A DNA stretch of 57,608 nucleotides, taken from an uncultured virus (IMG/VR IMGVR_UViG_3300027963_000045) (taxonomy: Duplodnaviria; Heunggongvirae; Uroviricota; Caudoviricetes). How positions within the stretch are numbered: position 1 is the stretch's first letter; the number at the start of each line of letters is the position of its first letter. This document shows, piece after piece, positions 1 to 57,608 of this stretch. A model generated the notes under the pieces. It saw nothing but the letters and a program-made list of their open reading frames with translations. It made no database searches and was not told where the DNA came from. Where the stretch lies: IMG/VR virus record IMGVR_UViG_3300027963_000045; one strand, given 5' to 3'. The translations under genes were made by a program, and so were the position numbers.

Positions 1-3000
1 AGAAGTATTGCGTAATTGGAATGCTCCATCCGTCGCTGACCCCCGCTGTGGTATTGCCAAGCGCAGTTAATGTGATACGATCATTGCTGGTAAACACAGT
101 ACCAAATGTGATAACTGTATTACCTGATCCAACTGCATCATATGTGTAATCAGTGTTTTGTACACCATTGACAAAAATTGCAAACGAGTTAATTAACGAT
201 GTTTCAATTGGTATTACAATTGTATCTTCAACAACAGATCCAATGTATGTATTAGTGTACATTTGGTTGCCGCCGCCCAATGCATAAACGTTCACGCTGA
301 TAACATTGCCGGCAACTGCATGTTGTGTAACTGAAATAGTATAATTGACCCAATCAACAGTGAAGTCTACTCCTACGTCTAGTTCTAGGCCTTGAGTTTG
401 GTTATAAACTTGCACAACAACCGGGTAATCTAATGCACCAGCAAAGCTCATGTTACCGTCGCCCATGACAAAATTACGGGTTGCAATTGGGAATCCGTGT
501 CCGTTGCCTTCCCAGTCTGAACCCGGGGTTGTAAACACACGCATGTCTAGTGTATCATATGTGATACCGGGTACTAATTCTTCTGGGGCATGACTTTCGT
601 ATGTGTCAACAAAGGCGCCACCGTTGACACTGATAGCGTTAGCAGGCCCTGTTGTGGGCGGGGCGCCGTCATATGCAGGCGCTGGTAAAATTCCTAGATA
701 CGGATCTGTAAATTCGCTTGAATAAATTGCATCTAGAATTGCTGGATCGTATGTTGGGGTTCCATCTGGTGCATAAGAAATGTTATCAAACGGTGTTATG
801 TCAAATCCCCCGACATCGAAACCAGTGTCTTGTGCAAATGATGGTGCCATTACTTGCACACCCGGGTAATCAATACCTGTCATTAACAGTGCAAGATCAA
901 GGCCTGGCTGGTTTGGCGTAGGAACATAGTATCCCCAGGTGCGGTTAACACCACTTAGATCACCCGCGGGCACCAGTGTCCAGTTACTGGGATCAAATTC
1001 TGCTGTTTGTACTTCGGTATTTGCCTCCCACACACGATCGTCATACCGCACCAGGGAGCCACTTGGGTATGTAGTATCAGATTCCCAAATTGAAACATCA
1101 GATGTGTATTGATATCGATCATATCGAATCACAGTCAACAGATTTCTAACCTTGGCATTGCCAAGTACTGCAACTGCAACTGCGCCTGACCCATTACCGC
1201 CTGTGAATGTAATGGTTGCTGTGGTCGAATACCCTTCGCCGGGATCCACTACAACTATGCTGTTAACTTGTCCAGCACTGTTGATGGTAGCAGTAACAAC
1301 AGCTTGTCTAATACAATCACCAGTCACTGTTACTTCTGGGGGAGTAGAATACCCTGACCCACCATCAATAATAGTCACACCATCAAGACTCAACAAATAG
1401 TTTTGATACCATTGATTCCATGGGAATGTGGTCCACACTGGAGACGTACTTGGTAAACTACTTGTGGTACTCAATGTGCCAGTGTTGTCAAGCACCGGGC
1501 TAATAAACAAGTCCTGTGCCGAGTCCCAATATGCAGGCAAATCAAAGTCTGTCAAGGTACCATTAAATGTGTCAAGACCTTGATATTTCAAATTAAACTC
1601 ACGAATTTGTACGTGGTATGGTTTAACTTCTTGTATGTAATTTAAAACAAAGTCTTGATTATCTCGACGGTAGATTTGATATGGTACTAGGTCACGAATA
1701 ACATGGTCAACATCAATCAAACTTGTTTTGGTTAACCAATCAGGTGCTTCCTGTTCACTCATGATGTAATTAAACAATAACATCAATAAATTGTTGCGTT
1801 CAATCAGCAGATCATCAACAAATAGTTCTTCATTGATGGCTTGTATAATTTTTCTTGTTTCAATAGTGGGTGCTTGGTCAAAGTATTGAGCGTCAAACAC
1901 TTCACTATCAAATCCAAATCGTCCCACAGAGTAATCCCACAGAGAAGTTGAGAAACTAATAGTTCCGTCTTGCAATGCCACACGAGTCCAGGCATTGTTT
2001 TCTCTGAGATAAATTTCCCATTTGCCTTGCGCATTTGCAGTGATCTTTATTGAACTTCCATTGGGCACTGTGATCGTGTCTAAGCTTGATACGTTTGGTA
2101 CTTCAATTAGTATTCGAGACAGTGGATTATATCCTGGCGAGTACCAATTGATATAGTTCCAGTACAGTTTAGTATCATAGTTTTGTACACGAATCAAACG
2201 AACATAGTTTTTGCCAGTTAGATTGTTGAACTCAACTTCATAGATAGTCCAAAAACCGTTGTTGGTACTGTCTGAATCCACTAGATATGTATAACCAACA
2301 TCGACTTCATCAAGATTTTGATATGACAACTCTTCAATGTTGACCACACGTTTATCCCAGGCACCTGAACTTGATGCTGGCTGCGGTTCACTGCTGTTTA
2401 ATAGATTAAATTTGCGAATTTCTGATATTGGGTACTGTGCCAATACTGTGTTTGCCCGTCCCAGGTAATTCTTTAATGCCAAGAATCTATTGGCCACCAT
2501 GCTCTGGCGTGGTCGGAACTCTACACCATATCTCTCGCTGATTTGCAAGAACGGATCAGGTACTGCAAACCCAGAAGTAGTTGCGCCACTTAAACTGTCA
2601 AGCATTTTCTTGTACAATGTATCAGTTAAAAATGCGCTGGCGCGGCCTTGTGCTACCAGTTGATATTCAACGTGAACATTGTCGTCATTGGCTTCTCTAT
2701 CGTACCCAATGTACAATATAGTGTCTTGTGCAGAAATATAAGGTACGCCATTGTAAATTGCCACGGTGCTTGCATTGATTGGCGCAACATAGCTGATACC
2801 GCTGCTCTTTGGACTCTCAATATATCGAGCTATAATAGTTGTACTTAAAGTTTTGCCTGCCGTTCGATCAACTGTGGGAATTCCACTGACCCAAAAGTAG
2901 TATTGTGTTTCTAAGAATCCTTGAAGATTTATTGAAGACGTAACAACATAATTGTCTAAACTACGTGGTGTTCCTTCGCCTGTATATTCACTGGGTGGCA

Positions 3001-6000
3001 GACTGCTTACAACCCATTGATAGACATCAATTGTACTACCGGGGAATATTTGTCCCCAGCGTCGACTTGCATACACTATGTCATTTTGATGCGGGTCAAT
3101 AAATCTAACATTAGATGTATCCCACCAAATTTGTCCCACACGTTCTTGTGCCCATCGACTGCCATAATTATTCAGTGTGCCAGTGTTGTAGGCTGCAGGA
3201 TCAACTGCACCAATGTAATTAATATTCTGTTGCACTGCACCCAACAACCGTCCTTGCAATGGATCAAAGAAATCAAAATACTGACGTGGTTTACCAGTTA
3301 CACGATCATACATGTAAATGGTATTCAACAAATCAATGTCAACAACTGGTTGTTGGATGTGAATTGGTATCCAGGCTGGACTTAGATTTGGATTATGATA
3401 TTGCAGTACTTTACCAGTATTAGCTGAACTATCGCCAAGATCACTGCCCGGCGCTCCAATTAATAGAACTCCAGTTGTGTAATCAATCGATCGTCCAAAT
3501 TCGTCAAGGCTGTTGATTGTGTCATTGACAAATTGTTGGCCAAAAACAAACTTAACCGGGTTTTCAACTGTTGCCCCCGATGAAGACAATGCATCATACT
3601 CGTAAACAACACCGCTTTGATTTGATGACCCATAGAAGTTGGTACTACGAGCATCAAAGTATGTTTCGCCACCATCAAATGTAGTTGGAGAGATCATACT
3701 GCCGTTTGGTGCGCCGACCATCAATGTTACAACATCGTCACTGATGAATAATCCTTCACCAAAGTGTGCTTTGACTTGCGCAATAGGTGGGATAATAGTT
3801 TGTTGCCAAACATACGTGTCAAACCCAATATCATCAAACAATGTGCCAGTACCTGGTAATACTGTCAGCTTGTTAAAACGTTGTGCCGCATCATAGTTTG
3901 TAACATTAATTGTTATTCTACCAGACACTACCACAATTTTTGCAGTATTGAATGGAGCAACTACAAAACTAATTTGTTGAGCGGTGTTATTATAAGTGTA
4001 ATCAACTCCCAGTGTTTGTAACACATCGTCAACATACACAACAGGAGTATATGAAGCAACTGAAGAATAAATGTCACCAACATCTAGAATTTTAGATGTG
4101 CCATCGCCTTCAAACACTAGATCTGGTGTCAACGTTGCAGTCACATTAGGTATTTTTGCGGCTGCAATATCACCAAACAAATCTTCAATAGTAGTTCCAG
4201 TGCATTCAACAAACTCGTTGTTAATGCGAATGTATTCTCCCGGGGTCAGGGTTGGATTTGCAATAGTTGAACTAATGGTCCCGTACACACGAGCTTGATT
4301 TCTCCACACTTCGACCTTGCCTCCTTCAGAGACAATAGTTGAATCATATGGTGAAGAAATGTACAAACTACAATCGTTAATACATTGATCAAGCTTCCAA
4401 CCAAACTTGCTAGCATTGCTAGGAACATCTGACGCTAGTTGTTCAAGTAATGTAAATTGGTTTGTTTCAATTTCAATAACGTCACCAACAGCAAGTGGCG
4501 CTGTAATTGTTACAAATTGACTGCTAGGATTACTTGTATCTACTGCAAACGTACCATTGACGTTCAATTCAGCATTGACCAAGAATTCACCGTTGAGTGT
4601 GACTGAAATAAATCCTGGGTCAATCATGTCTTGCACAGGATAATAATCTGTTTGTGTAGCATCTGTAACAATAATACGTTGAATACTACGATCAAAAATG
4701 TATGCTTCTCCTGGCTCATTTTCATCAAGGTTTGGGGCGCCAATCATGATTTGGCTTCCTGTTGTGTTACAACTAATAGATTGTCCAAATCGGCTGTCAA
4801 CCGTGCTACTGTCTCCGGGTCCTGGGATGTCAAGTGTGGCCACATAGTCAAAATAACTCAAGCTATCAACCAGGATAACTGCGCCCGGTCCTGGCACTGT
4901 GAGGAATTCCAATTCCTTGGTAACATCATCAAACGTATAATCAATGTCTGGTCGATACAGCTGATCATTTACACGCACTGTAAAAGACCAAAGATTAATT
5001 GCTGTGGCCAAATATTGGTCTAATTGGAACAGGTAGGTGTTACTTACGCCACTGCCAGTGGGGTCTTTAAGATCAATAATAGCACCGTTGCTGTCTACTT
5101 CGGCAACAGTCACAGTGAAATTATTGGCTGGGTTTGTGCCGCCGCCAATGGTTGTGCCGTAAAATGTAACAGTGTCGCCAACTGCATAGTCAGCACCACC
5201 AGTTTGTACCACTGCGGTATAGTCGCCGCGCACACGGTTTACTGTGAATGTTGCACCAGAACCTGATCCTGTTTCCGAGTCTGGCACTACATTGTAGTAT
5301 CGTTGTTGGTCTAACTGCACGCCCGACTTGCGTGAAATAACAAGTCGTTGTCCGGCTGTGGGCAAGTCTATTAGAGAAAGAGTGCTACTAGATATCGAAT
5401 AATCACCAGGATAATTTAAAATTGTGTTGTCTAGTACAACAGATAACTGTTCAGGTTGATTATAATCAATTGAAATGTAATCACTCCAATTAAATAATTG
5501 TGATGTTCCGGTTGTAATATACTCAACACTTTGTTGAGCAACATCAACACGAGTGTAAGCATATACTTTGTTACCAGCCGGAGCTGACACAAACATCCAA
5601 CGTTCGTTTTGGCTTGTAGTAACACTGTATCCAAATTCAATTGCGCTGTAGTCACCATCGGGTGCAACTAGCAATTGTCGTTGTTCATAAACATTGCTTC
5701 CTGGAGATACGTAAATTGTGGTAGCATAGCCTTGAGCACTGTTACTGTTACTTGCACCTGCAAGACCCCAACTTTGATCACCAATATCAATTTGATTTCC
5801 GTAACCGGCAGCGTTTGTGGCCTTCAACTCCAGGATTGAATTTTGTTCGTACACATCTTGATCGTTACGAACATAGGTGTAGATGCCGCCTGGCTCAGTT
5901 TCCAAAGAATTAGGGTTATACCCTGGAGCACCAATCATGGCGCTGAGATTCCAAAAACCTTGGGCCACACTCTGTCCAAAGTGGCTTCCGGCCACAGGAA

Positions 6001-9000
6001 TTTGTGCGTCCAGTGTGGTATCTAGCACAAATGGTTCTGTTTTTTCAAGTACTGACCATAAATTCTCTGCGTTGCTGTCAACCCATACTTTGACGCCCGG
6101 AGTTAATTGCTGTGCAAAAGATAACGATGCTATATCACTGGGTTGTGCGACTCTAGTAGATATCAGTGTTAGTCCTAGGCCATCGCCCTCAACAGAAGTA
6201 ACAAAACCACTGAATGTGTAGTTAATTGTAACAGAGTAAATGCTAGGCACATCTAATACTGTGTATACTCCATTGATGTTGCTATCAAAGTTTTTAATTA
6301 TTAGAATAGATCCAACACTCAACCCATGAGCTTGATTAAATGTCACAATACTTTGTGTTTCAAGATTGTCGCTGACCTGAGTGATCGCCCCGGCAACTTT
6401 TGATGTTCTGTAAACATTCCAGTTATAGGTATTGACTCGAGCCACCCATACAGTTGTGCCAATGCCAACATTATCTAGAACATTGGTAATATTTGCTGGA
6501 TCGCTAAGATCAAACACTGTGATGTCAACATCATTTAAGTTTACATATCCAGCACTAGGGAAGCTCTTGTCAGATACACGAGCCTCGGTCGTTGTTGGTA
6601 GAATATTAGGCGAAGTTATTTTGTAACTGCTCTTCCAGATGTCATTGACCAATGTTGTTTGATCTGCACGTGATACTTGCTCTGGTTCAACCACCTGAAT
6701 CAAGCTTGGATCGCTTTGTAACAGTGGTTCATTGAGCAACAGTTCATAGTAACTAGAATTTGCATTTGCACCGTATATTCCGCGAAGTATTGCCCAGTAC
6801 TCGTAAACATTATATTCTGCAACCTCCTTACCAAGGTTAGCAAGGCTAAACAAGTTAGTTGCTCGACGTGTTCCTTTGGTACCCAAGAACTGCTGATACA
6901 AGTTAACTTGACTCACATCATCAAGGTTGAGCGCAGCCATGTATTGACGTGGACGGAATCCAATCAAGCCATAGCTAAAAATATCAACTTCTTCTTCTAA
7001 GTTTGCATTATAGGTGCTGTATGCAGTGGACAATTGATCACTGCTGTTAGATGCATTGGGCAACAATCCTTTTTGCACCTGTGCATAATCACTCTTGAGC
7101 CATAAATTGTAATCAAACATAGCACTAGGTTTAATAATTGTGCTTGCACTCCAGTACTGATCTTTGAACAGCACAATGTCGCCTTTTGTATATTTGCGAT
7201 TTGGCTGCCACTCTTGTATGTTATCCTGGTTGAGTACAAAGCCTGGAGCATTCACAGTTCCGTTCCAGTCTCCACTCAACCATCCAGCTACCAACACACG
7301 ACTTTGACGTGCGCCTGTTACAGGATTGTAAATCAAGTCAGCAAAAATACTTGTGTTGTCTAACACAACTAGATGTTCATACGCCGTGAATCTCAAGTTC
7401 AAGAAGCAAATGGTATCTGAACTAGTAACACTTACCTTGAAGGTATTGTCTAATCGATCAAACACAAGATTGCTTGGCTGAATGGTTTGTTTGTTTTGAT
7501 TTAAAATCAAGTTATCAAGTCTAGGTGGGTACAAGCTTTCGGCCACCGCGCCCGGACGTATTACTGCAATACTAGTCGCACCTGGATTCAAGTTAATAAT
7601 ACTACCAGTAGTCCAACCTTGGTTGCTCCAGTACAAGAACTCTTGGGCCATTTGGTCCCAGTTCATGATATATCCGTTTTCAATTCCTTCAAAGGTCGTG
7701 CCATTTTCTTCTAGCAGTTTTCCATAACTGAGCAAAAAGTCGCAAACGGCTGCTCTGTTTGTAAAGACAAATCCGTATGGCACCCGAACAATGTTGTTGG
7801 TGTACTCGCTTGGCACTGTTACATCAGATCCACCGGCCGCAATTATTTTTTTCTTGCCGTTGGGTTTGGATACTAAAATTTTAAAGAAACTTGCCAGGCT
7901 AGCATACCCGTAAACTGCCCATCCGTCAGATGTTGTTTGCACAATAACTGAACTATATGTTATTTTTTCAAATGGGGGGTCTTGATACAACAGCAACTGG
8001 TAGCTTTCGTCTGGTAACAGCAACCCGGTATTAGACCCACTTGGTGTTGAACGCTCGGTATAAATTTTCAAGAACTTCTTGTCGCTGAATGCGGCCAGTC
8101 TCCAGCATAAACGTATGTCCAAGTTGGCCAATGTTTCGGTCAATCCAGTGCTACTGTCTATGCCACGTTGTTGATTATAGTCAATGATCCAGTTAATGTA
8201 ACTCGCTGTGCTATTATCATTGCCATACAATGGTGTAACGTTCTTGGCTTCAAGTCGATAACGATTATTCCACAGGTATTGATCTAGTCCGGTGTCAAAT
8301 ACATATCGATCACGATCAACAAACAAACTAAAAAATTTAGCTGGCTTGGTAAGCGCAAGCAATCGCATCACTGCAAATGGCCACGAGCTACTTGTTTTCC
8401 AAGCGTTTTCAACTGGACCGTCATCTCCAAATGCCCAGCTACGACGGAAACTGGTGGCATCATAGTTGCCAACCACAGATGAAAGTGGTGCTAACAACAT
8501 GCCTTCGCTTCCGCTGGGTATTACATTTGTTAGACCTGGGCGAATATACAGTGGATCAACTCTTGGATTTTCTGGATCTGCAATATACCCTGCTTCTAGA
8601 TCTTGCCATAACACCAAGTTACCAGAGGTGTAAGGTGCAGGGCCATATGTGTCTTGCCACCACGTTGGTTCTTCACTAAACCCTAGCATTTCCCATGGTG
8701 TGGTATTTGGTGTGGTAGTGTCGTAGAAATACTGATATATGCCGCGCCAACCGCCAAGCAATGGTGCGCCATCAAGCTTGTTGCCACTTTGATTATAATT
8801 GTAAGTGAATGGGTTGTTGGCTTGATAATTCTGTGCTGTATAATCAAGTTTGTTCCAGCCTACCCATCCCAAGAAATCTGGTTTTAGAATACTATTGATC
8901 TCATCAAGCGTGTAATCAGTGACGCGGAACTGCCCAGGGATAACTTCTTCTGCTACCAACGGCACCGGCGTTTGAATTTTTAAGTTGTTGAAGATACGTG

Positions 9001-12000
9001 TTTCAAATTCAAGCAGAACTTGATCTCGGAAATCGCCAAATGCCACGGTGATACTACCGTCATGTCCTTGTATAACTTCTGTGGGGGTAACGTAGCTTTC
9101 ATCAATAAAAATTTCTGGTTTGTATGCCGGATACAAACCCATTTTAGTTGGAGTATTAGGAACATAGCTGCCGTATGTGGTACTGTATTCACGAATAGTG
9201 ATTACATCACCAACACTTAACGTAGTAAGGATTGTAATAGTTGAGGAGTCTGATGACACAGTGTAGTCATAGTCTTTGACAAGTATAGTGCCGTTTTGAT
9301 ATACTAACAATCCAAAAAAGTTTGAGCTAGTAAAATCATATATTTGTGTTGTGTCAAACACCGCGGTGCTAATAGGAGATACTGTGTAGACTAATTCGGT
9401 ATATGTTTGATTTGACGGGAGCATATCGCTCCAGTAAAACGGAAACAGTTGATTGCGGCCAAGAGTAATTTCTTCAATTGATGCGTCAAGAATTTGTGTT
9501 GGTGTTAAGTTTACAAAATCATTGCGGCCTGCAACATCTAGCAACAATGCTTTGTACTTGGTATATTCTTGACTGTTGTATGTTAGTGCGTTAAACAACT
9601 CATATTGTTGCTTGCGCAAAAATACGCCCGGTAAAACCAACGGTGCCGAATGCTGAACAATGTTTTGACCGTACGGAATAATGTTTCCAAGATCCCTGGT
9701 GTTGTTGGCACCGTTGATTGGTCCAACAATAGTTTTTAAATTTTGCCCAATGGTATTGTAATGTGTACGGATAGTACCCAATGTAAACTGTGAGCTGTTG
9801 TTGTTTAGTGCATTGTTTTCAAGATTAATTGGAACTTGATAAAACGCCACTGAGCTAGCAATATTACTAATAGCCTGCACTTCAATAATAGTTTCATTGG
9901 CTATGGTAATAGAAAATGTAATTGTGGTCGTGCCATTGCTGTTAACAACTGTGGTATAGTTGTTTGGGTCAACGAACACCCCTTCAATAAAAATTTGCAC
10001 CGGTGGGTATATTGATGCAGTATCAATTGGAACATCAAGCACCAGAGGTTGATTGGTGTATGTAAATCTAAATACTTGACGGCTTCGGTTTTCTGCTGCC
10101 GCAGGCTGCCATCCAATTTGATTACTAAAAGTAACACGGTCAATGTATTGTCTAACAAAACCGTCACTGACGGTTACTGTTGTGCTTGTTTTATCTTTAA
10201 CGTAGATAAATGTGTCGTCATACAAATAATTGGAGAATACAATGTCGCCAACGTTGTTGATGGTTAGATATTTTAATGCTAGACCCAGCACCGGGTCCAA
10301 GATGCTAGAATCAGTTACAGCATAACCAAACAACTTGTTACCAAAAAATGTAGTACTTGGGTATACCGCACGATCGCCAAAGCTACGACCGTTTAAGTCG
10401 TAGACATCAAACAACGGAGCTTGGTTTACGCCAGTTTTCTGTTGTGCAGAAATCCATTGGTCTCCGTTAAACCAAAAACTTTTGCCTTGTAGTGTTGCAC
10501 CGTTGAGACTCACCACTGTTTCGTCGTACAACACTTCACCGTTTTCAACTGGCACCAAATCAATTACTAGTGTACCACTATCATTGGGGTCTATGAATCG
10601 TACTTCGTAAATTCTATTTCTTACTGTTGGATCAATGTCTGCGGCAAAAATAACTAGTGTACCATTTAAAAACGTATATCCATCAATGCCATAACCAATT
10701 CGCCCGTTGACGTTACTCAACGCATCAGTTTGATTGAAGTCAATGATGTTTATTGGTCTCTTTGATAACGTACCGTAATTCCATAGTTTTAGATTTGATC
10801 TAAATTCAATAATAGGACGTTTTGCACGTTGTGCATTATCAATAACTGGAATAATGTTATTTCTCTCGGCACTGTAGTTAATAACATCAATGTGGAACCA
10901 ACGATTGCTTCTGCTCCAAGCATTGCGATCGGTGGCCGCACGATTAATTGTAATATAGTCTTGAATCAATGGTGCATTGATACTAGCATCGTACCCGCCA
11001 ACATCGTACTCTAGACTAGAGTAAGGTATAAGTTCACTCTTGGTGTATGTTTCGGGTGTTACCAGATCTGTAACAGGGATTAATTTGATACCGTTGCCTT
11101 CGTCGGCACCTGCTACTGATACGGTTGATATTGGTGCTCCCTCTGGACCACCTGCACCATAGTTAATCAAACTGGTTTCAACAGTGTCGTAAATGTATTG
11201 TTGAAAATATCCAGTGTGTGTTGCGCCGGTCATCTTTTGACCTTGATACTCATGGAATGGTCCAAAGTATGCTTGACCATTAACAAATCCCACTTGAGTC
11301 GCTAGCCCTGGACCTGTGCCCACGCCCTCAACATAGTATTCCAAGTCCTGATATTTTGCAGGATAAGTTGGTCCTCTAAATTGAATTTTTAGTCCGTTGG
11401 TGAAAACTACACCGTTGGGACTGGTGTAATTTTTAGACCCGATGATTTCGTCAATGATAATTGGGTCAGCTTGTGCTGGATCAATTAATCGAATCTCTCC
11501 AAAAATTTCTGGGTTGGTGCTGTCTTGGTAATACAACGTATCTTGTACAGCAGTCAACAATGGCTGTTGTTGATAATAACCACTGGCATTTTTATACCAA
11601 TAAGTGCTGTTGTACTCAGTACCATAACGAATACGGAATTTAGATAGATTTGGAACATCTAATACGCTGTCAAGTGTCATGTACGGGTTACCGTCAGTAT
11701 CGTACACATAGTTAATACGCCAAACGCTGTAGCGTTGACCTTGAACAGTTATGTCTGTGGTCTGATCAAATGTAGTAGTATCAAATGTACCAATTGCGCC
11801 AGGAGTACCAGCAGTGGGGACCGGGTCAAACTGTGTGTTAATTTGCCAGCCACCTTCTTCTGCATTAAAAATGCGATTTGTAAAAATTACGCTACGACCA
11901 TTCAGTGCAGTGATACCATCAATGCCGTTAGGGAATTGCTCTAGGAATACCGAAACATAAATGTTGTTGATTTGATTAAACTCTAAGTGTGTGACCAAAT

Positions 12001-12763
12001 CAACTGGGGCAAGTTCGGTTAGATTATAATAAAAATCTTGAGCGTTTTTTAGCGGAACATAAAATTCAACACTGCCAACATCCTCACCATTGTTAACAAC
12101 CCCATATACGTCGCGACTGCTGATATTAGGGGATTGCGGTAAGCGTCCATTTACACCAGGGGTACTTTGTATCCAAAAATTATGCCCAGATTGATTAACA
12201 TTGAATGTGTAATTACCACCACGGGCAAGCGTGATAATTGGATTATTGCCCGATGTACCAAAAAATTGATAAGCAGTTGGTGTACGAGTTACTGCAATAT
12301 CGTCGGTTAGCGGAATATCTGTGTTGCCCACATCAACTGAATCAGGTCCGGCAGGAAGCCAATAGTACTGGCTATAGTTGCTGAATTTGTCAAAGTCTAC
12401 AAATGGGTCCCAAGAGTAATATTCACTTTCCCACAAACGATCTTGGCGGGTCACATCTCCATCTTGCAATGCAAGGGCGTCAATAATACCTGGATAAGTG
12501 ATGGCATCAATTGCTTTAGCAGTGTCGGTTTTTAAAAATACAACGCCCGGTTCAAGTTGATAATCGTTACGAACTGCTGTTGGTTCTGTAATGTATTTGT
12601 CAGCTGGGTTGACTCCTGGGCCGACACGACGACCTACATAGCCTTGAGTGCGGCGAATGTTTGGCTCTTGTGTGAGTTGATCAAGAGTGGCCGACAAAAA
12701 TTTACGATTGGTATTGGTTCGAAAAATCTCTGGTAAGAGATCAATTGTTCTATTCAATGCCAT
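1..12763 (-). CDS. Giant baseplate wedge protein (gp7-like position), >4,250 aa, runs off the left edge of the window
   Basis: Absent from the ORF track, consistent with no stop codon in the window. ATG at 12763 (MALNRTIDLLPEIFRTNTNRKFLSATLDQLTQEP...) follows an AGGAG SD. The same frame is still open at positions 2-58 (GNTTAGVSDGWSIPITQYF). It lies directly downstream of gp6. Continuity was spot-checked, not read codon by codon. Confidence 0.8.
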   Translation of the reverse strand, partial: MALNRTIDLLPEIFRTNTNRKFLSATLDQLTQEPNIRRTQGYVGRRVGPGVNPADKYITEPTAVRNDYQLEPGVVFLKTDTAKAIDAITYPGIIDALALQDGDVTRQDRLWESEYYSWDPFVDFDKFSNYSQYYWLPAGPDSVDVGNTDIPLTDDIAVTRTPTAYQFFGTSGNNPIITLARGGNYTFNVNQSGHNFWIQSTPGVNGRLPQSPNISSRDVYGVVNNGEDVGSVEFYVPLKNAQDFYYNLTELAPVDLVTHLEFNQINNIYVSVFLEQFPNGIDGITALNGRSVIFTNRIFNAEEGGWQINTQFDPVPTAGTPGAIGTFDTTTFDQTTDITVQGQRYSVWRINYVYDTDGNPYMTLDSVLDVPNLSKFRIRYGTEYNSTYWYKNASGYYQQQPLLTAVQDTLYYQDSTNPEIFGEIRLIDPAQADPIIIDEIIGSKNYTSPNGVVFTNGLKIQFRGPTYPAKYQDLEYYVEGVGTGPGLATQVGFVNGQAYFGPFHEYQGQKMTGATHTGYFQQYIYDTVETSLINYGAGGPEGAPISTVSVAGADEGNGIKLIPVTDLVTPETYTKSELIPYSSLEYDVGGYDASINAPLIQDYITINRAATDRNAWSRSNRWFHIDVINYSAERNNIIPVIDNAQRAKRPIIEFRSNLKLWNYGTLSKRPINIIDFNQTDALSNVNGRIGYGIDGYTFLNGTLVIFAADIDPTVRNRIYEVRFIDPNDSGTLVIDLVPVENGEVLYDETVVSLNGATLQGKSFWFNGDQWISAQQKTGVNQAPLFDVYDLNGRSFGDRAVYPSTTFFGNKLFGYAVTDSSILDPVLGLALKYLTINNVGDIVFSNYLYDDTFIYVKDKTSTTVTVSDGFVRQYIDRVTFSNQIGWQPAAAENRSRQVFRFTYTNQPLVLDVPIDTASIYPPVQIFIEGVFVDPNNYTTVVNSNGTTTITFSITIANETIIEVQAISNIASSVAFYQVPINLENNALNNNSSQFTLGTIRTHYNTIGQNLKTIVGPINGANNTRDLGNIIPYGQNIVQHSAPLVLPGVFLRKQQYELFNALTYNSQEYTKYKALLLDVAGRNDFVNLTPTQILDASIEEITLGRNQLFPFYWSDMLPSNQTYTELVYTVSPISTAVFDTTQIYDFTSSNFFGLLVYQNGTILVKDYDYTVSSDSSTITILTTLSVGDVITIREYSTTYGSYVPNTPTKMGLYPAYKPEIFIDESYVTPTEVIQGHDGSITVAFGDFRDQVLLEFETRIFNNLKIQTPVPLVAEEVIPGQFRVTDYTLDEINSILKPDFLGWVGWNKLDYTAQNYQANNPFTYNYNQSGNKLDGAPLLGGWRGIYQYFYDTTTPNTTPWEMLGFSEEPTWWQDTYGPAPYTSGNLVLWQDLEAGYIADPENPRVDPLYIRPGLTNVIPSGSEGMLLAPLSSVVGNYDATSFRRSWAFGDDGPVENAWKTSSSWPFAVMRLLALTKPAKFFSLFVDRDRYVFDTGLDQYLWNNRYRLEAKNVTPLYGNDNSTASYINWIIDYNQQRGIDSSTGLTETLANLDIRLCWRLAAFSDKKFLKIYTERSTPSGSNTGLLLPDESYQLLLYQDPPFEKITYSSVIVQTTSDGWAVYGYASLASFFKILVSKPNGKKKIIAAGGSDVTVPSEYTNNIVRVPYGFVFTNRAAVCDFLLSYGKLLEENGTTFEGIENGYIMNWDQMAQEFLYWSNQGWTTGSIINLNPGATSIAVIRPGAVAESLYPPRLDNLILNQNKQTIQPSNLVFDRLDNTFKVSVTSSDTICFLNLRFTAYEHLVVLDNTSIFADLIYNPVTGARQSRVLVAGWLSGDWNGTVNAPGFVLNQDNIQEWQPNRKYTKGDIVLFKDQYWSASTIIKPSAMFDYNLWLKSDYAQVQKGLLPNASNSSDQLSTAYSTYNANLEEEVDIFSYGLIGFRPRQYMAALNLDDVSQVNLYQQFLGTKGTRRATNLFSLANLGKEVAEYNVYEYWAILRGIYGANANSSYYELLLNEPLLQSDPSLIQVVEPEQVSRADQTTLVNDIWKSSYKITSPNILPTTTEARVSDKSFPSAGYVNLNDVDITVFDLSDPANITNVLDNVGIGTTVWVARVNTYNWNVYRTSKVAGAITQVSDNLETQSIVTFNQAHGLSVGSILIIKNFDSNINGVYTVLDVPSIYSVTINYTFSGFVTSVEGDGLGLTLISTRVAQPSDIASLSFAQQLTPGVKVWVDSNAENLWSVLEKTEPFVLDTTLDAQIPVAGSHFGQSVAQGFWNLSAMIGAPGYNPNSLETEPGGIYTYVRNDQDVYEQNSILELKATNAAGYGNQIDIGDQSWGLAGASNSNSAQGYATTIYVSPGSNVYEQRQLLVAPDGDYSAIEFGYSVTTSQNERWMFVSAPAGNKVYAYTRVDVAQQSVEYITTGTSQLFNWSDYISIDYNQPEQLSVVLDNTILNYPGDYSISSSTLSLIDLPTAGQRLVISRKSGVQLDQQRYYNVVPDSETGSGSGATFTVNRVRGDYTAVVQTGGADYAVGDTVTFYGTTIGGGTNPANNFTVTVAEVDSNGAIIDLKDPTGSGVSNTYLFQLDQYLATAINLWSFTVRVNDQLYRPDIDYTFDDVTKELEFLTVPGPGAVILVDSLSYFDYVATLDIPGPGDSSTVDSRFGQSISCNTTGSQIMIGAPNLDENEPGEAYIFDRSIQRIIVTDATQTDYYPVQDMIDPGFISVTLNGEFLVNAELNVNGTFAVDTSNPSSQFVTITAPLAVGDVIEIETNQFTLLEQLASDVPSNASKFGWKLDQCINDCSLYISSPYDSTIVSEGGKVEVWRNQARVYGTISSTIANPTLTPGEYIRINNEFVECTGTTIEDLFGDIAAAKIPNVTATLTPDLVFEGDGTSKILDVGDIYSSVASYTPVVYVDDVLQTLGVDYTYNNTAQQISFVVAPFNTAKIVVVSGRITINVTNYDAAQRFNKLTVLPGTGTLFDDIGFDTYVWQQTIIPPIAQVKAHFGEGLFISDDVVTLMVGAPNGSMISPTTFDGGETYFDARSTNFYGSSNQSGVVYEYDALSSSGATVENPVKFVFGQQFVNDTINSLDEFGRSIDYTTGVLLIGAPGSDLGDSSANTGKVLQYHNPNLSPAWIPIHIQQPVVDIDLLNTIYMYDRVTGKPRQYFDFFDPLQGRLLGAVQQNINYIGAVDPAAYNTGTLNNYGSRWAQERVGQIWWDTSNVRFIDPHQNDIVYASRRWGQIFPGSTIDVYQWVVSSLPPSEYTGEGTPRSLDNYVVTSSINLQGFLETQYYFWVSGIPTVDRTAGKTLSTTIIARYIESPKSSGISYVAPINASTVAIYNGVPYISAQDTILYIGYDREANDDNVHVEYQLVAQGRASAFLTDTLYKKMLDSLSGATTSGFAVPDPFLQISERYGVEFRPRQSMVANRFLALKNYLGRANTVLAQYPISEIRKFNLLNSSEPQPASSSGAWDKRVVNIEELSYQNLDEVDVGYTYLVDSDSTNNGFWTIYEVEFNNLTGKNYVRLIRVQNYDTKLYWNYINWYSPGYNPLSRILIEVPNVSSLDTITVPNGSSIKITANAQGKWEIYLRENNAWTRVALQDGTISFSTSLWDYSVGRFGFDSEVFDAQYFDQAPTIETRKIIQAINEELFVDDLLIERNNLLMLLFNYIMSEQEAPDWLTKTSLIDVDHVIRDLVPYQIYRRDNQDFVLNYIQEVKPYHVQIREFNLKYQGLDTFNGTLTDFDLPAYWDSAQDLFISPVLDNTGTLSTTSSLPSTSPVWTTFPWNQWYQNYLLSLDGVTIIDGGSGYSTPPEVTVTGDCIRQAVVTATINSAGQVNSIVVVDPGEGYSTTATITFTGGNGSGAVAVAVLGNAKVRNLLTVIRYDRYQYTSDVSIWESDTTYPSGSLVRYDDRVWEANTEVQTAEFDPSNWTLVPAGDLSGVNRTWGYYVPTPNQPGLDLALLMTGIDYPGVQVMAPSFAQDTGFDVGGFDITPFDNISYAPDGTPTYDPAILDAIYSSEFTDPYLGILPAPAYDGAPPTTGPANAISVNGGAFVDTYESHAPEELVPGITYDTLDMRVFTTPGSDWEGNGHGFPIATRNFVMGDGNMSFAGALDYPVVVQVYNQTQGLELDVGVDFTVDWVNYTISVTQHAVAGNVISVNVYALGGGNQMYTNTYIGSVVEDTIVIPIETSLINSFAIFVNGVQNTDYTYDAVGSGNTVITFGTVFTSNDRITLTALGNTTAGVSDGWSIPITQYF

Positions 12764-12786
12764 TAATTACTCCTGATATATTTTAT

Positions 12787-15700
12787 TTACGTCAATGGTG
12801 TAGTCCCAGTCTGACCAATGGTGCTACCTGGAGCTCCAATTGTGGTCACTGGGTATAGTCCGGACACTGATGTCTGACTTCTAATATTACTTTGTGTAAG
12901 TGCATCAATTACTTGAATATCAGCCACTGTGGCTGCGCTTACAAATATTTCATTAGGTGCCGATCGTATTTCGTACAAGTCACCAAAACTCTTTAATGGG
13001 TTTAACGGCACCAACACGACAGAGCTAATATAAGTTCCTAGTTCTAGGTGCAAGTATGCTGCCAATTCAGAGAAGAAAAAGTTATCGCCAAAATCCCACT
13101 TGTCAAGCGTGAAGTATTCGTTGATTTTTGCAATCACAGTGCTCTTGATTTCGCTGTCGCTTGCAACTGTGTTAAGAGCACGTACAACTTTGATAATGCC
13201 TTGTAGTTGCGACGGTGCTTTGGCGCCAAACAATGGTTTAAATGTAACAGAGTTCAACACAATGTTGTCTGATACCATTTTAAAATCGTCTAGCCCAGAA
13301 TATGCAGTTGACAATTCATCAATGTCTGGTGGTGCTGGTTCAGGAACTGTGCCAGAGGTGTCCTTGATGTAATTTTGATATGCAGTATAATATTGATTGG
13401 TTACAAGATAAATGTCGATAATATTCGTTGTGCCTGGATCAATAACATTGGTCAACGGACTATTGTGACGATATTGGAATCCTAGGTTGCCTCGGCCAGT
13501 GCGAGCAATGTAACCTGCTACTGGAGATATTGTGCGTTGCTGGATGCCGTTGATAAATGACACCGTTAGTTTGTAAAACAAATCTGTGGATGTTGCGTAA
13601 AATACTTGTCCATCAATATACTGAGCCTTGACAAGCTCTATGTCATTGAGAGTAGCATATGAGCTGTTGATTACCCCTGGAGTAATAGGCAAGTAACGCT
13701 CTAAATTATCATAGTCCACAGTCTGTTGGAAAAATACTAATTTAGTTGTTGGATCTACCGATGGGGCAACCAGTGTATTAAAAAAATCTGGGTCATCAGC
13801 AACACCGTCAGCATCACTGTCAATATAGCTCACAACAACTTCATAGTCATTTACATAACCATCGCTTTGAATTGGTTGCCCAATGATGTCCATTGTAACG
13901 TCTGATGGAAGAGGTAAATTGGTATCTGGTCGGCTGTTTGTTTTTAATACTCGAACAAAGTCGGTGATGACCACACCTGTTTGACTATCATACACTTGTC
14001 CGCTGCCATCATAGAAAAATCGTGTTTGTAATACGCTGGCAAAATTGTAATCTAATCCACGACTTGTTATGGTATAGCCTTGTCCGTCTGTAATAAACTC
14101 AACTAACCAGCTTGCATCAAGGTTGAGTCCAGAGGTGTTTTGTGCATAAGCACGACTAAATGGTGCATCTGATGCAAGATTTGTGCTGGTAATCAAGTAC
14201 CACTCACTGGTTAGGTTGTTAAAGCCAATACCAAAGTTGCGGAATAATTCAATTTGTTGAATCATGCTTTGTTGCAAGCTCAGTGGAATATCATTGACAA
14301 ATTTAGGAATGACAACATCGGCTAGGGCGCCGGTGGGGACAAATGTGTTTAATGTAACTGGCCCAATACCGTCTGGCAAGTTGCCAAGTCCTTGCGCTGT
14401 CCCGTCAAGTACCACTGCCGACACAGTTGCCCAAATAACTGTTTTTTCGTCTGCACGAGTGGGTGTACCTGATTTAAGACGATTGTTTCCGTCAAAGAAG
14501 TATCCGCTTGGCGAAATAAATTTTACTAAACTTCCCAGTGTAATATACTTGGCATTGTTAGTAGCATACGGTCCGATTGGTAAGGGGTTTGACGCACGAG
14601 TTTGATAAAAATAACCAGTTGTTTCATTTACCAGACTGGTTGTTTGACTCCAGCCGGCATTTAACACTGTTAGTGGGGGGCGCGGAAACTGTTCGTAGTA
14701 GAATTGCAACATACTACGGCTATCAATCAAAGGTTCAACTGTGTTATTAATAACGTCAACAATATCATTGCGATTGACCCAGTCAAATTCAATGGTAGGC
14801 AAAACATACTCGCGATAGATCATACCATCACTTGCATATATGTTTGTGCTTGAATATTTTCCAGTGACATCTGTTAGATCAAGATAGCGACTTGCGCCAA
14901 CAGCTGATCGTGCAACTGCTTTGCTTTTGAGAATTGAGTTATATGCTGTAAACGGAAAGTTGTTGTAGTCTTCTCCGTTGACCATGCGGTTTTGTGTGTA
15001 ATAACGAGCTGGTGCTCGTTGTTTAATTTCTGCCAGGCTTTCACGAGCTTGTGCATTTGTTACCGGTGTGGTAATTCCGCATGTAAATGTTATGGTCTCT
15101 AAACGTCCGGTTCGACTGATATAACTCACTGGCACAGTGATGTTTTGCATTTCAACAGGATTAATAATGTATTCTAATCCGTTGCTTGAACGAACATACA
15201 CACGGAATGTGCCAACTGGTACGCTTGAGAATACACCATCACCAAATGTCAGTGTAATTTGATCATTTAAACGACTAGTGATAGAATACAATGTTCTTTG
15301 ATCTGGCGCCAATTGTTCAACAGCGCCGGCAAAAATATTTTTAACAAAGACCCACTCACTGGCAATGTTTCCAAGATCATCTAGTTTGTAAAGCCAGTGA
15401 TCGTTTTCATTACATCCTTCGATGTTTATATTCACTGTTCGATTAGGGATAGCCTCTGCCAAGTTAAAGTCTTGGTTTTGTAACACGCCTTGTTTGAACA
15501 AAAAGAAAAAGCCAGTATCATCGCTACCGTACCCTAGACTATCGGAACGATACAAAATATTGAAAGCGCCGTTGGGTTGCGGACTTGGTTCGTATACATA
15601 GTCTTTGCCAAGGCTAGTTGAACTTACTACTTCAAACGGCATGTTAACACCGTCTACGATTGAAGTATATGGTATAACTGGCAAATAGCCAGGAATTAAA

Positions 15701-16269
15701 TTAATTGTGTATTCACTAGTATCTACGCCTAGAATGCTCTGGCGATTACCGGGGCGTCCAAATTTTTGACTGTCAACCAAGGAAGCATTTACAATGGTAG
15801 TAAATTGCTCTAACCAATTAGGATTTGTTGGATCGTTCCAGTCAATTGTAACATTGGCTAAATTGATGCCGTTGTAATCAGTGACACTTTCAGTGGTGCT
15901 TACAGATACAACTTTTAAGTATCCTTGAGCTTCGGTATTGCGCTTTGGTGTATAACTTACCAAGTTGGCCAAGCGAACAACTGAATCTCGACGTTCGGCT
16001 GTGTCAAGGAAGTTTTCACGAGTGTTTAAATCATTACGGAACGCAAGTGCTTGACCCATGAACGCCATGACGTCAAGCAAAGCAATGAACTCACTGCTTT
16101 CGATGTAGTCATTGAATGTTTCTGGATAATAAAGACGAAGGTAGTCAACAAAACTCTTGCGAAGGGTCTCAAAGTCGTAGCTTTGGAAGTCAGCCTCGCG
16201 GTAGGTCTGGTACAGCCTCTTCCAGTCCTCTACACCAAATATTGCTGTTTGTCGTGTGCTTTTAGCCAT
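12787..16269 (-). CDS. gp6: Baseplate wedge subunit, gp6-like (1160 aa, enlarged)
   Basis: N-terminal DF(Q)SYDFETLRKSFVDYLR...FNDYIESSEFIALLD...E.FLDTAERRDSVVRLA..V.Y.PKR and FGDG / ES..EIK.RAP..Y.TQNRMV..EDY motifs typical of T4 gp6/baseplate J; adjacent to gp25. Confidence 0.9.
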   Translation of the reverse strand: MAKSTRQTAIFGVEDWKRLYQTYREADFQSYDFETLRKSFVDYLRLYYPETFNDYIESSEFIALLDVMAFMGQALAFRNDLNTRENFLDTAERRDSVVRLANLVSYTPKRNTEAQGYLKVVSVSTTESVTDYNGINLANVTIDWNDPTNPNWLEQFTTIVNASLVDSQKFGRPGNRQSILGVDTSEYTINLIPGYLPVIPYTSIVDGVNMPFEVVSSTSLGKDYVYEPSPQPNGAFNILYRSDSLGYGSDDTGFFFLFKQGVLQNQDFNLAEAIPNRTVNINIEGCNENDHWLYKLDDLGNIASEWVFVKNIFAGAVEQLAPDQRTLYSITSRLNDQITLTFGDGVFSSVPVGTFRVYVRSSNGLEYIINPVEMQNITVPVSYISRTGRLETITFTCGITTPVTNAQARESLAEIKQRAPARYYTQNRMVNGEDYNNFPFTAYNSILKSKAVARSAVGASRYLDLTDVTGKYSSTNIYASDGMIYREYVLPTIEFDWVNRNDIVDVINNTVEPLIDSRSMLQFYYEQFPRPPLTVLNAGWSQTTSLVNETTGYFYQTRASNPLPIGPYATNNAKYITLGSLVKFISPSGYFFDGNNRLKSGTPTRADEKTVIWATVSAVVLDGTAQGLGNLPDGIGPVTLNTFVPTGALADVVIPKFVNDIPLSLQQSMIQQIELFRNFGIGFNNLTSEWYLITSTNLASDAPFSRAYAQNTSGLNLDASWLVEFITDGQGYTITSRGLDYNFASVLQTRFFYDGSGQVYDSQTGVVITDFVRVLKTNSRPDTNLPLPSDVTMDIIGQPIQSDGYVNDYEVVVSYIDSDADGVADDPDFFNTLVAPSVDPTTKLVFFQQTVDYDNLERYLPITPGVINSSYATLNDIELVKAQYIDGQVFYATSTDLFYKLTVSFINGIQQRTISPVAGYIARTGRGNLGFQYRHNSPLTNVIDPGTTNIIDIYLVTNQYYTAYQNYIKDTSGTVPEPAPPDIDELSTAYSGLDDFKMVSDNIVLNSVTFKPLFGAKAPSQLQGIIKVVRALNTVASDSEIKSTVIAKINEYFTLDKWDFGDNFFFSELAAYLHLELGTYISSVVLVPLNPLKSFGDLYEIRSAPNEIFVSAATVADIQVIDALTQSNIRSQTSVSGLYPVTTIGAPGSTIGQTGTTPLT

Positions 16270-16316
16270 AATATCTCACTGTTAGAGTATTTATGGCTGT
16301 AATAAAGTGTGTAGTT

Positions 16317-16691
16317 TTAGATGTAGCTGGCTCGGCGAGTTTCTTGATTAAAAAAGATAGCCAAGCGCTCGGCATTGCTACTAGCAACCACTTGTACCTG
16401 TACTTCAATTAGAACACCGTTGTCTTGTGGGTATACCTGTACGTCTGATATGTAAATTCTAGGGTCGCCGCCAGCAACACGCTGTATTTCAGCTAGAATT
16501 GCAGCCATGGTTTCTGGCGTTTGATTGTCAAATACATAGTTCCAAATCAAAGTTCCGTACGATGGGCGGCCAGGCAGTTCGCCTTGTTGAATGTTTAATG
16601 CATTGGAAAAATCTCTTTTGATTAATTCAAAATCAGTAAGAGTAAACTTTTTGTTTTGGCCAATTGTACTGAATCCAATAAATGTAGACAT
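16317..16691 (-). CDS. gp25: Baseplate wedge / sheath initiator, gp25-like
   Basis: 124 aa with GE...RP.YG..IW.YVFD and DPRI motifs of GPW/gp25; lies between gp5 and gp6. Confidence 0.9.
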   Translation of the reverse strand: MSTFIGFSTIGQNKKFTLTDFELIKRDFSNALNIQQGELPGRPSYGTLIWNYVFDNQTPETMAAILAEIQRVAGGDPRIYISDVQVYPQDNGVLIEVQVQVVASSNAERLAIFFNQETRRASYI

Positions 16692-16702
16692 GTTGATATT
16701 TA

Positions 16703-19015
16703 TTATGCTGTGTCAGTGCGATCTGCTGGTTTAAACTCTGGTGCAGGTATTTTTGAGTCGTTTAAAGAACTCACCACTGCGGCATCAATTGCTGATCGAT
16801 TAACTGTATTAGAAGCGGCCTCGGCTTTGCTGCCGCCAAGCCCCAGTTGATTGCCAACGTTGGTTATAAAACTTGTGCTGAATTGCGCACTTTTTGCTAG
16901 ATTATCAATAGACGTTTTTAGTGCAGGGGGTGCAACACCCTTGGTCCAACTAGATACTGCCCCAACACCAAACTTGGTTGCGCTTTGTACCAATGCACCA
17001 AGCTGATTTACGTTGCCAATACCAGTAGTTATTCCGGCCGATTGCATGCCTTTTAGCGTGGTACTCATTAACACTTGCTGAGTAGATACCTGTAGTTTTT
17101 CATTGCTTAATAGTGACCCTAGGCCAGTCACTCCACCTTTACCGGTCCACAGCGTTGGGGATGCCAGGGCTGCTTGAATATTTTTGTTTTTTAAGTATTC
17201 TTGTGGAGTTATGCCGGCTGCGGTTGCTGCCGCAATATCTGCTGAGGTGGGTGTTCCTACTGCTTTTGCTGAAAGGCTTTTTACTGTTCCTGGTTTTAAA
17301 AATCCCGATGACTCAAGTTGCTCGGGTTTAAAACCAAATTGCCCGATTCCTTTGCTTGGACTCACCGCGTTGGCTGCTTGCCCTGTTGCTGTCTTGGCCT
17401 GTGCTAACAACCCAGTGACCTGTGCTTGATTTAAATCGCCAACTGGAGCTGTTGCAACCGGTGTACTCAATACATCGGCTGCATCAATTTGATTAGTCAC
17501 CGGAGTTGATGCGGTGCCTGCCAGCGCACGTTCTACTCCTGGATTTGGTGTTGCGGTACTGCCGCCGCCTTCGGACAAGCTTACTTCTACAGGGACACCT
17601 TTGTTATGATATGGGTAAGGTTCGTGCGTTGGAGCTCGTTGCACAATGGTTTTTAAGGTCCCCGGAGTCACTTGCCAGCCTTTACTGCCTTCAAATTTAG
17701 TGTCATCAAGGGAATACTCTGTTATTGGTTTTGGGGGTTGGATGGTTTCCGGAGCCGAGCCACTGTTTAAATTGATCTTGCTTGCTTTGAAATTTAACTC
17801 ACCCGATGCTTTCCATCCACCCTCTGCACTGTTTACCACCACACTACCATCACTAAGCACACCAACTTTTGTTTTGCTGTACATTGTGAGATCGCCAGCA
17901 CTGTTGACTTTGAATGTTTCCTGTGTTTCAAACTGCATGTTTTTTGCTTTGACGTTGAAGTTTTCCCCGGCATTGATATTAATATCTTTGTCTGCATGCA
18001 AGTTTATGGTGCCTTGACTGCGAACGTTTACAGAGTTTGTGCTGTAAACATCGACCGTTCCTTCACTGCCTAATTCAATCCAGGTTTGACCATTGGCTGC
18101 AATAATATACAAGCAATCAGCTTCGTCACTCATTGTGATTTGATGACCTTTGGCTGTGCGAATACGTATTAAATTATCTCGCCCTTGAAGGTCTCCATCG
18201 TCCATGACAAAGCTGTGACCACCACGACGTCCTTCAACTTGCACGTCTGAAACTTTGATTGCTCCCGAGTTAAGTTTTGCTTTGATATCTTTTTCAGTTA
18301 GGCCGCCTTTGTAAATTGCACGACCAGGTGTGCTCATTCCAAACACTGCACTGGGACTTTCTCGTTGACTGCTGGAGCTGATAGGTCCTCGAATATAGTC
18401 CGACAACAAACCTTGGTTGGCTAAAATTGCAAACAAATAGCTGTGTACAGGCTTTGTTTCTGCCCAAAATTTAGGATTGTCATTGATATTTTTATTTTCA
18501 ACATTGATCTCAACAACAGGCAATTGTTTGGAATTGGCTGCGGTTGTTAGATTTTCTTGTTCGGCATTTTGAGTTTTAAATTTTGGTGTGGCGCCAATGG
18601 CAGGAATCATGTGATTCACTCCCGGCTCAGGAACACAACCAATATAATAACCTTGATTTGGATCACCGGCAACAAAGAAACAAATTACCCGAACATCAAC
18701 GTCGGGTGGGGTAAACCACATTCCGTAACTTTGTTGGTTGCCTTTGTAACTACCAGTTCCTGCACTTGATGACGCGGCATTGAGCGGGGTCACTCCATAG
18801 AATGGAGGGATGTAACTTACTGTTCTCCACAGGCTTTTGTCGTTTTCATCTGATCCACCAAACTGTTCTATATAAACTTGCAAACGCCCAGAACGTGTTG
18901 GGTCAACGTTATTTTTAACCACACCAATATAAGGACCAAACTCAGTGGGCATGCCACCGCGGTCAAATTTATACGAACTACTTCGTCCTTTACTTCTCTG
19001 TATATTCTCTGCCAT
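16703..19015 (-). CDS. gp5: Baseplate hub / central spike, gp5-like, with an extra C-terminal domain
   Basis: N-terminal OB-fold motif GVVKNNVDPTRSGRLQV, then GHSFVMDD / GHQITMSD and beta-helix repeats of gp5/VgrG. Confidence 0.85.
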   Translation of the reverse strand: MAENIQRSKGRSSSYKFDRGGMPTEFGPYIGVVKNNVDPTRSGRLQVYIEQFGGSDENDKSLWRTVSYIPPFYGVTPLNAASSSAGTGSYKGNQQSYGMWFTPPDVDVRVICFFVAGDPNQGYYIGCVPEPGVNHMIPAIGATPKFKTQNAEQENLTTAANSKQLPVVEINVENKNINDNPKFWAETKPVHSYLFAILANQGLLSDYIRGPISSSSQRESPSAVFGMSTPGRAIYKGGLTEKDIKAKLNSGAIKVSDVQVEGRRGGHSFVMDDGDLQGRDNLIRIRTAKGHQITMSDEADCLYIIAANGQTWIELGSEGTVDVYSTNSVNVRSQGTINLHADKDININAGENFNVKAKNMQFETQETFKVNSAGDLTMYSKTKVGVLSDGSVVVNSAEGGWKASGELNFKASKINLNSGSAPETIQPPKPITEYSLDDTKFEGSKGWQVTPGTLKTIVQRAPTHEPYPYHNKGVPVEVSLSEGGGSTATPNPGVERALAGTASTPVTNQIDAADVLSTPVATAPVGDLNQAQVTGLLAQAKTATGQAANAVSPSKGIGQFGFKPEQLESSGFLKPGTVKSLSAKAVGTPTSADIAAATAAGITPQEYLKNKNIQAALASPTLWTGKGGVTGLGSLLSNEKLQVSTQQVLMSTTLKGMQSAGITTGIGNVNQLGALVQSATKFGVGAVSSWTKGVAPPALKTSIDNLAKSAQFSTSFITNVGNQLGLGGSKAEAASNTVNRSAIDAAVVSSLNDSKIPAPEFKPADRTDTA

Positions 19016-19030
19016 GCCTAAATCTCACTG

Positions 19031-21829
19031 TTATGGTTCTCTTACTAGTCCATCATTGTAACCAGTTATGTTGCCCAGGGCATCAACTGCCACTGGATCA
19101 TTACTGGTTGGGGGTGGAGTAAGTCTATTGTTGGTGCCTGCAACTGTCAATATTGAAGTGGCATCATCTGTGCCTATTGGATCTGTAGCTGCCGCTGTAG
19201 GAGACGATAGTATGCCATTACTTGCACCTGCAGAATTCAATCGCTCAAGTCGTGCTGTTTCGGCCGCTGACTCGTCTGGTGCGTCCCTTGATGCTGTTGC
19301 ATCAGGCTGTGTGCCGGTTGCGGCAGCTTGATCAACAGCGGCCAAATTTTGTGTGGTAGTGACAACAGACTCAGGAAACAGCAACAATGCACCTTCAAGA
19401 TCTTGGGTAAATTTTCCCCGGGAAAAATGACTGGTAACAAATGTTGATTTGTAAATGTAGCTTTGAGACGGCGTCTGTTGACCCGCACCATTCATCAATC
19501 CTGTTTGTATATTGTAATCTGTTGGTTTTTGCCAGGCTATTTCAAACAATGCTTCTCGTGCATCAAAGTTAATGGTACCATCAGGCAGCCAAGCGTCAAA
19601 AAATGCATCGTATGATTGATCGCTGTTGGTTGTAGTTGATCTTACACCTGACCAAAGTTCGCCTTGTTGTATCCATGCAGGATCGCCAACAATGGTAATT
19701 TTACATTGTCCTTGATTTGACACACTGTACAAATAATCTGCGGCATTGGCTCCTGGTTCATTTTGATCGTCTGGCATACCTTGCGAACTTTGCGGACTGT
19801 TGGGCGAAAACAATCTCTTTTCTACTTCGCGATAGTCTATGTTGTTTTTGAGAGACTTGGCCTTAGTCTTTGTATTAATTGTGGTATAATACGCATAGTC
19901 AAAGTCTTGTTCAAAATTCAATACGGATGTGTTTTCGCCGGTGAACCAATAGCTATATTTTTTCTGTACTCCGCGAAAACGTCCTTGCGGAAAATATTCG
20001 CTTTTCATGTCATTAACGCCATACGGTGCTATCTCGTATGTTATTTCATAAGCGTAATCACGGCGTTTTGGGTCTTGCTTTAATGGTTTGGCTTGCACAC
20101 CAATTTTGTACCAGGCAAACACATTGCCAGATGTGGCCTGTGGCACATCGTTGTTGTCTTTATCAATAATTTTGGTTTGTTGCTTGTAAATGTAGTCACT
20201 ACTGCGAATTGCAAGATCTAAAAATTGCACAATTGATGTACCAGCAACAGCACTAACGGTTTTTGCTCGGTTGTCTATTGACTGTTTTTCACCATCTTTG
20301 GCTTCGGCGGCAGTGTTTGCATTGGTCATTGGTTTAGTTTGTTTGACTTGACCACCAGGTGGGACTATACTGGCATTTGCAATCTGCGGATGACTGATAA
20401 CAACCTTGTACACATCAGCCACATCCTGTACGCCTTGGGTAACCAGTTCAGCTTGGTATTTGTTCAATGCTTGTGTTAATCCAGATATCAAAGTTGTTGT
20501 TGGAGCATTGCCTGCATTTTCAGGTGGCGTATTTGTTTGCTGAGTATCTCTATCTGTTTGTTGTGTTGTCTGGGTAGTGGTGTATGATAGATTTCCAGAA
20601 AATAATTTATCCAAGGTTGTGGCAGTGAGTTCAATGTTGTAAGGAATAGTTCCGCGGCCCTGACTGGTAGCAATTACGTTTTGTGGGCATACGCAATTAC
20701 ATGCATACTCAGTTAGTTTGTTTTGTACTCTAAATTTGATACCTGTAAATTGAAATGGTATTAATTTTTCAACTAAGGCACTAGAATCAGTTTTTCCATA
20801 GGGATCATTATAACTTGCTGGTGGGGTAATTAGTTTACCGTTCTCATCATAACCGTAAAACCGAATAGCCATGAGATAATTTTCGGCGCCATAGTTCGTA
20901 CCTTGGTTACCACTGCCGTTGACGGAATTAGTTCCTCCACCACCGCTGTTGTATTCTCTTGACGCTTTGTACAAATTGTCTAATAACGAAATACCATTAG
21001 GTTCAATTATTTTAAATTTTAGTTCGGCCACATTGTGTGCGCCGCCTGTGCCTTTGCCTGGACAAAAAGTTTTTATTTCAACATCATCAATATAATAATC
21101 TAACGGAAAATATTGATTTCTTCCTTGTATAGCACTCAATGTACCTGGATCAAACTCGTTGAGTTGACCGCCCACGATGTTTGACGATAAGGGTGCACCA
21201 GCACTTTGCATCAATAGTGTGTTAGTCCCAATATATCGTTTTTTGCTCGTTAACATTCGACGATAATCTTCTGGACTCATCAAGTAAATGCTTATCGAGT
21301 AGGTATAGCTAGCGGCTTGGTCAAGAATGTTTGCTCTTGGTGTGACTGCTCTCCCAGTTTTGTTTGCCAGTGTTACAACTTCATTGCTGCCTGTGGGGCT
21401 GTCAGCAGTGGGACTAACATTTTTATCAGCCGCATCTTCATTTGAAGCACCAGCACCAGTTGTATTTGTTGGTGTTGCAGAAGATCCTCCGGTGTACAAC
21501 CCATCTGTTGTGTTGTTTGTTGTGTTGTTGGTAGGATCTAATTCATTCGCATTGTATTCTGTGCCCGCACCCGGTAATGTTGTTGGGTCCGGTATTGAAA
21601 AGTCACTGGATATCGGTGGGGTTGATTGTAATAAGGAAATGTTTCTAATAGGCGCATCAACTCCTGCATCATCGTTTGCAATAAAACGATCAGCATTAGT
21701 AGGCAGAGGTGTAGGTACAAATATACTATTCTGTGGCTCTGGAATCTGTGTGTTTGATGAGTTTACACGAGCAGCCTGGCTGGCAGCAACAATATCACCA
21801 GATCCAAATACAGGTGGGGTGGTTGCCAT
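19031..21829 (-). CDS. Putative baseplate hub protein (gp27-like) with low-complexity termini
   Basis: Position between gp53 and gp5; C-terminal ITIVGDP and SHFSRGKFTQDL motifs resemble hub proteins. Confidence 0.6.
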   Translation of the reverse strand: MATTPPVFGSGDIVAASQAARVNSSNTQIPEPQNSIFVPTPLPTNADRFIANDDAGVDAPIRNISLLQSTPPISSDFSIPDPTTLPGAGTEYNANELDPTNNTTNNTTDGLYTGGSSATPTNTTGAGASNEDAADKNVSPTADSPTGSNEVVTLANKTGRAVTPRANILDQAASYTYSISIYLMSPEDYRRMLTSKKRYIGTNTLLMQSAGAPLSSNIVGGQLNEFDPGTLSAIQGRNQYFPLDYYIDDVEIKTFCPGKGTGGAHNVAELKFKIIEPNGISLLDNLYKASREYNSGGGGTNSVNGSGNQGTNYGAENYLMAIRFYGYDENGKLITPPASYNDPYGKTDSSALVEKLIPFQFTGIKFRVQNKLTEYACNCVCPQNVIATSQGRGTIPYNIELTATTLDKLFSGNLSYTTTQTTQQTDRDTQQTNTPPENAGNAPTTTLISGLTQALNKYQAELVTQGVQDVADVYKVVISHPQIANASIVPPGGQVKQTKPMTNANTAAEAKDGEKQSIDNRAKTVSAVAGTSIVQFLDLAIRSSDYIYKQQTKIIDKDNNDVPQATSGNVFAWYKIGVQAKPLKQDPKRRDYAYEITYEIAPYGVNDMKSEYFPQGRFRGVQKKYSYWFTGENTSVLNFEQDFDYAYYTTINTKTKAKSLKNNIDYREVEKRLFSPNSPQSSQGMPDDQNEPGANAADYLYSVSNQGQCKITIVGDPAWIQQGELWSGVRSTTTNSDQSYDAFFDAWLPDGTINFDAREALFEIAWQKPTDYNIQTGLMNGAGQQTPSQSYIYKSTFVTSHFSRGKFTQDLEGALLLFPESVVTTTQNLAAVDQAAATGTQPDATASRDAPDESAAETARLERLNSAGASNGILSSPTAAATDPIGTDDATSILTVAGTNNRLTPPPTSNDPVAVDALGNITGYNDGLVREP

Positions 21830-21832
21830 AAA

Positions 21833-22135
21833 TTAAAATCCTAATGCAGTTCGTAGTGTGGTAATCTTGGGCAAGTAGATATTTGTGCCTGCTTTGAAAT
21901 CCCAAGGTGGTGCAGTCAAGGTGTTTGGGTTGCGTTGATAAAACACCCACCATAATCCAGGATTGTTATACAAGTCATAAGCCAACAAGTCTGGGCGATA
22001 CTCATAGGTTTGATTTATTTTAAAATACACATCGTCGTTTTCTCGAGGTATGGCTCTGTTGACCATGCTGTCAAGATAAAACTGCGTAAACGGTGTTAAG
22101 AAATAAGGACTTGTGGTGTTGTAGGTTGCGGACAT
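21833..22135 (-). CDS. gp53: Baseplate wedge subunit, gp53-like (LysM-like)
   Basis: RPDLLAYDLY..P.LWWV motif; synteny. Confidence 0.85.
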   Translation of the reverse strand: MSATYNTTSPYFLTPFTQFYLDSMVNRAIPRENDDVYFKINQTYEYRPDLLAYDLYNNPGLWWVFYQRNPNTLTAPPWDFKAGTNIYLPKITTLRTALGF

Positions 22136-24996
22136 TACCAGAATCCTCCCTTGAGCAAATCACCATTGGCAAACTGTTTAACACTGAATTGTTTGCTGAC
22201 CTGTTGTCTTGTTTGCATTGGCAACAGTGTAATTGTCAAATCAATTTTTGTGGGCACATAGCTTGGATTGTTTGTGCCTAAAGTTGGCACTGGTGGTGGT
22301 GTTGTTAGTGCGCCGGGTTTTAATCCGCCCTGGCTGGCATTTGCTAATCGCAACAATGATGCCCAAGCTGGTGTTGTTTGTATCCTTGATCTATCACGTC
22401 GTTGTAACAAGTTAGTACCGTCAATATTCGCTGTTCTTGCACGAATATAATCTACATTGTTTGGCAGAGTATACTGGAAGTTTTTAATCACACACGGATG
22501 TAAATTAAATTGGAACTCACCTAGTCCTTGCAAGAACACCATTGGGGGCGGTGCGCCTCGTTGTGCATCCTGCCCATAAAACATCTTGGTGGCACTGCGG
22601 AAAAAGTGAATCACTGCTAACAAATAGTTAGCTTCTTGTGTGTCTTGTGCTGTAAATGTTGCTTGAATTTGTATGTCATCAACATGACTACTTTGATAAA
22701 AATGTCCGCGATAGTTTGAGTGTGTAAGGTCATAACTGTTGTAGTTGGCCGCATACGATGTAGATATCTGTGGAGTGTAAGGAAACACAACACCGTCTGA
22801 CACTGCCAATGGGTACAGTATGCCGTCTTGTGTTATTTCTGGATCCTTGTACAAATAATCGGCAGCTCCTGCTAGACGCAGTTTTACACGCCAGTCGCCT
22901 TCGTTGGCCTGTTTACGCTGTGCTTCAATCGCGGCTTGACTTCTTGCACGATTTGTTGCGGCTTGAATCAGTGCTGATTCACGACTGGCGGCAGCACTGG
23001 CCAGTGTTTCTGGGTCAATGTAACCAGCTCCCACATAATACGGCTCGCCAGTTTCAGGATTAATGGCCCATCCAGGATTTAAATTACCGTCATCATCATA
23101 TGGCGTGCCATTTGGATAGTAACCCTGGTCTGTGTTTGTTGTTGTGGTATCGTCTGTGACAATTTCTTCGCCTGGAGACAATGTGTCTTCGAGTGTTATG
23201 TCTTGATCCTCAGGCACTGTTCTTAACCCAGTTACAGTTTCTGCAGTGAACCCAGCATCGGCTTCGGCGGCTGCAGAATCTACCAAGGATACATTTTTTG
23301 CAACAAAGTTTATTTGGTCAGGTGGTGGATCTCCTTCTTCACTACCGCCACCACCGCCATTGCCACTGATCAAGTTGTACCCTGTAACAACCAAGTTCAC
23401 TTGTGGGATTAATAATCGTGCTAGGGCCAATGCAGTTTCTGCAGGCGATAAATCTACATTGGTTACAATATCTCCAAGTTTTACCACTTTGTTTGCTGTA
23501 CCAATTGCGCCAGTGATCTGGCCATAGCCTGGTATTTGATTCAATGCTAGATTAATAGCCTTATCAATCAACTTCTCAAGTATAGGTCCTTGATTAGGTA
23601 TCCCCAAGGAGTCTCTAATGGCTTTTGACACGCTGGTGTTGGCAGTGACTTCAACTGTTTGAATTGCAGTATCACCTTCATCTAAGGTGGGCAGAGTTAT
23701 GTCTGTTGCCACCTCAGCGCCGACATTAATATTGGTTTGTCGATCAATAATTTGACCAGTCTTATCTTCTGCTACTCCTGCGCCCTGTGTGTTGATTGCA
23801 TTTTGTGTTTGCACCAACGCTTCAATAGCTTGAATTTGTTCCTCACTGATGCTGCCGTTTTCAGTAATATATCGTGCAACCAATTCATTAGTGATACGCT
23901 GTGTGGTGTCTAGTTCAAGCGTGTTGTTGGCTACAGTGTATGGTACTAAGGTTGTAGCCGATGGTGCAATTAGTGTTCCGCCTGGCTGATCAAACCCAGT
24001 TACAAGATTGTTAAATGTGCTTCCTAATCCAGAGTCATTTATTATAGATTTTTCTGCTGGAGTAAGTTGATCAAAAAAACTGTTAACTAAGGCTTCTTTG
24101 GCTTGCGCCAATGTAACTGGACTTGTGTCACTGATTGACATATTTCGCACAGTGTTGATTACATCCTGTGCTTGATTAAGAGTATCTCTAGTGAGAACTG
24201 CAACATCCAGGCCGTCTGACACTACTCTTTGTAATGCTCTACGCTCTTCAGTAGTTAGGGCAAATCCGTTCCCATCAGCTTCCAGCAAATTACCAGCTAG
24301 ATTTGCATTTTGAATTGCTAGGCTGCGGCCTGCGGCAGTGTTTAAGTTAGGTGTGCTATACACAAGTTCTGTTAGTTCTGTCTCAAGCGCCAGATCTAAT
24401 TGTGCTTGTGTTTCCCCTGACAATCCAGTGGCAACACTGTCAGCAACTGTAGTCGAATCTGCTGTTTTGATTTGTACGTTAAATTGATTAACCGACAGCG
24501 GCACATTGAGTGATTGTCCATCGTCAGCTCTAGTCAATATAGTGTTGTCAATTGTGTCTAATATAGGATACGTGTCATCTACACCTTGTGTGTTGGCAAT
24601 TACTGTGGCAGTCAATGTTTGAATTTCAGCAATAGAGCCCAGGGCGTTGAACTGCGTTGTCAAGTATGTGTCTGATCCAGCTTGAATGTTATAATACGTA
24701 TTATCCAAGGTCAGTGACTGGGCGCCTCCGGTGTTGGGATTGGCAAACCCGCTGACAGCATTGTTAGTATAGTCAACACCAATTTGGTAGTTTGCTGTGC
24801 CTACAATGGATTGATCTTGGGTAAATCCCGACGTTGTTGAGCTAGTAAGAAATGGGTTAGATGTAAATCCATCAAATCCCGACACAGTGGTGCCTTGGTA
24901 TGTGACATTTTGTCCAGCATAACCCGAACCGCCTATCGAATTAAAGCCGGTGTTAGAATCATATGTGCCATAGCTATAGCTAAAATCGTCACCCAT
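22135..24996 (-). CDS. Baseplate tail-tube cap/initiator (gp48/gp54-like C-terminal domain) with a ~700-aa N-terminal extension
   Basis: C-terminal FPYTP.I...Y.ANY, FTAQ...EA.YLLA..HF.RS.TKMF.G, G.PPP...L motifs. The start is more likely ATG 24996 (MGDDFSY), downstream of a TAAATA motif and AAGG, than 25062. Confidence 0.65.
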   Translation of the reverse strand: MGDDFSYSYGTYDSNTGFNSIGGSGYAGQNVTYQGTTVSGFDGFTSNPFLTSSTTSGFTQDQSIVGTANYQIGVDYTNNAVSGFANPNTGGAQSLTLDNTYYNIQAGSDTYLTTQFNALGSIAEIQTLTATVIANTQGVDDTYPILDTIDNTILTRADDGQSLNVPLSVNQFNVQIKTADSTTVADSVATGLSGETQAQLDLALETELTELVYSTPNLNTAAGRSLAIQNANLAGNLLEADGNGFALTTEERRALQRVVSDGLDVAVLTRDTLNQAQDVINTVRNMSISDTSPVTLAQAKEALVNSFFDQLTPAEKSIINDSGLGSTFNNLVTGFDQPGGTLIAPSATTLVPYTVANNTLELDTTQRITNELVARYITENGSISEEQIQAIEALVQTQNAINTQGAGVAEDKTGQIIDRQTNINVGAEVATDITLPTLDEGDTAIQTVEVTANTSVSKAIRDSLGIPNQGPILEKLIDKAINLALNQIPGYGQITGAIGTANKVVKLGDIVTNVDLSPAETALALARLLIPQVNLVVTGYNLISGNGGGGGSEEGDPPPDQINFVAKNVSLVDSAAAEADAGFTAETVTGLRTVPEDQDITLEDTLSPGEEIVTDDTTTTNTDQGYYPNGTPYDDDGNLNPGWAINPETGEPYYVGAGYIDPETLASAAASRESALIQAATNRARSQAAIEAQRKQANEGDWRVKLRLAGAADYLYKDPEITQDGILYPLAVSDGVVFPYTPQISTSYAANYNSYDLTHSNYRGHFYQSSHVDDIQIQATFTAQDTQEANYLLAVIHFFRSATKMFYGQDAQRGAPPPMVFLQGLGEFQFNLHPCVIKNFQYTLPNNVDYIRARTANIDGTNLLQRRDRSRIQTTPAWASLLRLANASQGGLKPGALTTPPPVPTLGTNNPSYVPTKIDLTITLLPMQTRQQVSKQFSVKQFANGDLLKGGFW

Positions 24997-25055
24997 GTGT
25001 TGTGTACCTTTGTAATATTTACCTAAAAAATAAACAGCATACATTAAGAAAAAGG

Positions 25056-25083
25056 TTGACAACTGTCGTTTTTCTGCTACAAT
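25056..25083 (+). promoter_or_regulatory. Host sigma70-type promoter for the late sigma factor operon
   Basis: TTGACA (25056-25061), 16-nt spacer ending in TGc, TACAAT (25078-25083); followed by an AGGAG SD. Confidence 0.7.
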
Positions 25084-25110
25084 AAATACATATAGGAGAC
25101 TTACTCAACC

Positions 25111-26010
25111 ATGAGTTTAATACCAAAATCGGCACCTCGTGTCAATTACCTCAACAACAAAGATATCTTGAAAGAGATTCATCTAAGCAAAAAAACATAC
25201 TGTAGCTTTATTGACCCCGACAACGATCATCAGTACGACATTATTTTGTCCAATATAACCAAGATAAATCAACGCACTATTGCTGAAGCTAGACGCAACA
25301 GAGCTGCCAGGTTAACCAAAGAAACTGGTGTTGAAGTCAACGAAAAACACATACCAAACACTGATCTAGTGTTTAGGGTAATGACATGGGAGCATATTCC
25401 CATGGCGCCTAAAAAGCTACCCAAGAACGCTGTTAAAAAACGAAAGCTGGAAGATATTTTAGAGTTCGACGACTTGCCGCCAATTTATCCTGTGGAAGAT
25501 TTAGTCGAAGAACCAATTGGTGATCCCACTCATGTACGAGTTAACTTCCCACCGTTCTGGCATTATAGAGTTACTGATCACAAAATCCCTTATGTAGTGG
25601 GAAAAAGTCACTGGAAGGGCGATTTAGAAACTGGAGAGTACAGTCGAGATCATGGACAAATGACACGTAAGTTGGCCATGATGTTTATGAAATTATGCGA
25701 ACGATATGCAACAAGATCAAACTGGCGTGGATATACCTACAACGAAGAAATGCGGGGACAAGCCCTGTTACAACTCAGTCAAATCGGCTTGCAATTTGAC
25801 GAATCAAAATCGCAGAACCCTTTTGCGTATTATACTGCCGCTATCACTAATAGCTTTACTCGTATCTTGAATATTGAAAAGAAGATGCAAAACATCCGCG
25901 ATGACATTTTGGAGATGAACGGACTTAACCCATCATGGACTCGTCAAAATTCTGGCAAGGCTGGCATGGCAGCCATGTCCGGTCCGGTCGTAAGTAGTTT
26001 GGATGAATAG
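25111..26010 (+). CDS. gp55: Late transcription sigma factor, gp55-like
   Basis: NYLNNKD N-terminus, NWRGYTYNEEM and FD.SKSQNPFAYYT motifs; directly upstream of gp47. Confidence 0.88.
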   Translation: MSLIPKSAPRVNYLNNKDILKEIHLSKKTYCSFIDPDNDHQYDIILSNITKINQRTIAEARRNRAARLTKETGVEVNEKHIPNTDLVFRVMTWEHIPMAPKKLPKNAVKKRKLEDILEFDDLPPIYPVEDLVEEPIGDPTHVRVNFPPFWHYRVTDHKIPYVVGKSHWKGDLETGEYSRDHGQMTRKLAMMFMKLCERYATRSNWRGYTYNEEMRGQALLQLSQIGLQFDESKSQNPFAYYTAAITNSFTRILNIEKKMQNIRDDILEMNGLNPSWTRQNSGKAGMAAMSGPVVSSLDE

Positions 26011-26022
26011 TATAATTTGTAG

Positions 26023-27039
26023 ATGAGTAATCTATTTAAAAAAGCCGCCATCTTTACTGACATTCACTTTGGATTGAAGTCAAACAGCACGTTACACAAC
26101 GAGGACTGTTTGGCTTTTGTAAAGTGGGCCACTGCCAAAGCACGTGAAGAAGGGTGCGAAACCTGCATATTTTTAGGTGACTGGCACAACAACCGTGCCA
26201 GTTTAAACATTGTGACCTTAAACTACAGTCTTCGTGCCCTAGAGCACATGAATAACAATTTTGATCGCGTATATTTTATTCCCGGTAATCACGACTTGTA
26301 CTATCGAGACAAGCGCGACATACAAAGTGTAGAGTGGGCAAAACATCTTCCCAATGTTGAAATTTGCAACGATTGGTTCTCCAGTGGTGATGTGGTTATT
26401 GCTCCATGGCTTGTGGCCGATGACCACAAACGTATTCCCAAACTAAAAGGCAAATACATGTTTGGGCATTTTGAATTGCCCGGATACTTGATGAACGCCA
26501 TGGTAGAAATGCCGGACCATGGCGAAGTGCGGCGCGAAGACTTCAACAATTTTGAACATGTGTTCACCGGACACTTTCATAAACGGCAGACCAAAAAAAA
26601 TATTACCTACATCGGCAATGCATTTCCACACAACTATGCTGATGCCGGGGACGATGAACGTGGATTGACTATTTTAGAGTGGGGCAAAGAAGCTGTATAT
26701 CATGCTTGGCCCGATCAACCACGATATCGAGTACTGGGTCTAGCCAACTTGATTGATAATGCTGCCAGTTTGTTACTGCCCAAAATGCATGTGCGAGTAA
26801 GCATTGACATTGAGATCAGTTACGAAGAGGCCAACTTTATCAAAGAAACATTTATCACACAATACGGTCTTAGAGAGATGGCTCTAATCCCCAATAAAAC
26901 TGCCGGGGTTGATGTTGATATCTCACCAGGCGAGATTAAATTTGAATCAGTAGATCAAATTGTTATTGACCAGATTACCAATATTGAATCCGCACACTAC
27001 GACACTAAACTACTGATGCAAATATACCAGTCACTGTAA
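26023..27039 (+). CDS. gp47: Recombination endonuclease subunit (Mre11/SbcD-like)
   Basis: Metallophosphoesterase motifs DIHFG, GDWH, GNHD, GHF, GHFH. Confidence 0.93.
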   Translation: MSNLFKKAAIFTDIHFGLKSNSTLHNEDCLAFVKWATAKAREEGCETCIFLGDWHNNRASLNIVTLNYSLRALEHMNNNFDRVYFIPGNHDLYYRDKRDIQSVEWAKHLPNVEICNDWFSSGDVVIAPWLVADDHKRIPKLKGKYMFGHFELPGYLMNAMVEMPDHGEVRREDFNNFEHVFTGHFHKRQTKKNITYIGNAFPHNYADAGDDERGLTILEWGKEAVYHAWPDQPRYRVLGLANLIDNAASLLLPKMHVRVSIDIEISYEEANFIKETFITQYGLREMALIPNKTAGVDVDISPGEIKFESVDQIVIDQITNIESAHYDTKLLMQIYQSL

Positions 27040-27044
27040 GGTAT

Positions 27045-28085
27045 ATGAAATCATTATTAAACAAATCATCCAAGGTGCAACGAGTATACATCGGTAGCAC
27101 CGACATGTATCTATCGCATGCTGTTGCCAAACAAGAGCCTGAAGCTGTATTGTGTGATAGCATTGAATTTGCTCAAATCAAAAAACGCAAATCCTCATCC
27201 AGTGTGTTTTACACTGCTATCGGTGATTTAACACTAGACGAAGCTCACGAATTACTAGGCCTAGCTGTAGAAATTGTGTATATCAAACCACCAATCCCTT
27301 GGCAGGATCAAGAGTCAAAAACACAAACCATGGAATTGTTAAACTATTACTCAGATAAAGTAATAGACGGTGCTCAAGACATAGATCGATATAGGTTGTA
27401 TTTTAAACAGTTACTAAATCTAGAAGAATCTAGGTCCAATGCCAATACGCATTTGTTTGTTGCTGGCTGTAGCGTGGCTCGTGGTATGTTTGTTGAGTCA
27501 CATGAATCTTTTGGGCATTTGGTTGCACAAGAACTAGGCGTTCCCATGGTTAACTTAGCTCACAGTGGTGGAAGTATTTCGTGGAGTGCTGACCAAATCT
27601 TAAGATCTGACATTCGTGCAGGCGATATTGTTATTTGGGCCCTTAGTGGTATACATCGAGTAACATGGTTACAAACTGTGCATGATCGAGGGGTTGAGTT
27701 ATTGGATTCTGTGTTTTGCAATCCATCATCAGATGTCAAACGCTATCGTGCTAGGATTAAAGATAACAATTTTGAAACAGTACAACGTTTAATGACAACT
27801 GGTGAACAACACCAACTGCTGACTGCAATCAAAACAATTATGCAAGTAAAAAATTTTTGTAACAAAGTAGGAGCACGGTTGCTGTTTGCCCCACTACCTT
27901 ACTCAGGTGCAGAGAATATTGCAACATTACGAGATGTTTTTTCCAAGGTAGATGGTTGGGTTGATATAGATTTTTTTAACAAGGATAGTCCTTACTGGAC
28001 TGACTTTGGCAGCGATGGAAAACATCCTGGACCAGTTAGTCATCAACAAATTGCCAACGCATTCATTAAGGGTTTAGTTGAGTAA
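27045..28085 (+). CDS. SGNH/GDSL hydrolase-like protein
   Basis: AGCS.A.G block I, NLA.SGGS block II, C-terminal DGKHPG (DxxH). Confidence 0.65.
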   Translation: MKSLLNKSSKVQRVYIGSTDMYLSHAVAKQEPEAVLCDSIEFAQIKKRKSSSSVFYTAIGDLTLDEAHELLGLAVEIVYIKPPIPWQDQESKTQTMELLNYYSDKVIDGAQDIDRYRLYFKQLLNLEESRSNANTHLFVAGCSVARGMFVESHESFGHLVAQELGVPMVNLAHSGGSISWSADQILRSDIRAGDIVIWALSGIHRVTWLQTVHDRGVELLDSVFCNPSSDVKRYRARIKDNNFETVQRLMTTGEQHQLLTAIKTIMQVKNFCNKVGARLLFAPLPYSGAENIATLRDVFSKVDGWVDIDFFNKDSPYWTDFGSDGKHPGPVSHQQIANAFIKGLVE

Positions 28086-28911
28086 CATTTATTGTATTTG
28101 GTATCCATCAGGAGGATTTGGGCATTTTATCAATGCTGTAATATCCTTGCACGGTCACGGATTTGCTAGGCCAAACTCAACATTTGCATTGAGCTATAGT
28201 GGCAATAGTCATGAAGTTGAGTTAGTGGCTGACAAATACATACATGATCCCGATAGCTATTATTTTGAGTTTGACCCCAAACAAAAGTATTCAGTGTTAA
28301 TCGACAACGGCATTACCAACGAAGGTATAAAATTTAAACAACATTTTCCAACTGCAAAAATTATAAAAATTTGTTACAATGATGTTACCTGGCCTATTGT
28401 GGCAAGAACAACCATTGACAAAGCCATGAGTTCAACTATAGACTCAGAAATCGTTGTTGATTCTCAGTTGTGGCCCGGTGACGACTCATGGGCCAAACGA
28501 GAAAAATTCTATTTGTATCTTCGAGACCACAAGTTGCGCTGGCACTGGAAGCCCAGTGAAGACTGTTCAATTTTACAAATTGATCAGATGTTGTCATACA
28601 ATAAGTTAGTCAGTGGGCTAACAGCATGCGGTATTGACTTAGAGAATTTTGATACGGATTGGAACAGCTGGAGACAGGCCAACGATGTGTATATTCATCC
28701 AGTTGAATTGTCTTTGAAAATTATCAAATCAATTGCAGAACGCCAAAACATGAACCTTGAATCAACCAACGACTTGTGGACACAAGCTGTGGTGAATTAT
28801 TTTATTTGGCTACATTACGGCTTTGAAGTACCGGCCAATGATTACTCTAATTGGTTTACAAGCACAGAACAAATTGCTAAAATGCTAGATGGTAACGGGA
28901 TAAAACTTTGA
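28078..28911 (+). CDS. Hypothetical protein, possible P-loop/sulfotransferase-like fold
   Basis: Long ORF overlapping both neighbours; N-terminal IWYPSGGFGHFI glycine loop. Confidence 0.4.
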   Translation: MSNIYCIWYPSGGFGHFINAVISLHGHGFARPNSTFALSYSGNSHEVELVADKYIHDPDSYYFEFDPKQKYSVLIDNGITNEGIKFKQHFPTAKIIKICYNDVTWPIVARTTIDKAMSSTIDSEIVVDSQLWPGDDSWAKREKFYLYLRDHKLRWHWKPSEDCSILQIDQMLSYNKLVSGLTACGIDLENFDTDWNSWRQANDVYIHPVELSLKIIKSIAERQNMNLESTNDLWTQAVVNYFIWLHYGFEVPANDYSNWFTSTEQIAKMLDGNGIKL

Positions 28912-30671
28912 TTCAAATAAAAAATCTAACTGTTAAGAATTTCATGAGTGTGGGCAATGCCACACAAGGTGTTGACTTTGATCGCAACGACCTTACTTTG
29001 GTATTGGGAGAAAACTTGGATTTAGGTGGTGATGGGTCACGCAATGGCACAGGTAAGACCACAATTATCAATGCACTAAGCTATGCCTTGTATGGGCAAG
29101 CACTTTCAAATATTCGCAAGGATAACCTTGTGAATAAAACCAACGGCAAAAACATGTTGGTTAGTTTGGAATTTTTTATCAACGGGCAAGAATACAAAAT
29201 TGAACGTGGTCGTAAACCCAACGTGCTGAAGTTCTATGTTAATCACGAACAAAAAACAGCACAAGATGAAGCACAAGGGGACTCTCGAGAAACACAAGAT
29301 GCAATTGAACGTGTCGTTGGTATGAGTCATGAAATGTTCAAGCATATTTTGGCGTTGAACACTTATACCGAACCGTTCTTGAGCTTAAAGGCAAACGATC
29401 AAAGATTAATAATTGAGCAACTGCTTGGTATCACAATGCTAAGTGAACGTGCTGAGCGAATCAAAGAACTAAACAGACAAACCAAAGATGATTTGAGCCA
29501 AGAAGAGTTTCGCATTCGCGCTGTTCAAGAAGCAAACAAGCGTATAGAAGAACAAATCGAAAGCTTGCGAAAACGCCAACGTCTTTGGACTACCAAACGT
29601 GATGAGGATGTTTCTGCATTTGAACAGGCAGTTGCTGATCTTGAGCACATTGATATTGAATCTGAAGTACAAGCTCATCGAGATCTTAAAACTTATCAAG
29701 CAAAACAAAAGGCAATCAACGAACTCAACAAGTGGATTCGTCAAATTGATGCAGATGATGGCAAATTAAACAAACGTTTCACACAGCTCAAGAAAGAACT
29801 TGAGGATATCAAAGCACATCGATGTTTTGCTTGTGGCACAGAGATTCACGACGACAGTCTTGATACTGTAAAAGCCGAACGAGAAAAAGAAAAACAAGAA
29901 ATTGCACTACAACTGTTAACTAACTCTACACAGCAATTAGAGCATCAGGACGCACTGACTGAAATTGGTGAGCTTGGTATTGCTCCAAAAGTATTTTATG
30001 ATTCTTTAGAGCAAGCTCTCAATCATAAAAACACAGTTGAAGGACTGCGCAAAGATTTAAACGCACGCCGTATTGAAATTGATCCGTACTCTGAACAAAT
30101 TGACGACATGACCGGTCAAGCATTGCAAGTTGTAAGCTACGATCGTATCAACGAGCTAACAAAATTACAAGAACATCAAGACTTTTTGCTCAAACTGCTA
30201 ACGTCAAAAGACAGCTTTGTTCGTAAAAAGATCATTGATCAGAATCTAAGTTATTTGAACAGTCGCTTAACACATTACTTGGATCGTATTGGATTACCAC
30301 ATACTGTGAAGTTTCAAAATGACTTGACTGTGAGCATCGAAGAACTGGGTCGTGAACTAGACTTTGACAACTTGAGCCGCGGCGAGCGCACACGACTGAT
30401 TCTTTCAATGTCGTGGGCATTCCGAGATGTGTGGGAAAGTTTGTATCATCCCATCAACTTGTTGTTTATTGACGAGCTCATGGACAATGGTCTTGACACT
30501 CAGGGTGTAGAGAATGGACTTAGTTTGCTTAAACGCATGAGTCGAGAACGTCACAAGAGTATTTGGCTTGTGAGTCACAAAGATGAACTTGCCGGGCGTG
30601 TTGAAAACATTCTCAAAGTTATAAAAGAAAACGGGTTTACTAGCTACAACAATGATATTGACATCGTTTAA
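28908..30671 (+). CDS. gp46: Recombination ATPase subunit (Rad50/SbcC-like)
   Basis: KNFMSVGN, Walker A NGTGKT, coiled coil with CFAC zinc hook, signature LSRGE, Walker B LLFIDE, SH motif. Confidence 0.95.
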   Translation: MIQIKNLTVKNFMSVGNATQGVDFDRNDLTLVLGENLDLGGDGSRNGTGKTTIINALSYALYGQALSNIRKDNLVNKTNGKNMLVSLEFFINGQEYKIERGRKPNVLKFYVNHEQKTAQDEAQGDSRETQDAIERVVGMSHEMFKHILALNTYTEPFLSLKANDQRLIIEQLLGITMLSERAERIKELNRQTKDDLSQEEFRIRAVQEANKRIEEQIESLRKRQRLWTTKRDEDVSAFEQAVADLEHIDIESEVQAHRDLKTYQAKQKAINELNKWIRQIDADDGKLNKRFTQLKKELEDIKAHRCFACGTEIHDDSLDTVKAEREKEKQEIALQLLTNSTQQLEHQDALTEIGELGIAPKVFYDSLEQALNHKNTVEGLRKDLNARRIEIDPYSEQIDDMTGQALQVVSYDRINELTKLQEHQDFLLKLLTSKDSFVRKKIIDQNLSYLNSRLTHYLDRIGLPHTVKFQNDLTVSIEELGRELDFDNLSRGERTRLILSMSWAFRDVWESLYHPINLLFIDELMDNGLDTQGVENGLSLLKRMSRERHKSIWLVSHKDELAGRVENILKVIKENGFTSYNNDIDIV

Positions 30672-31773
30672 TTACAATCACATTGACGAATATCAAATTG
30701 AGATAACGTCTTACTGCAATGCCGCGTGTCCGCAATGTCCTCGAAACGATTTAGGCACAGGTATCAACCCACACATGCCATTAGTACATTTACCAAGGGA
30801 TGTAATCGATCGTGCGTTTCCAAAAGAACTGTGCCAACGTTTACGCATGGTGTTCTTTTGCGGTAGTTACGGCGACCCAACTATGCATCCAGACTTTCTA
30901 AATATTTTGCGAGACTTTAGAAAGAAAAACAAAAAACTTTGGTTGTATATTCACACAAACGGTGGCGCACACAGTCGACCTTACTGGGAAGAAATTGGTA
31001 CCATCATGAACGGCTATGGACAAATTGACTTTGGCATTGATGGATTAGCTGACACACTGCCGTTGTATCGTAAAAACGTTGTGTACGGCAAGGTATTACA
31101 AAATGCTCGTGCATTCATTCAAGCTGGTGGCCGAGCCAAGTGGAACTACATTGTTTTTAAGCATAATGAAGATCAAATTGAAGAGGCTAGAGAAATCAGT
31201 AAACAGTTTGGTTTTGCTGAGTTCTTGGTACGCAATACTGGTAGGTTTTTTAATCATCAAACAGTAGAAGAGATGTCGCATTGGCCGGTCAAGGGCGAAA
31301 GTTATATGCTAGAGCCACCTACAAATCCCGAGTATCGTAACAAGAGCATGTTGTTTTTGCCTGATCTTAAAAAACAGTATGCAAACATCAAAGACTATTT
31401 TGATACTACAGAAATCAAATGTGATGCGCTGATGGGTCGCAAGGTAGCTATCAATGCCGAAGGAATTGTGTTACCTTGCAACTTTTTCAATCACAACTTG
31501 TATGATGCTAGATTTCACGATGGGTCGTTGCCCGGTGCAAACGATCTTAGTAGTACAAATGGACAGAACCAAGTTAGACACTTTTTATCCAAGTATGGTT
31601 TAGATAATCTTAACATACACAACAACAGCTTAGAAGGTATTTTTGAAAATCCCATGTGGGATGATTTGGTTGCTAGCTGGAAAGATAACAGCAGATTGTT
31701 TGAGTGTGCTATGACATGTGGTAGTAAGCTCACAAAAGTATGGGACCAAGGAGGAAACAACCAATATGACTAG
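30652..31773 (+). CDS. Radical SAM protein with a SPASM/twitch-like C-terminus
   Basis: CNAACPQC (CxxxCxxC), G..GDP, TNGG, then C...G.VLPC...C..TC. Confidence 0.88.
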   Translation: MILTSFNYNHIDEYQIEITSYCNAACPQCPRNDLGTGINPHMPLVHLPRDVIDRAFPKELCQRLRMVFFCGSYGDPTMHPDFLNILRDFRKKNKKLWLYIHTNGGAHSRPYWEEIGTIMNGYGQIDFGIDGLADTLPLYRKNVVYGKVLQNARAFIQAGGRAKWNYIVFKHNEDQIEEAREISKQFGFAEFLVRNTGRFFNHQTVEEMSHWPVKGESYMLEPPTNPEYRNKSMLFLPDLKKQYANIKDYFDTTEIKCDALMGRKVAINAEGIVLPCNFFNHNLYDARFHDGSLPGANDLSSTNGQNQVRHFLSKYGLDNLNIHNNSLEGIFENPMWDDLVASWKDNSRLFECAMTCGSKLTKVWDQGGNNQYD

Positions 31774-32374
31774 AGAAATTAAAATTAATAAAACATTTTT
31801 AATCACCGGCGGCAATCGTGGCCTAGGTGCAGTGATCGCTGAATGTTTTAATGGCGTCAGCACAAGCCGGCAAACTGGGGTTGATATTACCAAAGACGTC
31901 GACACTATTGTTGCAGAAAGTTTAAAATACGATGTGTTTGTAAACAACGCATTTGACGGGCCGCCACAAGAGGACTGGGCTAATTTTGCGCAGACCAACT
32001 TATATCTAGCAATCTACGATGCATGGAAAGCTGCCAACAAATCAGGTTATATTTTTAACATAGGTAGTATCGGAAATCGTAGTATTGTTTCTCCTGAACC
32101 TAGATTTGAAACCTATCGTGTTGCCAAGGCTGCGCTGGAACATGCCAGTCGTCAGGGCACCCAAGCATTTAAACAAAATCATGTACCATTTAAAACCACA
32201 CTAATCAACACTGACCGATTGGACACTGAACTCAGTCGTAGCCGTCCTACATGGACTGGTAACGGAGTAAGTTGCTATGACGTTGCAAACTTTATCACCT
32301 ACGCATTACTTACAGGCTCAAATACTTGCATCGAAGATATTTCTTTTTATTGTAACTTCGAACATCAGGCATAA
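31766..32374 (+). CDS. Short-chain dehydrogenase/reductase (SDR)
   Basis: TGGNRGLG Rossmann motif, VNNA, catalytic YRVAK; likely start ATG 31766 overlapping the radical SAM stop. Confidence 0.85.
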   Translation: MTREIKINKTFLITGGNRGLGAVIAECFNGVSTSRQTGVDITKDVDTIVAESLKYDVFVNNAFDGPPQEDWANFAQTNLYLAIYDAWKAANKSGYIFNIGSIGNRSIVSPEPRFETYRVAKAALEHASRQGTQAFKQNHVPFKTTLINTDRLDTELSRSRPTWTGNGVSCYDVANFITYALLTGSNTCIEDISFYCNFEHQA

Positions 32375-32385
32375 TTACATGTCCA

Positions 32386-32814
32386 ATGTCATGGTCCTAT
32401 CAAAATATTCCAGTGGAAACTCTCCCAGAAGATTGCATAGGATTCGTGTATCTAATCACTAACATGACTAGTGGACGCATGTATATAGGCAAAAAACTAG
32501 CAAAATTTTCCAAAACCACCCAACGTACAGTTAAATTAAAAAACGGCAATAAACGCAAGAAAAAAATTCGCACCAAAGTTGATTCAGATTGGCGGGACTA
32601 TTATGGGTCAAGTCCAGAACTAACCAAGGATGTTGAAGCTTTAGGCAAAGACAACTTTAAACGAGAAATTTTATACTACTGTAAAAGCAAATCTGAATGT
32701 TCATACATTGAAGCTAGAGAACAATTTTCACGTAGAGTGTTAGAATCCAAAGATTACTACAACGGCCATATTCAAGTTCGCGTCCACGGCTCCCACATTA
32801 TAGGCAAAATTTAA
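32386..32814 (+). CDS. Small stand-alone GIY-YIG family nuclease (Seg-like catalytic domain, 142 aa)
   Basis: GFVYLITN...MYIGKK (GIY-YIG variant), YYGSS, F.REIL, conserved E (YIEARE) and YYN; no long C-terminal DNA-binding tail. Confidence 0.85.
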   Translation: MSWSYQNIPVETLPEDCIGFVYLITNMTSGRMYIGKKLAKFSKTTQRTVKLKNGNKRKKKIRTKVDSDWRDYYGSSPELTKDVEALGKDNFKREILYYCKSKSECSYIEAREQFSRRVLESKDYYNGHIQVRVHGSHIIGKI

Positions 32815-33250
32815 ACAGTTACGACTCGCACAGGTCAACTTCATGTGTCCTAAACCTGGATCTCGGATCGCAGGGATGGAAGTCTTGCCGCTGTAGCAAG
32901 CACTCAGCAACTATCCTTGACAGGACGACGATCGCAAATTGCCGCGGTTTTGCTGTTTGAAAAGAATTTAAAGGCTAAAAAGACGTAGCAGTGATGCTAT
33001 ACTTTATACTACCCAGTTAGCGTTGAGTAGTATAAACGCCGTTGTGATAAGAACTGAGCTCGAGGTACCGGACAACCGCCTCTGTAATCGCTTTAACGCT
33101 AATGACTGTGCTACTCGGATGATGCCTAGCATTTCATTTTTGCCCTGTGCGGGCAAAGTGTGACTGATTAATCTGGATGATAACTTAAATCGCTTCGCTC
33201 TAAACAATGTGTGAGCGCAAGCGAAACACATAGATGTGCAAAGCACATCT
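32815..33250 (+). ncRNA. Candidate large structured non-coding RNA (or structured DNA element)
   Basis: Longest non-coding gap in the window; about ten helices visible by eye, a GNRA-capped hairpin, an 11-bp pseudoknot with G-U pairs on the + strand, and twin TGACTG-N8-GGATGAT motifs. Confidence 0.7.
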
Positions 33251-33624
33251 CAATACAGTTTCTCTTCAATGATAACACTTTGACAAAGTATGTTAATTTG
33301 TTTTTTGACTTTGGCTCTTAAGTCATTCTTGAGATAAACGTTTCTTGCTAGTTGAATGAATTCATCGTCAAATTGATTCCGTTTTTCGTGATCTCGTTTG
33401 GCATTCTCAATATCCCATAACTCTTGATTAATGGCTTTTAGTTCAAGACGCAACTGTCTAACTGAGTCTACTAGGTCATGATTGTGTAATACCTTCAACA
33501 GTTCCATTAACTCATATTGTATGTTATTTCTTTGTTCTGGTGTTGTTGCGTGATCAATCTTTAGTTCCAAGATTGTGATCTTGTCTACAAGTTCACCTAC
33601 GCTGACAGGAACATGTACAATCAT
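33250..33624 (-). CDS. Conserved hypothetical protein (DUF6165-like)
   Basis: PVSVGELVDKITILELK...LWDIE...FI.LAR.VY..ND.RA..K..IN pattern; likely start 33624 (ATGA overlap with the upstream gene). Confidence 0.7.
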   Translation of the reverse strand: MIVHVPVSVGELVDKITILELKIDHATTPEQRNNIQYELMELLKVLHNHDLVDSVRQLRLELKAINQELWDIENAKRDHEKRNQFDDEFIQLARNVYLKNDLRAKVKKQINILCQSVIIEEKLY

Positions 33625-33956
33625 AGATTTTGATCTGGCCAATCTCTAAACAGTGCATGTTGTATGTTGCCATTGACAAACTGATTGAAACTCTTGTGTT
33701 TGGTTTCAAGTTCTCCCTCACGTGGCACAACTCGTTTAAATGCCTGATCCATTTGTGCCATGTCACGGAACTCCATGATAATCATCCACTCTGGCATATC
33801 AGCGATGCTACGGAATCCCATCTTGCATCGTGTGATCCTGTATGACACCATTTTGTCTTCTGATATCAAATGATCAAAAAAGCTTTTCATTCCGTTGACC
33901 CAGTCCAAGTCTGAGATATCGCCTTCTTTGTCTGCCCAAATTGTATATAAATCCAT
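33621..33956 (-). CDS. Hypothetical protein, dimeric alpha-beta barrel-like (DUF6614-like)
   Basis: Y.ITR.KMGF...PEW.II.EF.DMAQ.D.AF pattern, FALYRDFPD-like end. Confidence 0.55.
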   Translation of the reverse strand: MDLYTIWADKEGDISDLDWVNGMKSFFDHLISEDKMVSYRITRCKMGFRSIADMPEWMIIMEFRDMAQMDQAFKRVVPREGELETKHKSFNQFVNGNIQHALFRDWPDQNL

Positions 33957-33958
33957 AG

Positions 33959-34393
33959 TTACTCCATTGGTCCTAATAGTTCAAAGCCAGCTAGACTTTG
34001 TTTGTACAGATGTGCTTGTTCCAAATACAAGTATTTGAATCCACGTTGTTTGTAAATAGCACATTCTGTTTGCAATGTTGTGATACCCAAACGCAGTTTT
34101 GGATTGTGGTAGTTCCAAGCAAATTGATCACACAGTGCATTTTCATCGTCGTAGCGTCGGATCAAACTAAACGCTACCAGTTTGTCTTGATCATAGTAAC
34201 CCAGAACATCAGTCATTGGGTCAGTGTAACGACTATCAAATATAGGCATCACTGATGCAAATCTTTTGTGTTTACAGTACTCTCTGTAGATGTTGTTCAA
34301 CGCGGCAATGTTGGGATTTTGAAGATACTCCCACTTTACGTTTGTATCATAGTTGGTCTTGCTCAAGTCAATTCTGGCAAACTGATAAGTCAT
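33959..34393 (-). CDS. Minimal arginyl/aminoacyl-tRNA-protein transferase C-terminal-like (ATE_C/GNAT) protein
   Basis: GYYDQDKLVAFS...WNYHNPKLRLG..TL..E....K.RG.KYLYL....YK resembles the Ate/Bpt C-terminal domain. Confidence 0.6.
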   Translation of the reverse strand: MTYQFARIDLSKTNYDTNVKWEYLQNPNIAALNNIYREYCKHKRFASVMPIFDSRYTDPMTDVLGYYDQDKLVAFSLIRRYDDENALCDQFAWNYHNPKLRLGITTLQTECAIYKQRGFKYLYLEQAHLYKQSLAGFELLGPME

Positions 34394-34893
34394 GCTCGCG
34401 GATCTTTACGATTATGGAACAACTGTGTTAGATACTCTTCTGACCAGTTGTGATAAAATCCTTTGCTGGCCATCTGCTGAGCTTTGGTGTTCAAGTCGCT
34501 AAGGCATTGCACCAAAGCCAATGCATACTGACCCTGATTCATGATGACGCCATTGACGTTTTCTACATCTGCTGGGTGATCCTCCAGGGCCAAAATATCG
34601 TTACGAAGCAGGTGTTCTTGATTTGCAGCTTCTATGCTGGCACTAAACAAATCATATGGCCATTCTGCAGGATCATATGCATAGATAATAACTTCCTTGT
34701 TGCCCATGCCATACCGTGCTCGGTTCTTGAGATCAAAGTAAGGGTCACTGCCTAGATAAACTTCAAATGTACGTTTGAGTCTTGCTGATCGTGCAAACGG
34801 ACAGGGCGGCCAACCACCCAGGGCAGGATGTGGAACTTCTACAAAGTTCTCTATCCAGGATTCTATATCTGCTTGTACTTGTTCTAGATTCAT
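34390..34893 (-). CDS. Hypothetical protein (DUF1415-like)
   Basis: WI..FV.....PCPFA and DHP motifs resemble DUF1415. Confidence 0.5.
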   Translation of the reverse strand: MNLEQVQADIESWIENFVEVPHPALGGWPPCPFARSARLKRTFEVYLGSDPYFDLKNRARYGMGNKEVIIYAYDPAEWPYDLFSASIEAANQEHLLRNDILALEDHPADVENVNGVIMNQGQYALALVQCLSDLNTKAQQMASKGFYHNWSEEYLTQLFHNRKDPRA

Positions 34894-35069
34894 TAGAAGA
34901 AAGGTAGTTGTGTTTTCTTGGTAGTTTCCAAATTCTCTTTTATAAGATCACTGACAATCAGTCTCTCGGTCATGCTTAGATTCATAGCTTCATTATAGGT
35001 AAGACCACCGCGCATGTACCAACACAATTTTATCAACTCGCTTTTGATGGCCTTGGCCTCCCGCTCCAT
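34893..35069 (-). CDS. Small baseplate hub / tail assembly chaperone C-terminal part (gp51-like, 58 aa)
   Basis: Below the ORF-track cut-off: MEREAKAIKSELIKLCWYMRGGLTYNEAMNLSMTERLIVSDLIKENLETTKKTQLPFF. Its stop overlaps the next ATG (TAATG), and the frame is open upstream to a slippery site. Confidence 0.75.
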   Translation of the reverse strand: MEREAKAIKSELIKLCWYMRGGLTYNEAMNLSMTERLIVSDLIKENLETTKKTQLPFF

Positions 35070-35107
35070 ACCGTCAACTGTTTTGACGATCTGTTCTGGG
35101 GTTTGGA

Positions 35108-35944
35108 TCAGGAGGCGGCTCCGAAAAAATTTGTCATATCCAAAGTAAACACTTGGTCATACTCGTGATTGCAGTTTTGGCAAGAAATGTGTAATGGACG
35201 AAGCTCAGACTTTTGTTTGTTGGCAATGATGTGATCTTGAATTTTACCAAACTGAGTTCGATCAAGATTTTTCAACCACTCATTGATGTGTGCTTGATCA
35301 GTGACCACAGCAGTGGGAGTCTTGATCATGGCAATATTTTGTGACAGTGCTTGTGTGGTAACTTCTGTTATTTTTTTAAGCAGTTGTCCTATTTGATGCA
35401 CACGTTGGTCGCTGGGAGTGTTTTCATCTTGAATTATTTGCAATGCTTTTTGATCTTCAAACTGTGTCAAACTGTTGTTGTTCATTTGTTTGTAGTTCAT
35501 TGGACACAGATATAACTGCAAGTCTCCAATACGCAACGAAGTTTCGTAATCTGGCGTTCCAATATTGTCATTGATAGTTCTCAAATCAACAGCATAGTCG
35601 GCTTCGTTTTCACAAGCAGGGCAAGCTGTTGAAATATCTAGTTCATGCCCGTATGTGGCAATTCGAATAGCAACCAGTACTGTGTCAAGATCAATGCTGG
35701 GCATCAGCCAGGCGTTTTTGATATTAGGCACACAGCTTTGAATCACCGAAACCACCGCAGTTCCGTTGAACAATGCGTCTGGCGTACGATAGGTAATTTC
35801 GTCTATTGTGGTCATGGGATACACTGGATATTCGCCGTTTTCAGTGGGCGCAAGTGCGCCCTGTGGATAATATTTTCCACCAGATGGCAACTTGATGTAA
35901 ATGGCGGGTTGCCGGAAATATTGGCTTAACGGGTTTGAATTCAT
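35108..35944 (-). CDS. Baseplate hub assembly chaperone, gp26-like
   Basis: NPL..YFRQP.IYI.LPS.G, D.D..L.AIRIATYG, two CxxC pairs and a C-terminal NFF; divergent from the tape measure gene. Confidence 0.75.
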   Translation of the reverse strand: MNSNPLSQYFRQPAIYIKLPSGGKYYPQGALAPTENGEYPVYPMTTIDEITYRTPDALFNGTAVVSVIQSCVPNIKNAWLMPSIDLDTVLVAIRIATYGHELDISTACPACENEADYAVDLRTINDNIGTPDYETSLRIGDLQLYLCPMNYKQMNNNSLTQFEDQKALQIIQDENTPSDQRVHQIGQLLKKITEVTTQALSQNIAMIKTPTAVVTDQAHINEWLKNLDRTQFGKIQDHIIANKQKSELRPLHISCQNCNHEYDQVFTLDMTNFFGAAS

Positions 35945-35959
35945 GGGTTTCCTTATCGG

Positions 35960-35985
35960 TAAATATGTAACTAGAACTATTTATA
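35960..35985. promoter_or_regulatory. Pair of opposed late promoter motifs between gp26-like and tape measure genes
   Basis: TAAATA on + (35960-35965) and TATAAATA on - (35978-35985). Confidence 0.55.
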
Positions 35986-35998
35986 GGCCCGAAAATAC

Positions 35999-38900
35999 AT
36001 GGATCAACAAATGCAAGACCTAATTGACCAGCTGAGAGACTTGGTCAAATCTCTGGGTAAAACCAGCAGTACTGGACTGGCCGGCCAGGGAGCAATCACT
36101 GATTCAGGTATTAACAAATTGATCAATGCCCTGGGACAAGTAACTACCAAGCTTGACGGGGTAAAGCGTACTCGCGCTGAGGAAATGCAAGCAATGAAAC
36201 GGTTTACTGCAAATGTAAATCGAGCTAGCAAAGAGCAAGCCGAACAAGCCGACGAGATTGCTAAAAATATTCAGAAAACCAAAGAAGAGGCCGACGCTCG
36301 GGCTGAGGCTGCTAGAATTGCCAAACTCAGTGCCAAGGAACTTGCAGAAGAGCAAGCGGCTGCTGCCGCTGACAACATCAAGCGAGAGCGACAAATACGC
36401 AACGATGGTCTCAAGAATTTAATATCTGATAGTCGCAGACAAACCAGTTCAAGTCGAGCAGTATTTGACGAACTATCTACCACTGGCGGAAGCTTAGAAT
36501 TACTTAAAAATAAATTTTTAGATCTTGGCGGAGATAGTTTAAAAGCTCAGGCAGGTTTGCAATTATTTGTAGCTGGCATACAAGGTACTACCAAAGCTTT
36601 GACTAACATGACCGCCGCAGTTTACAAAGGTGAACGTGGCGCAATTACGTCAGCTAAAGCACTTACTGATTTTGCTACTCCAATTCTTGACGTAATAGAC
36701 AAACTAGGAATGCTGGTCAGCTTCCTGGGAATGTTTACACCAGGTGGCCTCCTGGCTAAAGGTGCTGTAGTGCTTGGTGGTGCATTGCTGTCAGCTGGTT
36801 CAGCCGCTGGCAAACTAGCAGTGAAATTCAATGAACTTGCCGCAGAACAAGCAGACAAGCTGTTCAAGAGCTTTAGAGAAATTAGCCAAGTTGGTGCCGC
36901 TGGTGCCGCAGGCATGGATGATGTCTTTACTACACTTCAAACACTGGGTATGTCTGTAAGTGAAATTGAAGACTTTAATAAATTGATTGTTAGTAGTGGG
37001 CAAAAGCTTGGGTTGCTTGGCGCTACAGCAGCCGAAGGTAAAAAAGAACTAGCATCAGTAGCTGGCGGTTTAGTAAAAAGCGATCTGGGTAGAAATTTAG
37101 AATTATTAGGTGTGAGTGCGCAAGAACAGCGAGAAGCCGCACTCACCTACATGACTATCCAGGCTAGAACTGGGCAGTTACAACTTAAAAATACCAACCA
37201 ATTGATACAGGAGTCGGGCAAATTTGTTCAAGAACTTGACATGGCAGCTCGTCTAACTGGTCAAACTCGTAAAGAACAAGAGGCCGCACGTGAAGCCAAC
37301 ATGGCAGAAAGTAGATTCCGTGCCGCACAATTTGCCGCACAGCAACGTGGAGATCAAGGTGAAGTTCAAAGACTAAACAAGGCTGGTGACATGGCCGCAT
37401 TGTTACGAGGTCTGGGCCTAGAAGATTTAGCCAAAGGTACACTACAGTATGCAGCCAGTGGCGGTGCAATGACCACACCAGAATCAATACAGGCCGCAAT
37501 GAGTCTTGGATTGCAAAATGTATTGAACAATCCTAATATTTCAGCAGTGGGCGCATTAGAACAAAGCCTTGGTGTTGCAAAAGATCAGTTAAAAACACTA
37601 GCTGAGACCAACAAGTATACTGGTGAAATAGTAGGCATACAACCAAATATTCCCAAGACACTTGATGCTATTCAGCGACTAGGTGAAATACAAAAAGCCG
37701 CTGCCAAAGAAGGTATGACGGTCGAAAAGTTCTTGGCCAGCGAGCAAGGCAAGGCAATGTTGGCCAAAGGCGACACTGCCAAGATGACAGATGCCGCACG
37801 TAATATGCAAAATGCCGCCTTGATGCAAGATAGCATAGTAAAAACTTACAATGGCGCGGCAATTATACACGAAGCCGCTTCCAAAACGTTTGCTGAAGCT
37901 GTTAATTTGTTTGCAAAAACTGTAGGTGCAAAACCAGTTGCCGGGGGACAACTACAGGTTGGACAACAAGCAACAGGCACACCACCAACGCTACCTACAC
38001 TAGCATCTGCAACAGCCGCAGAATCTGCAACTCAAACAGCTAAAGCGACCCAACAAATAGCAGATGCCAAAACAAAAGAAGCAGCCGTTGCAATAAAGCA
38101 AGTTAAAGAAGCCGAAGCTGAACTTGACCGACTGAAAAAATTAAAAGCACCTGTAGAACAACAACAAAAAGCACAAGAAAAAATTGTACAAGCAGTTAGT
38201 GAACGTGATCGTTTAGAACAAGAAGAAATCAAAGCCGCACGTGAAGCGGCTCAGCGAAATCTTGAAGCCAGAAATGCACGTCAACGTGCTAGACGTGAAG
38301 CAAATGCAGCCAAAGCCGCAGGCAGTACTGCTACAGCACCCACAGCACCCACAGCACCCACAGCTGGACCGGCCAAAGCCGCAGGCAGTACTGCTACAGC
38401 ACCCACAGCTGGATCAGCCACTACAGGGGCAAGTAGCTATTTAGAAAAACTTATACAAGCTGAATCAGGTGGTAAAAATATTGCTAATCGCAGTGGCCAA
38501 GGCGGTACATCAACTAGTACTGCGTTTGGACTAACACAATTTACTAAACCCACATTTGAAGGACTAGTTAAACAAGCTGGTCCAGATAATCCCTTATATG
38601 GTAAAACTTGGGATGATTACAAGCAAGACACTAACTTGCAACGGGAAGCCACACGGCAATTAACTGATAAAAATCGTAGCTTTTTAGCAAACCAAAAAAT
38701 CAGAACCACAGATTCAGCACTGTACCTGGCGCACTTTTTAGGACCAACTGGTGCAACTAAAGCATTGACTTTGCCAGATTCAGCACCGATTACTGATGCA
38801 GTTAGTCCAGAGCAATTGGATGCAAATCCTATGCTACAAAAAATGTCCACTGTGGGTGATCTAAAAACTTGGGCTGATAAAAAGATGGGCGGTGTTGGTT

Positions 38901-39199
38901 ATGCCATGGGCGGAATAGTAAGTGGTCCAACTTCTGGGTATCCTGCAACCTTACATGGAACAGAAGCCATTGTTCCTTTGCCAAATGGAAAGACAATCCC
39001 AGTGTCGTTTAAAGACGGCATGGATGACCTGGCCAACAAAGTATCCGAGGGAATTGTGCGAGCATTATCACAACAATCAACGCAGGTCAATGGTATATCT
39101 ACCAATCCAGAAATGGTGTCATTGTTGGCACAACTGGTTGATTTGCAACGTACAAACAACGATACTGCGTCTCGAATGTTGAGAGTATCCACAGGATAA
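35999..39199 (+). CDS. Tape measure protein with C-terminal lytic transglycosylase (SLT-like) domain
   Basis: Long helical Ala/Gln-rich body with a hydrophobic segment; AESGG...AFGLTQF...LYLAHFLG lysozyme-fold motifs; GGIVSGP...LHGTEAIVPL tail. Confidence 0.8.
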   Translation: MDQQMQDLIDQLRDLVKSLGKTSSTGLAGQGAITDSGINKLINALGQVTTKLDGVKRTRAEEMQAMKRFTANVNRASKEQAEQADEIAKNIQKTKEEADARAEAARIAKLSAKELAEEQAAAAADNIKRERQIRNDGLKNLISDSRRQTSSSRAVFDELSTTGGSLELLKNKFLDLGGDSLKAQAGLQLFVAGIQGTTKALTNMTAAVYKGERGAITSAKALTDFATPILDVIDKLGMLVSFLGMFTPGGLLAKGAVVLGGALLSAGSAAGKLAVKFNELAAEQADKLFKSFREISQVGAAGAAGMDDVFTTLQTLGMSVSEIEDFNKLIVSSGQKLGLLGATAAEGKKELASVAGGLVKSDLGRNLELLGVSAQEQREAALTYMTIQARTGQLQLKNTNQLIQESGKFVQELDMAARLTGQTRKEQEAAREANMAESRFRAAQFAAQQRGDQGEVQRLNKAGDMAALLRGLGLEDLAKGTLQYAASGGAMTTPESIQAAMSLGLQNVLNNPNISAVGALEQSLGVAKDQLKTLAETNKYTGEIVGIQPNIPKTLDAIQRLGEIQKAAAKEGMTVEKFLASEQGKAMLAKGDTAKMTDAARNMQNAALMQDSIVKTYNGAAIIHEAASKTFAEAVNLFAKTVGAKPVAGGQLQVGQQATGTPPTLPTLASATAAESATQTAKATQQIADAKTKEAAVAIKQVKEAEAELDRLKKLKAPVEQQQKAQEKIVQAVSERDRLEQEEIKAAREAAQRNLEARNARQRARREANAAKAAGSTATAPTAPTAPTAGPAKAAGSTATAPTAGSATTGASSYLEKLIQAESGGKNIANRSGQGGTSTSTAFGLTQFTKPTFEGLVKQAGPDNPLYGKTWDDYKQDTNLQREATRQLTDKNRSFLANQKIRTTDSALYLAHFLGPTGATKALTLPDSAPITDAVSPEQLDANPMLQKMSTVGDLKTWADKKMGGVGYAMGGIVSGPTSGYPATLHGTEAIVPLPNGKTIPVSFKDGMDDLANKVSEGIVRALSQQSTQVNGISTNPEMVSLLAQLVDLQRTNNDTASRMLRVSTG
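38309..38409 (+). repeat. In-frame duplication and 9-nt tandem repeats in the tape measure linker
   Basis: gccaaagccgcaggcagtactgctacagcacccacagc at 38309 and 38372, with acagcaccc units between (AKAAGSTATAPTA). Confidence 0.85.
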
Positions 39200-39214
39200 C
39201 ATAAGTAATACACT

Positions 39215-41005
39215 ATGTCATGGAAGAAATATTTTAAAGTTGCCAATGCCGGTGGAGAGCTTAGTCCACTAAGCGGACGAGATGCGGATGGCTTGCCAGG
39301 GTACGGGCGCAATGACGGTCGAGATCCACTGAGAGGACATGCAGAAATTGCATATCGCAATTATGCCAGTCGGTTGCCCGAAGTTTACACAGGACATCCA
39401 AACCGCGTTGCTCGATACAATCAATACGAACAAATGGACATGGACAGTGAAATCAATGCATGTCTTGACATTCTTGCTGAGTTCAGCACACAAGCAACCA
39501 AAGACGACAATGTTCCCTTCCAGGTTAACTACAATGATACCCCTACCGATAATGAAGTAAAAATTATCAAACAGCAGTTACAGCAGTGGGTCAAACTCAA
39601 CAAGCTAGATCAAAGAATTTTCCGTATCTTCCGTAACACACTCAAATATGGTGATCAAGTATTTGTGCGTGATCCAGAAACATTTGAAATGTACTGGGTA
39701 GATATGACCAAGGTTGCCAGAGTTATTGTTAACGAATCCGAAGGCAAACGTCCTGAGCAGTACGTTATCCGTGACATTAATCCCAACTTTCAAAATTTAA
39801 CAGTAGCCGCAAAAACTACCACAGACTATCAGTCTAATCCGGGTACATCTGGATATGTTGCACCTTACAACTACACAGTGCCTGGCGCAGGTGGTGGCGG
39901 AGGTAGTGGTGGCGCAGGCGCCAGCAGATTCAATGCCGCAATGAACGAAACTGTGTTAGATGCCAAGCACGTAGTACATCTTAGTTTAACTGAAGGACTG
40001 GACTACTACTGGCCATTTGGCATGAGCATTTTAGAAACAATTTTCCGTGTGTTCAAGCAAAAAGAACTGCTGGAAGATTCTGTGTTAATCTATCGTGTTG
40101 CCCGTGCTCCAGAACGTCGTGTGTTTAAAATTGACGTGGGTAACATGCCGTCACACATGGCCATGGCCTTTGTTGAGCGTGTTAAAAACGAAATTCACCA
40201 ACGTAGAATCCCAAGTCACACTGGCGGTGGTAACAATATCATGGATAGCAGTTATAATCCATTGAGTATTAACGAAGATTACTTTTTCCCACAAACAGCA
40301 GACGGTCGTGGTAGTAGCGTAGACACATTACCGGGTGGTGCTAATCTGGGCGAAATTGACGACTTAAAGTATTTTAACAACAAAATGTGCCGTGGTTTGC
40401 GTGTGCCCAGTAGCTATTTGCCCACAGGTCCAGATGACAGCGATCGCCCCATGAATGACGGTCGTGTAGGTACTGCGCTGATTCAAGAATATCGTTTTAA
40501 CCAGTACTGCGAACGCTTACAACGTTTGGTTGTACAAAAACTTGATGACGAATTCAAAATGTTCATGCGTTGGAGAGGATTTAATATTGACAGTGGACTG
40601 TTCTCTATTAACTTTAATCCACCACAAAACTTTGCCAGCTATCGCGAAGCCGAACTTGATACCACTAGAGTAACCACTTTTAGTTCATTAGAAGCAGTTC
40701 CTTACTTGAGCAAGCGTTTCTTGTTAAAACGTTACTTAGGTCTTACTGAAGAAGAAATTCGTGAAAACGAAGAGCTGTGGGAAGAAGAACGTGGCGAACC
40801 AGAATTACCAGCACCAACAGGACAGGATTTACGTAGTGTTGGCGTTACTCCAGCTGATATTGAAAGTGATATCACAACAGGTGAAGACTTGTCAAATATT
40901 GGTGGCGCAGAAGCTGGGGCAGTGGGTGCACCACCCACTGGATCTCAACCAGCAGCCGGTGCAGGAGTATCGGCAGCAGCCAGTGCAACACCGCCAGCAG
41001 GATAA
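39215..41005 (+). CDS. gp20: Portal protein
   Basis: LEDSVLIYRVARAPERRVFKIDVGNMP, EDYFFP...GRGSSV.TLPGG.NLGEIDD..YF motifs. Confidence 0.97.
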   Translation: MSWKKYFKVANAGGELSPLSGRDADGLPGYGRNDGRDPLRGHAEIAYRNYASRLPEVYTGHPNRVARYNQYEQMDMDSEINACLDILAEFSTQATKDDNVPFQVNYNDTPTDNEVKIIKQQLQQWVKLNKLDQRIFRIFRNTLKYGDQVFVRDPETFEMYWVDMTKVARVIVNESEGKRPEQYVIRDINPNFQNLTVAAKTTTDYQSNPGTSGYVAPYNYTVPGAGGGGGSGGAGASRFNAAMNETVLDAKHVVHLSLTEGLDYYWPFGMSILETIFRVFKQKELLEDSVLIYRVARAPERRVFKIDVGNMPSHMAMAFVERVKNEIHQRRIPSHTGGGNNIMDSSYNPLSINEDYFFPQTADGRGSSVDTLPGGANLGEIDDLKYFNNKMCRGLRVPSSYLPTGPDDSDRPMNDGRVGTALIQEYRFNQYCERLQRLVVQKLDDEFKMFMRWRGFNIDSGLFSINFNPPQNFASYREAELDTTRVTTFSSLEAVPYLSKRFLLKRYLGLTEEEIRENEELWEEERGEPELPAPTGQDLRSVGVTPADIESDITTGEDLSNIGGAEAGAVGAPPTGSQPAAGAGVSAAASATPPAG

Positions 41006-41013
41006 ATATTTCT

Positions 41014-41232
41014 ATGAATTTATTTGAACTTTACGAAAGATCTCCTAGTGCGTACCAAGATGTTGCACAAGACAATAGCCAACCTCGTCTTGGGGATCTA
41101 CGCAAAACAAAACTTACGTTAAGACAAATTAATAAATTACGCAAGCTCAATGATGTACGCAAGTATGAATTTAAAGAGCGTCTTAAAAGAGTACAGAAGC
41201 AGTATTCACCACCACCTGAACCACTATCTTGA
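41014..41232 (+). CDS. Small basic head-module protein
   Basis: RKTKLTLRQINKLR; located between the portal and core genes. Confidence 0.7.
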   Translation: MNLFELYERSPSAYQDVAQDNSQPRLGDLRKTKLTLRQINKLRKLNDVRKYEFKERLKRVQKQYSPPPEPLS

Positions 41233-41351
41233 CAACTTATTATAAAAAATAAGATTCTCAGTCATAAAACTTTAAAAAAACATAGTAAAACACTGATATT
41301 TTGATAATATCAGTAAATAATTCTACAGAGCCATTATCTTGGAGGGTACTC

Positions 41352-42134
41352 ATGAATAAATTTGAACAGTTAGTTGAATACGTCATTAATGACGAAGCAG
41401 ACAAAGCTCGTGAATTGTTTCACGAAATTGTTGTGGAGAAAAGTCGTTCTATCTATGAACAAATGATGGAAGACGAAGAGCTTGATGAAGCTAAAAACGA
41501 CGAAGAGCTTGATGAAGCCAAAGACGAAGATTTAGATGAATCTGAAGAAGAACTTGACGAAGCCGACATGGGCGGAGATCAAGCTGATGATCTTATCGAT
41601 GACGTTGAAGTTGAAGAAGAAGGTCTCAGCATGGAAAGTGAAGAAGACGAATTTGCCGACGAAGAAGACGGCGAAGACGGAAATCTTGAAGACCGCGTTG
41701 TTGACCTAGAAGACCAACTTGACCAACTTATGTCAGAATTTGAAGCTCTAATGGGTGACGATGCTGAAGTTGATGGTGAGTTTGCAGCCGATGCAGCCGC
41801 TGGTATGGACGATGAAGAAATTGACGATACTGAGTTGGAAACTGAAGGCATGATGGAAAACGTCAGCTTAAAAGCAGTTCCAAAGCCAACAGCTGGCGAT
41901 CACGGTGCCAACATCAAAAGCGTAGTAGCCGCTAACAGTGGCGCAAGAGGCGCAATGGCAAAGCCAGTTCGCCCAACAGGAACCGAAGCTCAAGGTCGTC
42001 CAGCCCCAACCGCTAAAGATGCAATTGGCAAGGTTGGTAACACCCCTGCTCAAAGCACACAAAAACCAACACCTGCTACTAAGCCACAATTAGGCCAGGC
42101 TGCTGGTGTGAACAGCAAAGCTGTTATTCAATAA
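41352..42134 (+). CDS. Highly acidic prohead core protein (gp67/gp68-like position)
   Basis: Start at ATG 41352 after a GGAGG SD; D/E-rich with repeated L-x-E (LDE) motifs typical of gp21 substrates. Confidence 0.7.
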   Translation: MNKFEQLVEYVINDEADKARELFHEIVVEKSRSIYEQMMEDEELDEAKNDEELDEAKDEDLDESEEELDEADMGGDQADDLIDDVEVEEEGLSMESEEDEFADEEDGEDGNLEDRVVDLEDQLDQLMSEFEALMGDDAEVDGEFAADAAAGMDDEEIDDTELETEGMMENVSLKAVPKPTAGDHGANIKSVVAANSGARGAMAKPVRPTGTEAQGRPAPTAKDAIGKVGNTPAQSTQKPTPATKPQLGQAAGVNSKAVIQ

Positions 42135-42145
42135 GGTCCCGGTAA

Positions 42146-42769
42146 ATGGCTCTTTACCTAAAAGAGAACTTGACTTTCGACGACGCTCGCATTATTGTTG
42201 AGGGCGTCGAAGGTAAAGATCTTTATATGAAGGGCATCTGCATCCAGGGTGGTGTGCGTAATGCCAACGAGCGTGTATATCCAGTTGGCGAAATTGAAAA
42301 AGCAGTTGGCACACTGAATGAACAAATTTCCAGCGGAAATTCAGTCTTGGGTGAAGTTGATCACCCCGATGATTTAAAAATTAATCTTGACCGTGTAAGC
42401 CATATGATGACAGAAATGTGGATGGATGGACCAAACGGTTATGGAAAATTAAAAATCCTACCAACACCAATGGGACAACTAGTGAGAACTATGTTGGAAA
42501 GTGGTGTTAAATTAGGTGTTTCAAGTCGCGGTAGCGGAAACGTTAACGAGGCTAACGGACATGTCAGTGATTTTGAAATAGTCACTGTGGATGTGGTTGC
42601 TCAGCCCAGCGCACCAAATGCATATCCAACTGCCATTTATGAAGGCATGATGAATATGAAGTATGGTCATCGTATGCTAGAGATAGCACGTGATGCTGGC
42701 AATGACAACAAAGTGCAGAGATATTTGAAAAGCGAAATCAAAAAGCTTATCAAAGATCTCAAGATATGA
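42146..42769 (+). CDS. gp21: Prohead core protease
   Basis: N.N.R.Y, GEVDHP, TP.G, GVSSRGSG, D.V..PSAP.A motifs. Confidence 0.96.
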   Translation: MALYLKENLTFDDARIIVEGVEGKDLYMKGICIQGGVRNANERVYPVGEIEKAVGTLNEQISSGNSVLGEVDHPDDLKINLDRVSHMMTEMWMDGPNGYGKLKILPTPMGQLVRTMLESGVKLGVSSRGSGNVNEANGHVSDFEIVTVDVVAQPSAPNAYPTAIYEGMMNMKYGHRMLEIARDAGNDNKVQRYLKSEIKKLIKDLKI

Positions 42770-42783
42770 TTTAGGAGAAATCA

Positions 42784-43872
42784 ATGCTAGACGCAATTAA
42801 ACCATTGCTAGATAGCGGCCTAATCAACGAGGACGTCAGCAAGGAACTCAACGAAGCTTGGGAATCTAAGTTGGTGGAGGCTCGTGAACAGGTACGTGCA
42901 GAACTCCGTGAAGAGTTTGCACAACGTTATGAGCATGACAAAAGTGTGATGGTAGAAGCCCTAGATCGCATGGTAACAGACGGTCTTACACAAGAGATCC
43001 AGGCTGTGGCTGCTGAAAAGCAAGCACTAGCTGAAGATCGCGTTAAGTTCCAAGTCAAGATGAAAGAATCTGCTACAAAGTTTAACGACTTTATGGTAGG
43101 AAAGCTTGCTGAGGAAATTGGCGAATTGCGTAAAGATCGTAAGATGCACAACGAATCCCTAGAAAAACTAGAAAAATTCGTTGTACGAGCTCTTGCAGAA
43201 GAAATTAGTGAATTTGCACAAGACAAAAAGGACTTGGTGGAAACCAAAGTTCGTCTAGTTAGCGAAGCACGTAATAAACTTGAAGGCTTGAAAGCACGTT
43301 TCGTCAAAGAAAGTGCAGACAAGATGAGCAAAGCTGTTAGCCAGCATCTAAAAACAGAACTTACACAACTTCATGAAGACATCAAAATTGCTCGCGAGAA
43401 CAGTTTTGGTCGTCGTATTTTTGAAGCTTACGCTGCCGAATTTGGTGCAACTCATCTCAATGAGAACGCAGAAGTTCGCAAGCTCAAGAAAGTTCTGGTA
43501 GCCAAAGATCATCAGCTTAGTGAAGCTACCCGTATTGTTCAACAGGCAAAAACTCTTGTTGAATCTAAGGACCGTGAGATTCGCGTGATCAAAGAATCCA
43601 ATGAACGTGCAAACGTCATGGAAGAATTGTTGGCTCCTCTTAATGAAGAGAAGCAAGCAGTCATGAAGAATCTTTTGGAAAGCGTACAGACTTCTCGTCT
43701 TAAAAACGCTTATGAAAAGTATCTACCAGCCGTACTTACAGACACAGCACCAAAAGCTCGCAAGGTAATTAGTGAGAGTGTTAGTGTAGTAACTGGTGAT
43801 AAAACCGTGCCAGCCGCGCAAGTTGAAGACCGCAGTAATGTGATCGACATCAAACGTCTGGCTGGTCTATAA
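42784..43872 (+). CDS. gp22: Prohead core scaffolding protein
   Basis: Coiled-coil E/K-rich protein between the protease and major capsid genes. Confidence 0.85.
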   Translation: MLDAIKPLLDSGLINEDVSKELNEAWESKLVEAREQVRAELREEFAQRYEHDKSVMVEALDRMVTDGLTQEIQAVAAEKQALAEDRVKFQVKMKESATKFNDFMVGKLAEEIGELRKDRKMHNESLEKLEKFVVRALAEEISEFAQDKKDLVETKVRLVSEARNKLEGLKARFVKESADKMSKAVSQHLKTELTQLHEDIKIARENSFGRRIFEAYAAEFGATHLNENAEVRKLKKVLVAKDHQLSEATRIVQQAKTLVESKDREIRVIKESNERANVMEELLAPLNEEKQAVMKNLLESVQTSRLKNAYEKYLPAVLTDTAPKARKVISESVSVVTGDKTVPAAQVEDRSNVIDIKRLAGL

Positions 43873-43897
43873 TTTAATAGAACAAAAGGAGACTTAA

Positions 43898-45115
43898 ATG
43901 TCACAAGAACTATTAGAAGGCCGTTGGGACGAGACCAAAGAAGCATTGCTCGAAGGACTCAAAGGAAACCGACGCAACTCTATGAACGTAATTCTCGAAA
44001 ATACTCGCAAGTATCTTCGTGAAAATGCCAGCGCAGGATCTACTGTATCTGGTAACATCGCTACATTAAACCGTGTGATTCTTCCAGTGATTCGTCGTGT
44101 TATGCCGACTGTTATCGCTAACGAAATCGTTGGTGTTCAGCCAATGACTGGCCCAGTCGGCCAAATTCACACACTACGTGTACGTTATGCATCTACAATG
44201 ACTGACCAAACAGCAGCCGCTACTTCTGTAGTTGCTGGTGAAGAAGCATTATCTCCATTCAAGATCGCTGTTGCATACTCTGCTGGCGCCCGTGGTGCTG
44301 ACAACGCTGCCACTACACAGACAGCCGCTCAAGGCTACGCTGGTGGTGCTACTGCTACCCTAGAAGGTAATGGTGGTCGTCAGATCTCTGTACAAATCTT
44401 GAAACAAGCTGTTGAAGCCAAGACTCGCAAGTTGCAAGCTCGTTGGACATTTGAAGCCGCTCAAGATGCACAAGCCATGCACGGTATTGATGTTGAAGCA
44501 GAAATTATGGCTGCTTTGGCTCAAGAAATCACAGCTGAAATTGACCAAGAGATTCTCTTGTCTCTACGCAGTCTAGCTCAAACTGAGTTTACATACAACC
44601 AAGCTACCGTTTCTGGTACAGCTACATTCGTTGGTGATGAGCATGCCGCATTGGCTGTTCTAGTTAACCGTGTTGCTAACTTGATCGCCCAACGTACACG
44701 TCGTGGCGCCGGTAACTGGGCTGTTGTTAGCTCTGCCGCTTTGACAGTGTTGCAATCTGCAACTACTTCTGCTTTTGCTCGCACTACAGAAGGTACTTTT
44801 GAAGCACCTACAAACACCAAGTTTGTTGGTACATTGAACGGTGCAATGCGTGTGTTTGTTGACTCTTATGCATCTGACTCAACACCTGTGTTGGTTGGTT
44901 ACAAAGGTTCTAGCGAAGCTGACGCAGCCGCTTTCTACTGCCCATACATTCCGTTGATGAGCAGTGGTGTTGTTCTTGATCCAACAACATTCGAACCAGT
45001 TGTGTCATTCATGACACGTTACGGTTACATTGAGTTGACAAACACTGCCAGCTCATTCGGTAACGCTGGTGACTATGTTGGCGAGATCGCTGTACAGAAC
45101 TTGTCTTTCTCCTAA
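43898..45115 (+). CDS. gp23: Major capsid protein
   Basis: GVQPMTGP.G.I, V.AKTRKL.ARWT.E.AQD..A.HG.D.E, FYCPYIPL, TRYG motifs. Confidence 0.98.
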   Translation: MSQELLEGRWDETKEALLEGLKGNRRNSMNVILENTRKYLRENASAGSTVSGNIATLNRVILPVIRRVMPTVIANEIVGVQPMTGPVGQIHTLRVRYASTMTDQTAAATSVVAGEEALSPFKIAVAYSAGARGADNAATTQTAAQGYAGGATATLEGNGGRQISVQILKQAVEAKTRKLQARWTFEAAQDAQAMHGIDVEAEIMAALAQEITAEIDQEILLSLRSLAQTEFTYNQATVSGTATFVGDEHAALAVLVNRVANLIAQRTRRGAGNWAVVSSAALTVLQSATTSAFARTTEGTFEAPTNTKFVGTLNGAMRVFVDSYASDSTPVLVGYKGSSEADAAAFYCPYIPLMSSGVVLDPTTFEPVVSFMTRYGYIELTNTASSFGNAGDYVGEIAVQNLSFS

Positions 45116-45134
45116 TCAGAGATTACACCCAAAC

Positions 45135-45159
45135 AAAAACCCGCTTCGGCGGGTTTTTT
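45135..45159. terminator. Bidirectional intrinsic terminator
   Basis: aaaaa-cccgc-ttcg-gcggg-tttttt between convergent genes. Confidence 0.92.
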
Positions 45160-45164
45160 ATTGT

Positions 45165-45407
45165 CTAATAATTGATCAAAAGTTTGATATCTTCGTGTTT
45201 GACAACTATGATGTTATGTACTTTGCTGTCAAATTTAATAGGTAAGTCGAGGTGAATAGTAATTCTAGCCCCAGTGTTATTAATTACAGTATCGTTGCCC
45301 ACTGTACCAATAAAAGGAATTTTATTCCATTTACCAAAAACGCGATCTCCTAGAAAGTATTCGGGTTTATAACCAATACGTTCAAAATAATCTGTTTGAT
45401 TTCCCAT
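45165..45407 (-). CDS. Small hypothetical protein (possible SH3-like fold)
   Basis: 80-aa ORF preceded by GGAGG; GDRVFGKW pattern. Confidence 0.7.
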   Translation of the reverse strand: MGNQTDYFERIGYKPEYFLGDRVFGKWNKIPFIGTVGNDTVINNTGARITIHLDLPIKFDSKVHNIIVVKHEDIKLLINY

Positions 45408-45485
45408 AATACCTCCAATGGTTGTGCTGTATTAGTTATTGTACATGTAATACTTCAAATGTCAATAGAAACGGGTAAATATAGA

Positions 45486-46154
45486 GTGGCTAAAATATTT
45501 TATACTCCCCCGGGCTATTCAGGAACAGCAGAATTAACTGCTAGTACTGGCCTTTCTATCACCGATCAAGGACATTGGAGATTCAGTCAATCTGGATTCA
45601 ACGATGGTGCAACGTTTGGGTTAAGCCTTGGCTGGCCCAACAAAACCAACAGCGGTGACTATTACTCTGGTGGTGCTAACTCGTTTAAAACAAAACCACT
45701 GAGTGGTGGGCATTTAGATTTAACAGCTACCAATTGGGCTATTGCAGTTATTGGTAATACACTGACTGATTATACTGATCCAGACACTCATGTAACTTAC
45801 CCAGCAAGTCAATGCAGAATACAAATCGTAGGTAAATGGGATGTCAAACGCGGTCAAAATACAAACAGTTACAACAGTTTTGGTATTTTTTATACTGGCA
45901 CAACAGCAACTGACTTAGGTAACAGAGAGATGGATCCATCATTGTTATCCTATCTTTCCCCTAGTGCAATATACACAATTCAAGGCGCCGATGTAACTGG
46001 TGGTGCATTGGACACGTTTAGTGGGCATGAATTTTATTGCAGAGTTACTGAAACTTCTAACAGTGACAACAGCAATAACGAATATCAAAGTAACACAATT
46101 ACTAGACCTGCCTGGGTGTACACTTATACCAAAAGTTGGGAAATTGAAGTTTAA
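45486..46154 (+). CDS. Hypothetical beta-rich protein, possibly virion-associated
   Basis: S/T/G/N-rich ORF; likely start GTG 45486 just after TAAATA rather than 45396. Confidence 0.6.
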   Translation: MAKIFYTPPGYSGTAELTASTGLSITDQGHWRFSQSGFNDGATFGLSLGWPNKTNSGDYYSGGANSFKTKPLSGGHLDLTATNWAIAVIGNTLTDYTDPDTHVTYPASQCRIQIVGKWDVKRGQNTNSYNSFGIFYTGTTATDLGNREMDPSLLSYLSPSAIYTIQGADVTGGALDTFSGHEFYCRVTETSNSDNSNNEYQSNTITRPAWVYTYTKSWEIEV

Positions 46155-47299
46155 ATTTTATAAAGCTTCAAGTTTTTAGTAATCTTGTTGCAGACTGTGG
46201 ACCAGTCCCCCATTTTCTCTTGACGGAACAACAGCGCAGTGCTGTACCACGGTGATGTATTTCGCTCAGTAAGCCAACGCCAATCCACTGCAAACTTGTT
46301 TAGCATGACCCAGGTTGGTCTTCCCAGTGCTCCAGCTAAATGTGCCACAGCAGTATCAACAGTTACTACAACATCCATATGCATGAGTTGACCAGCAGTG
46401 TCTGCAAACCCACTGGTACTGCCAGGAAATATCAACACACCAGCTTCAACTAACTGTGCCTCTTGTTCAGGAGTAGCATCAATTTGAAGATTGACCCAAT
46501 CAAACTCTGGATTTTGTTTGATCAAGGCTAGCATGGTTTCAAACGGCACGCCCTTGTGCGCATTTAGCCAATTGTCCTTGCGACCGCTCCAACAAAATCC
46601 CACTCGCATTTTCTTCTTGGGCCCCAGACGTTGAGCCCACTCTGTAATTTTTGCAGGGTTGGCGTTGAGATAACCTAGAGTTGATGGTAATTTTTCTAAC
46701 GTTTGCCCCAGACATTTTGGAATACTCATCATGGGGACCCAACAATCAAACTCCCCGGGATCATCACTGTAATTTCCAGTCCATTCAATTACCCCGCCAC
46801 TGCCAAACATAGTAACTAAGCTAGAGGTGGTTTGCACTTTGACTTTTGCACCACGTTGGGCCAACGCATATACAAATCTCACAAATTGTATGTTGTCCCC
46901 GTGACCTTGCTCGCCAACTACAAGAATAGTTTTTCCATTAATATCTTCTCCCCACCAACGCGGCTTGTCAATTTTAGGCAATGTACCTGCTAAATGTTCG
47001 TATTCCCAGCGACTTTCGTAAGCATCAAATCCTTGGATGTAATCTCCCATGAGCAAATAACTTATAGCTAGATTAAATTTTGCATGAACATATCTCGGTT
47101 CAAGCGTTATGGCTCTTTGCAAAAACGGAATAGCACCAGCAGGGTCTCCTAGTTCTCTAAGAACATTGCCGTAGTTGTTCCATGCTGGCGCATAGTTTCT
47201 ATCCATTACAAAAGCTTGAGCATAAAATGCCAAAGCTTCTTCTGGTTTGTTTTCAGCACGAAGCTGGTTCCCGTAATCTATTAGTTCAATTGGAGTCAT
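46151..47299 (-). CDS. TPR-repeat glycosyltransferase (GT-B, GT9-like C-terminus)
   Basis: N-terminal TPRs (AWNNYGNVLRELG), EQGHGD.IQFVRF, VDTAVAHLAGALGRP.W, DWRW, SPWY; start is probably 47299. Confidence 0.85.
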   Translation of the reverse strand: MTPIELIDYGNQLRAENKPEEALAFYAQAFVMDRNYAPAWNNYGNVLRELGDPAGAIPFLQRAITLEPRYVHAKFNLAISYLLMGDYIQGFDAYESRWEYEHLAGTLPKIDKPRWWGEDINGKTILVVGEQGHGDNIQFVRFVYALAQRGAKVKVQTTSSLVTMFGSGGVIEWTGNYSDDPGEFDCWVPMMSIPKCLGQTLEKLPSTLGYLNANPAKITEWAQRLGPKKKMRVGFCWSGRKDNWLNAHKGVPFETMLALIKQNPEFDWVNLQIDATPEQEAQLVEAGVLIFPGSTSGFADTAGQLMHMDVVVTVDTAVAHLAGALGRPTWVMLNKFAVDWRWLTERNTSPWYSTALLFRQEKMGDWSTVCNKITKNLKLYKI

Positions 47300-47345
47300 G
47301 TTGATATTTAAACTGTTGTAGGGTGTCATAGAATATTTGTTTATC

Positions 47346-47353
47346 TATAAATA
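47346..47353 (+). promoter_or_regulatory. T4-type late promoter
   Basis: Exact TATAAATA upstream of a structural gene cluster. Confidence 0.75.
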
Positions 47354-47446
47354 CTACTCAACACAATTTGGTGTTTTATGCTGATGATTAATACCTAACA
47401 GCGTAGCGGCTAGAACCCGCATCGGACTTCTTTAAGGAGAAAACAA

Positions 47447-47965
47447 ATGGGTCGTCCTCTAAAAATTAAAAAATCAACAACCAAAGACATCGGTTTTAAC
47501 AATCTTGGTAGCCTAACAAATCCAGTTTACCCTGCAACATTAAACTCAGCTCAATACCTGGGTGCAGTTGGTGGTGAAAACACCAGCGTGGCCACATCAG
47601 CATATCCTGTGGTTCGTGTTCAAGCACGTGACACCACTGGAGCCGAGGAAGCCGCAATCATTGTGCGTCAAAAAGGAAGCACAACATATTTGGTGTTGGG
47701 TCAAAGCAGTGGAAACACATATCAAGCTACTTTGGCAAATCAGGCAACTGGCACACTATCACCAGGCAACATGAATATTGCCATGTTCAACGGCGACAGC
47801 ACAGATATTCTAATCAGTAAACTCACCAACAAGTTTGCCTTGGATTATTCTACACCACCTGTTCGTTATGTGATTAACTTCTTCACAGACGAAGGCACTG
47901 AAATCAAGTCTGGTACAAAAGGCGAAACAAACGCATTGGCTATTGCAGAAAACTACACAAGCTAA
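47447..47965 (+). CDS. Putative virion structural / decoration protein
   Basis: Strong AAGGAG SD, late promoter upstream and terminator-like hairpin downstream; MGRPLK start and IVRQKG motif. Confidence 0.6.
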   Translation: MGRPLKIKKSTTKDIGFNNLGSLTNPVYPATLNSAQYLGAVGGENTSVATSAYPVVRVQARDTTGAEEAAIIVRQKGSTTYLVLGQSSGNTYQATLANQATGTLSPGNMNIAMFNGDSTDILISKLTNKFALDYSTPPVRYVINFFTDEGTEIKSGTKGETNALAIAENYTS

Positions 47966-47983
47966 TTTCTATTTGGCTAGGCC

Positions 47984-48016
47984 ATCCTCCTTGCTACATA
48001 ACAAGGAGGATTTTTT
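47984..48016 (+). terminator. Terminator-like hairpin containing the SD of the next gene
   Basis: atcctccttg / caaggaggat 10-bp stem followed by a T-run, then ATG 48017. Confidence 0.75.
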
Positions 48017-48601
48017 ATGGCGGCATTTGTGCTAGGTAACGGAGTAAGCAGGGAATCAGTTTCAGTTGATCAACTGCTTTCTTTGGGGGCAGTTTATGGT
48101 TGCAATGGATTGTATCGTACACATGCAATTACTGCATTGGTAGCAACAGACCAACCTATCGCCAAACTAATACAAGATTCTGGATACAGCAAAAAACACA
48201 GATTTTACACACGAAGACCTTTGCCAAATACTGGTGCTGTTCAAATAGGTAAAACTTATTTTGGTTATAGTTCAGGACCAATTGCCACTTCTATTGCAGC
48301 CGCAGATGGACAGGGAAGAATGTATTTGTTAGGCTTTGACATGGGACCAGACAAGCAAGGAAAATTTAACAATGTCTATGCTGGGACTGAGTATTACAAA
48401 GAAGTTGGTGCAACACCTACTTTTACAGGCAATTGGGTCAAGCAATTAGCAAAAATAATGACAGATTACCCCAACAGAGAATTTATAAGAGTATATGGGG
48501 AGACCACTGCCAAGATCCCAGAGTTTGATAAGATCTCAAACTTACAACACATCACTCTTGCAACCTTTTTAGAACGAATAAATAATAGAAAGGATCTGTA
48601 G
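48017..48601 (+). CDS. Rossmann-like protein, MptE/Maf/sialyltransferase-like fold
   Basis: FVLGNGVSR, GCN.LYR, SSG..A, YLLGFD motifs. Confidence 0.55.
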   Translation: MAAFVLGNGVSRESVSVDQLLSLGAVYGCNGLYRTHAITALVATDQPIAKLIQDSGYSKKHRFYTRRPLPNTGAVQIGKTYFGYSSGPIATSIAAADGQGRMYLLGFDMGPDKQGKFNNVYAGTEYYKEVGATPTFTGNWVKQLAKIMTDYPNREFIRVYGETTAKIPEFDKISNLQHITLATFLERINNRKDL

Positions 48602-49255
48602 ATGACTGCCTATAAACGAACTCTTGGCGATTACAATATTATCAGCATTGACCCGTCAGCCGGTGATAATTTAAATATCGTAACGCACACTGTAAATCTT
48701 ACTGGTAACTTAGATGTTACCGGTAATGTCACATACATCAACGTCAACGACCTCACAGTAGATGACCCATTTATTACAGTTGCTGGCAATAACGCAGGCA
48801 GCGGTAACGCGGCAACATTTCCTCAACAAGGTCTTGTAGCGCAGACTGGATCAGCATCTTACGCCGGGTTACGATTTAACAATGTCAGCAACACTTGGGA
48901 GATCAGCCCAAGTGTTGCAGGCAACGGCGCTCCAATAACATCATATCAAGCTATTGGTACTGCATCGGCTGGATCGGCTGCTGGCCCATTAACTGCAATT
49001 CAGTTTAAAGATGTTGGCAATGTTTTTGGTGGTAATGCCAGTTTTACATTTGATTATGCAAATTCAAAAGTTACACTCACTGGACATCAAGTGTTTGGTA
49101 ACATTGGTACTGCTCCCACTGCTGTTGCCAACAGCGTGGCTATTTACAACAACATTGAAGGTTCAGGCGGCACTGGCCTGTATGTTAAAAGCCCCACAGT
49201 CCAAGATGAACTTGTAAGCAAAAGCAAAGCAATTGTCTTTGCAATTATATTTTAA
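48602..49255 (+). CDS. Virion fibre/structural protein
   Basis: GNL.V.G....NV..L.V.DP.I motif shared with the 53429 protein; G/S/A/N-rich. Confidence 0.65.
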   Translation: MTAYKRTLGDYNIISIDPSAGDNLNIVTHTVNLTGNLDVTGNVTYINVNDLTVDDPFITVAGNNAGSGNAATFPQQGLVAQTGSASYAGLRFNNVSNTWEISPSVAGNGAPITSYQAIGTASAGSAAGPLTAIQFKDVGNVFGGNASFTFDYANSKVTLTGHQVFGNIGTAPTAVANSVAIYNNIEGSGGTGLYVKSPTVQDELVSKSKAIVFAIIF

Positions 49256-49264
49256 GGAATACAC

Positions 49265-49579
49265 ATGACAATCGCTACAGCCAACGTTACAACCGTTACA
49301 ACATCAGTTTATACCAGTTCTGGAAATACTGCTATTACATTCTTAAGTCTGTGCAACTACAGCGTAGGAAATGTAACAGCAAACGTTCACGTAGTTCCAA
49401 GTGGTGGCACAGCAAACAGTATCAACAAAATTTTAGCCAGTATTGAAATACTGACTCTGGATACATATCAGCTGTATGCTGGCGGCGAAAAATTGTTATT
49501 AAACAACGGTGATTCGGTACAAATCAATGCCAGTGGAAACTCTGCAATTTCTGCAGTTACTAGTTATACAACAATTTAA
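49265..49579 (+). CDS. Small virion structural protein
   Basis: 104-aa beta-rich ORF with an EKL.L.NGDS.Q motif, within the fibre cluster. Confidence 0.6.
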   Translation: MTIATANVTTVTTSVYTSSGNTAITFLSLCNYSVGNVTANVHVVPSGGTANSINKILASIEILTLDTYQLYAGGEKLLLNNGDSVQINASGNSAISAVTSYTTI

Positions 49580-49980
49580 TGGGTTATTACGTCAAAAACA
49601 GAAGATTGGAATCAGGATCTACTGGTGTGGTAATTCCCACCGGTAGCTCGGCCACGCGACCTCTAGCACCAACATTTGGTCTTATAAGATACAATACTGA
49701 TTTGGCATCAGTTGAATATTTTAACGGAATTCAGTTTGTACAGCTAAGTGCCGCTGGGGCTATTGACTACACAATTGATTCATTTACTGGCGACGGATCA
49801 ACATACGTATTCACTATGACGGTTGCAGTTTCATCTGCATCTCAAATCATGGTGTTTGTGGGAAGCATTTATCAGAATTCAAATACAGCTTATACAGTAA
49901 ATGGAGGATTTGATATTACATTTACTTCAGCCCCGCCCGATGGTGAACCTATTTCTATAATTCACAGTAGCGTTACCTAA
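49579..49980 (+). CDS. Small fibre-associated structural protein
   Basis: IP.G....RP....G.IRYNT motif and an FTGDGS...F domain. Confidence 0.65.
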   Translation: MGYYVKNRRLESGSTGVVIPTGSSATRPLAPTFGLIRYNTDLASVEYFNGIQFVQLSAAGAIDYTIDSFTGDGSTYVFTMTVAVSSASQIMVFVGSIYQNSNTAYTVNGGFDITFTSAPPDGEPISIIHSSVT

Positions 49981-49989
49981 AGGACAGTA

Positions 49990-52101
49990 ATGGCAATTAA
50001 CAAAATTTCTGGCAATATACTAGCAGATAATCTGCAACGCGGTGCTAATTTAAGTATTCAAGGCAATCTATTTTATGTAGATGTTGTCAATACTCGCCTT
50101 GGCGTAAACACTAGTTCACCTACTGCCACATTGACTATTGCTGGCAATACTGTTATTTCAACAACTCTTAACGTAAGCGGAAACGCAACAGTTGGTAATT
50201 TGCAAACATCTGGGGGATTGACTGCAACCGGGGGGTTAATTGCAACTGGTAATATCACCGGCAATGGTGTGACTCTGGCAGCCAACACTATTTTGGCTGC
50301 ATCTGGCAAGCTGGCTTTGGGATCAAACGCAAATATCTTGATCACTGGCGGATCTTCAAATTATGTTCTTACTACCGACGGCACCGGCAATTTGTCATGG
50401 TCATCTGCAGGTTCTATTGGTGTTATTGGTAACTCTATACCAATGGGAACCAATTCATTAGGTAATCTTGTTAGCAACGCCGTGACGCTGACAACTGCAA
50501 CCACTGTGACCGACGGTATTACTCAATTAAACACAGTGCTTGGAAAATTAGTACCAGCAAGTCCCCCCAATTTTCCAAATAACACAACCCTTTCAATAAC
50601 CACAGCAACTTCATCAGGTCGTATGTGTAACTTTGTACAAACTGACAACACTCCGGCAGCCAACAAATCAGTTGCAGGTGGTACGGTGGTATCAGTAGTG
50701 CGTGGCAGTTCGTATACAACCAACACTATTACTAATACTGGTCCCGGGGACACCGGAACATTAACAGTATATTTGAATGGAACCGGTGCTGGCAACGTAA
50801 CATTTAACACTGGGGCATCGCCTAGTGCAAACGGTACATACGGTAACTTGGTTGTAACTAACAATTATGATTATAACACCGCCAACGCAAACATTGCGGC
50901 AGGATTTTGGTATGTGTTCTCATCTCGGGCCAGTGGCACAGTTACACAAGGCTGGAATGAAGTATATTTGGCAGACACTGCCGCAGGCAATACCAACACT
51001 CCATCATGGTATTATGATGCAGCCGCTCCGGGAACACCAGTTTATTCAAACGTGTCTGTGACTGCATGTGCTAGTCCTAGTTTAAGTTATTCAAGCACAA
51101 TTCCACACTATAACTCAGGAACACAATTTGGTTTTGGGTTTAGTGTAAACAAATTGTCTGGGGATTTGTATCCAAATAATGGAAACTTGTTGACAAACTC
51201 AACTGCCGCAGGAGGTGCTTTTCAAGCGCCAGCTAGTGTAACGTATGCCTCTGCCAATGTTACTGTGCCGTTGACTAGAAACTTATATGTAAGTTCGGGC
51301 ACAGCAACAGGAAATACAACAGCTAATATTGTAGCATCTGGGTTTGGGTCTAGCTCAACTGGACCAAGCGTTACTGTAACCAACAGTTATAATTCAGCAT
51401 CACAAGCATTTACCACGGCCCTGGCCGCAACGGTGCTTTATAAGAATGGCAACAGTACTGCCATTGACGAAGGCAATGTTGTTGTAACTAGTGTGGGTAC
51501 TGGATCTGGTAATGCATTTAGAATTATCAACCCTGGTGCAGGAAACACTCCGACATATACTGGCAATGCGTCGGCATTTAACAGCCAGTCTAGTACATTA
51601 CAAACTTATGACGCCACAGTGGTGGGCAGTTCCAGCCAAGGTGTATTAAAACACGATCAAACCAATTATGCCACTGGGTATTTGCCAGCAGGACCAAATT
51701 TAAGTTCAGGAAGATCAGGAACACAGTATTTTACATTTAAATTTGTAAGAACTGATGTGAGTAAATTTGATATCACCTATGCTGGAAATGTAGCTGGTAT
51801 GTGGGTAGCATTGCCTGGAAGTGTGATTGATGCTAGTTCAAGCGCCAATGGTTGGATTAACATGACTCAGGCTTACGGTGGTGCAGGATATCCAGGAGTC
51901 AACAGTCCAGGCAATGGGTCAGACGGGTGTAGCTTGGGCGGAGCAGTAACACCCAATCTAACCACAGCGTCAGTCAGTAAAACATGCACGTTTGGCACAG
52001 TTTCAAGCTCGAGCACTGCAACAAATGAAATTTACGTTAGGATAGCTCTAACGTCAGGGCAGTCAGTAACTGGCCTATCACTTAAGGCAGCGAGCAACTA
52101 A
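49990..52101 (+). CDS. Tail fibre-like structural protein
   Basis: 703 aa, G/S/T/N-rich; RLGVNTSSP and VLTTDGTGNLSW fibre motifs. Confidence 0.7.
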   Translation: MAINKISGNILADNLQRGANLSIQGNLFYVDVVNTRLGVNTSSPTATLTIAGNTVISTTLNVSGNATVGNLQTSGGLTATGGLIATGNITGNGVTLAANTILAASGKLALGSNANILITGGSSNYVLTTDGTGNLSWSSAGSIGVIGNSIPMGTNSLGNLVSNAVTLTTATTVTDGITQLNTVLGKLVPASPPNFPNNTTLSITTATSSGRMCNFVQTDNTPAANKSVAGGTVVSVVRGSSYTTNTITNTGPGDTGTLTVYLNGTGAGNVTFNTGASPSANGTYGNLVVTNNYDYNTANANIAAGFWYVFSSRASGTVTQGWNEVYLADTAAGNTNTPSWYYDAAAPGTPVYSNVSVTACASPSLSYSSTIPHYNSGTQFGFGFSVNKLSGDLYPNNGNLLTNSTAAGGAFQAPASVTYASANVTVPLTRNLYVSSGTATGNTTANIVASGFGSSSTGPSVTVTNSYNSASQAFTTALAATVLYKNGNSTAIDEGNVVVTSVGTGSGNAFRIINPGAGNTPTYTGNASAFNSQSSTLQTYDATVVGSSSQGVLKHDQTNYATGYLPAGPNLSSGRSGTQYFTFKFVRTDVSKFDITYAGNVAGMWVALPGSVIDASSSANGWINMTQAYGGAGYPGVNSPGNGSDGCSLGGAVTPNLTTASVSKTCTFGTVSSSSTATNEIYVRIALTSGQSVTGLSLKAASN

Positions 52102-53363
52102 TGGCAGTCTCAATAGCACAATATGTTGATTTGTTGTTTAAAAAGCTACAAGGTGTAGCCAAAACAGCCAACAGCACAACCAAAAGCGCCAGCAACGAAA
52201 GCATTGCCAGCCCGGCGTTTTTACGTGGCGATATTGTATGGGTAGAATCGAGCCAAATTGGAAACACTGCCCAAGCAATTGCAGGAATTTCCACAGCCTA
52301 CAGAAACGGTAGTGCAGTAGAATGTGTGGCAGATACTACAGTACCCCCAATCGGCAGCATTCGACCCACTTGGTTAACCAACAAAACCTACTGGATACCA
52401 CAGGAATTTGGCGCAGCCTGGCTGCCAAAGGTATTTGTTGGACCCAGCGGTGCTGCCAACATTGAAGCAACAGGTACACAGATATTTTCTGCTGGCGTTG
52501 GCGGAGTTGGTGAATACTATTTTGATACACAAGCCGGGGTTCTAAACTTCATAGGCGAAACTATCCCCACAGTACTTACAGCAGGTAATGTTGTTTATGT
52601 TGCGGGCTATCAATATTCAGGATTGCTTGGCACATCAACTCTACCGGGAAATACCACGATTGGTAATTTGGTAATAGCAAATACCACTATAACTACAAAT
52701 CAAGCAAATGGTAATATTATTCTAGAACCAACTGGGAACGGTCTTGCAATCGTTGATACCACAACAGGATTCGTGTTACCAGTTGGTAACACAGCATACA
52801 GACCATCAAGTCCTGCACAGGGCACAATACGATTTAACACAAGCTCAACTGACGTGGAAGTTTGGGACGGAACTCAATGGACTGGGATCGGCGGCGCCAC
52901 CGCCGCAATTACAAATCAGTATATTACCGGTGATGGAAGTAACACTGTTTTTACACTTAATCAAGAATCCAGTGCCGCAGCCATTATTGTTAGTACCAAT
53001 GGTGTGGTGCAGTTTCCGGACATTGCCTACACAGTTACCGGTAATTTGATTACTTTTGTTGAAGCACCTGCATCGACTGATGTGATTGACGTTAGATTTA
53101 CCGCAACGCTCAACACAATTAATGCTATTACTAATGCATCGGGGCAAGAACTGATCATTAACCCGTCAGGTGTGGTAAACATCACTAACACTCAAAGTAT
53201 TCAACTGCCCAGCTACACTGTGGCACAAGCAAATGCTCTTGGAAACGTAGCTGCCGGGCAAGTTATCTACGTTTCCAACGGCGATAGCGGAAGTCCCTGT
53301 CTAGCAGTTTATTCAGGTGGAATCTGGAAACGGGTTAGTTTTGGCGCAACAATAAGCACCTAA
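52101..53363 (+). CDS. Tail fibre-like structural protein
   Basis: LPVG.TA.RP...G.IRFNT and GDGS.T.F.L domains. Confidence 0.7.
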   Translation: MAVSIAQYVDLLFKKLQGVAKTANSTTKSASNESIASPAFLRGDIVWVESSQIGNTAQAIAGISTAYRNGSAVECVADTTVPPIGSIRPTWLTNKTYWIPQEFGAAWLPKVFVGPSGAANIEATGTQIFSAGVGGVGEYYFDTQAGVLNFIGETIPTVLTAGNVVYVAGYQYSGLLGTSTLPGNTTIGNLVIANTTITTNQANGNIILEPTGNGLAIVDTTTGFVLPVGNTAYRPSSPAQGTIRFNTSSTDVEVWDGTQWTGIGGATAAITNQYITGDGSNTVFTLNQESSAAAIIVSTNGVVQFPDIAYTVTGNLITFVEAPASTDVIDVRFTATLNTINAITNASGQELIINPSGVVNITNTQSIQLPSYTVAQANALGNVAAGQVIYVSNGDSGSPCLAVYSGGIWKRVSFGATIST

Positions 53364-53428
53364 TTTTACTAGCACATACTTTATTATTCAGTGGCCGCCA
53401 TAAATAGGTATAACTGGAGGAAACGCTC

Positions 53429-56400
53429 ATGGCCGTTACAAGAATTAAAAATAATCAGATCACTGATGCAACAGTGGTTGCTAGTTCAAAGCTAGTTGAC
53501 TACTCAATCACCGCTGCAAAAATTGCCAATAATTTAACCTACAACAGTGATCTTACGGTTGTTGGTAATCTTACTGTTCAGGGTAATACAACCACAATCG
53601 AAACAACAAACTTGATTGTTGAAGATCCGTTGATTTTGTTAGCTAAAGAACAAACAGCGGCCCCTGCACTGGACATTGGTTTTATTGGTAAGCGTGGTAC
53701 GTCAGACAATATTGCTTTTGTCTGGGACGAAAGTTCACAGCAATTTGTCACAGTGTTCACATCAAGTGAAAACACAAACACAGTTATTACCATCAATAGC
53801 TATGCAAGTTTTCAAACTTTAAATTCCAATGTAACTGGAAATCTATCAGTTACTGGAACTACATCTGCCACAGGTAATGTAACTGTTGGCAATATTTTTG
53901 TTTCTGGAAATACTAAAACAATTGATGCTGGGTTAAATGTTATTGGTAACGTTCAAGACCCTGTTTCAGCACAAGACGCAGCCACCAAAGCTTATGTTGA
54001 TGGATTTATCAGTGGTGGTATCACAATTGAAGATGATACTTCAAACACAACGGTTCTTGCCCTAGACGGAACACTAGAACTGTTGGGCACTGCGAGTGAA
54101 GTTGAAGTGCTTATCACCAATGTTGATCAAGTAACTTTTGGTCTGCCAGCAAATGTCACAGTTGCTAACTTACTCTCAGCAACAACTCTCAGTGCAACTG
54201 GTAATGTAATTGGCGGTAATATCAAAACAGCAGGATTGGTCAGTGCAACTGGTAATGTAATTAGTGGTAACATCAACACAGCAGGATTGGTCAGTGCAAC
54301 TGGTAATGTAATTAGTGGTAACGTAGTAACCAGTGGTGCTGTCAGTGCAACTGGAAATGGTACATTTGGTAATATTTCAACAACTGGTACTTTCCAGGCA
54401 GCTACTTTAAGTGCCACAGGCAACATCACTGGTGGTAACTTACTAACTGGTGGACTAATTAATGCAACTGGCAACGTCACAGCTGGAAATCTAACAACTG
54501 CTGGGCTAACATCGACTGCTACATTAAATGCTTCTGGTAATGCCAACGTTGGCAATTTAGGCACCAGCGGATTAATCACAGCAACAGGTAATGTCAACAC
54601 ATCGGCAGGCGTATTGGCTGTCGGTAATGTAACTGCTGGTAACATCAATACCGGCGCTCAAGTGCTAGCACTTGGCAACATCACAGGCGGCAACATTATT
54701 ACTGGCGGAGTAATCACTGCAACTGGTGGTATCAGTACAGCAGCCGGTGTAACAGCAACTGGCAATGTCACTGGTGGTAATTTGATCACTGGTGGTGCAA
54801 TTAGTTCCAGTGGTAATATTTCTGGTGCAAATGTAAACGCAACTGGCAACATTGTTCCCACAGCCAATGTAACATACAACTTGGGCAGTTCAACAGCACA
54901 GTGGAAAGACTTGTATGTTGGAGGCTCTACAATTTATCTAGGAAATGTTCAGTTAAAAGCTGCCACAGCCAACACTTTGACAGTTACCGCAACTGATGGC
55001 ACCACTTTGGGTTCTGTAACTGCCGCAACAGTGAGTGCTAGTGGTAATGTAACAGGTGGTAATGTACTAACTGGTGGATTGATTAGTGCCACTGCTACCA
55101 TAACTGGTGGCAACTTGGCCACAGGTGGTACAGCAAGTGCCGCAGGTAACATCACTGGTGGTAATGTACTAACTGGTGGATTGATTAGTGCCACTGCTAC
55201 CATAACTGGTGGCAACTTGGCCACAGGTGGTACAGCAACTGTGACCGGCAATATCACTGGTGGTAATTTGATCACTGGTGGATTGGCATCTGTATCGGGT
55301 GCAATTACAAGCGGTAGTACAATATCAGCAACAGGTAATATCACTGGTGGCAACTTAGGTACTGGTGGAGCAGCAGCTATATCTGGTGCAATTACAAGCG
55401 GTAGTACAATATCAGCAACAGGTAATATCACTGGTGGTAATTTAGTTACAGGTGGACAAATAGACGCAACTGGCAACGTAAACGGTGGCAACGTTAACAC
55501 CGGGGCTGTTAAAAACACAGCCGCAATGACCATTGCCACCACAGCTGGTAATATTAATTTAGAACCAACTGGTAACATCGTACTAAACAACAAGTATATT
55601 AATGGTGTAAGTCAGCCTGTACAAGACAACGATGCTGCCAGCAAGATTTATGTTGACAACATGGTGTCAACACAGTTGGCATATCACCAAGCAGTATTGG
55701 CAGCTACAGTGGGTAACTTGGCTGCAGCCACAGGTGGTGCCATTACGTACAACAACGGCACAGCTGGAGTTGGTGCAACATTGACCACGACTGGTGCATT
55801 TACCTTAATTGATACTGCAAACGTTGCCACAGTTGGCACACGTATTCTTGTCAAGAACCAAGCTGATGCTACACAGAACGGTGTTTATGTTTACACAAGT
55901 CCAACAGTAATTACTCGTTCTACAGACGCAGACACATATGGACCAAACAGTTCTACCGACTTGAGTATTAACGACTACTTCTTTGTCACTGGTGGCAATG
56001 TCAATGCTGGTAGTGCCTATATTGTTGATGCACCTTCAGGAGTTATTACTTTTGGTACCAGCAGTATTACGTTTGCTCAATTCAGTAGTTCACAAACATA
56101 CACAGCTGGCAACGGCGTCAGCATCAATGGCACAGTAATTTCGGCCAAAGTTGACAACGATACCACAGCATTTGATGGCTTAGGTAATATCATTGTCAAA
56201 GCTGGTGCAAACTTAACAACACCAAACATTGGTGCGGCCACTGGTACAAGCCTGAGCGTAACAGGTAATGTGTCAGGCGGTAACCTAACCACTGGTGGAT
56301 TAATTTCTGCAACTGGTAACATCACTGGTGGTAATGTACTAACCAGCGGACAAGTAAGTGCTACCGGTAATGGTACATTTGGTAATATCTCAACAACCGG

Positions 56401-57608
56401 AACATTTAGTGCCGCAAGTTTAAGTGCAACTGGAAATATCACAGGAGGCAATTTGCTCACTGGCGGTATTTTAAGCGCAACCGGCAATGTGTCGGGTGGT
56501 AACTTGATCACTGCTGGTTTGATTACAGCCACAGGCAACGTCAACACATCAGCCGGTGTTTTAGCTACAGGTAACGTAATTGGTGGCAACTTAGTCACAG
56601 GTGGCCTAATATCAGCTACTGGAAATATTACCGGCTCAACAATATTTGGGCAACAAGCTAATATTACCGGCAATACTCACAGTGGAAATGTAATATCGTC
56701 TGGCATTATCACTGCCACTGGCAATGTGTCTGGTGGTAATTTAACAACAGCTGGTTTGATTACAGCTACAGGAAATATCAATGGTGGCAATGTTATTAGT
56801 TCTGCACTAGTACAAGGTACAACTGTAAGTGCGTCTGGTAACATTGTTGCTGGTAATGCCAATATCACTTCTGCAGTCAACTCAGCCACAGTGTCAGCTA
56901 CAGGAAATATCAATGGTGGCAATGTTATTAGTTCTGCACTAGTAGAGGGTACAACTGTAAGTGCGTCTGGTAACATTGTTGCTGGTAATGCCAATATCAC
57001 TTCTGCAGTCAACTCAGCCACAGTGTCAGCTACAGGCAATGTCACAGGTGGCAATTTAATCACTGCTGGGTTGATCACAGCAACCGGCAACATCACCGGT
57101 GGCAACTTAAACATATCTGGCCTAGCATCGGTCACTGGCAACGTAATAAGCGGTAACTTAACTACTACTGGACTAACGTCAACTACTACATTAAATGCCT
57201 CGGGCAATGCCAACGTAGGTAATTTAGGTACCAGTGGATTAATTACAGCCACAGGAAATATCAATGGCGGCAATGTTGGCACTGCCGGACAAGTAAGTGC
57301 AACAGGTAACATTACTGGTGGTAACTTGATCACTGCTGGTTTGATTACAGCAACAGGTAATGTCAACACATCGGCAGGCGTATTGGCTACTGGCAACGTC
57401 ACAGCTGGTAATTTAAACACAGGCGGAAACGTAATCACAGGCGGGTTAATTACTGCTACTGGCAACATCAGCACCGGTGCTAACTTAATTGCCAGCGGAT
57501 ATGCCACAGTAACTGGTAACGTCACAGGTGGTAATGTACTGACAGGTGGATTAATTTCAGCAACTGCCAACATCACTGGTGGCAACTTATTAACTGGCGG
57601 TTTAATTT
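53429..57608 (+). CDS. Very large repeat-rich fibre protein (>1,390 aa), runs off the right edge of the window
   Basis: Absent from the ORF track, consistent with no stop codon in the window. GGAGG SD, ATG 53429 (MAVTRIKNNQITDATV...), dozens of ~17-aa ATGNITGGNLxTxGLIS repeats and DP...QDAATKAYVD fibre motifs. Confidence 0.88.
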   Translation, partial: MAVTRIKNNQITDATVVASSKLVDYSITAAKIANNLTYNSDLTVVGNLTVQGNTTTIETTNLIVEDPLILLAKEQTAAPALDIGFIGKRGTSDNIAFVWDESSQQFVTVFTSSENTNTVITINSYASFQTLNSNVTGNLSVTGTTSATGNVTVGNIFVSGNTKTIDAGLNVIGNVQDPVSAQDAATKAYVDGFISGGITIEDDTSNTTVLALDGTLELLGTASEVEVLITNVDQVTFGLPANVTVANLLSATTLSATGNVIGGNIKTAGLVSATGNVISGNINTAGLVSATGNVISGNVVTSGAVSATGNGTFGNISTTGTFQAATLSATGNITGGNLLTGGLINATGNVTAGNLTTAGLTSTATLNASGNANVGNLGTSGLITATGNVNTSAGVLAVGNVTAGNINTGAQVLALGNITGGNIITGGVITATGGISTAAGVTATGNVTGGNLITGGAISSSGNISGANVNATGNIVPTANVTYNLGSSTAQWKDLYVGGSTIYLGNVQLKAATANTLTVTATDGTTLGSVTAATVSASGNVTGGNVLTGGLISATATITGGNLATGGTASAAGNITGGNVLTGGLISATATITGGNLATGGTATVTGNITGGNLITGGLASVSGAITSGSTISATGNITGGNLGTGGAAAISGAITSGSTISATGNITGGNLVTGGQIDATGNVNGGNVNTGAVKNTAAMTIATTAGNINLEPTGNIVLNNKYINGVSQPVQDNDAASKIYVDNMVSTQLAYHQAVLAATVGNLAAATGGAITYNNGTAGVGATLTTTGAFTLIDTANVATVGTRILVKNQADATQNGVYVYTSPTVITRSTDADTYGPNSSTDLSINDYFFVTGGNVNAGSAYIVDAPSGVITFGTSSITFAQFSSSQTYTAGNGVSINGTVISAKVDNDTTAFDGLGNIIVKAGANLTTPNIGAATGTSLSVTGNVSGGNLTTGGLISATGNITGGNVLTSGQVSATGNGTFGNISTTGTFSAASLSATGNITGGNLLTGGILSATGNVSGGNLITAGLITATGNVNTSAGVLATGNVIGGNLVTGGLISATGNITGSTIFGQQANITGNTHSGNVISSGIITATGNVSGGNLTTAGLITATGNINGGNVISSALVQGTTVSASGNIVAGNANITSAVNSATVSATGNINGGNVISSALVEGTTVSASGNIVAGNANITSAVNSATVSATGNVTGGNLITAGLITATGNITGGNLNISGLASVTGNVISGNLTTTGLTSTTTLNASGNANVGNLGTSGLITATGNINGGNVGTAGQVSATGNITGGNLITAGLITATGNVNTSAGVLATGNVTAGNLNTGGNVITGGLITATGNISTGANLIASGYATVTGNVTGGNVLTGGLISATANITGGNLLTGGLI
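56763..57036 (+). repeat. Near-perfect 132-nt tandem duplication in the fibre gene
   Basis: Unit beginning cagctacaggaaatatcaatgg at 56763 and 56895, with a partial third start at 57027; the copies differ at caaggt/gagggt. Confidence 0.9.

Follow-up and report, generated by a model that had tools for sequence, protein, structure and literature searches.

The largest gap between open reading frames (ORFs) of at least 100 aa in the DNA analysed here (the window, 57,608 nt from an uncultured virus) spans 435 nt (32815-33249) and, judging from comparative sequence evidence, encodes a pseudoknotted non-coding RNA of about 436 nt on the + strand (32815..33250). As a preliminary description of the window had stated, the gap starts at the stop codon (32812-32814) of a gene for a GIY-YIG protein. 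The same comparisons indicate that this RNA is the freshwater type A form of a larger family, and that its carrier is an uncultured jumbo phage related to Pseudomonas phage PA5oct. An orphan Rfam motif of 141 nt that had lacked an explanation since 2010 thereby becomes the 5′ domain of a 436-nt RNA. The best explanation of the whole, to which we give a probability of about one half, is a modular and autonomous phage RNA at the 3′ end of a transcript, which would serve as the scaffold of twin 7-nt segments and have the nuclease as a mere neighbour.

The sequence directly after the GIY-YIG gene is 70-85% identical among relatives, and nhmmer matched the RNA over its full length in 117 sequences. 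The 5′ end would lie between about 32804 and 32823, and the 3′ end is a terminal hairpin that runs into the convergent gene's stop codon. Covariation was followed in 113 distinct relatives for 102 proposed pairs, three pseudoknots included, which are paired in 92.8% of the cases; shuffles give 77.0%, none of 500 being as high as the observed figure, and slid controls 35-42%. Both sides change in a compensatory manner in 80 of the 102 pairs, with 1798 compensatory cells observed and 521 in the shuffles, so the elaborately structured element that the preliminary description had seen in the gap is real. Its choice of the + strand from the G-U pairs was also right, since 679 G-U cells stand against 232 A-C cells across the 102 pairs; one pair, 32930/32949, is G-U in 112 of the 113 sequences. 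Folding against 100 shuffles favours the + strand alone, with a z of -2.90 (0/100 as good) as compared with -2.16 on the - strand (1/100). Moreover, the gap is non-coding because the length differences between conserved anchors are distributed evenly among the three mod-3 classes (38/40/35 for 33004-33246 in the 113 relatives), and small ORFs, stop-codon read-through and frameshifting were rejected for want of a conserved frame.

Fold and modules of the RNA

The RNA is composed of a Polynucleobacter-1 5′ domain, a middle part that holds a long hairpin and two further pseudoknots, and a 3′ core. The 5′ domain (32823..32958) was matched by cmscan to RF01718, the Polynucleobacter-1 family of Rfam, with 117.8 bits over a cut-off of 37 (model positions 1-141 of 141, E 5.5e-25), and all of 20 type A relatives match the same family with 66.8-119.7 bits. 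The preliminary description, which recognised no named RNA family, was therefore wrong for 32823-32958, and the Rfam scan it had suggested gives a divided answer: a strong match, which the description itself had named as grounds for refutation, for the 5′ 136 nt, and no family for the ~290 nt that lie 3′ of 32958.

Helices P1 (32828-32832/32844-32848), P2 (32856-32862/32866-32873), P3 (32882-32888/32896-32901), P4 and P6 of RF01718 are all kept through changes on both sides. P6 (32930-32935/32944-32949) is paired in 635 of 649 cells, and P5 (32911-32916/32923-32927) shows covariation as well. P4 (32905-32910/32950-32955) closes the domain, with 97.3% pairing and compensatory variants such as CAGCAA/TTGCTG, CAATCA/TGATTG and CAACCA/TGGTTG. 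A first pseudoknot, PK1, joins 32823-32826 to 32833-32836, where the pair 32824/32835 is G-C in 71 sequences and A-U in 37.

Polynucleobacter-1 was published (Weinberg et al. 2010, PMC2864571) as a unit of 141 positions, likely cis-regulatory and with its function unassigned, fresh water is given as its habitat, and the Rfam seed alignment includes a copy from a Polynucleobacter genome (NC_009379.1, about 2130772-2130906). The habitat is thus the same as that of the window RNA, but what was the whole of the published unit is here only the 5′ third of a 436-nt RNA. In addition, the Rfam structure line does not hold PK1, which is present in the window RNA, and sister RNAs have the domain swapped for other 5′ domains. 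The cis-regulatory 5′-UTR position proposed in 2010 is not found either: in the window and most relatives a convergent gene comes next, and the RNA closes a gene block at its 3′ end. This concerns the role proposed for the motif and leaves its membership by sequence and structure untouched.

An A-rich linker (32959..32984), single-stranded in that it has no predicted or covarying pairs, leads from the Rfam domain to the uncatalogued part. It is followed by the hairpin P7 (32985..33000), which carries a GUGA tetraloop and changes on both sides in 5 of its 6 pairs, and by the long hairpin P8 (33003..33036), compensatory in 13 of 13 pairs. The loop of P8 (33018-33023) pairs with 33096-33101 to form PK2, where 6/6 pairs are compensatory and pairing reaches 98.4%. 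The 3′ strand of PK2 belongs to a pseudoknotted junction (33039..33101) that also holds PK3, P10 and P11. PK3 (GUUGU/ACAAC) joins 33039 and 33041-33045 to 33072-33076 and 33078, and its pair 33043/33074 is U-A in 100 sequences and C-G in 13. P10 (33056-33059 with 33090-33093) has compensatory changes in 4/4 pairs, and P11 (33062-33065 with 33079-33082) is a hairpin with covariation. In RNAs of the sister type B, PK2 covaries with other sequences and PK3 reads GUUGA/UCAAC.

The 3′ core consists of a hairpin flanked by two similar modules, followed by small hairpins and the terminal one. Module 1 (33102..33123) is made of AUGAC, a spacer, ACUC and a 7-mer (33117-33123, GGAUGAU); module 2 (33160..33181) has GUGAC, a spacer, AUCU and a second 7-mer (33175-33181), and the two modules covary by taking the same nucleotides. 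The hairpin between them, P9 (33139..33157), is 92.3% paired and has been replaced in a compensatory way by UUCACCG/CGGUGAA in type B, and also in types C and D. At the 3′ end of the core (33192..33250) all the hairpins show compensatory changes: a mini-hairpin (33192-33198), P12 (33207-33231), which encloses a second, GNRA-looped mini-hairpin (33215-33222), and the terminal P13 (33232-33250). A fourth pseudoknot, of CGCTTCGCTC with GAGCGnAAGCG, was dropped because 33192/33198 changes alone in 11 sequences, and the two mini-hairpins fit better. By eye, UGAC together with GAUGA resembles a k-turn or a C/D box.

Most helices that had been read from the letters alone find support in covariation, namely cttgc/gcaag (P3), tcc/gga (P5), gatcgc/gcggtt (P6), gtagca-GTGA-tgctat (P7), gagg/cctc (P11), tttgccc/gggcaaa (P9) and the tttatactac/gtagtataaa hairpin (P8), with both-side changes in all 13 pairs. 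Two of them had to be given up. The long-range closure ctcag-caac/gttg..ctgag is paired in only 646 of 1015 cells, its changes are uncompensated and 32907/33054 is A-C in 80 of the 113 relatives, P4 being the actual closure of the domain; and caggt/acctg is paired in only 373 of 565 cells.

Several known classes were considered and set aside. A group I intron carrying a homing gene finds no support, since no intron family appears at E up to 1 within 32600-33500 and no host gene is split, the flanking genes being complete and the downstream one lying on the other strand. ARAGORN found no tRNA or tmRNA in the whole window, and no Rfam tmRNA family matches. The two modules have only ~12 of 58 nt in common, and Pfam and PHROGs show no ToxN-type toxin among the neighbouring genes, which speaks against a ToxI-like type III antitoxin.

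To our knowledge, few natural RNAs exceed 400 nt and hold several pseudoknots. Several of the large multi-pseudoknot RNAs are ribozymes, ribonucleoprotein scaffolds or self-assembling cages, and GOLLD, ROOL, OLE, raiA and HEARO are large structured RNAs of bacteria or phages with a recent or unassigned function. Like the window RNA, these five exceed 400 nt, combine many conserved helices with pseudoknots and were found mainly by comparative genomics, and GOLLD and ROOL are also phage-associated. None of their Rfam models matches the window RNA, and we do not recognise from these classes its exchangeable 5′ domains or its concerted twin 7-mers.

The RNA family and its locus

The 3′ core is common to a larger family, which the core pattern places in an estimated ~3300 IMG/VR stretches, and the type A pattern in an estimated ~980. 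The window RNA is thus tied to a family of stretches from viral contigs that share an uncatalogued 3′ core. This core occurs with at least three alternative 5′ domains in RNAs of 440-600 nt, and types B, C and D keep it through compensatory changes under 5′ domains other than that of type A. Rfam gave no match for any of 13 type B/C loci, nor for any of 20 RNAs of types B, C and D scanned separately. When the gene and the gap were compared by blastn with 50,697 phage records, only part of the gene was matched, in S-H38. In bacterial genomes, a GC-rich pattern gave nothing beyond chance matches, and none of 121 loci fits the RNA profile. Among the literature matches listed, nothing relevant joined a GIY-YIG protein to a structured non-coding phage RNA, and "freshwater-2" was not found.

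The carriers are syntenic uncultured jumbo phages of a single lineage, in which SbcC, the GIY-YIG gene and the RNA are followed by gp51-like and gp26-like baseplate genes on the opposite strand (p278 matches PF12322, T4_baseplate, with E 1.9e-17). By SbcC, the closest cultured relative is PA5oct (51%), where neither the GIY-YIG gene nor the RNA was found at the syntenic place. A + strand block of genes for replication and recombination ends with the RNA, and in nearly all loci the genes ahead of it are convergent. In the window, the convergent neighbour is a DUF6165 gene (33250..33642, - strand; PF19662, E 3.6e-11), which is context and not part of the RNA proper. It belongs to a variable - strand block between the RNA and the baseplate genes, and the gene directly 3′ of the RNA varies from locus to locus.

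On the other side of the RNA, the + strand gene at 32386..32814 encodes a single-domain nuclease of the SegE type. The 142-aa GIY-YIG protein that had been proposed here is confirmed by PF19835 (SegE_GIY-YIG), whose profile positions 1-123 of 123 align with residues 3-129 at E 2.9e-34 and 118.4 bits over a cut-off of 25, which places the protein in the superfamily. PHROGs returned phrog_447 (E 8.8e-39), and the score for PF01541, 17.1 bits, stays below the 22.6 cut-off. Its AF2 model has a pLDDT of 74.8, with low confidence in the C-terminal 33 residues, and the best four of 48161 chains compared by VIA are all GIY-YIG nucleases, with modest Z scores: the I-TevI catalytic domain (6.2), PD-T4-3 (5.0), T4 EndoII (3.7) and the UvrC N-domain (3.6). 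In sequence, phmmer against PDB chains gave nothing relevant, any similarity to solved GIY-YIG chains being undetectable, and Foldseek returned no match for the model at E <= 0.001. Residues Y22, Y33, E109, R111 and N126 are invariant across 26 homologues.

By its model, the protein shares the GIY-YIG fold of the I-TevI catalytic domain (1ln0) and of T4 EndoII (PDB 2wsh), and like EndoII it has a single domain of ~140 aa. The preliminary description had reasoned from the lack of a separate DNA-binding region. This premise is weak, because a single-domain enzyme such as EndoII is among the four best structural matches and a basic arm is present, with 14 K/R within residues 36-64 as read off the sequence and a β-hairpin shape in the AF2 model. 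Unlike recently mobile homing genes, the GIY-YIG gene is a single copy that diverges in step with the phage.

The twin 7-mers

The two 7-mers of the core lie 58 nt apart and are identical in the window, in 112 of the 113 relatives and in 110 of 120 loci recovered with a pattern that leaves the 7-mer positions free. They are variable segments between constant flanks, ACUC before the first and AUCU before the second, with 18 haplotypes that follow the pattern N N A U N A N. On a tree that recombination may have blurred, each unit has changed at least 37 times, and in 10 of 10 independent supported pairs both units changed alike (p ~0.002). A sequence kept equal over 58 nt in no fewer than 18 haplotypes is the hallmark of a specificity element, and gives a concrete experimental handle on this RNA.

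Inside the RNA, no column of the 113 relatives behaves as a Watson-Crick partner of the 7-mers, and none was found in the window, in the flanks of ±2.5 kb of the 113 loci, where no positional cluster appears, or in three large contigs. Their complement ATCATCC has 8 occurrences in the window, where 5.1 are expected, and two of these are the units themselves. Small partner clusters in SbcC, DUF6614 and DUF6875 were rejected, as they appear tied to fixed coding sequence and not to the haplotype; the DUF6614 site of the window was traced to the codons TGG ATG ATT. A predicted partner, ATTATCTGGGT, falls in three non-homologous and apparently coding places of two contigs.

CsrA-type GGA sites are contradicted by AGA in 42 of the 113 sequences, and translational bypass between matched codons by the lack of a conserved frame and by the haplotype ACAUCAA, which has no stop. 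Symmetric pairing of the 7-mers with each other (G-A/A-G/U-U) is possible for haplotypes of the GGAUGAU type and leaves the others unexplained. The 7-mers could instead be protein sites at the DNA level. It can also be observed that they often read as a codon plus UGA or UAA.

Function of the RNA and role of the nuclease

The RNA lacks a conserved promoter of its own and ends the + strand block whichever gene comes last there, so that it most likely forms the 3′ end of a transcript. In our preferred reading, it would be made as the end of the replication and recombination transcript, and would most likely be kept as a stable folded RNA. With the least certainty, this RNA may act alone as a rigid scaffold on which the twin 7-nt segments are displayed as specificity elements. 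Their partner would be two-fold, either a protein homodimer or a nucleic acid that has the same site twice, and the flanks ACUC and AUCU could each pair with GGGU through G-U wobbles. The fast and concerted change of the twins suggests that this partner itself varies between phages or hosts. As to the GIY-YIG nuclease, it would be a syntenic neighbour and not a required partner.

The opposite view, of a nuclease-RNA system, holds that the GIY-YIG protein binds the RNA and that the twin 7-mers with their flanks guide or place it at two identical target sites in DNA or RNA. A conserved linkage had been foreseen and does exist: the RNA-first search found the gene upstream in 75 of 81 judgeable type A loci, the other 6 being also without the RNA, and in 65 of the 81 the gene ends 247-298 nt before the type A pattern, as in the window. 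The gene is present in 54 of 60 core-first loci with full flanks, and adjacency holds down to 50-58% protein identity. Both elements are single copies, next to each other, in two genomes that are 99-100% complete (345 and 353 kb), and in locus L328 they remain neighbours although their order is swapped. A protein whose very basic arm is modelled as a β-hairpin, and guide-like 7-mers, variable between constant flanks, would suit such a system too.

However, all the carriers are syntenic relatives that keep one gene order, which is enough to explain the linkage by inheritance, and in a single syntenic lineage co-inheritance inflates every linkage count. Near-universal adjacency is expected from synteny and from partnership alike, so that synteny is unable to separate them. 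In several loci, 6 of the 81 type A ones included, unrelated + strand ORFs of 257-340 aa, different from locus to locus, sit as insertions precisely between the gene and the RNA. Loci L331 and L385 carry the RNA core, but tblastn with the window protein detected no GIY-YIG gene in them, nor did Pfam in three ORFs submitted from L331. Conversely, the protein family is present in 682 cultured-phage records without any RNA detectable by blastn (in phage Melnitz, the next gene follows the GIY-YIG gene after 148 nt), and PA5oct lacks both at its syntenic locus. The two therefore do not always occur together.

Moreover, no protein residue follows the 7-mer haplotype, the covariation of GIY-YIG residues with the 7-mers being at background level (ranks 166, 13 and 91 of 178), a guide of 7 nt would be very short, and the window, flanks and three contigs yielded no target. 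The role of scaffold, guide or ribozyme partner of the nuclease that the preliminary description had offered as a possibility for the RNA thus finds no support, and a nuclease-RNA system is unsupported for this locus. We consider it unlikely, while retaining a possible functional partnership because adjacency is near-universal and both are single copies in the two near-complete genomes. A minimal nuclease with an adjacent RNA need not equal a guided nuclease.

Quite improbable, in turn, is a cis-acting replication element, akin to the origin that the preliminary description had named as an alternative, in which the transcript or the DNA would work as an origin or primer, in the manner of ColE1 RNA II or the R-loop of the T4 uvsY origin, with twin 12-mers as iteron-like DNA sites for an initiator. 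The T4 uvsY origin adjoins genes 25, 26 and 51, and concerted evolution of direct repeats is typical of iterons. By analogy, the position at the end of a replication and recombination block, beside gp26/gp51-type baseplate genes, could recall that origin, and the concerted twins could recall iterons; a single copy per genome, as in the two genomes, agrees with this role. On the other hand, three pseudoknots, many invariant loop nucleotides and G-U-tolerant covariation point to a folded RNA rather than to DNA sites or an R-loop, the repeats number only two, the GC skew gives no origin signal and no initiator gene was identified.

Improbable too is an untranslated 3′ structure that does not work in trans but serves as a terminator, insulator or exonuclease block, shielding the early transcript and keeping read-through out of the convergent late genes. 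This would fit its place at the 3′ end of the + strand block, with convergent genes opposite in nearly all loci, and the conserved P13, which runs into the convergent gene's stop codon and scores as terminator-like, though only on the - strand. Against it, P13 has no U-tract on the + strand, L331 and L385 have + strand genes downstream of the RNA, and an RNA of some 440-600 nt that combines three pseudoknots with invariant loops and concerted 7-mers far exceeds such a task.

An enzyme gene with an adjacent structured guide RNA is known from IscB with its omega-RNA (HEARO) and from the bridge or seek RNAs of IS110/IS1111. As in those systems, the window has a compact enzyme gene beside a co-oriented structured RNA with short variable segments amid constant structure. 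However, no RNA-binding domain is known in the GIY-YIG nuclease found here, the variable segments have only 7 nt and are mutually identical, the locus is not mobile but syntenic with one copy per genome, and protein and RNA also occur apart. It is a long shot that the locus encodes a dual-guide RNA-directed nuclease, a new kind of phage ribonucleoprotein with the twins as programmable recognition elements, in which a rigid RNA of several pseudoknots would hold two identical 7-nt guides for the GIY-YIG protein, with its basic hairpin arm, as effector and, as part of the same doubtful reading, the wobble-tolerant flanks ACUC and AUCU would extend the guides over two identical nucleic-acid sites. 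Such a nuclease, if real, would have no relation to CRISPR, OMEGA or Argonaute systems and would be diversifying quickly in an arms race. A sharing of sequence like that of the twins also exists in the bridge RNA, between the core-binding parts of its two loops.

Strand, fold, family and position of the RNA

The GIY-YIG gene of the window (142 aa, 32386..32814, + strand) is a whole-length match to PF19835 (SegE_GIY-YIG, E 2.9e-34) and matches PHROG 447. The next ORF of any size, a convergent DUF6165 gene (33250..33642, - strand), lies beyond a 435-nt gap (32815-33249), and no larger gap occurs between ORFs of at least 100 aa in the window. From an alignment of 113 distinct full-length sequences, a structure was drawn using RNAalifold, a mutual-information scan and inspection, which comprises 102 pairs in 23 helices with 92.8% of the cells paired. 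Shuffling the 3' partners lowered this value to 77.0% (0 of 500 shuffles reached the observed one), and a displacement of the partners by 1-3 columns gave 35-42%. Changes on both sides were found in 80 of the 102 pairs, amounting to 1798 cells vs 521 in the shuffles. G-U cells exceed A-C cells (679 vs 232), which indicates an RNA on the + strand, and the length differences between anchors show no bias towards multiples of three, so the gap is not coding. The preliminary description of a largest gap opening at the GIY-YIG stop codon, filled with helices and read as + strand RNA, is thus borne out; seven of its helices were confirmed. Two others were not: caggt/acctg is paired in 66% of cells, and the long-range closure in 64%, with uncompensated changes.

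Three pseudoknots, all on the + strand, are part of the structure. PK1 (32823-32826 / 32833-32836) lies in the catalogued domain described below, PK2 joins the loop of the long P8 hairpin (33018-33023) to 33096-33101, with 98.4% pairing and compensatory changes in 6 of 6 pairs, and PK3 connects 33041-33045 with 33072-33076, where 100 sequences have U-A and 13 have C-G at 33043/33074.

The first third of the gap corresponds to a known motif. A cmscan search against Rfam 15 identified the Polynucleobacter-1 RNA (RF01718) at 32823-32958 on the + strand, covering model positions 1-141 of 141 with 117.8 bits vs a gathering score of 37, and gave no other Rfam match in the gap at E values up to 1. 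The earlier remark that no named RNA family was recognised therefore does not hold for 136 of the 435 nt, a strong match of this kind being what that description itself had named as counter-evidence. The 2010 publication on Polynucleobacter-1 (PMC2864571) gives 16 representatives of this candidate RNA, from Burkholderiales and fresh water, and grades it as probably cis-regulatory, with its function unknown. Within this domain, positions 32914/32926 switch jointly from U/C to C/U (78 vs 35 sequences), a non-Watson-Crick covariation, and 32911/32927 switches from C-G to G-C (99 vs 14 sequences); both changes suggest that helix P5 is extended by conserved non-canonical pairing.

As for its distribution, 368 relatives were obtained from IMG/VR with the GIY-YIG protein as query, and among the best 80 loci of the 368 the gap profile matched at full length directly after the gene in 53; in another 17 the element is reduced to its 3' half or third, preceded by a different 5' part, and 10 were interrupted by a contig end. 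In the reverse direction, a 17-nt motif from the uncatalogued part, present in an estimated ~980 IMG/VR stretches, yielded 119 loci, 38 of them with upstream DNA too short for judgement. A GIY-YIG gene lies upstream on the same strand in 75 of the 81 judgeable loci, the distance from gene end to motif being 247-298 nt in 65 (window: 250), 307-315 nt in 4 and 1042-1308 nt in 6. The 6 loci without the gene did not match the RNA profile either, so the motif there matches by chance. These sequence comparisons show the whole gap to be one conserved unit.

Exchangeable 5' domains and a concerted pair of 7-mers

Loci that apparently lacked the RNA turned out to be variant carriers. RNAs like that of the window (type A) matched RF01718 in 20 of 20 loci tested. 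In type B, the Polynucleobacter-1 domain is exchanged for another folded domain, and PK2, PK3 (GUUGA/UCAAC) and the P9 hairpin (UUCACCG/CGGUGAA) are retained through compensatory changes; types C and D measure 460-600 nt and have only the 3' core in common. No Rfam match was obtained in types B-D, their alternative 5' domains included (0 of 13 B and C loci among 20 scanned, and 0 of 20 in a second set). A pattern built from the constant core parts alone occurs in an estimated ~3300 IMG/VR stretches. The alternative domains are conserved within each type, and types C and D bear conserved blocks of their own, such as GUAGGUUGGGAAAGGUCAGAGCCC. Examples of type B are L040:3427-3603, L053, L056, L068, L071 and L079, and those of types C/D include L007:3679-4000, L028:3427-3746, L041, L077, L339 and L350. 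One carrier contig, G001 (352,754 bp, containing locus L042), represents an entire jumbo-phage genome that bears direct terminal repeats (CheckV 100%); it has a single GIY-YIG gene (215017-215397) and a single RNA core (215781-215842), and would serve well as a reference for the family. A known orphan motif is in this way extended into a phage RNA that is large and modular and contains several pseudoknots.

The core itself contains a pair of similar modules at a distance of 58 nt, each formed by (R)UGAC, a spacer, ACUC or AUCU, and a 7-mer, which in the window is GGAUGAU at both 33117-33123 and 33175-33181. These twins are identical in 112 of the 113 aligned sequences, over 10 combinations, and in 110 of 120 loci from an IMG/VR pattern scan with the variable positions left free; the 10 non-identical loci had neither a profile match nor a GIY-YIG gene, 4 of them being too short for judgement. 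Overall, identical twins occur in 18 haplotypes, which follow the pattern N N A U N A N. When the tree is built without the 7-mer columns, each unit requires at least 37 changes, a figure that recombination may have inflated, and a first-position difference in one unit was matched by the same difference in the other in 10 of 10 independent supported pairs (p ~0.002). No RNA column covaries in Watson-Crick fashion with the 7-mer positions, and searches of the window, of the flanks of the 113 loci and of three large contigs gave no complement at any consistent position. Judged by eye, GGGU could be a pairing partner for both ACUC and AUCU if wobble pairs are allowed. Since the twins are held alike and are not complementary, this pattern points to one kind of partner that would read both segments.

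Possible roles and the question of a nuclease partner

The finding is real and exceeds an ordinary intergenic hairpin cluster in interest, though not on the grounds first given for it. For this RNA, whose strand, fold, family and position are established, we would propose transcription together with the upstream genes; different genes precede it, so no conserved promoter is possible. The transcript would end at the terminal hairpin, which has no U-tract on the + strand. Speculatively, the RNA may be a trans-acting scaffold on which the twin 7-mers are displayed to a two-fold partner, with the 5' domains as exchangeable accessory modules.

The preliminary description had suggested that the adjoining RNA may be a scaffold, guide or ribozyme partner of the GIY-YIG protein. 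The linkage it noticed is conserved: besides the 75 of 81 loci, the gene was found in 54 of 60 core-first loci with full flanks, even at nuclease identities of 50-58%, both elements are single-copy and adjoining in two genomes 99-100% complete (345 and 353 kb), and at one locus (L328) they remain neighbours in reversed order, with the core pattern from 1301 preceding the gene at 1478-1903 in the oriented sequence. However, the carriers share the usual order SbcC, GIY-YIG, RNA, followed on the opposite strand by gp51-like and gp26-like genes, so the linkage may be inherited. Moreover, several loci have differing ORFs of 257-340 aa, without Pfam match, exactly between gene and RNA; the core of L331/L385 stands in another context where no GIY-YIG gene was detected; the protein family occurs in 682 cultured-phage records, mostly from cyanophages, none with a detectable RNA; and no protein column follows the 7-mer haplotype above background. 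A partnership is possible but, in our view, unlikely. In L331/L385 the RNA occupies a gap (880-1461) between unrelated + strand ORFs, and the upstream 173-aa ORF, without Pfam match, starts with MSVSYQDIP, like the nuclease N-terminus.

Regarding the protein, residues 36-64 contain 14 lysines and arginines and form a long beta-hairpin in the predicted model, whose top four structural matches are all GIY-YIG nucleases: the I-TevI catalytic domain (Z 6.2), PD-T4-3 (5.0), T4 EndoII (3.7) and the UvrC N-terminal domain (3.6). Of these, T4 EndoII has a single domain and, with 134 residues in the solved chain, a similar size. The 142-aa protein is thus not obviously in need of a helper for nucleic-acid binding. 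Rivals to a scaffold in trans would also be a cis-acting origin or primer element, or a mere 3' end-structure.

Genomic surroundings in the window

With SbcD/SbcC-type genes, a T4-type late promoter motif, a T4_baseplate (gp26-type) gene and a giant open frame, the window appears to come from a large phage. The giant frame exceeds 4254 aa (2-12763, - strand) and runs off the window end, and beyond it lie further large - strand ORFs (1160, 770, 932 and 975 aa). Between SbcC and the GIY-YIG gene (30652-32374, + strand) there are two genes, one of the radical-SAM type (PF04055, E 1.7e-11) and one with weak similarity to short-chain dehydrogenases; this block is kept, missing or swapped among relatives, and therefore constitutes a variable cargo slot. 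Another variable block of small genes (33250-34893, - strand), encoding DUF6165, DUF6614, ATE_C-like and DUF6875-like proteins, has the RNA on one side and gp51/gp26-like genes on the other.

A second Rfam motif, the freshwater-2 RNA (RF02980), is found at 47359-47449 on the + strand (68.9 bits vs a cut-off of 49.9). The T4-type late-promoter consensus TATAAATA (47346-47353) immediately precedes it and its 3' end reaches 2 nt into a 172-aa ORF starting at 47447, and for this reason it looks like the 5' leader of a late gene.

What the first reader, a model, noticed from the sequence alone, without database searches (positions are those of the whole stretch)
33103..33181. Twin TGACTG-N8-GGATGAT motifs with different 8-nt cores flanking a hairpin
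Seen: TGACTG-tgctactc-GGATGAT (33103-33123) and TGACTG-attaatct-GGATGAT (33161-33181) share 13 flanking bases around equal-length variable cores. They are 58 nt apart, with the tttgccc-tgtgc-gggcaaa hairpin between them. Known: the flanks resemble box D (CUGA) and box C (RUGAUGA), and TIGR-Tas guide RNAs use two short spacers bracketed by box C/D-like motifs. Inference: this could be a dual short-guide module, a pair of K-turn/K-loop protein-binding sites, or DNA iterons for a dimeric protein. No Nop-domain protein is recognisable in the window, so the TIGR comparison is only an analogy.
Basis: partly seen in the sequence, partly recalled or inferred. Interest (0 to 1): 0.75.

Follow-up and report, generated by a model that had tools for sequence, protein, structure and literature searches.

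The report
Matched twin words in phage RNA
The two motifs are real parts of a large folded RNA of giant T4-like freshwater phages, and their shared seven-base ending changes from phage to phage yet is almost always the same in both copies, which points to one common, still unknown reader.

Summary
TGACTG-N8-GGATGAT occurs exactly twice in the window, at 33103-33123 and 33161-33181, around the hairpin 33139-33157.

The pair lies in a roughly 430-nt structured RNA (about 32820-33250, + strand). This RNA follows a 142-aa GIY-YIG gene in a T4-like jumbo phage. Its first 136 nt match Rfam Polynucleobacter-1 (117.8 bits). The rest, including the twin motif, is in no Rfam family.

The guide, K-turn and TIGR readings fail:
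- The 8-nt cores are nearly invariant in close relatives.
- The first core is partly the 5' strand of a hairpin stem.
- The "box C-like" flank is not a constant box.

Instead, the 7-mer flank is the variable part. Fifteen different words were seen. In 160 of 161 distinct RNAs both copies carry the same word; the exception differs at one base. A directed search found one more such exception.

No complementary or third copy co-varies in cis, or in 1.58 Mb of phage contigs. The GIY-YIG protein does not track the word.

Best reading (about 0.4): twin docking sites for one lineage-specific trans-acting reader.

The parts
32386..32814 (+). 142-aa GIY-YIG gene (catalytic domain only), the constant upstream neighbour of the RNA
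   Evidence: Pfam PF19835 SegE_GIY-YIG, E = 2.9e-34, covering 1-123 of 123 profile positions. A homologue lies upstream of the RNA in 19 of 20 loci and in 66 of 75 loci. Its residues do not track the word.
32820..33250 (+). Whole structured RNA, about 430 nt. Boundaries are taken from where conservation starts and stops.
   Evidence: Conservation profile over 103 distinct RNAs. Many Watson-Crick covarying column pairs. GNRA and UUCG loops read on the + strand.
32823..32958 (+). 5' domain, equal to the Rfam Polynucleobacter-1 RNA
   Evidence: cmscan RF01718: 117.8 bits against a gathering score of 37, E = 3.8e-26, model positions 1-141 of 141.
33017..33024 (+). Loop strand of pseudoknot 1 (TTAGCGTT). 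It pairs with 33095-33102.
   Evidence: Columns 33020/33099, 33021/33098 and 33022/33097 are 100% Watson-Crick or G-U, each with 2-3 pair types. Examples are visible.
33038..33045 (+). 5' strand of pseudoknot 2 (GCCGTTGT). It pairs with the 13-nt hairpin loop at 33072-33079.
   Evidence: 5 of 5 pairs are kept in 222 of 240 loci, with 7 distinct fully paired combinations.
33062..33082 (+). Hairpin GAGG / CCTC whose conserved loop is TACCGGACAACCG. This is the anchor used for the unbiased sampling.
   Evidence: Column pair 33063/33081 is 100% Watson-Crick with 3 pair types. The anchor scan is.
33095..33102 (+). 3' strand of pseudoknot 1 (AACGCTAA), directly abutting motif copy 1
33103..33123 (+). 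Motif copy 1: box TGAC, the 5' strand of the hairpin-1 stem (within 33101-33113), fixed A-CTC (33113-33116) and word 1 GGATGAT (33117-33123)
   Evidence: Stem support: core 1 against the following sequence, z = -12.5. The window's minimum-energy fold pairs 33101-05 with 33135-39 and 33110-13 with 33127-30.
33124..33138 (+). 3' strand of hairpin 1 and a U-rich linker
33139..33157 (+). Central hairpin TTTGCCC-TGTGC-GGGCAAA
   Evidence: Its two variable stem pairs are paired in 222 of 223 loci, with 9 combinations.
33161..33181 (+). Motif copy 2: box TGAC, core, fixed A-TCT (33171-33174) and word 2 GGATGAT (33175-33181). No specific closing stem was detected.
   Evidence: Core 2 against the following sequence gives z = -0.9.
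33207..33250 (+). Two 3'-terminal hairpins: 33207-12 / 33226-31 enclosing GAGCGCAAGCGAA, and 33232-39 / 33243-50. The RNA probably ends here.
   Evidence: Covarying pairs 33210/33228 and 33235-38/33244-47. Read on the minus strand, the last hairpin is terminator-like for the convergent gene. Conservation stops after about 33250.

Best explanation
The twin motifs are two functional single-stranded segments of one large structured phage RNA. Each has a pyrimidine block (A-CUC or A-UCU) followed by a purine-rich 7-nt word. Copy 1 sits in the loop of a hairpin. Copy 2 lies in the strand that leaves the central hairpin.

I take the two words to be twin docking sites for one and the same trans-acting reader. 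Its specificity would differ between phage lineages, so any change of the word must be made in both copies.

Shown: the RNA, its fold around the motifs, and the near-perfect identity of the two words across 15 word types.
For: 1. The pair is conserved. 108 of 110 judgeable family loci from an anchor-based sample have both copies, and all 108 are concordant.

2. Over 103 distinct RNAs the three variable word positions share their full entropy with the same position of the other copy: 0.99, 0.93 and 1.19 bits, 100% identical. No other column of the RNA exceeds 0.57 bits.

3. In the widened sample, 160 of 161 distinct twin regions share an exact word of at least 7 nt. With partners permuted this holds for 169 of 810. 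Fifteen words occur, including transversions: GCATAAT, GGAAAAT, AGTCAAG, ACAGAAT.

4. A tree was built from the rest of the RNA. On it the word type changes at least 29 times (position 1: 16, position 5: 6, position 7: 12), each time in both copies.

5. Gene conversion is unlikely. The adjacent CTC versus TCT stay different in 103 of 103, and the base after the word is G in 98 (copy 1) against A in 87 (copy 2) of 103.

6. Identity also extends partly to variable flanking positions: -5 is 73% identical, and +2 is mostly T/T or C/C.

7. No cis partner was found.

From general knowledge, not tested here: matched sites whose sequence differs between phages are known where one phage-specific factor reads several sites, as with the nutL and nutR boxB sites and the N proteins of lambdoid phages.
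Against: No reader was found.
- The neighbouring GIY-YIG protein has no residue that tracks the word. The best mutual information is 0.41-0.52 bits against entropies of 0.73-1.19.
- The complement of the word is not enriched near the RNA or in the window.
- I joined 11 contigs totalling 1.58 Mb, one of them 99% complete. The genome's own word or its complement is no commoner there than other genomes' words: 8.9/8.4 against 9.1/7.8 per 100 kb. Of 260 occurrences, 57 could be aligned to another contig. At none of those 57 does a contig with a different word carry its own word.
- A protein would need many finely discriminating specificities, because some words differ by one transition.
- Two RNAs with one mismatch (G in copy 1, A in copy 2 at position 1) show that identity is not absolute.
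- Only copy 1 has statistical support for lying in a hairpin loop.
- Expression of the RNA is not shown.
Confidence: 0.4

Rival explanations
1. RNA-only structural role. The two segments make equivalent contacts inside a pseudo-symmetric fold or in a homo-oligomer of the RNA. In the extreme case they pair with each other like-with-like in parallel orientation. The only rule would then be that both strands read the same, and no external reader exists.
For: - No co-varying partner was found in cis, in the window or in 1.58 Mb of phage contigs.
- Identity holds whatever the base, transversions included.
- The long connector between the copies (hairpin 1's 3' strand, the central hairpin, the box and core 2) would allow a parallel arrangement.
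- All fixed differences between the copies are between bases of the same class: C/U three times and G/A once.
- Copy 2's UCU|RGA is a near-palindrome that could support self-association (direct reading).
- From memory only: other large ornate phage RNAs have been reported to form RNA-only multimers.
Against: - I know of no natural RNA with a 7-pair like-with-like duplex (recalled; no search was made for this).
- In an antiparallel self-duplex, positions 1 and 7 would face each other, yet all six combinations occur (word list). No pairing rule is therefore visible.
- Pairing energy between the two loops is no better for true partners than for permuted ones: -4.15 against -4.19.
- In the one RNA with A at word position 2 (L024), the near-palindrome is broken without compensation.
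Confidence: 0.25
2. DNA-level direct repeats. The two copies would be sites for a DNA-binding protein (iterons), or short homologies used for recombination or copy-choice, kept alike by the need for homology or by gene conversion. The RNA fold around them would be incidental.
For: - They are direct repeats flanking a GC-rich hairpin.
- Identity irrespective of sequence is what crossover regions of recombination sites need (general knowledge).
- One locus (L022) has lost copy 1 and the hairpin.
Against: - Everything around the repeats covaries as RNA on the + strand.
- The span from the start of copy 1 to the end of copy 2 varies from 72 to 79 nt among the 21 closest sequences and more widely in the family, so helical phasing is not kept.
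- Conversion would also erase the fixed CTC/TCT and G/A differences, which persist.
- The L022 deletion does not join word to word (sequence).
- No recombinase, reverse transcriptase or initiator domain is found among the 50 window ORFs scanned.
Confidence: 0.08
3. Box C/D-like K-turn pair or a TIGR-Tas-like dual-guide module. Constant box D-like and box C-like flanks would bracket two short variable guides.
Against: - The supposed box C varies (AGATAAT, GCATAAT, GGAAAAT, AGTCAAG and others), which removes the tandem G-A pairs a K-turn needs.
- The 5' box is GUGAC in both copies, not CUGA.
- The cores are near-invariant among close relatives and partly form a stem strand.
- No Nop, L7Ae, fibrillarin or Cas domain is found in the window.
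Confidence: 0.02

Closest known systems
Polynucleobacter-1 RNA motif (Rfam RF01718; Weinberg et al. 2010, PMC2864571)
   Same: The first 136 nt of this RNA match the model end to end at 117.8 bits. The habitat fits: the paper's table gives Burkholderiales and fresh water/estuary. I saw the table row and the seed-alignment header in the supplements.
   Different: The Rfam model is 141 positions long. Here the conserved, covarying RNA runs about 290 nt further, and the twin motif lies wholly outside the model. The paper lists the motif as probably cis-regulatory. Here it follows a gene and faces a convergent gene, so no gene lies downstream on its strand.
nutL/nutR boxB sites read by N proteins of lambdoid phages (recalled, not consulted)
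   Same: Two RNA sites in one phage carry the same short sequence. The sequence differs between related phages, because one phage-specific factor reads both sites.
   Different: Here both sites lie about 58 nt apart in one large RNA, 15 words exist, and no reader is known.
Box C/D sRNAs and TIGR-Tas tigRNAs (the analogy in the finding)
   Same: Two short segments with a repeated architecture lie in one RNA.
   Different: There is no constant box C or D, no K-turn signature, no Nop-domain protein and no variable spacers between constant repeats.
Large 'ornate' phage-associated RNAs such as GOLLD and ROOL (recalled)
   Same: Several hundred nucleotides, many covarying helices and pseudoknots, phage-borne, function unknown.
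   Different: cmscan at E up to 10 found no match to any such family in 31000-35000. Matched internal words are not, to my knowledge, described for them.
Matched take-off and landing codons of translational bypassing (T4 gene 60; recalled)
   Same: Identical short words flank a hairpin-containing gap of about 50 nt in a T4-type phage.
   Different: That mechanism needs an open reading frame running through the site. Here the frame that reads the word as codons comes out of a stop and ends in TAG right after copy 1 (direct reading), and the region covaries as RNA.

Membership tests
Polynucleobacter-1 RNA (RF01718) | Covariance-model score at or above the curated gathering score of 37 bits | tested here: met
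   117.8 bits, E = 3.8e-26, at 32823-32958 on the + strand, full model length. This covers the 5' domain only. The twin motif at 33103-33181 lies outside the model.
Polynucleobacter-1 RNA (RF01718) | The element is a roughly 141-nt motif lying upstream of a gene (listed as probably cis-regulatory) | tested here: not met
   Conservation and covariation continue to about 33250. The next gene is convergent, at 33250-33642 on the minus strand.
Box C/D K-turn RNA / TIGR-Tas guide | Conserved box C and box D sequences that supply tandem G-A pairs | tested here: not met
   The 3' flank takes 15 forms, many without the needed GA. The 5' box is GUGAC.
Box C/D K-turn RNA / TIGR-Tas guide | A Nop-domain (Tas), L7Ae or fibrillarin gene associated with the RNA | tested here: not met
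   A Pfam scan of 50 window ORFs finds none (7, 43 of at least 75 aa). The constant neighbour is a GIY-YIG gene.
Box C/D K-turn RNA / TIGR-Tas guide | Variable spacers between constant repeats | tested here: not met
   The cores have 2 and 4 variants in the 20 closest loci. Core 1 is a stem strand. The variable element is the flank.
CRISPR mini-array / solitary repeat units | Full-length identical repeats around a variable spacer, with cas genes or a host repeat to mimic | tested here: not met
   The copies share only a box and the word. The segment between them is a conserved hairpin. No Cas domain is found. Mimicry of a host repeat could not be tested, because the host is unknown.
Type III toxin-antitoxin RNA repeats | Tandem identical repeats next to an endoribonuclease toxin gene | tested here: not met
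   The copies are not tandem and not identical. No ToxN- or AbiE-type domain is found among the scanned ORFs.
Translational bypassing element | A coding frame entering the take-off word and resuming after the landing word | tested here: not met
   The only ORF across copy 1 is a 46-aa TTG-started frame, 33023-33163. The frame that reads the word as codons runs into TAG at 33127-33129. The RNA covaries.
DNA iterons for a dimeric protein | Fixed spacing in helical phase, and a cognate DNA-binding protein | tested here: inconclusive
   Spacing varies, which argues against this. No candidate protein was identified. Binding is not testable with these tools.
Twin sites for a phage-specific RNA-binding factor (nut-like logic) | A reader whose sequence co-varies with the sites | tested here: inconclusive
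   Only the GIY-YIG neighbour was tested, and it does not co-vary. Other phage or host proteins could not be tested.

The most novel reading that the evidence does not exclude
The two words are a freely rewritable, matched specificity code. A jumbo-phage RNA would present two identical 7-nt seeds to grip one host or rival-phage nucleic acid, or a dimeric factor. The word would act as a lineage-specific address that could be reprogrammed by changing both copies. The evidence equally allows an even stranger variant: the two words pair like-with-like, which would be a kind of 'identity covariation' not used so far to find RNA structure.
Probability: 0.2. Interest if true: 0.85.

Novelty: new variant of a known kind. 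Interest (0 to 1): 0.72.

Why it matters
1. A motif catalogued in 2010 as a 141-nt, probably cis-regulatory element turns out to be the head of a roughly 430-nt pseudoknotted RNA. This RNA is carried, one copy per genome in the 15 contigs checked, by a large group of uncultured T4-like jumbo phages.

2. The matched words are a rare signal. Standard covariation methods look for complementarity and are blind to two sites that must stay identical. Here that signal is nearly perfect over 15 word types, so it marks a specific, testable interaction surface on an RNA of unknown function.

3. If a reader exists, the word may define compatibility or exclusion groups among co-occurring phages. If none exists, the RNA uses an unfamiliar structural rule.

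Either way, the one-word and two-word swap experiment is simple and decisive.

Tried and rejected
- DNA search of 50,697 deposited phage records with 32800-33260 found no match, so no cultured carrier is known from that collection.
- No whole genome is held for the window. An attempt to centre a genome search on a genus name was not accepted.
- My one genome-contig scan used too loose a pattern. Its 78 loci were chance hits, with no blastn or tblastn similarity to the RNA or its neighbours. Whether bacteria, such as the Polynucleobacter genome in the Rfam seed, carry the full RNA therefore stays open.
- Sequencing runs: one metatranscriptome contig covers only part of the GIY-YIG gene. A run guessed to be RNA covers relatives of the RNA, but it may be DNA. 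No verdict on expression.
- RNAalifold on the MAFFT alignment of the twin region gave only 2 pairs. A contiguous-helix test for closing stems was not significant: 3.54 against 3.2, and 3.14 against 3.11. The duplex-energy test with permuted partners replaced it.
- Complement of the word:
  - not enriched in the window;
  - not enriched within about 700-1500 nt of the RNA: 0.18 cognate against 0.13 non-cognate per locus;
  - an RNAduplex scan of the window gave only the antisense self-hits as outliers;
  - a pattern search in 5 contigs gave the antisense self-hits plus 2 extra sites in one contig;
  - the 11-contig orthology test gave 0 of 57.
- Pairing of the loops with each other, of core 1 with core 2, and of cores with the other copy's flank is no better than with permuted partners.
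- The GIY-YIG protein as reader: no tracking residue. The closest cultured-phage homologue (Melnitz, 49.6% identity) has only a 148-nt gap after the gene, so the protein occurs without the RNA.
- A scan for relatives of the divergent L067 word found only its own contig.
They are not exhaustive.
- Literature: 'Polynucleobacter-1' and 'RF01718' each occur in one paper of the library, Weinberg 2010. A search on GIY-YIG, noncoding RNA, T4-like and covariation gave nothing relevant. In PMC9602691 I read the passages, which concern other RNAs.

Full report
**Observation.** The sequence shows TGACTG-tgctactc-GGATGAT at 33103-33123 and TGACTG-attaatct-GGATGAT at 33161-33181. The hairpin TTTGCCC-TGTGC-GGGCAAA (33139-33157) lies between them. 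These are the only exact matches of the 13-base pattern in the window.

**Setting.**
- The window is part of a T4-like myovirus. It encodes a gp20-type portal, gp23 capsid protein, prohead protease, gp25 and baseplate proteins, and gp46/47-like nucleases.
- One related contig of 345 kb is rated 99% complete, so these are jumbo phages.
- The motifs lie in a 435-nt gene-free stretch (32815-33249). It sits between a 142-aa GIY-YIG gene on the + strand and convergent minus-strand genes. The GIY-YIG gene is the SegE-type catalytic domain only.
- No tRNA gene is found in the window.

**What the stretch is.**
- cmscan finds Rfam Polynucleobacter-1 at 32823-32958 on the + strand, at 117.8 bits against a gathering score of 37. 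Nothing else appears at E up to 10 in 31000-35000.
- Homologues were collected in three ways:
  - the exact twin pattern (20 loci);
- Alignments show conservation from about 32820 to about 33250.
- Column pairs with two to four Watson-Crick pair types and 90-100% pairing define at least ten helices.
- Two helices are pseudoknots:
  - 33017-24 with 33095-102;
  - 33038-45 with the anchor loop 33072-79, where 222 of 240 loci keep 5 of 5 pairs in 7 combinations.
- The central hairpin between the motifs keeps its two variable pairs in 222 of 223 loci, with 9 combinations.
- GNRA and UUCG loops and the Rfam hit fix the strand as +.

So the finding lies in the 3' domain of a roughly 430-nt structured RNA whose first third is the known Rfam motif. 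The only paper in the library that names that motif is Weinberg et al. 2010. There I saw one table row (probably an RNA, probably cis-regulatory, Burkholderiales and fresh water/estuary) and the seed alignment header.

**The cores are not guides.**
- In the 20 closest loci the first 8-mer is TGCTACTC (12 loci) or TGATACTC (8 loci). The second has four variants differing at one or two bases.
- Family-wide, the last four bases of each core are fixed. A at -4 occurs in 101 of 103 (copy 1) and 97 of 103 (copy 2). CTC in copy 1 and TCT in copy 2 each occur in 103 of 103.
- The 5' part of core 1 pairs with the bases that follow the first 7-mer. Duplex energy is -4.17 kcal/mol for true partners against -2.65 for permuted partners, z = -12.5. 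Compensated examples visible: CTGTTC/GACAG, TGAAC/GTTCA and GTGAC/GTCGC.
- Copy 1 therefore sits in a hairpin loop. For copy 2 no specific closing stem is detectable (z = -0.9).

**The flank is the variable, matched element.**
- In the anchor-based sample, 113 of 119 loci belong to the family. The script counted 114; one of these, L042, is a false positive.
  - 3 loci are too short.
  - 108 have both copies in the common form, and all 108 carry the same 7-mer twice.
  - The two others are a deletion variant with copy 2 only (L022) and a divergent RNA (L067) that has ACAGAAT in both copies.
- Over 103 distinct full-length RNAs, word positions 1, 5 and 7 vary: G 58 / A 45; G 67 / A 36; T 66 / A 30 / G 7. 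Each shares all of its entropy with the same position of the other copy (0.99, 0.93, 1.19 bits). The next best column reaches 0.33-0.57 bits.
- In the widened sample I examined 260 sequences. Of these, 234 have the recognisable architecture, giving 161 distinct true twin regions.
  - 160 share an exact word of at least 7 nt.
  - One (L520) has GGAGAAA against AGAGAAA.
  - With permuted partners, 169 of 810 reach 7 nt.
- Fifteen words occur: GGATGAT, GGATGAA, GGATGAG, GGATAAT, AGATAAT, AGATGAA, AGATGAT, AGATGAG, GAATGAT, GAATAAT, GCATAAT, GGAAAAT, RGAGAAA, AGTCAAG and ACAGAAT. Only position 6 (A) is constant, and position 5 is always a purine.
- A tree was made from the RNA without the twin region. 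On it the word type changes at least 29 times, always in both copies. It is a quick tree on about 340 columns, and recombination of the twin module could inflate this count. The 15 words alone still require many parallel double changes.
They found one distinct RNA (L293 = L332) with GGATGAT and AGATGAT.
- Identity is partly kept at variable flanking positions too: -5 is 73% identical, and +2 is mostly alike.

**Why not gene conversion or chance.** The bases touching the word stay different between the copies throughout. CTC against TCT holds in 103 of 103. The base after the word is G in 98 of 103 (copy 1) and A in 87 of 103 (copy 2). A conversion tract would have to stop exactly at the word's edges every time.

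**Search for a partner.**
- No column of the RNA co-varies with the word.
- The word's complement is not enriched within the fetched flanks, at 0.18 against 0.13 per locus, nor in the window.
- Energy scans give only the antisense self-hits.
- In five contigs a pattern for the complement plus purines finds the antisense self-hits and two extra sites in one contig.
- I then joined ten contigs plus the window (1.58 Mb, 10 word types).
  - Each genome's own word or its complement is as frequent as other genomes' words: 8.9/8.4 against 9.1/7.8 per 100 kb.
  - Of 260 occurrences, 57 have an alignable counterpart in another contig. At none does a genome with a different word carry its own word.
  - This test sees only DNA-alignable contexts, and most contigs are 17-53% complete.
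- The GIY-YIG gene lies upstream in 19 of 20 and 66 of 75 loci, sometimes with one ORF in between. However, no residue follows the word, and homologues occur without the RNA, as in Melnitz, which has a 148-nt gap after the gene. Linkage may be synteny within one phage group. This agrees with the earlier scan note e1-8002962 on a related RNA.

**Interpretation.**
- Shown: a large structured RNA; copy 1 in a hairpin loop; two words that must be alike but may be almost anything purine-rich.
- Inferred, most likely: one reader contacts both words, so a change is tolerated only when made twice. Matched sites of this kind are known for factors with phage-specific specificity (the lambdoid nut sites, recalled).
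  - The many closely spaced word types and the all-four-bases identity at flanking positions fit base pairing better.
  - The purine bias, the constant A6 and the absence of any complement in the phage DNA examined fit a protein, a host molecule, or no external reader at all.
- The main rival is an RNA-only role: a pseudo-symmetric fold, an oligomer, or even like-with-like pairing of the two strands.
- The box C/D, K-turn and TIGR readings fail on every defining feature tested.
- The DNA-repeat reading is weakened by the variable spacing and by the RNA covariation around the repeats.

**Limits.**
- Expression is not shown.
- No cultured carrier is known.
- Bacterial copies were not examined, because my genome-collection scan was wasted on a loose pattern.

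Noticed in passing
window 33038-33045 and 33072-33079: The strongly conserved 13-nt hairpin loop (TACCGGACAACCG) forms a pseudoknot with GCCGTTGT about 25 nt upstream. Seven different fully paired combinations occur, for example GTCAT/ATGAC and GTCGG/CCGAC, and 222 of 240 loci keep 5 of 5 pairs.
   Followed up: yes
window 32930-32959: The end of the Rfam Polynucleobacter-1 model looks like an intrinsic terminator: a hairpin followed by a T-rich run. However, the T-rich run is itself paired in the covarying helix 32905-09 / 32951-55. This may explain why the motif was originally cut off there.
   Followed up: partly
window 33171-33178 (copy 2), and the same place in relatives: The junction of the pyrimidine block and the word in copy 2 (UCU|RGA, often AUCU|RGAU) is self-complementary if G-U pairs are allowed. 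Copy 1 (CUC|RGA) is not. This could support RNA-RNA self-association. It is uncompensated in the one RNA with A at word position 2 (L024).
   Followed up: partly
L022 (viral contig locus): This is a natural deletion variant of the RNA. It lacks the 3' strand of pseudoknot 1, motif copy 1 and the central hairpin, but keeps copy 2. The junction is not word to word.
   Followed up: partly
L010 248-1222 and L015 327-1145 (oriented loci): In two relatives a 324-aa or a 272-aa ORF sits between the GIY-YIG gene and the RNA. The pair can therefore be split by insertions.
   Followed up: no
window 32386-32814 and deposited phage records: Homologues of this small GIY-YIG protein occur in 500 deposited phage records, 339 of them Synechococcus phages. 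Among the listed records several are annotated 'NAD synthetase', which looks like a propagated misannotation.
   Followed up: no
window 33959-34893 (minus strand): Downstream convergent genes include a weak ATE_C (arginyl-tRNA protein transferase C-terminal) match and DUF6875, DUF6614 and DUF6165 proteins. An earlier scan note (e1-5877655) describes a similar arginyl-transferase-like cassette in another freshwater phage.
   Followed up: no
window 30652-32374: A radical SAM enzyme (373 aa) overlaps a short-chain-dehydrogenase-like ORF just upstream of the GIY-YIG gene. Radical SAM relatives occupy the same position in many related loci.
   Followed up: no
window 33023-33163 (+): A 46-aa TTG-started ORF runs through copy 1 and the hairpin and stops in the TGA of the second TGAC box. 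Given the RNA covariation it is most likely spurious. Its conservation was not tested.
   Followed up: no
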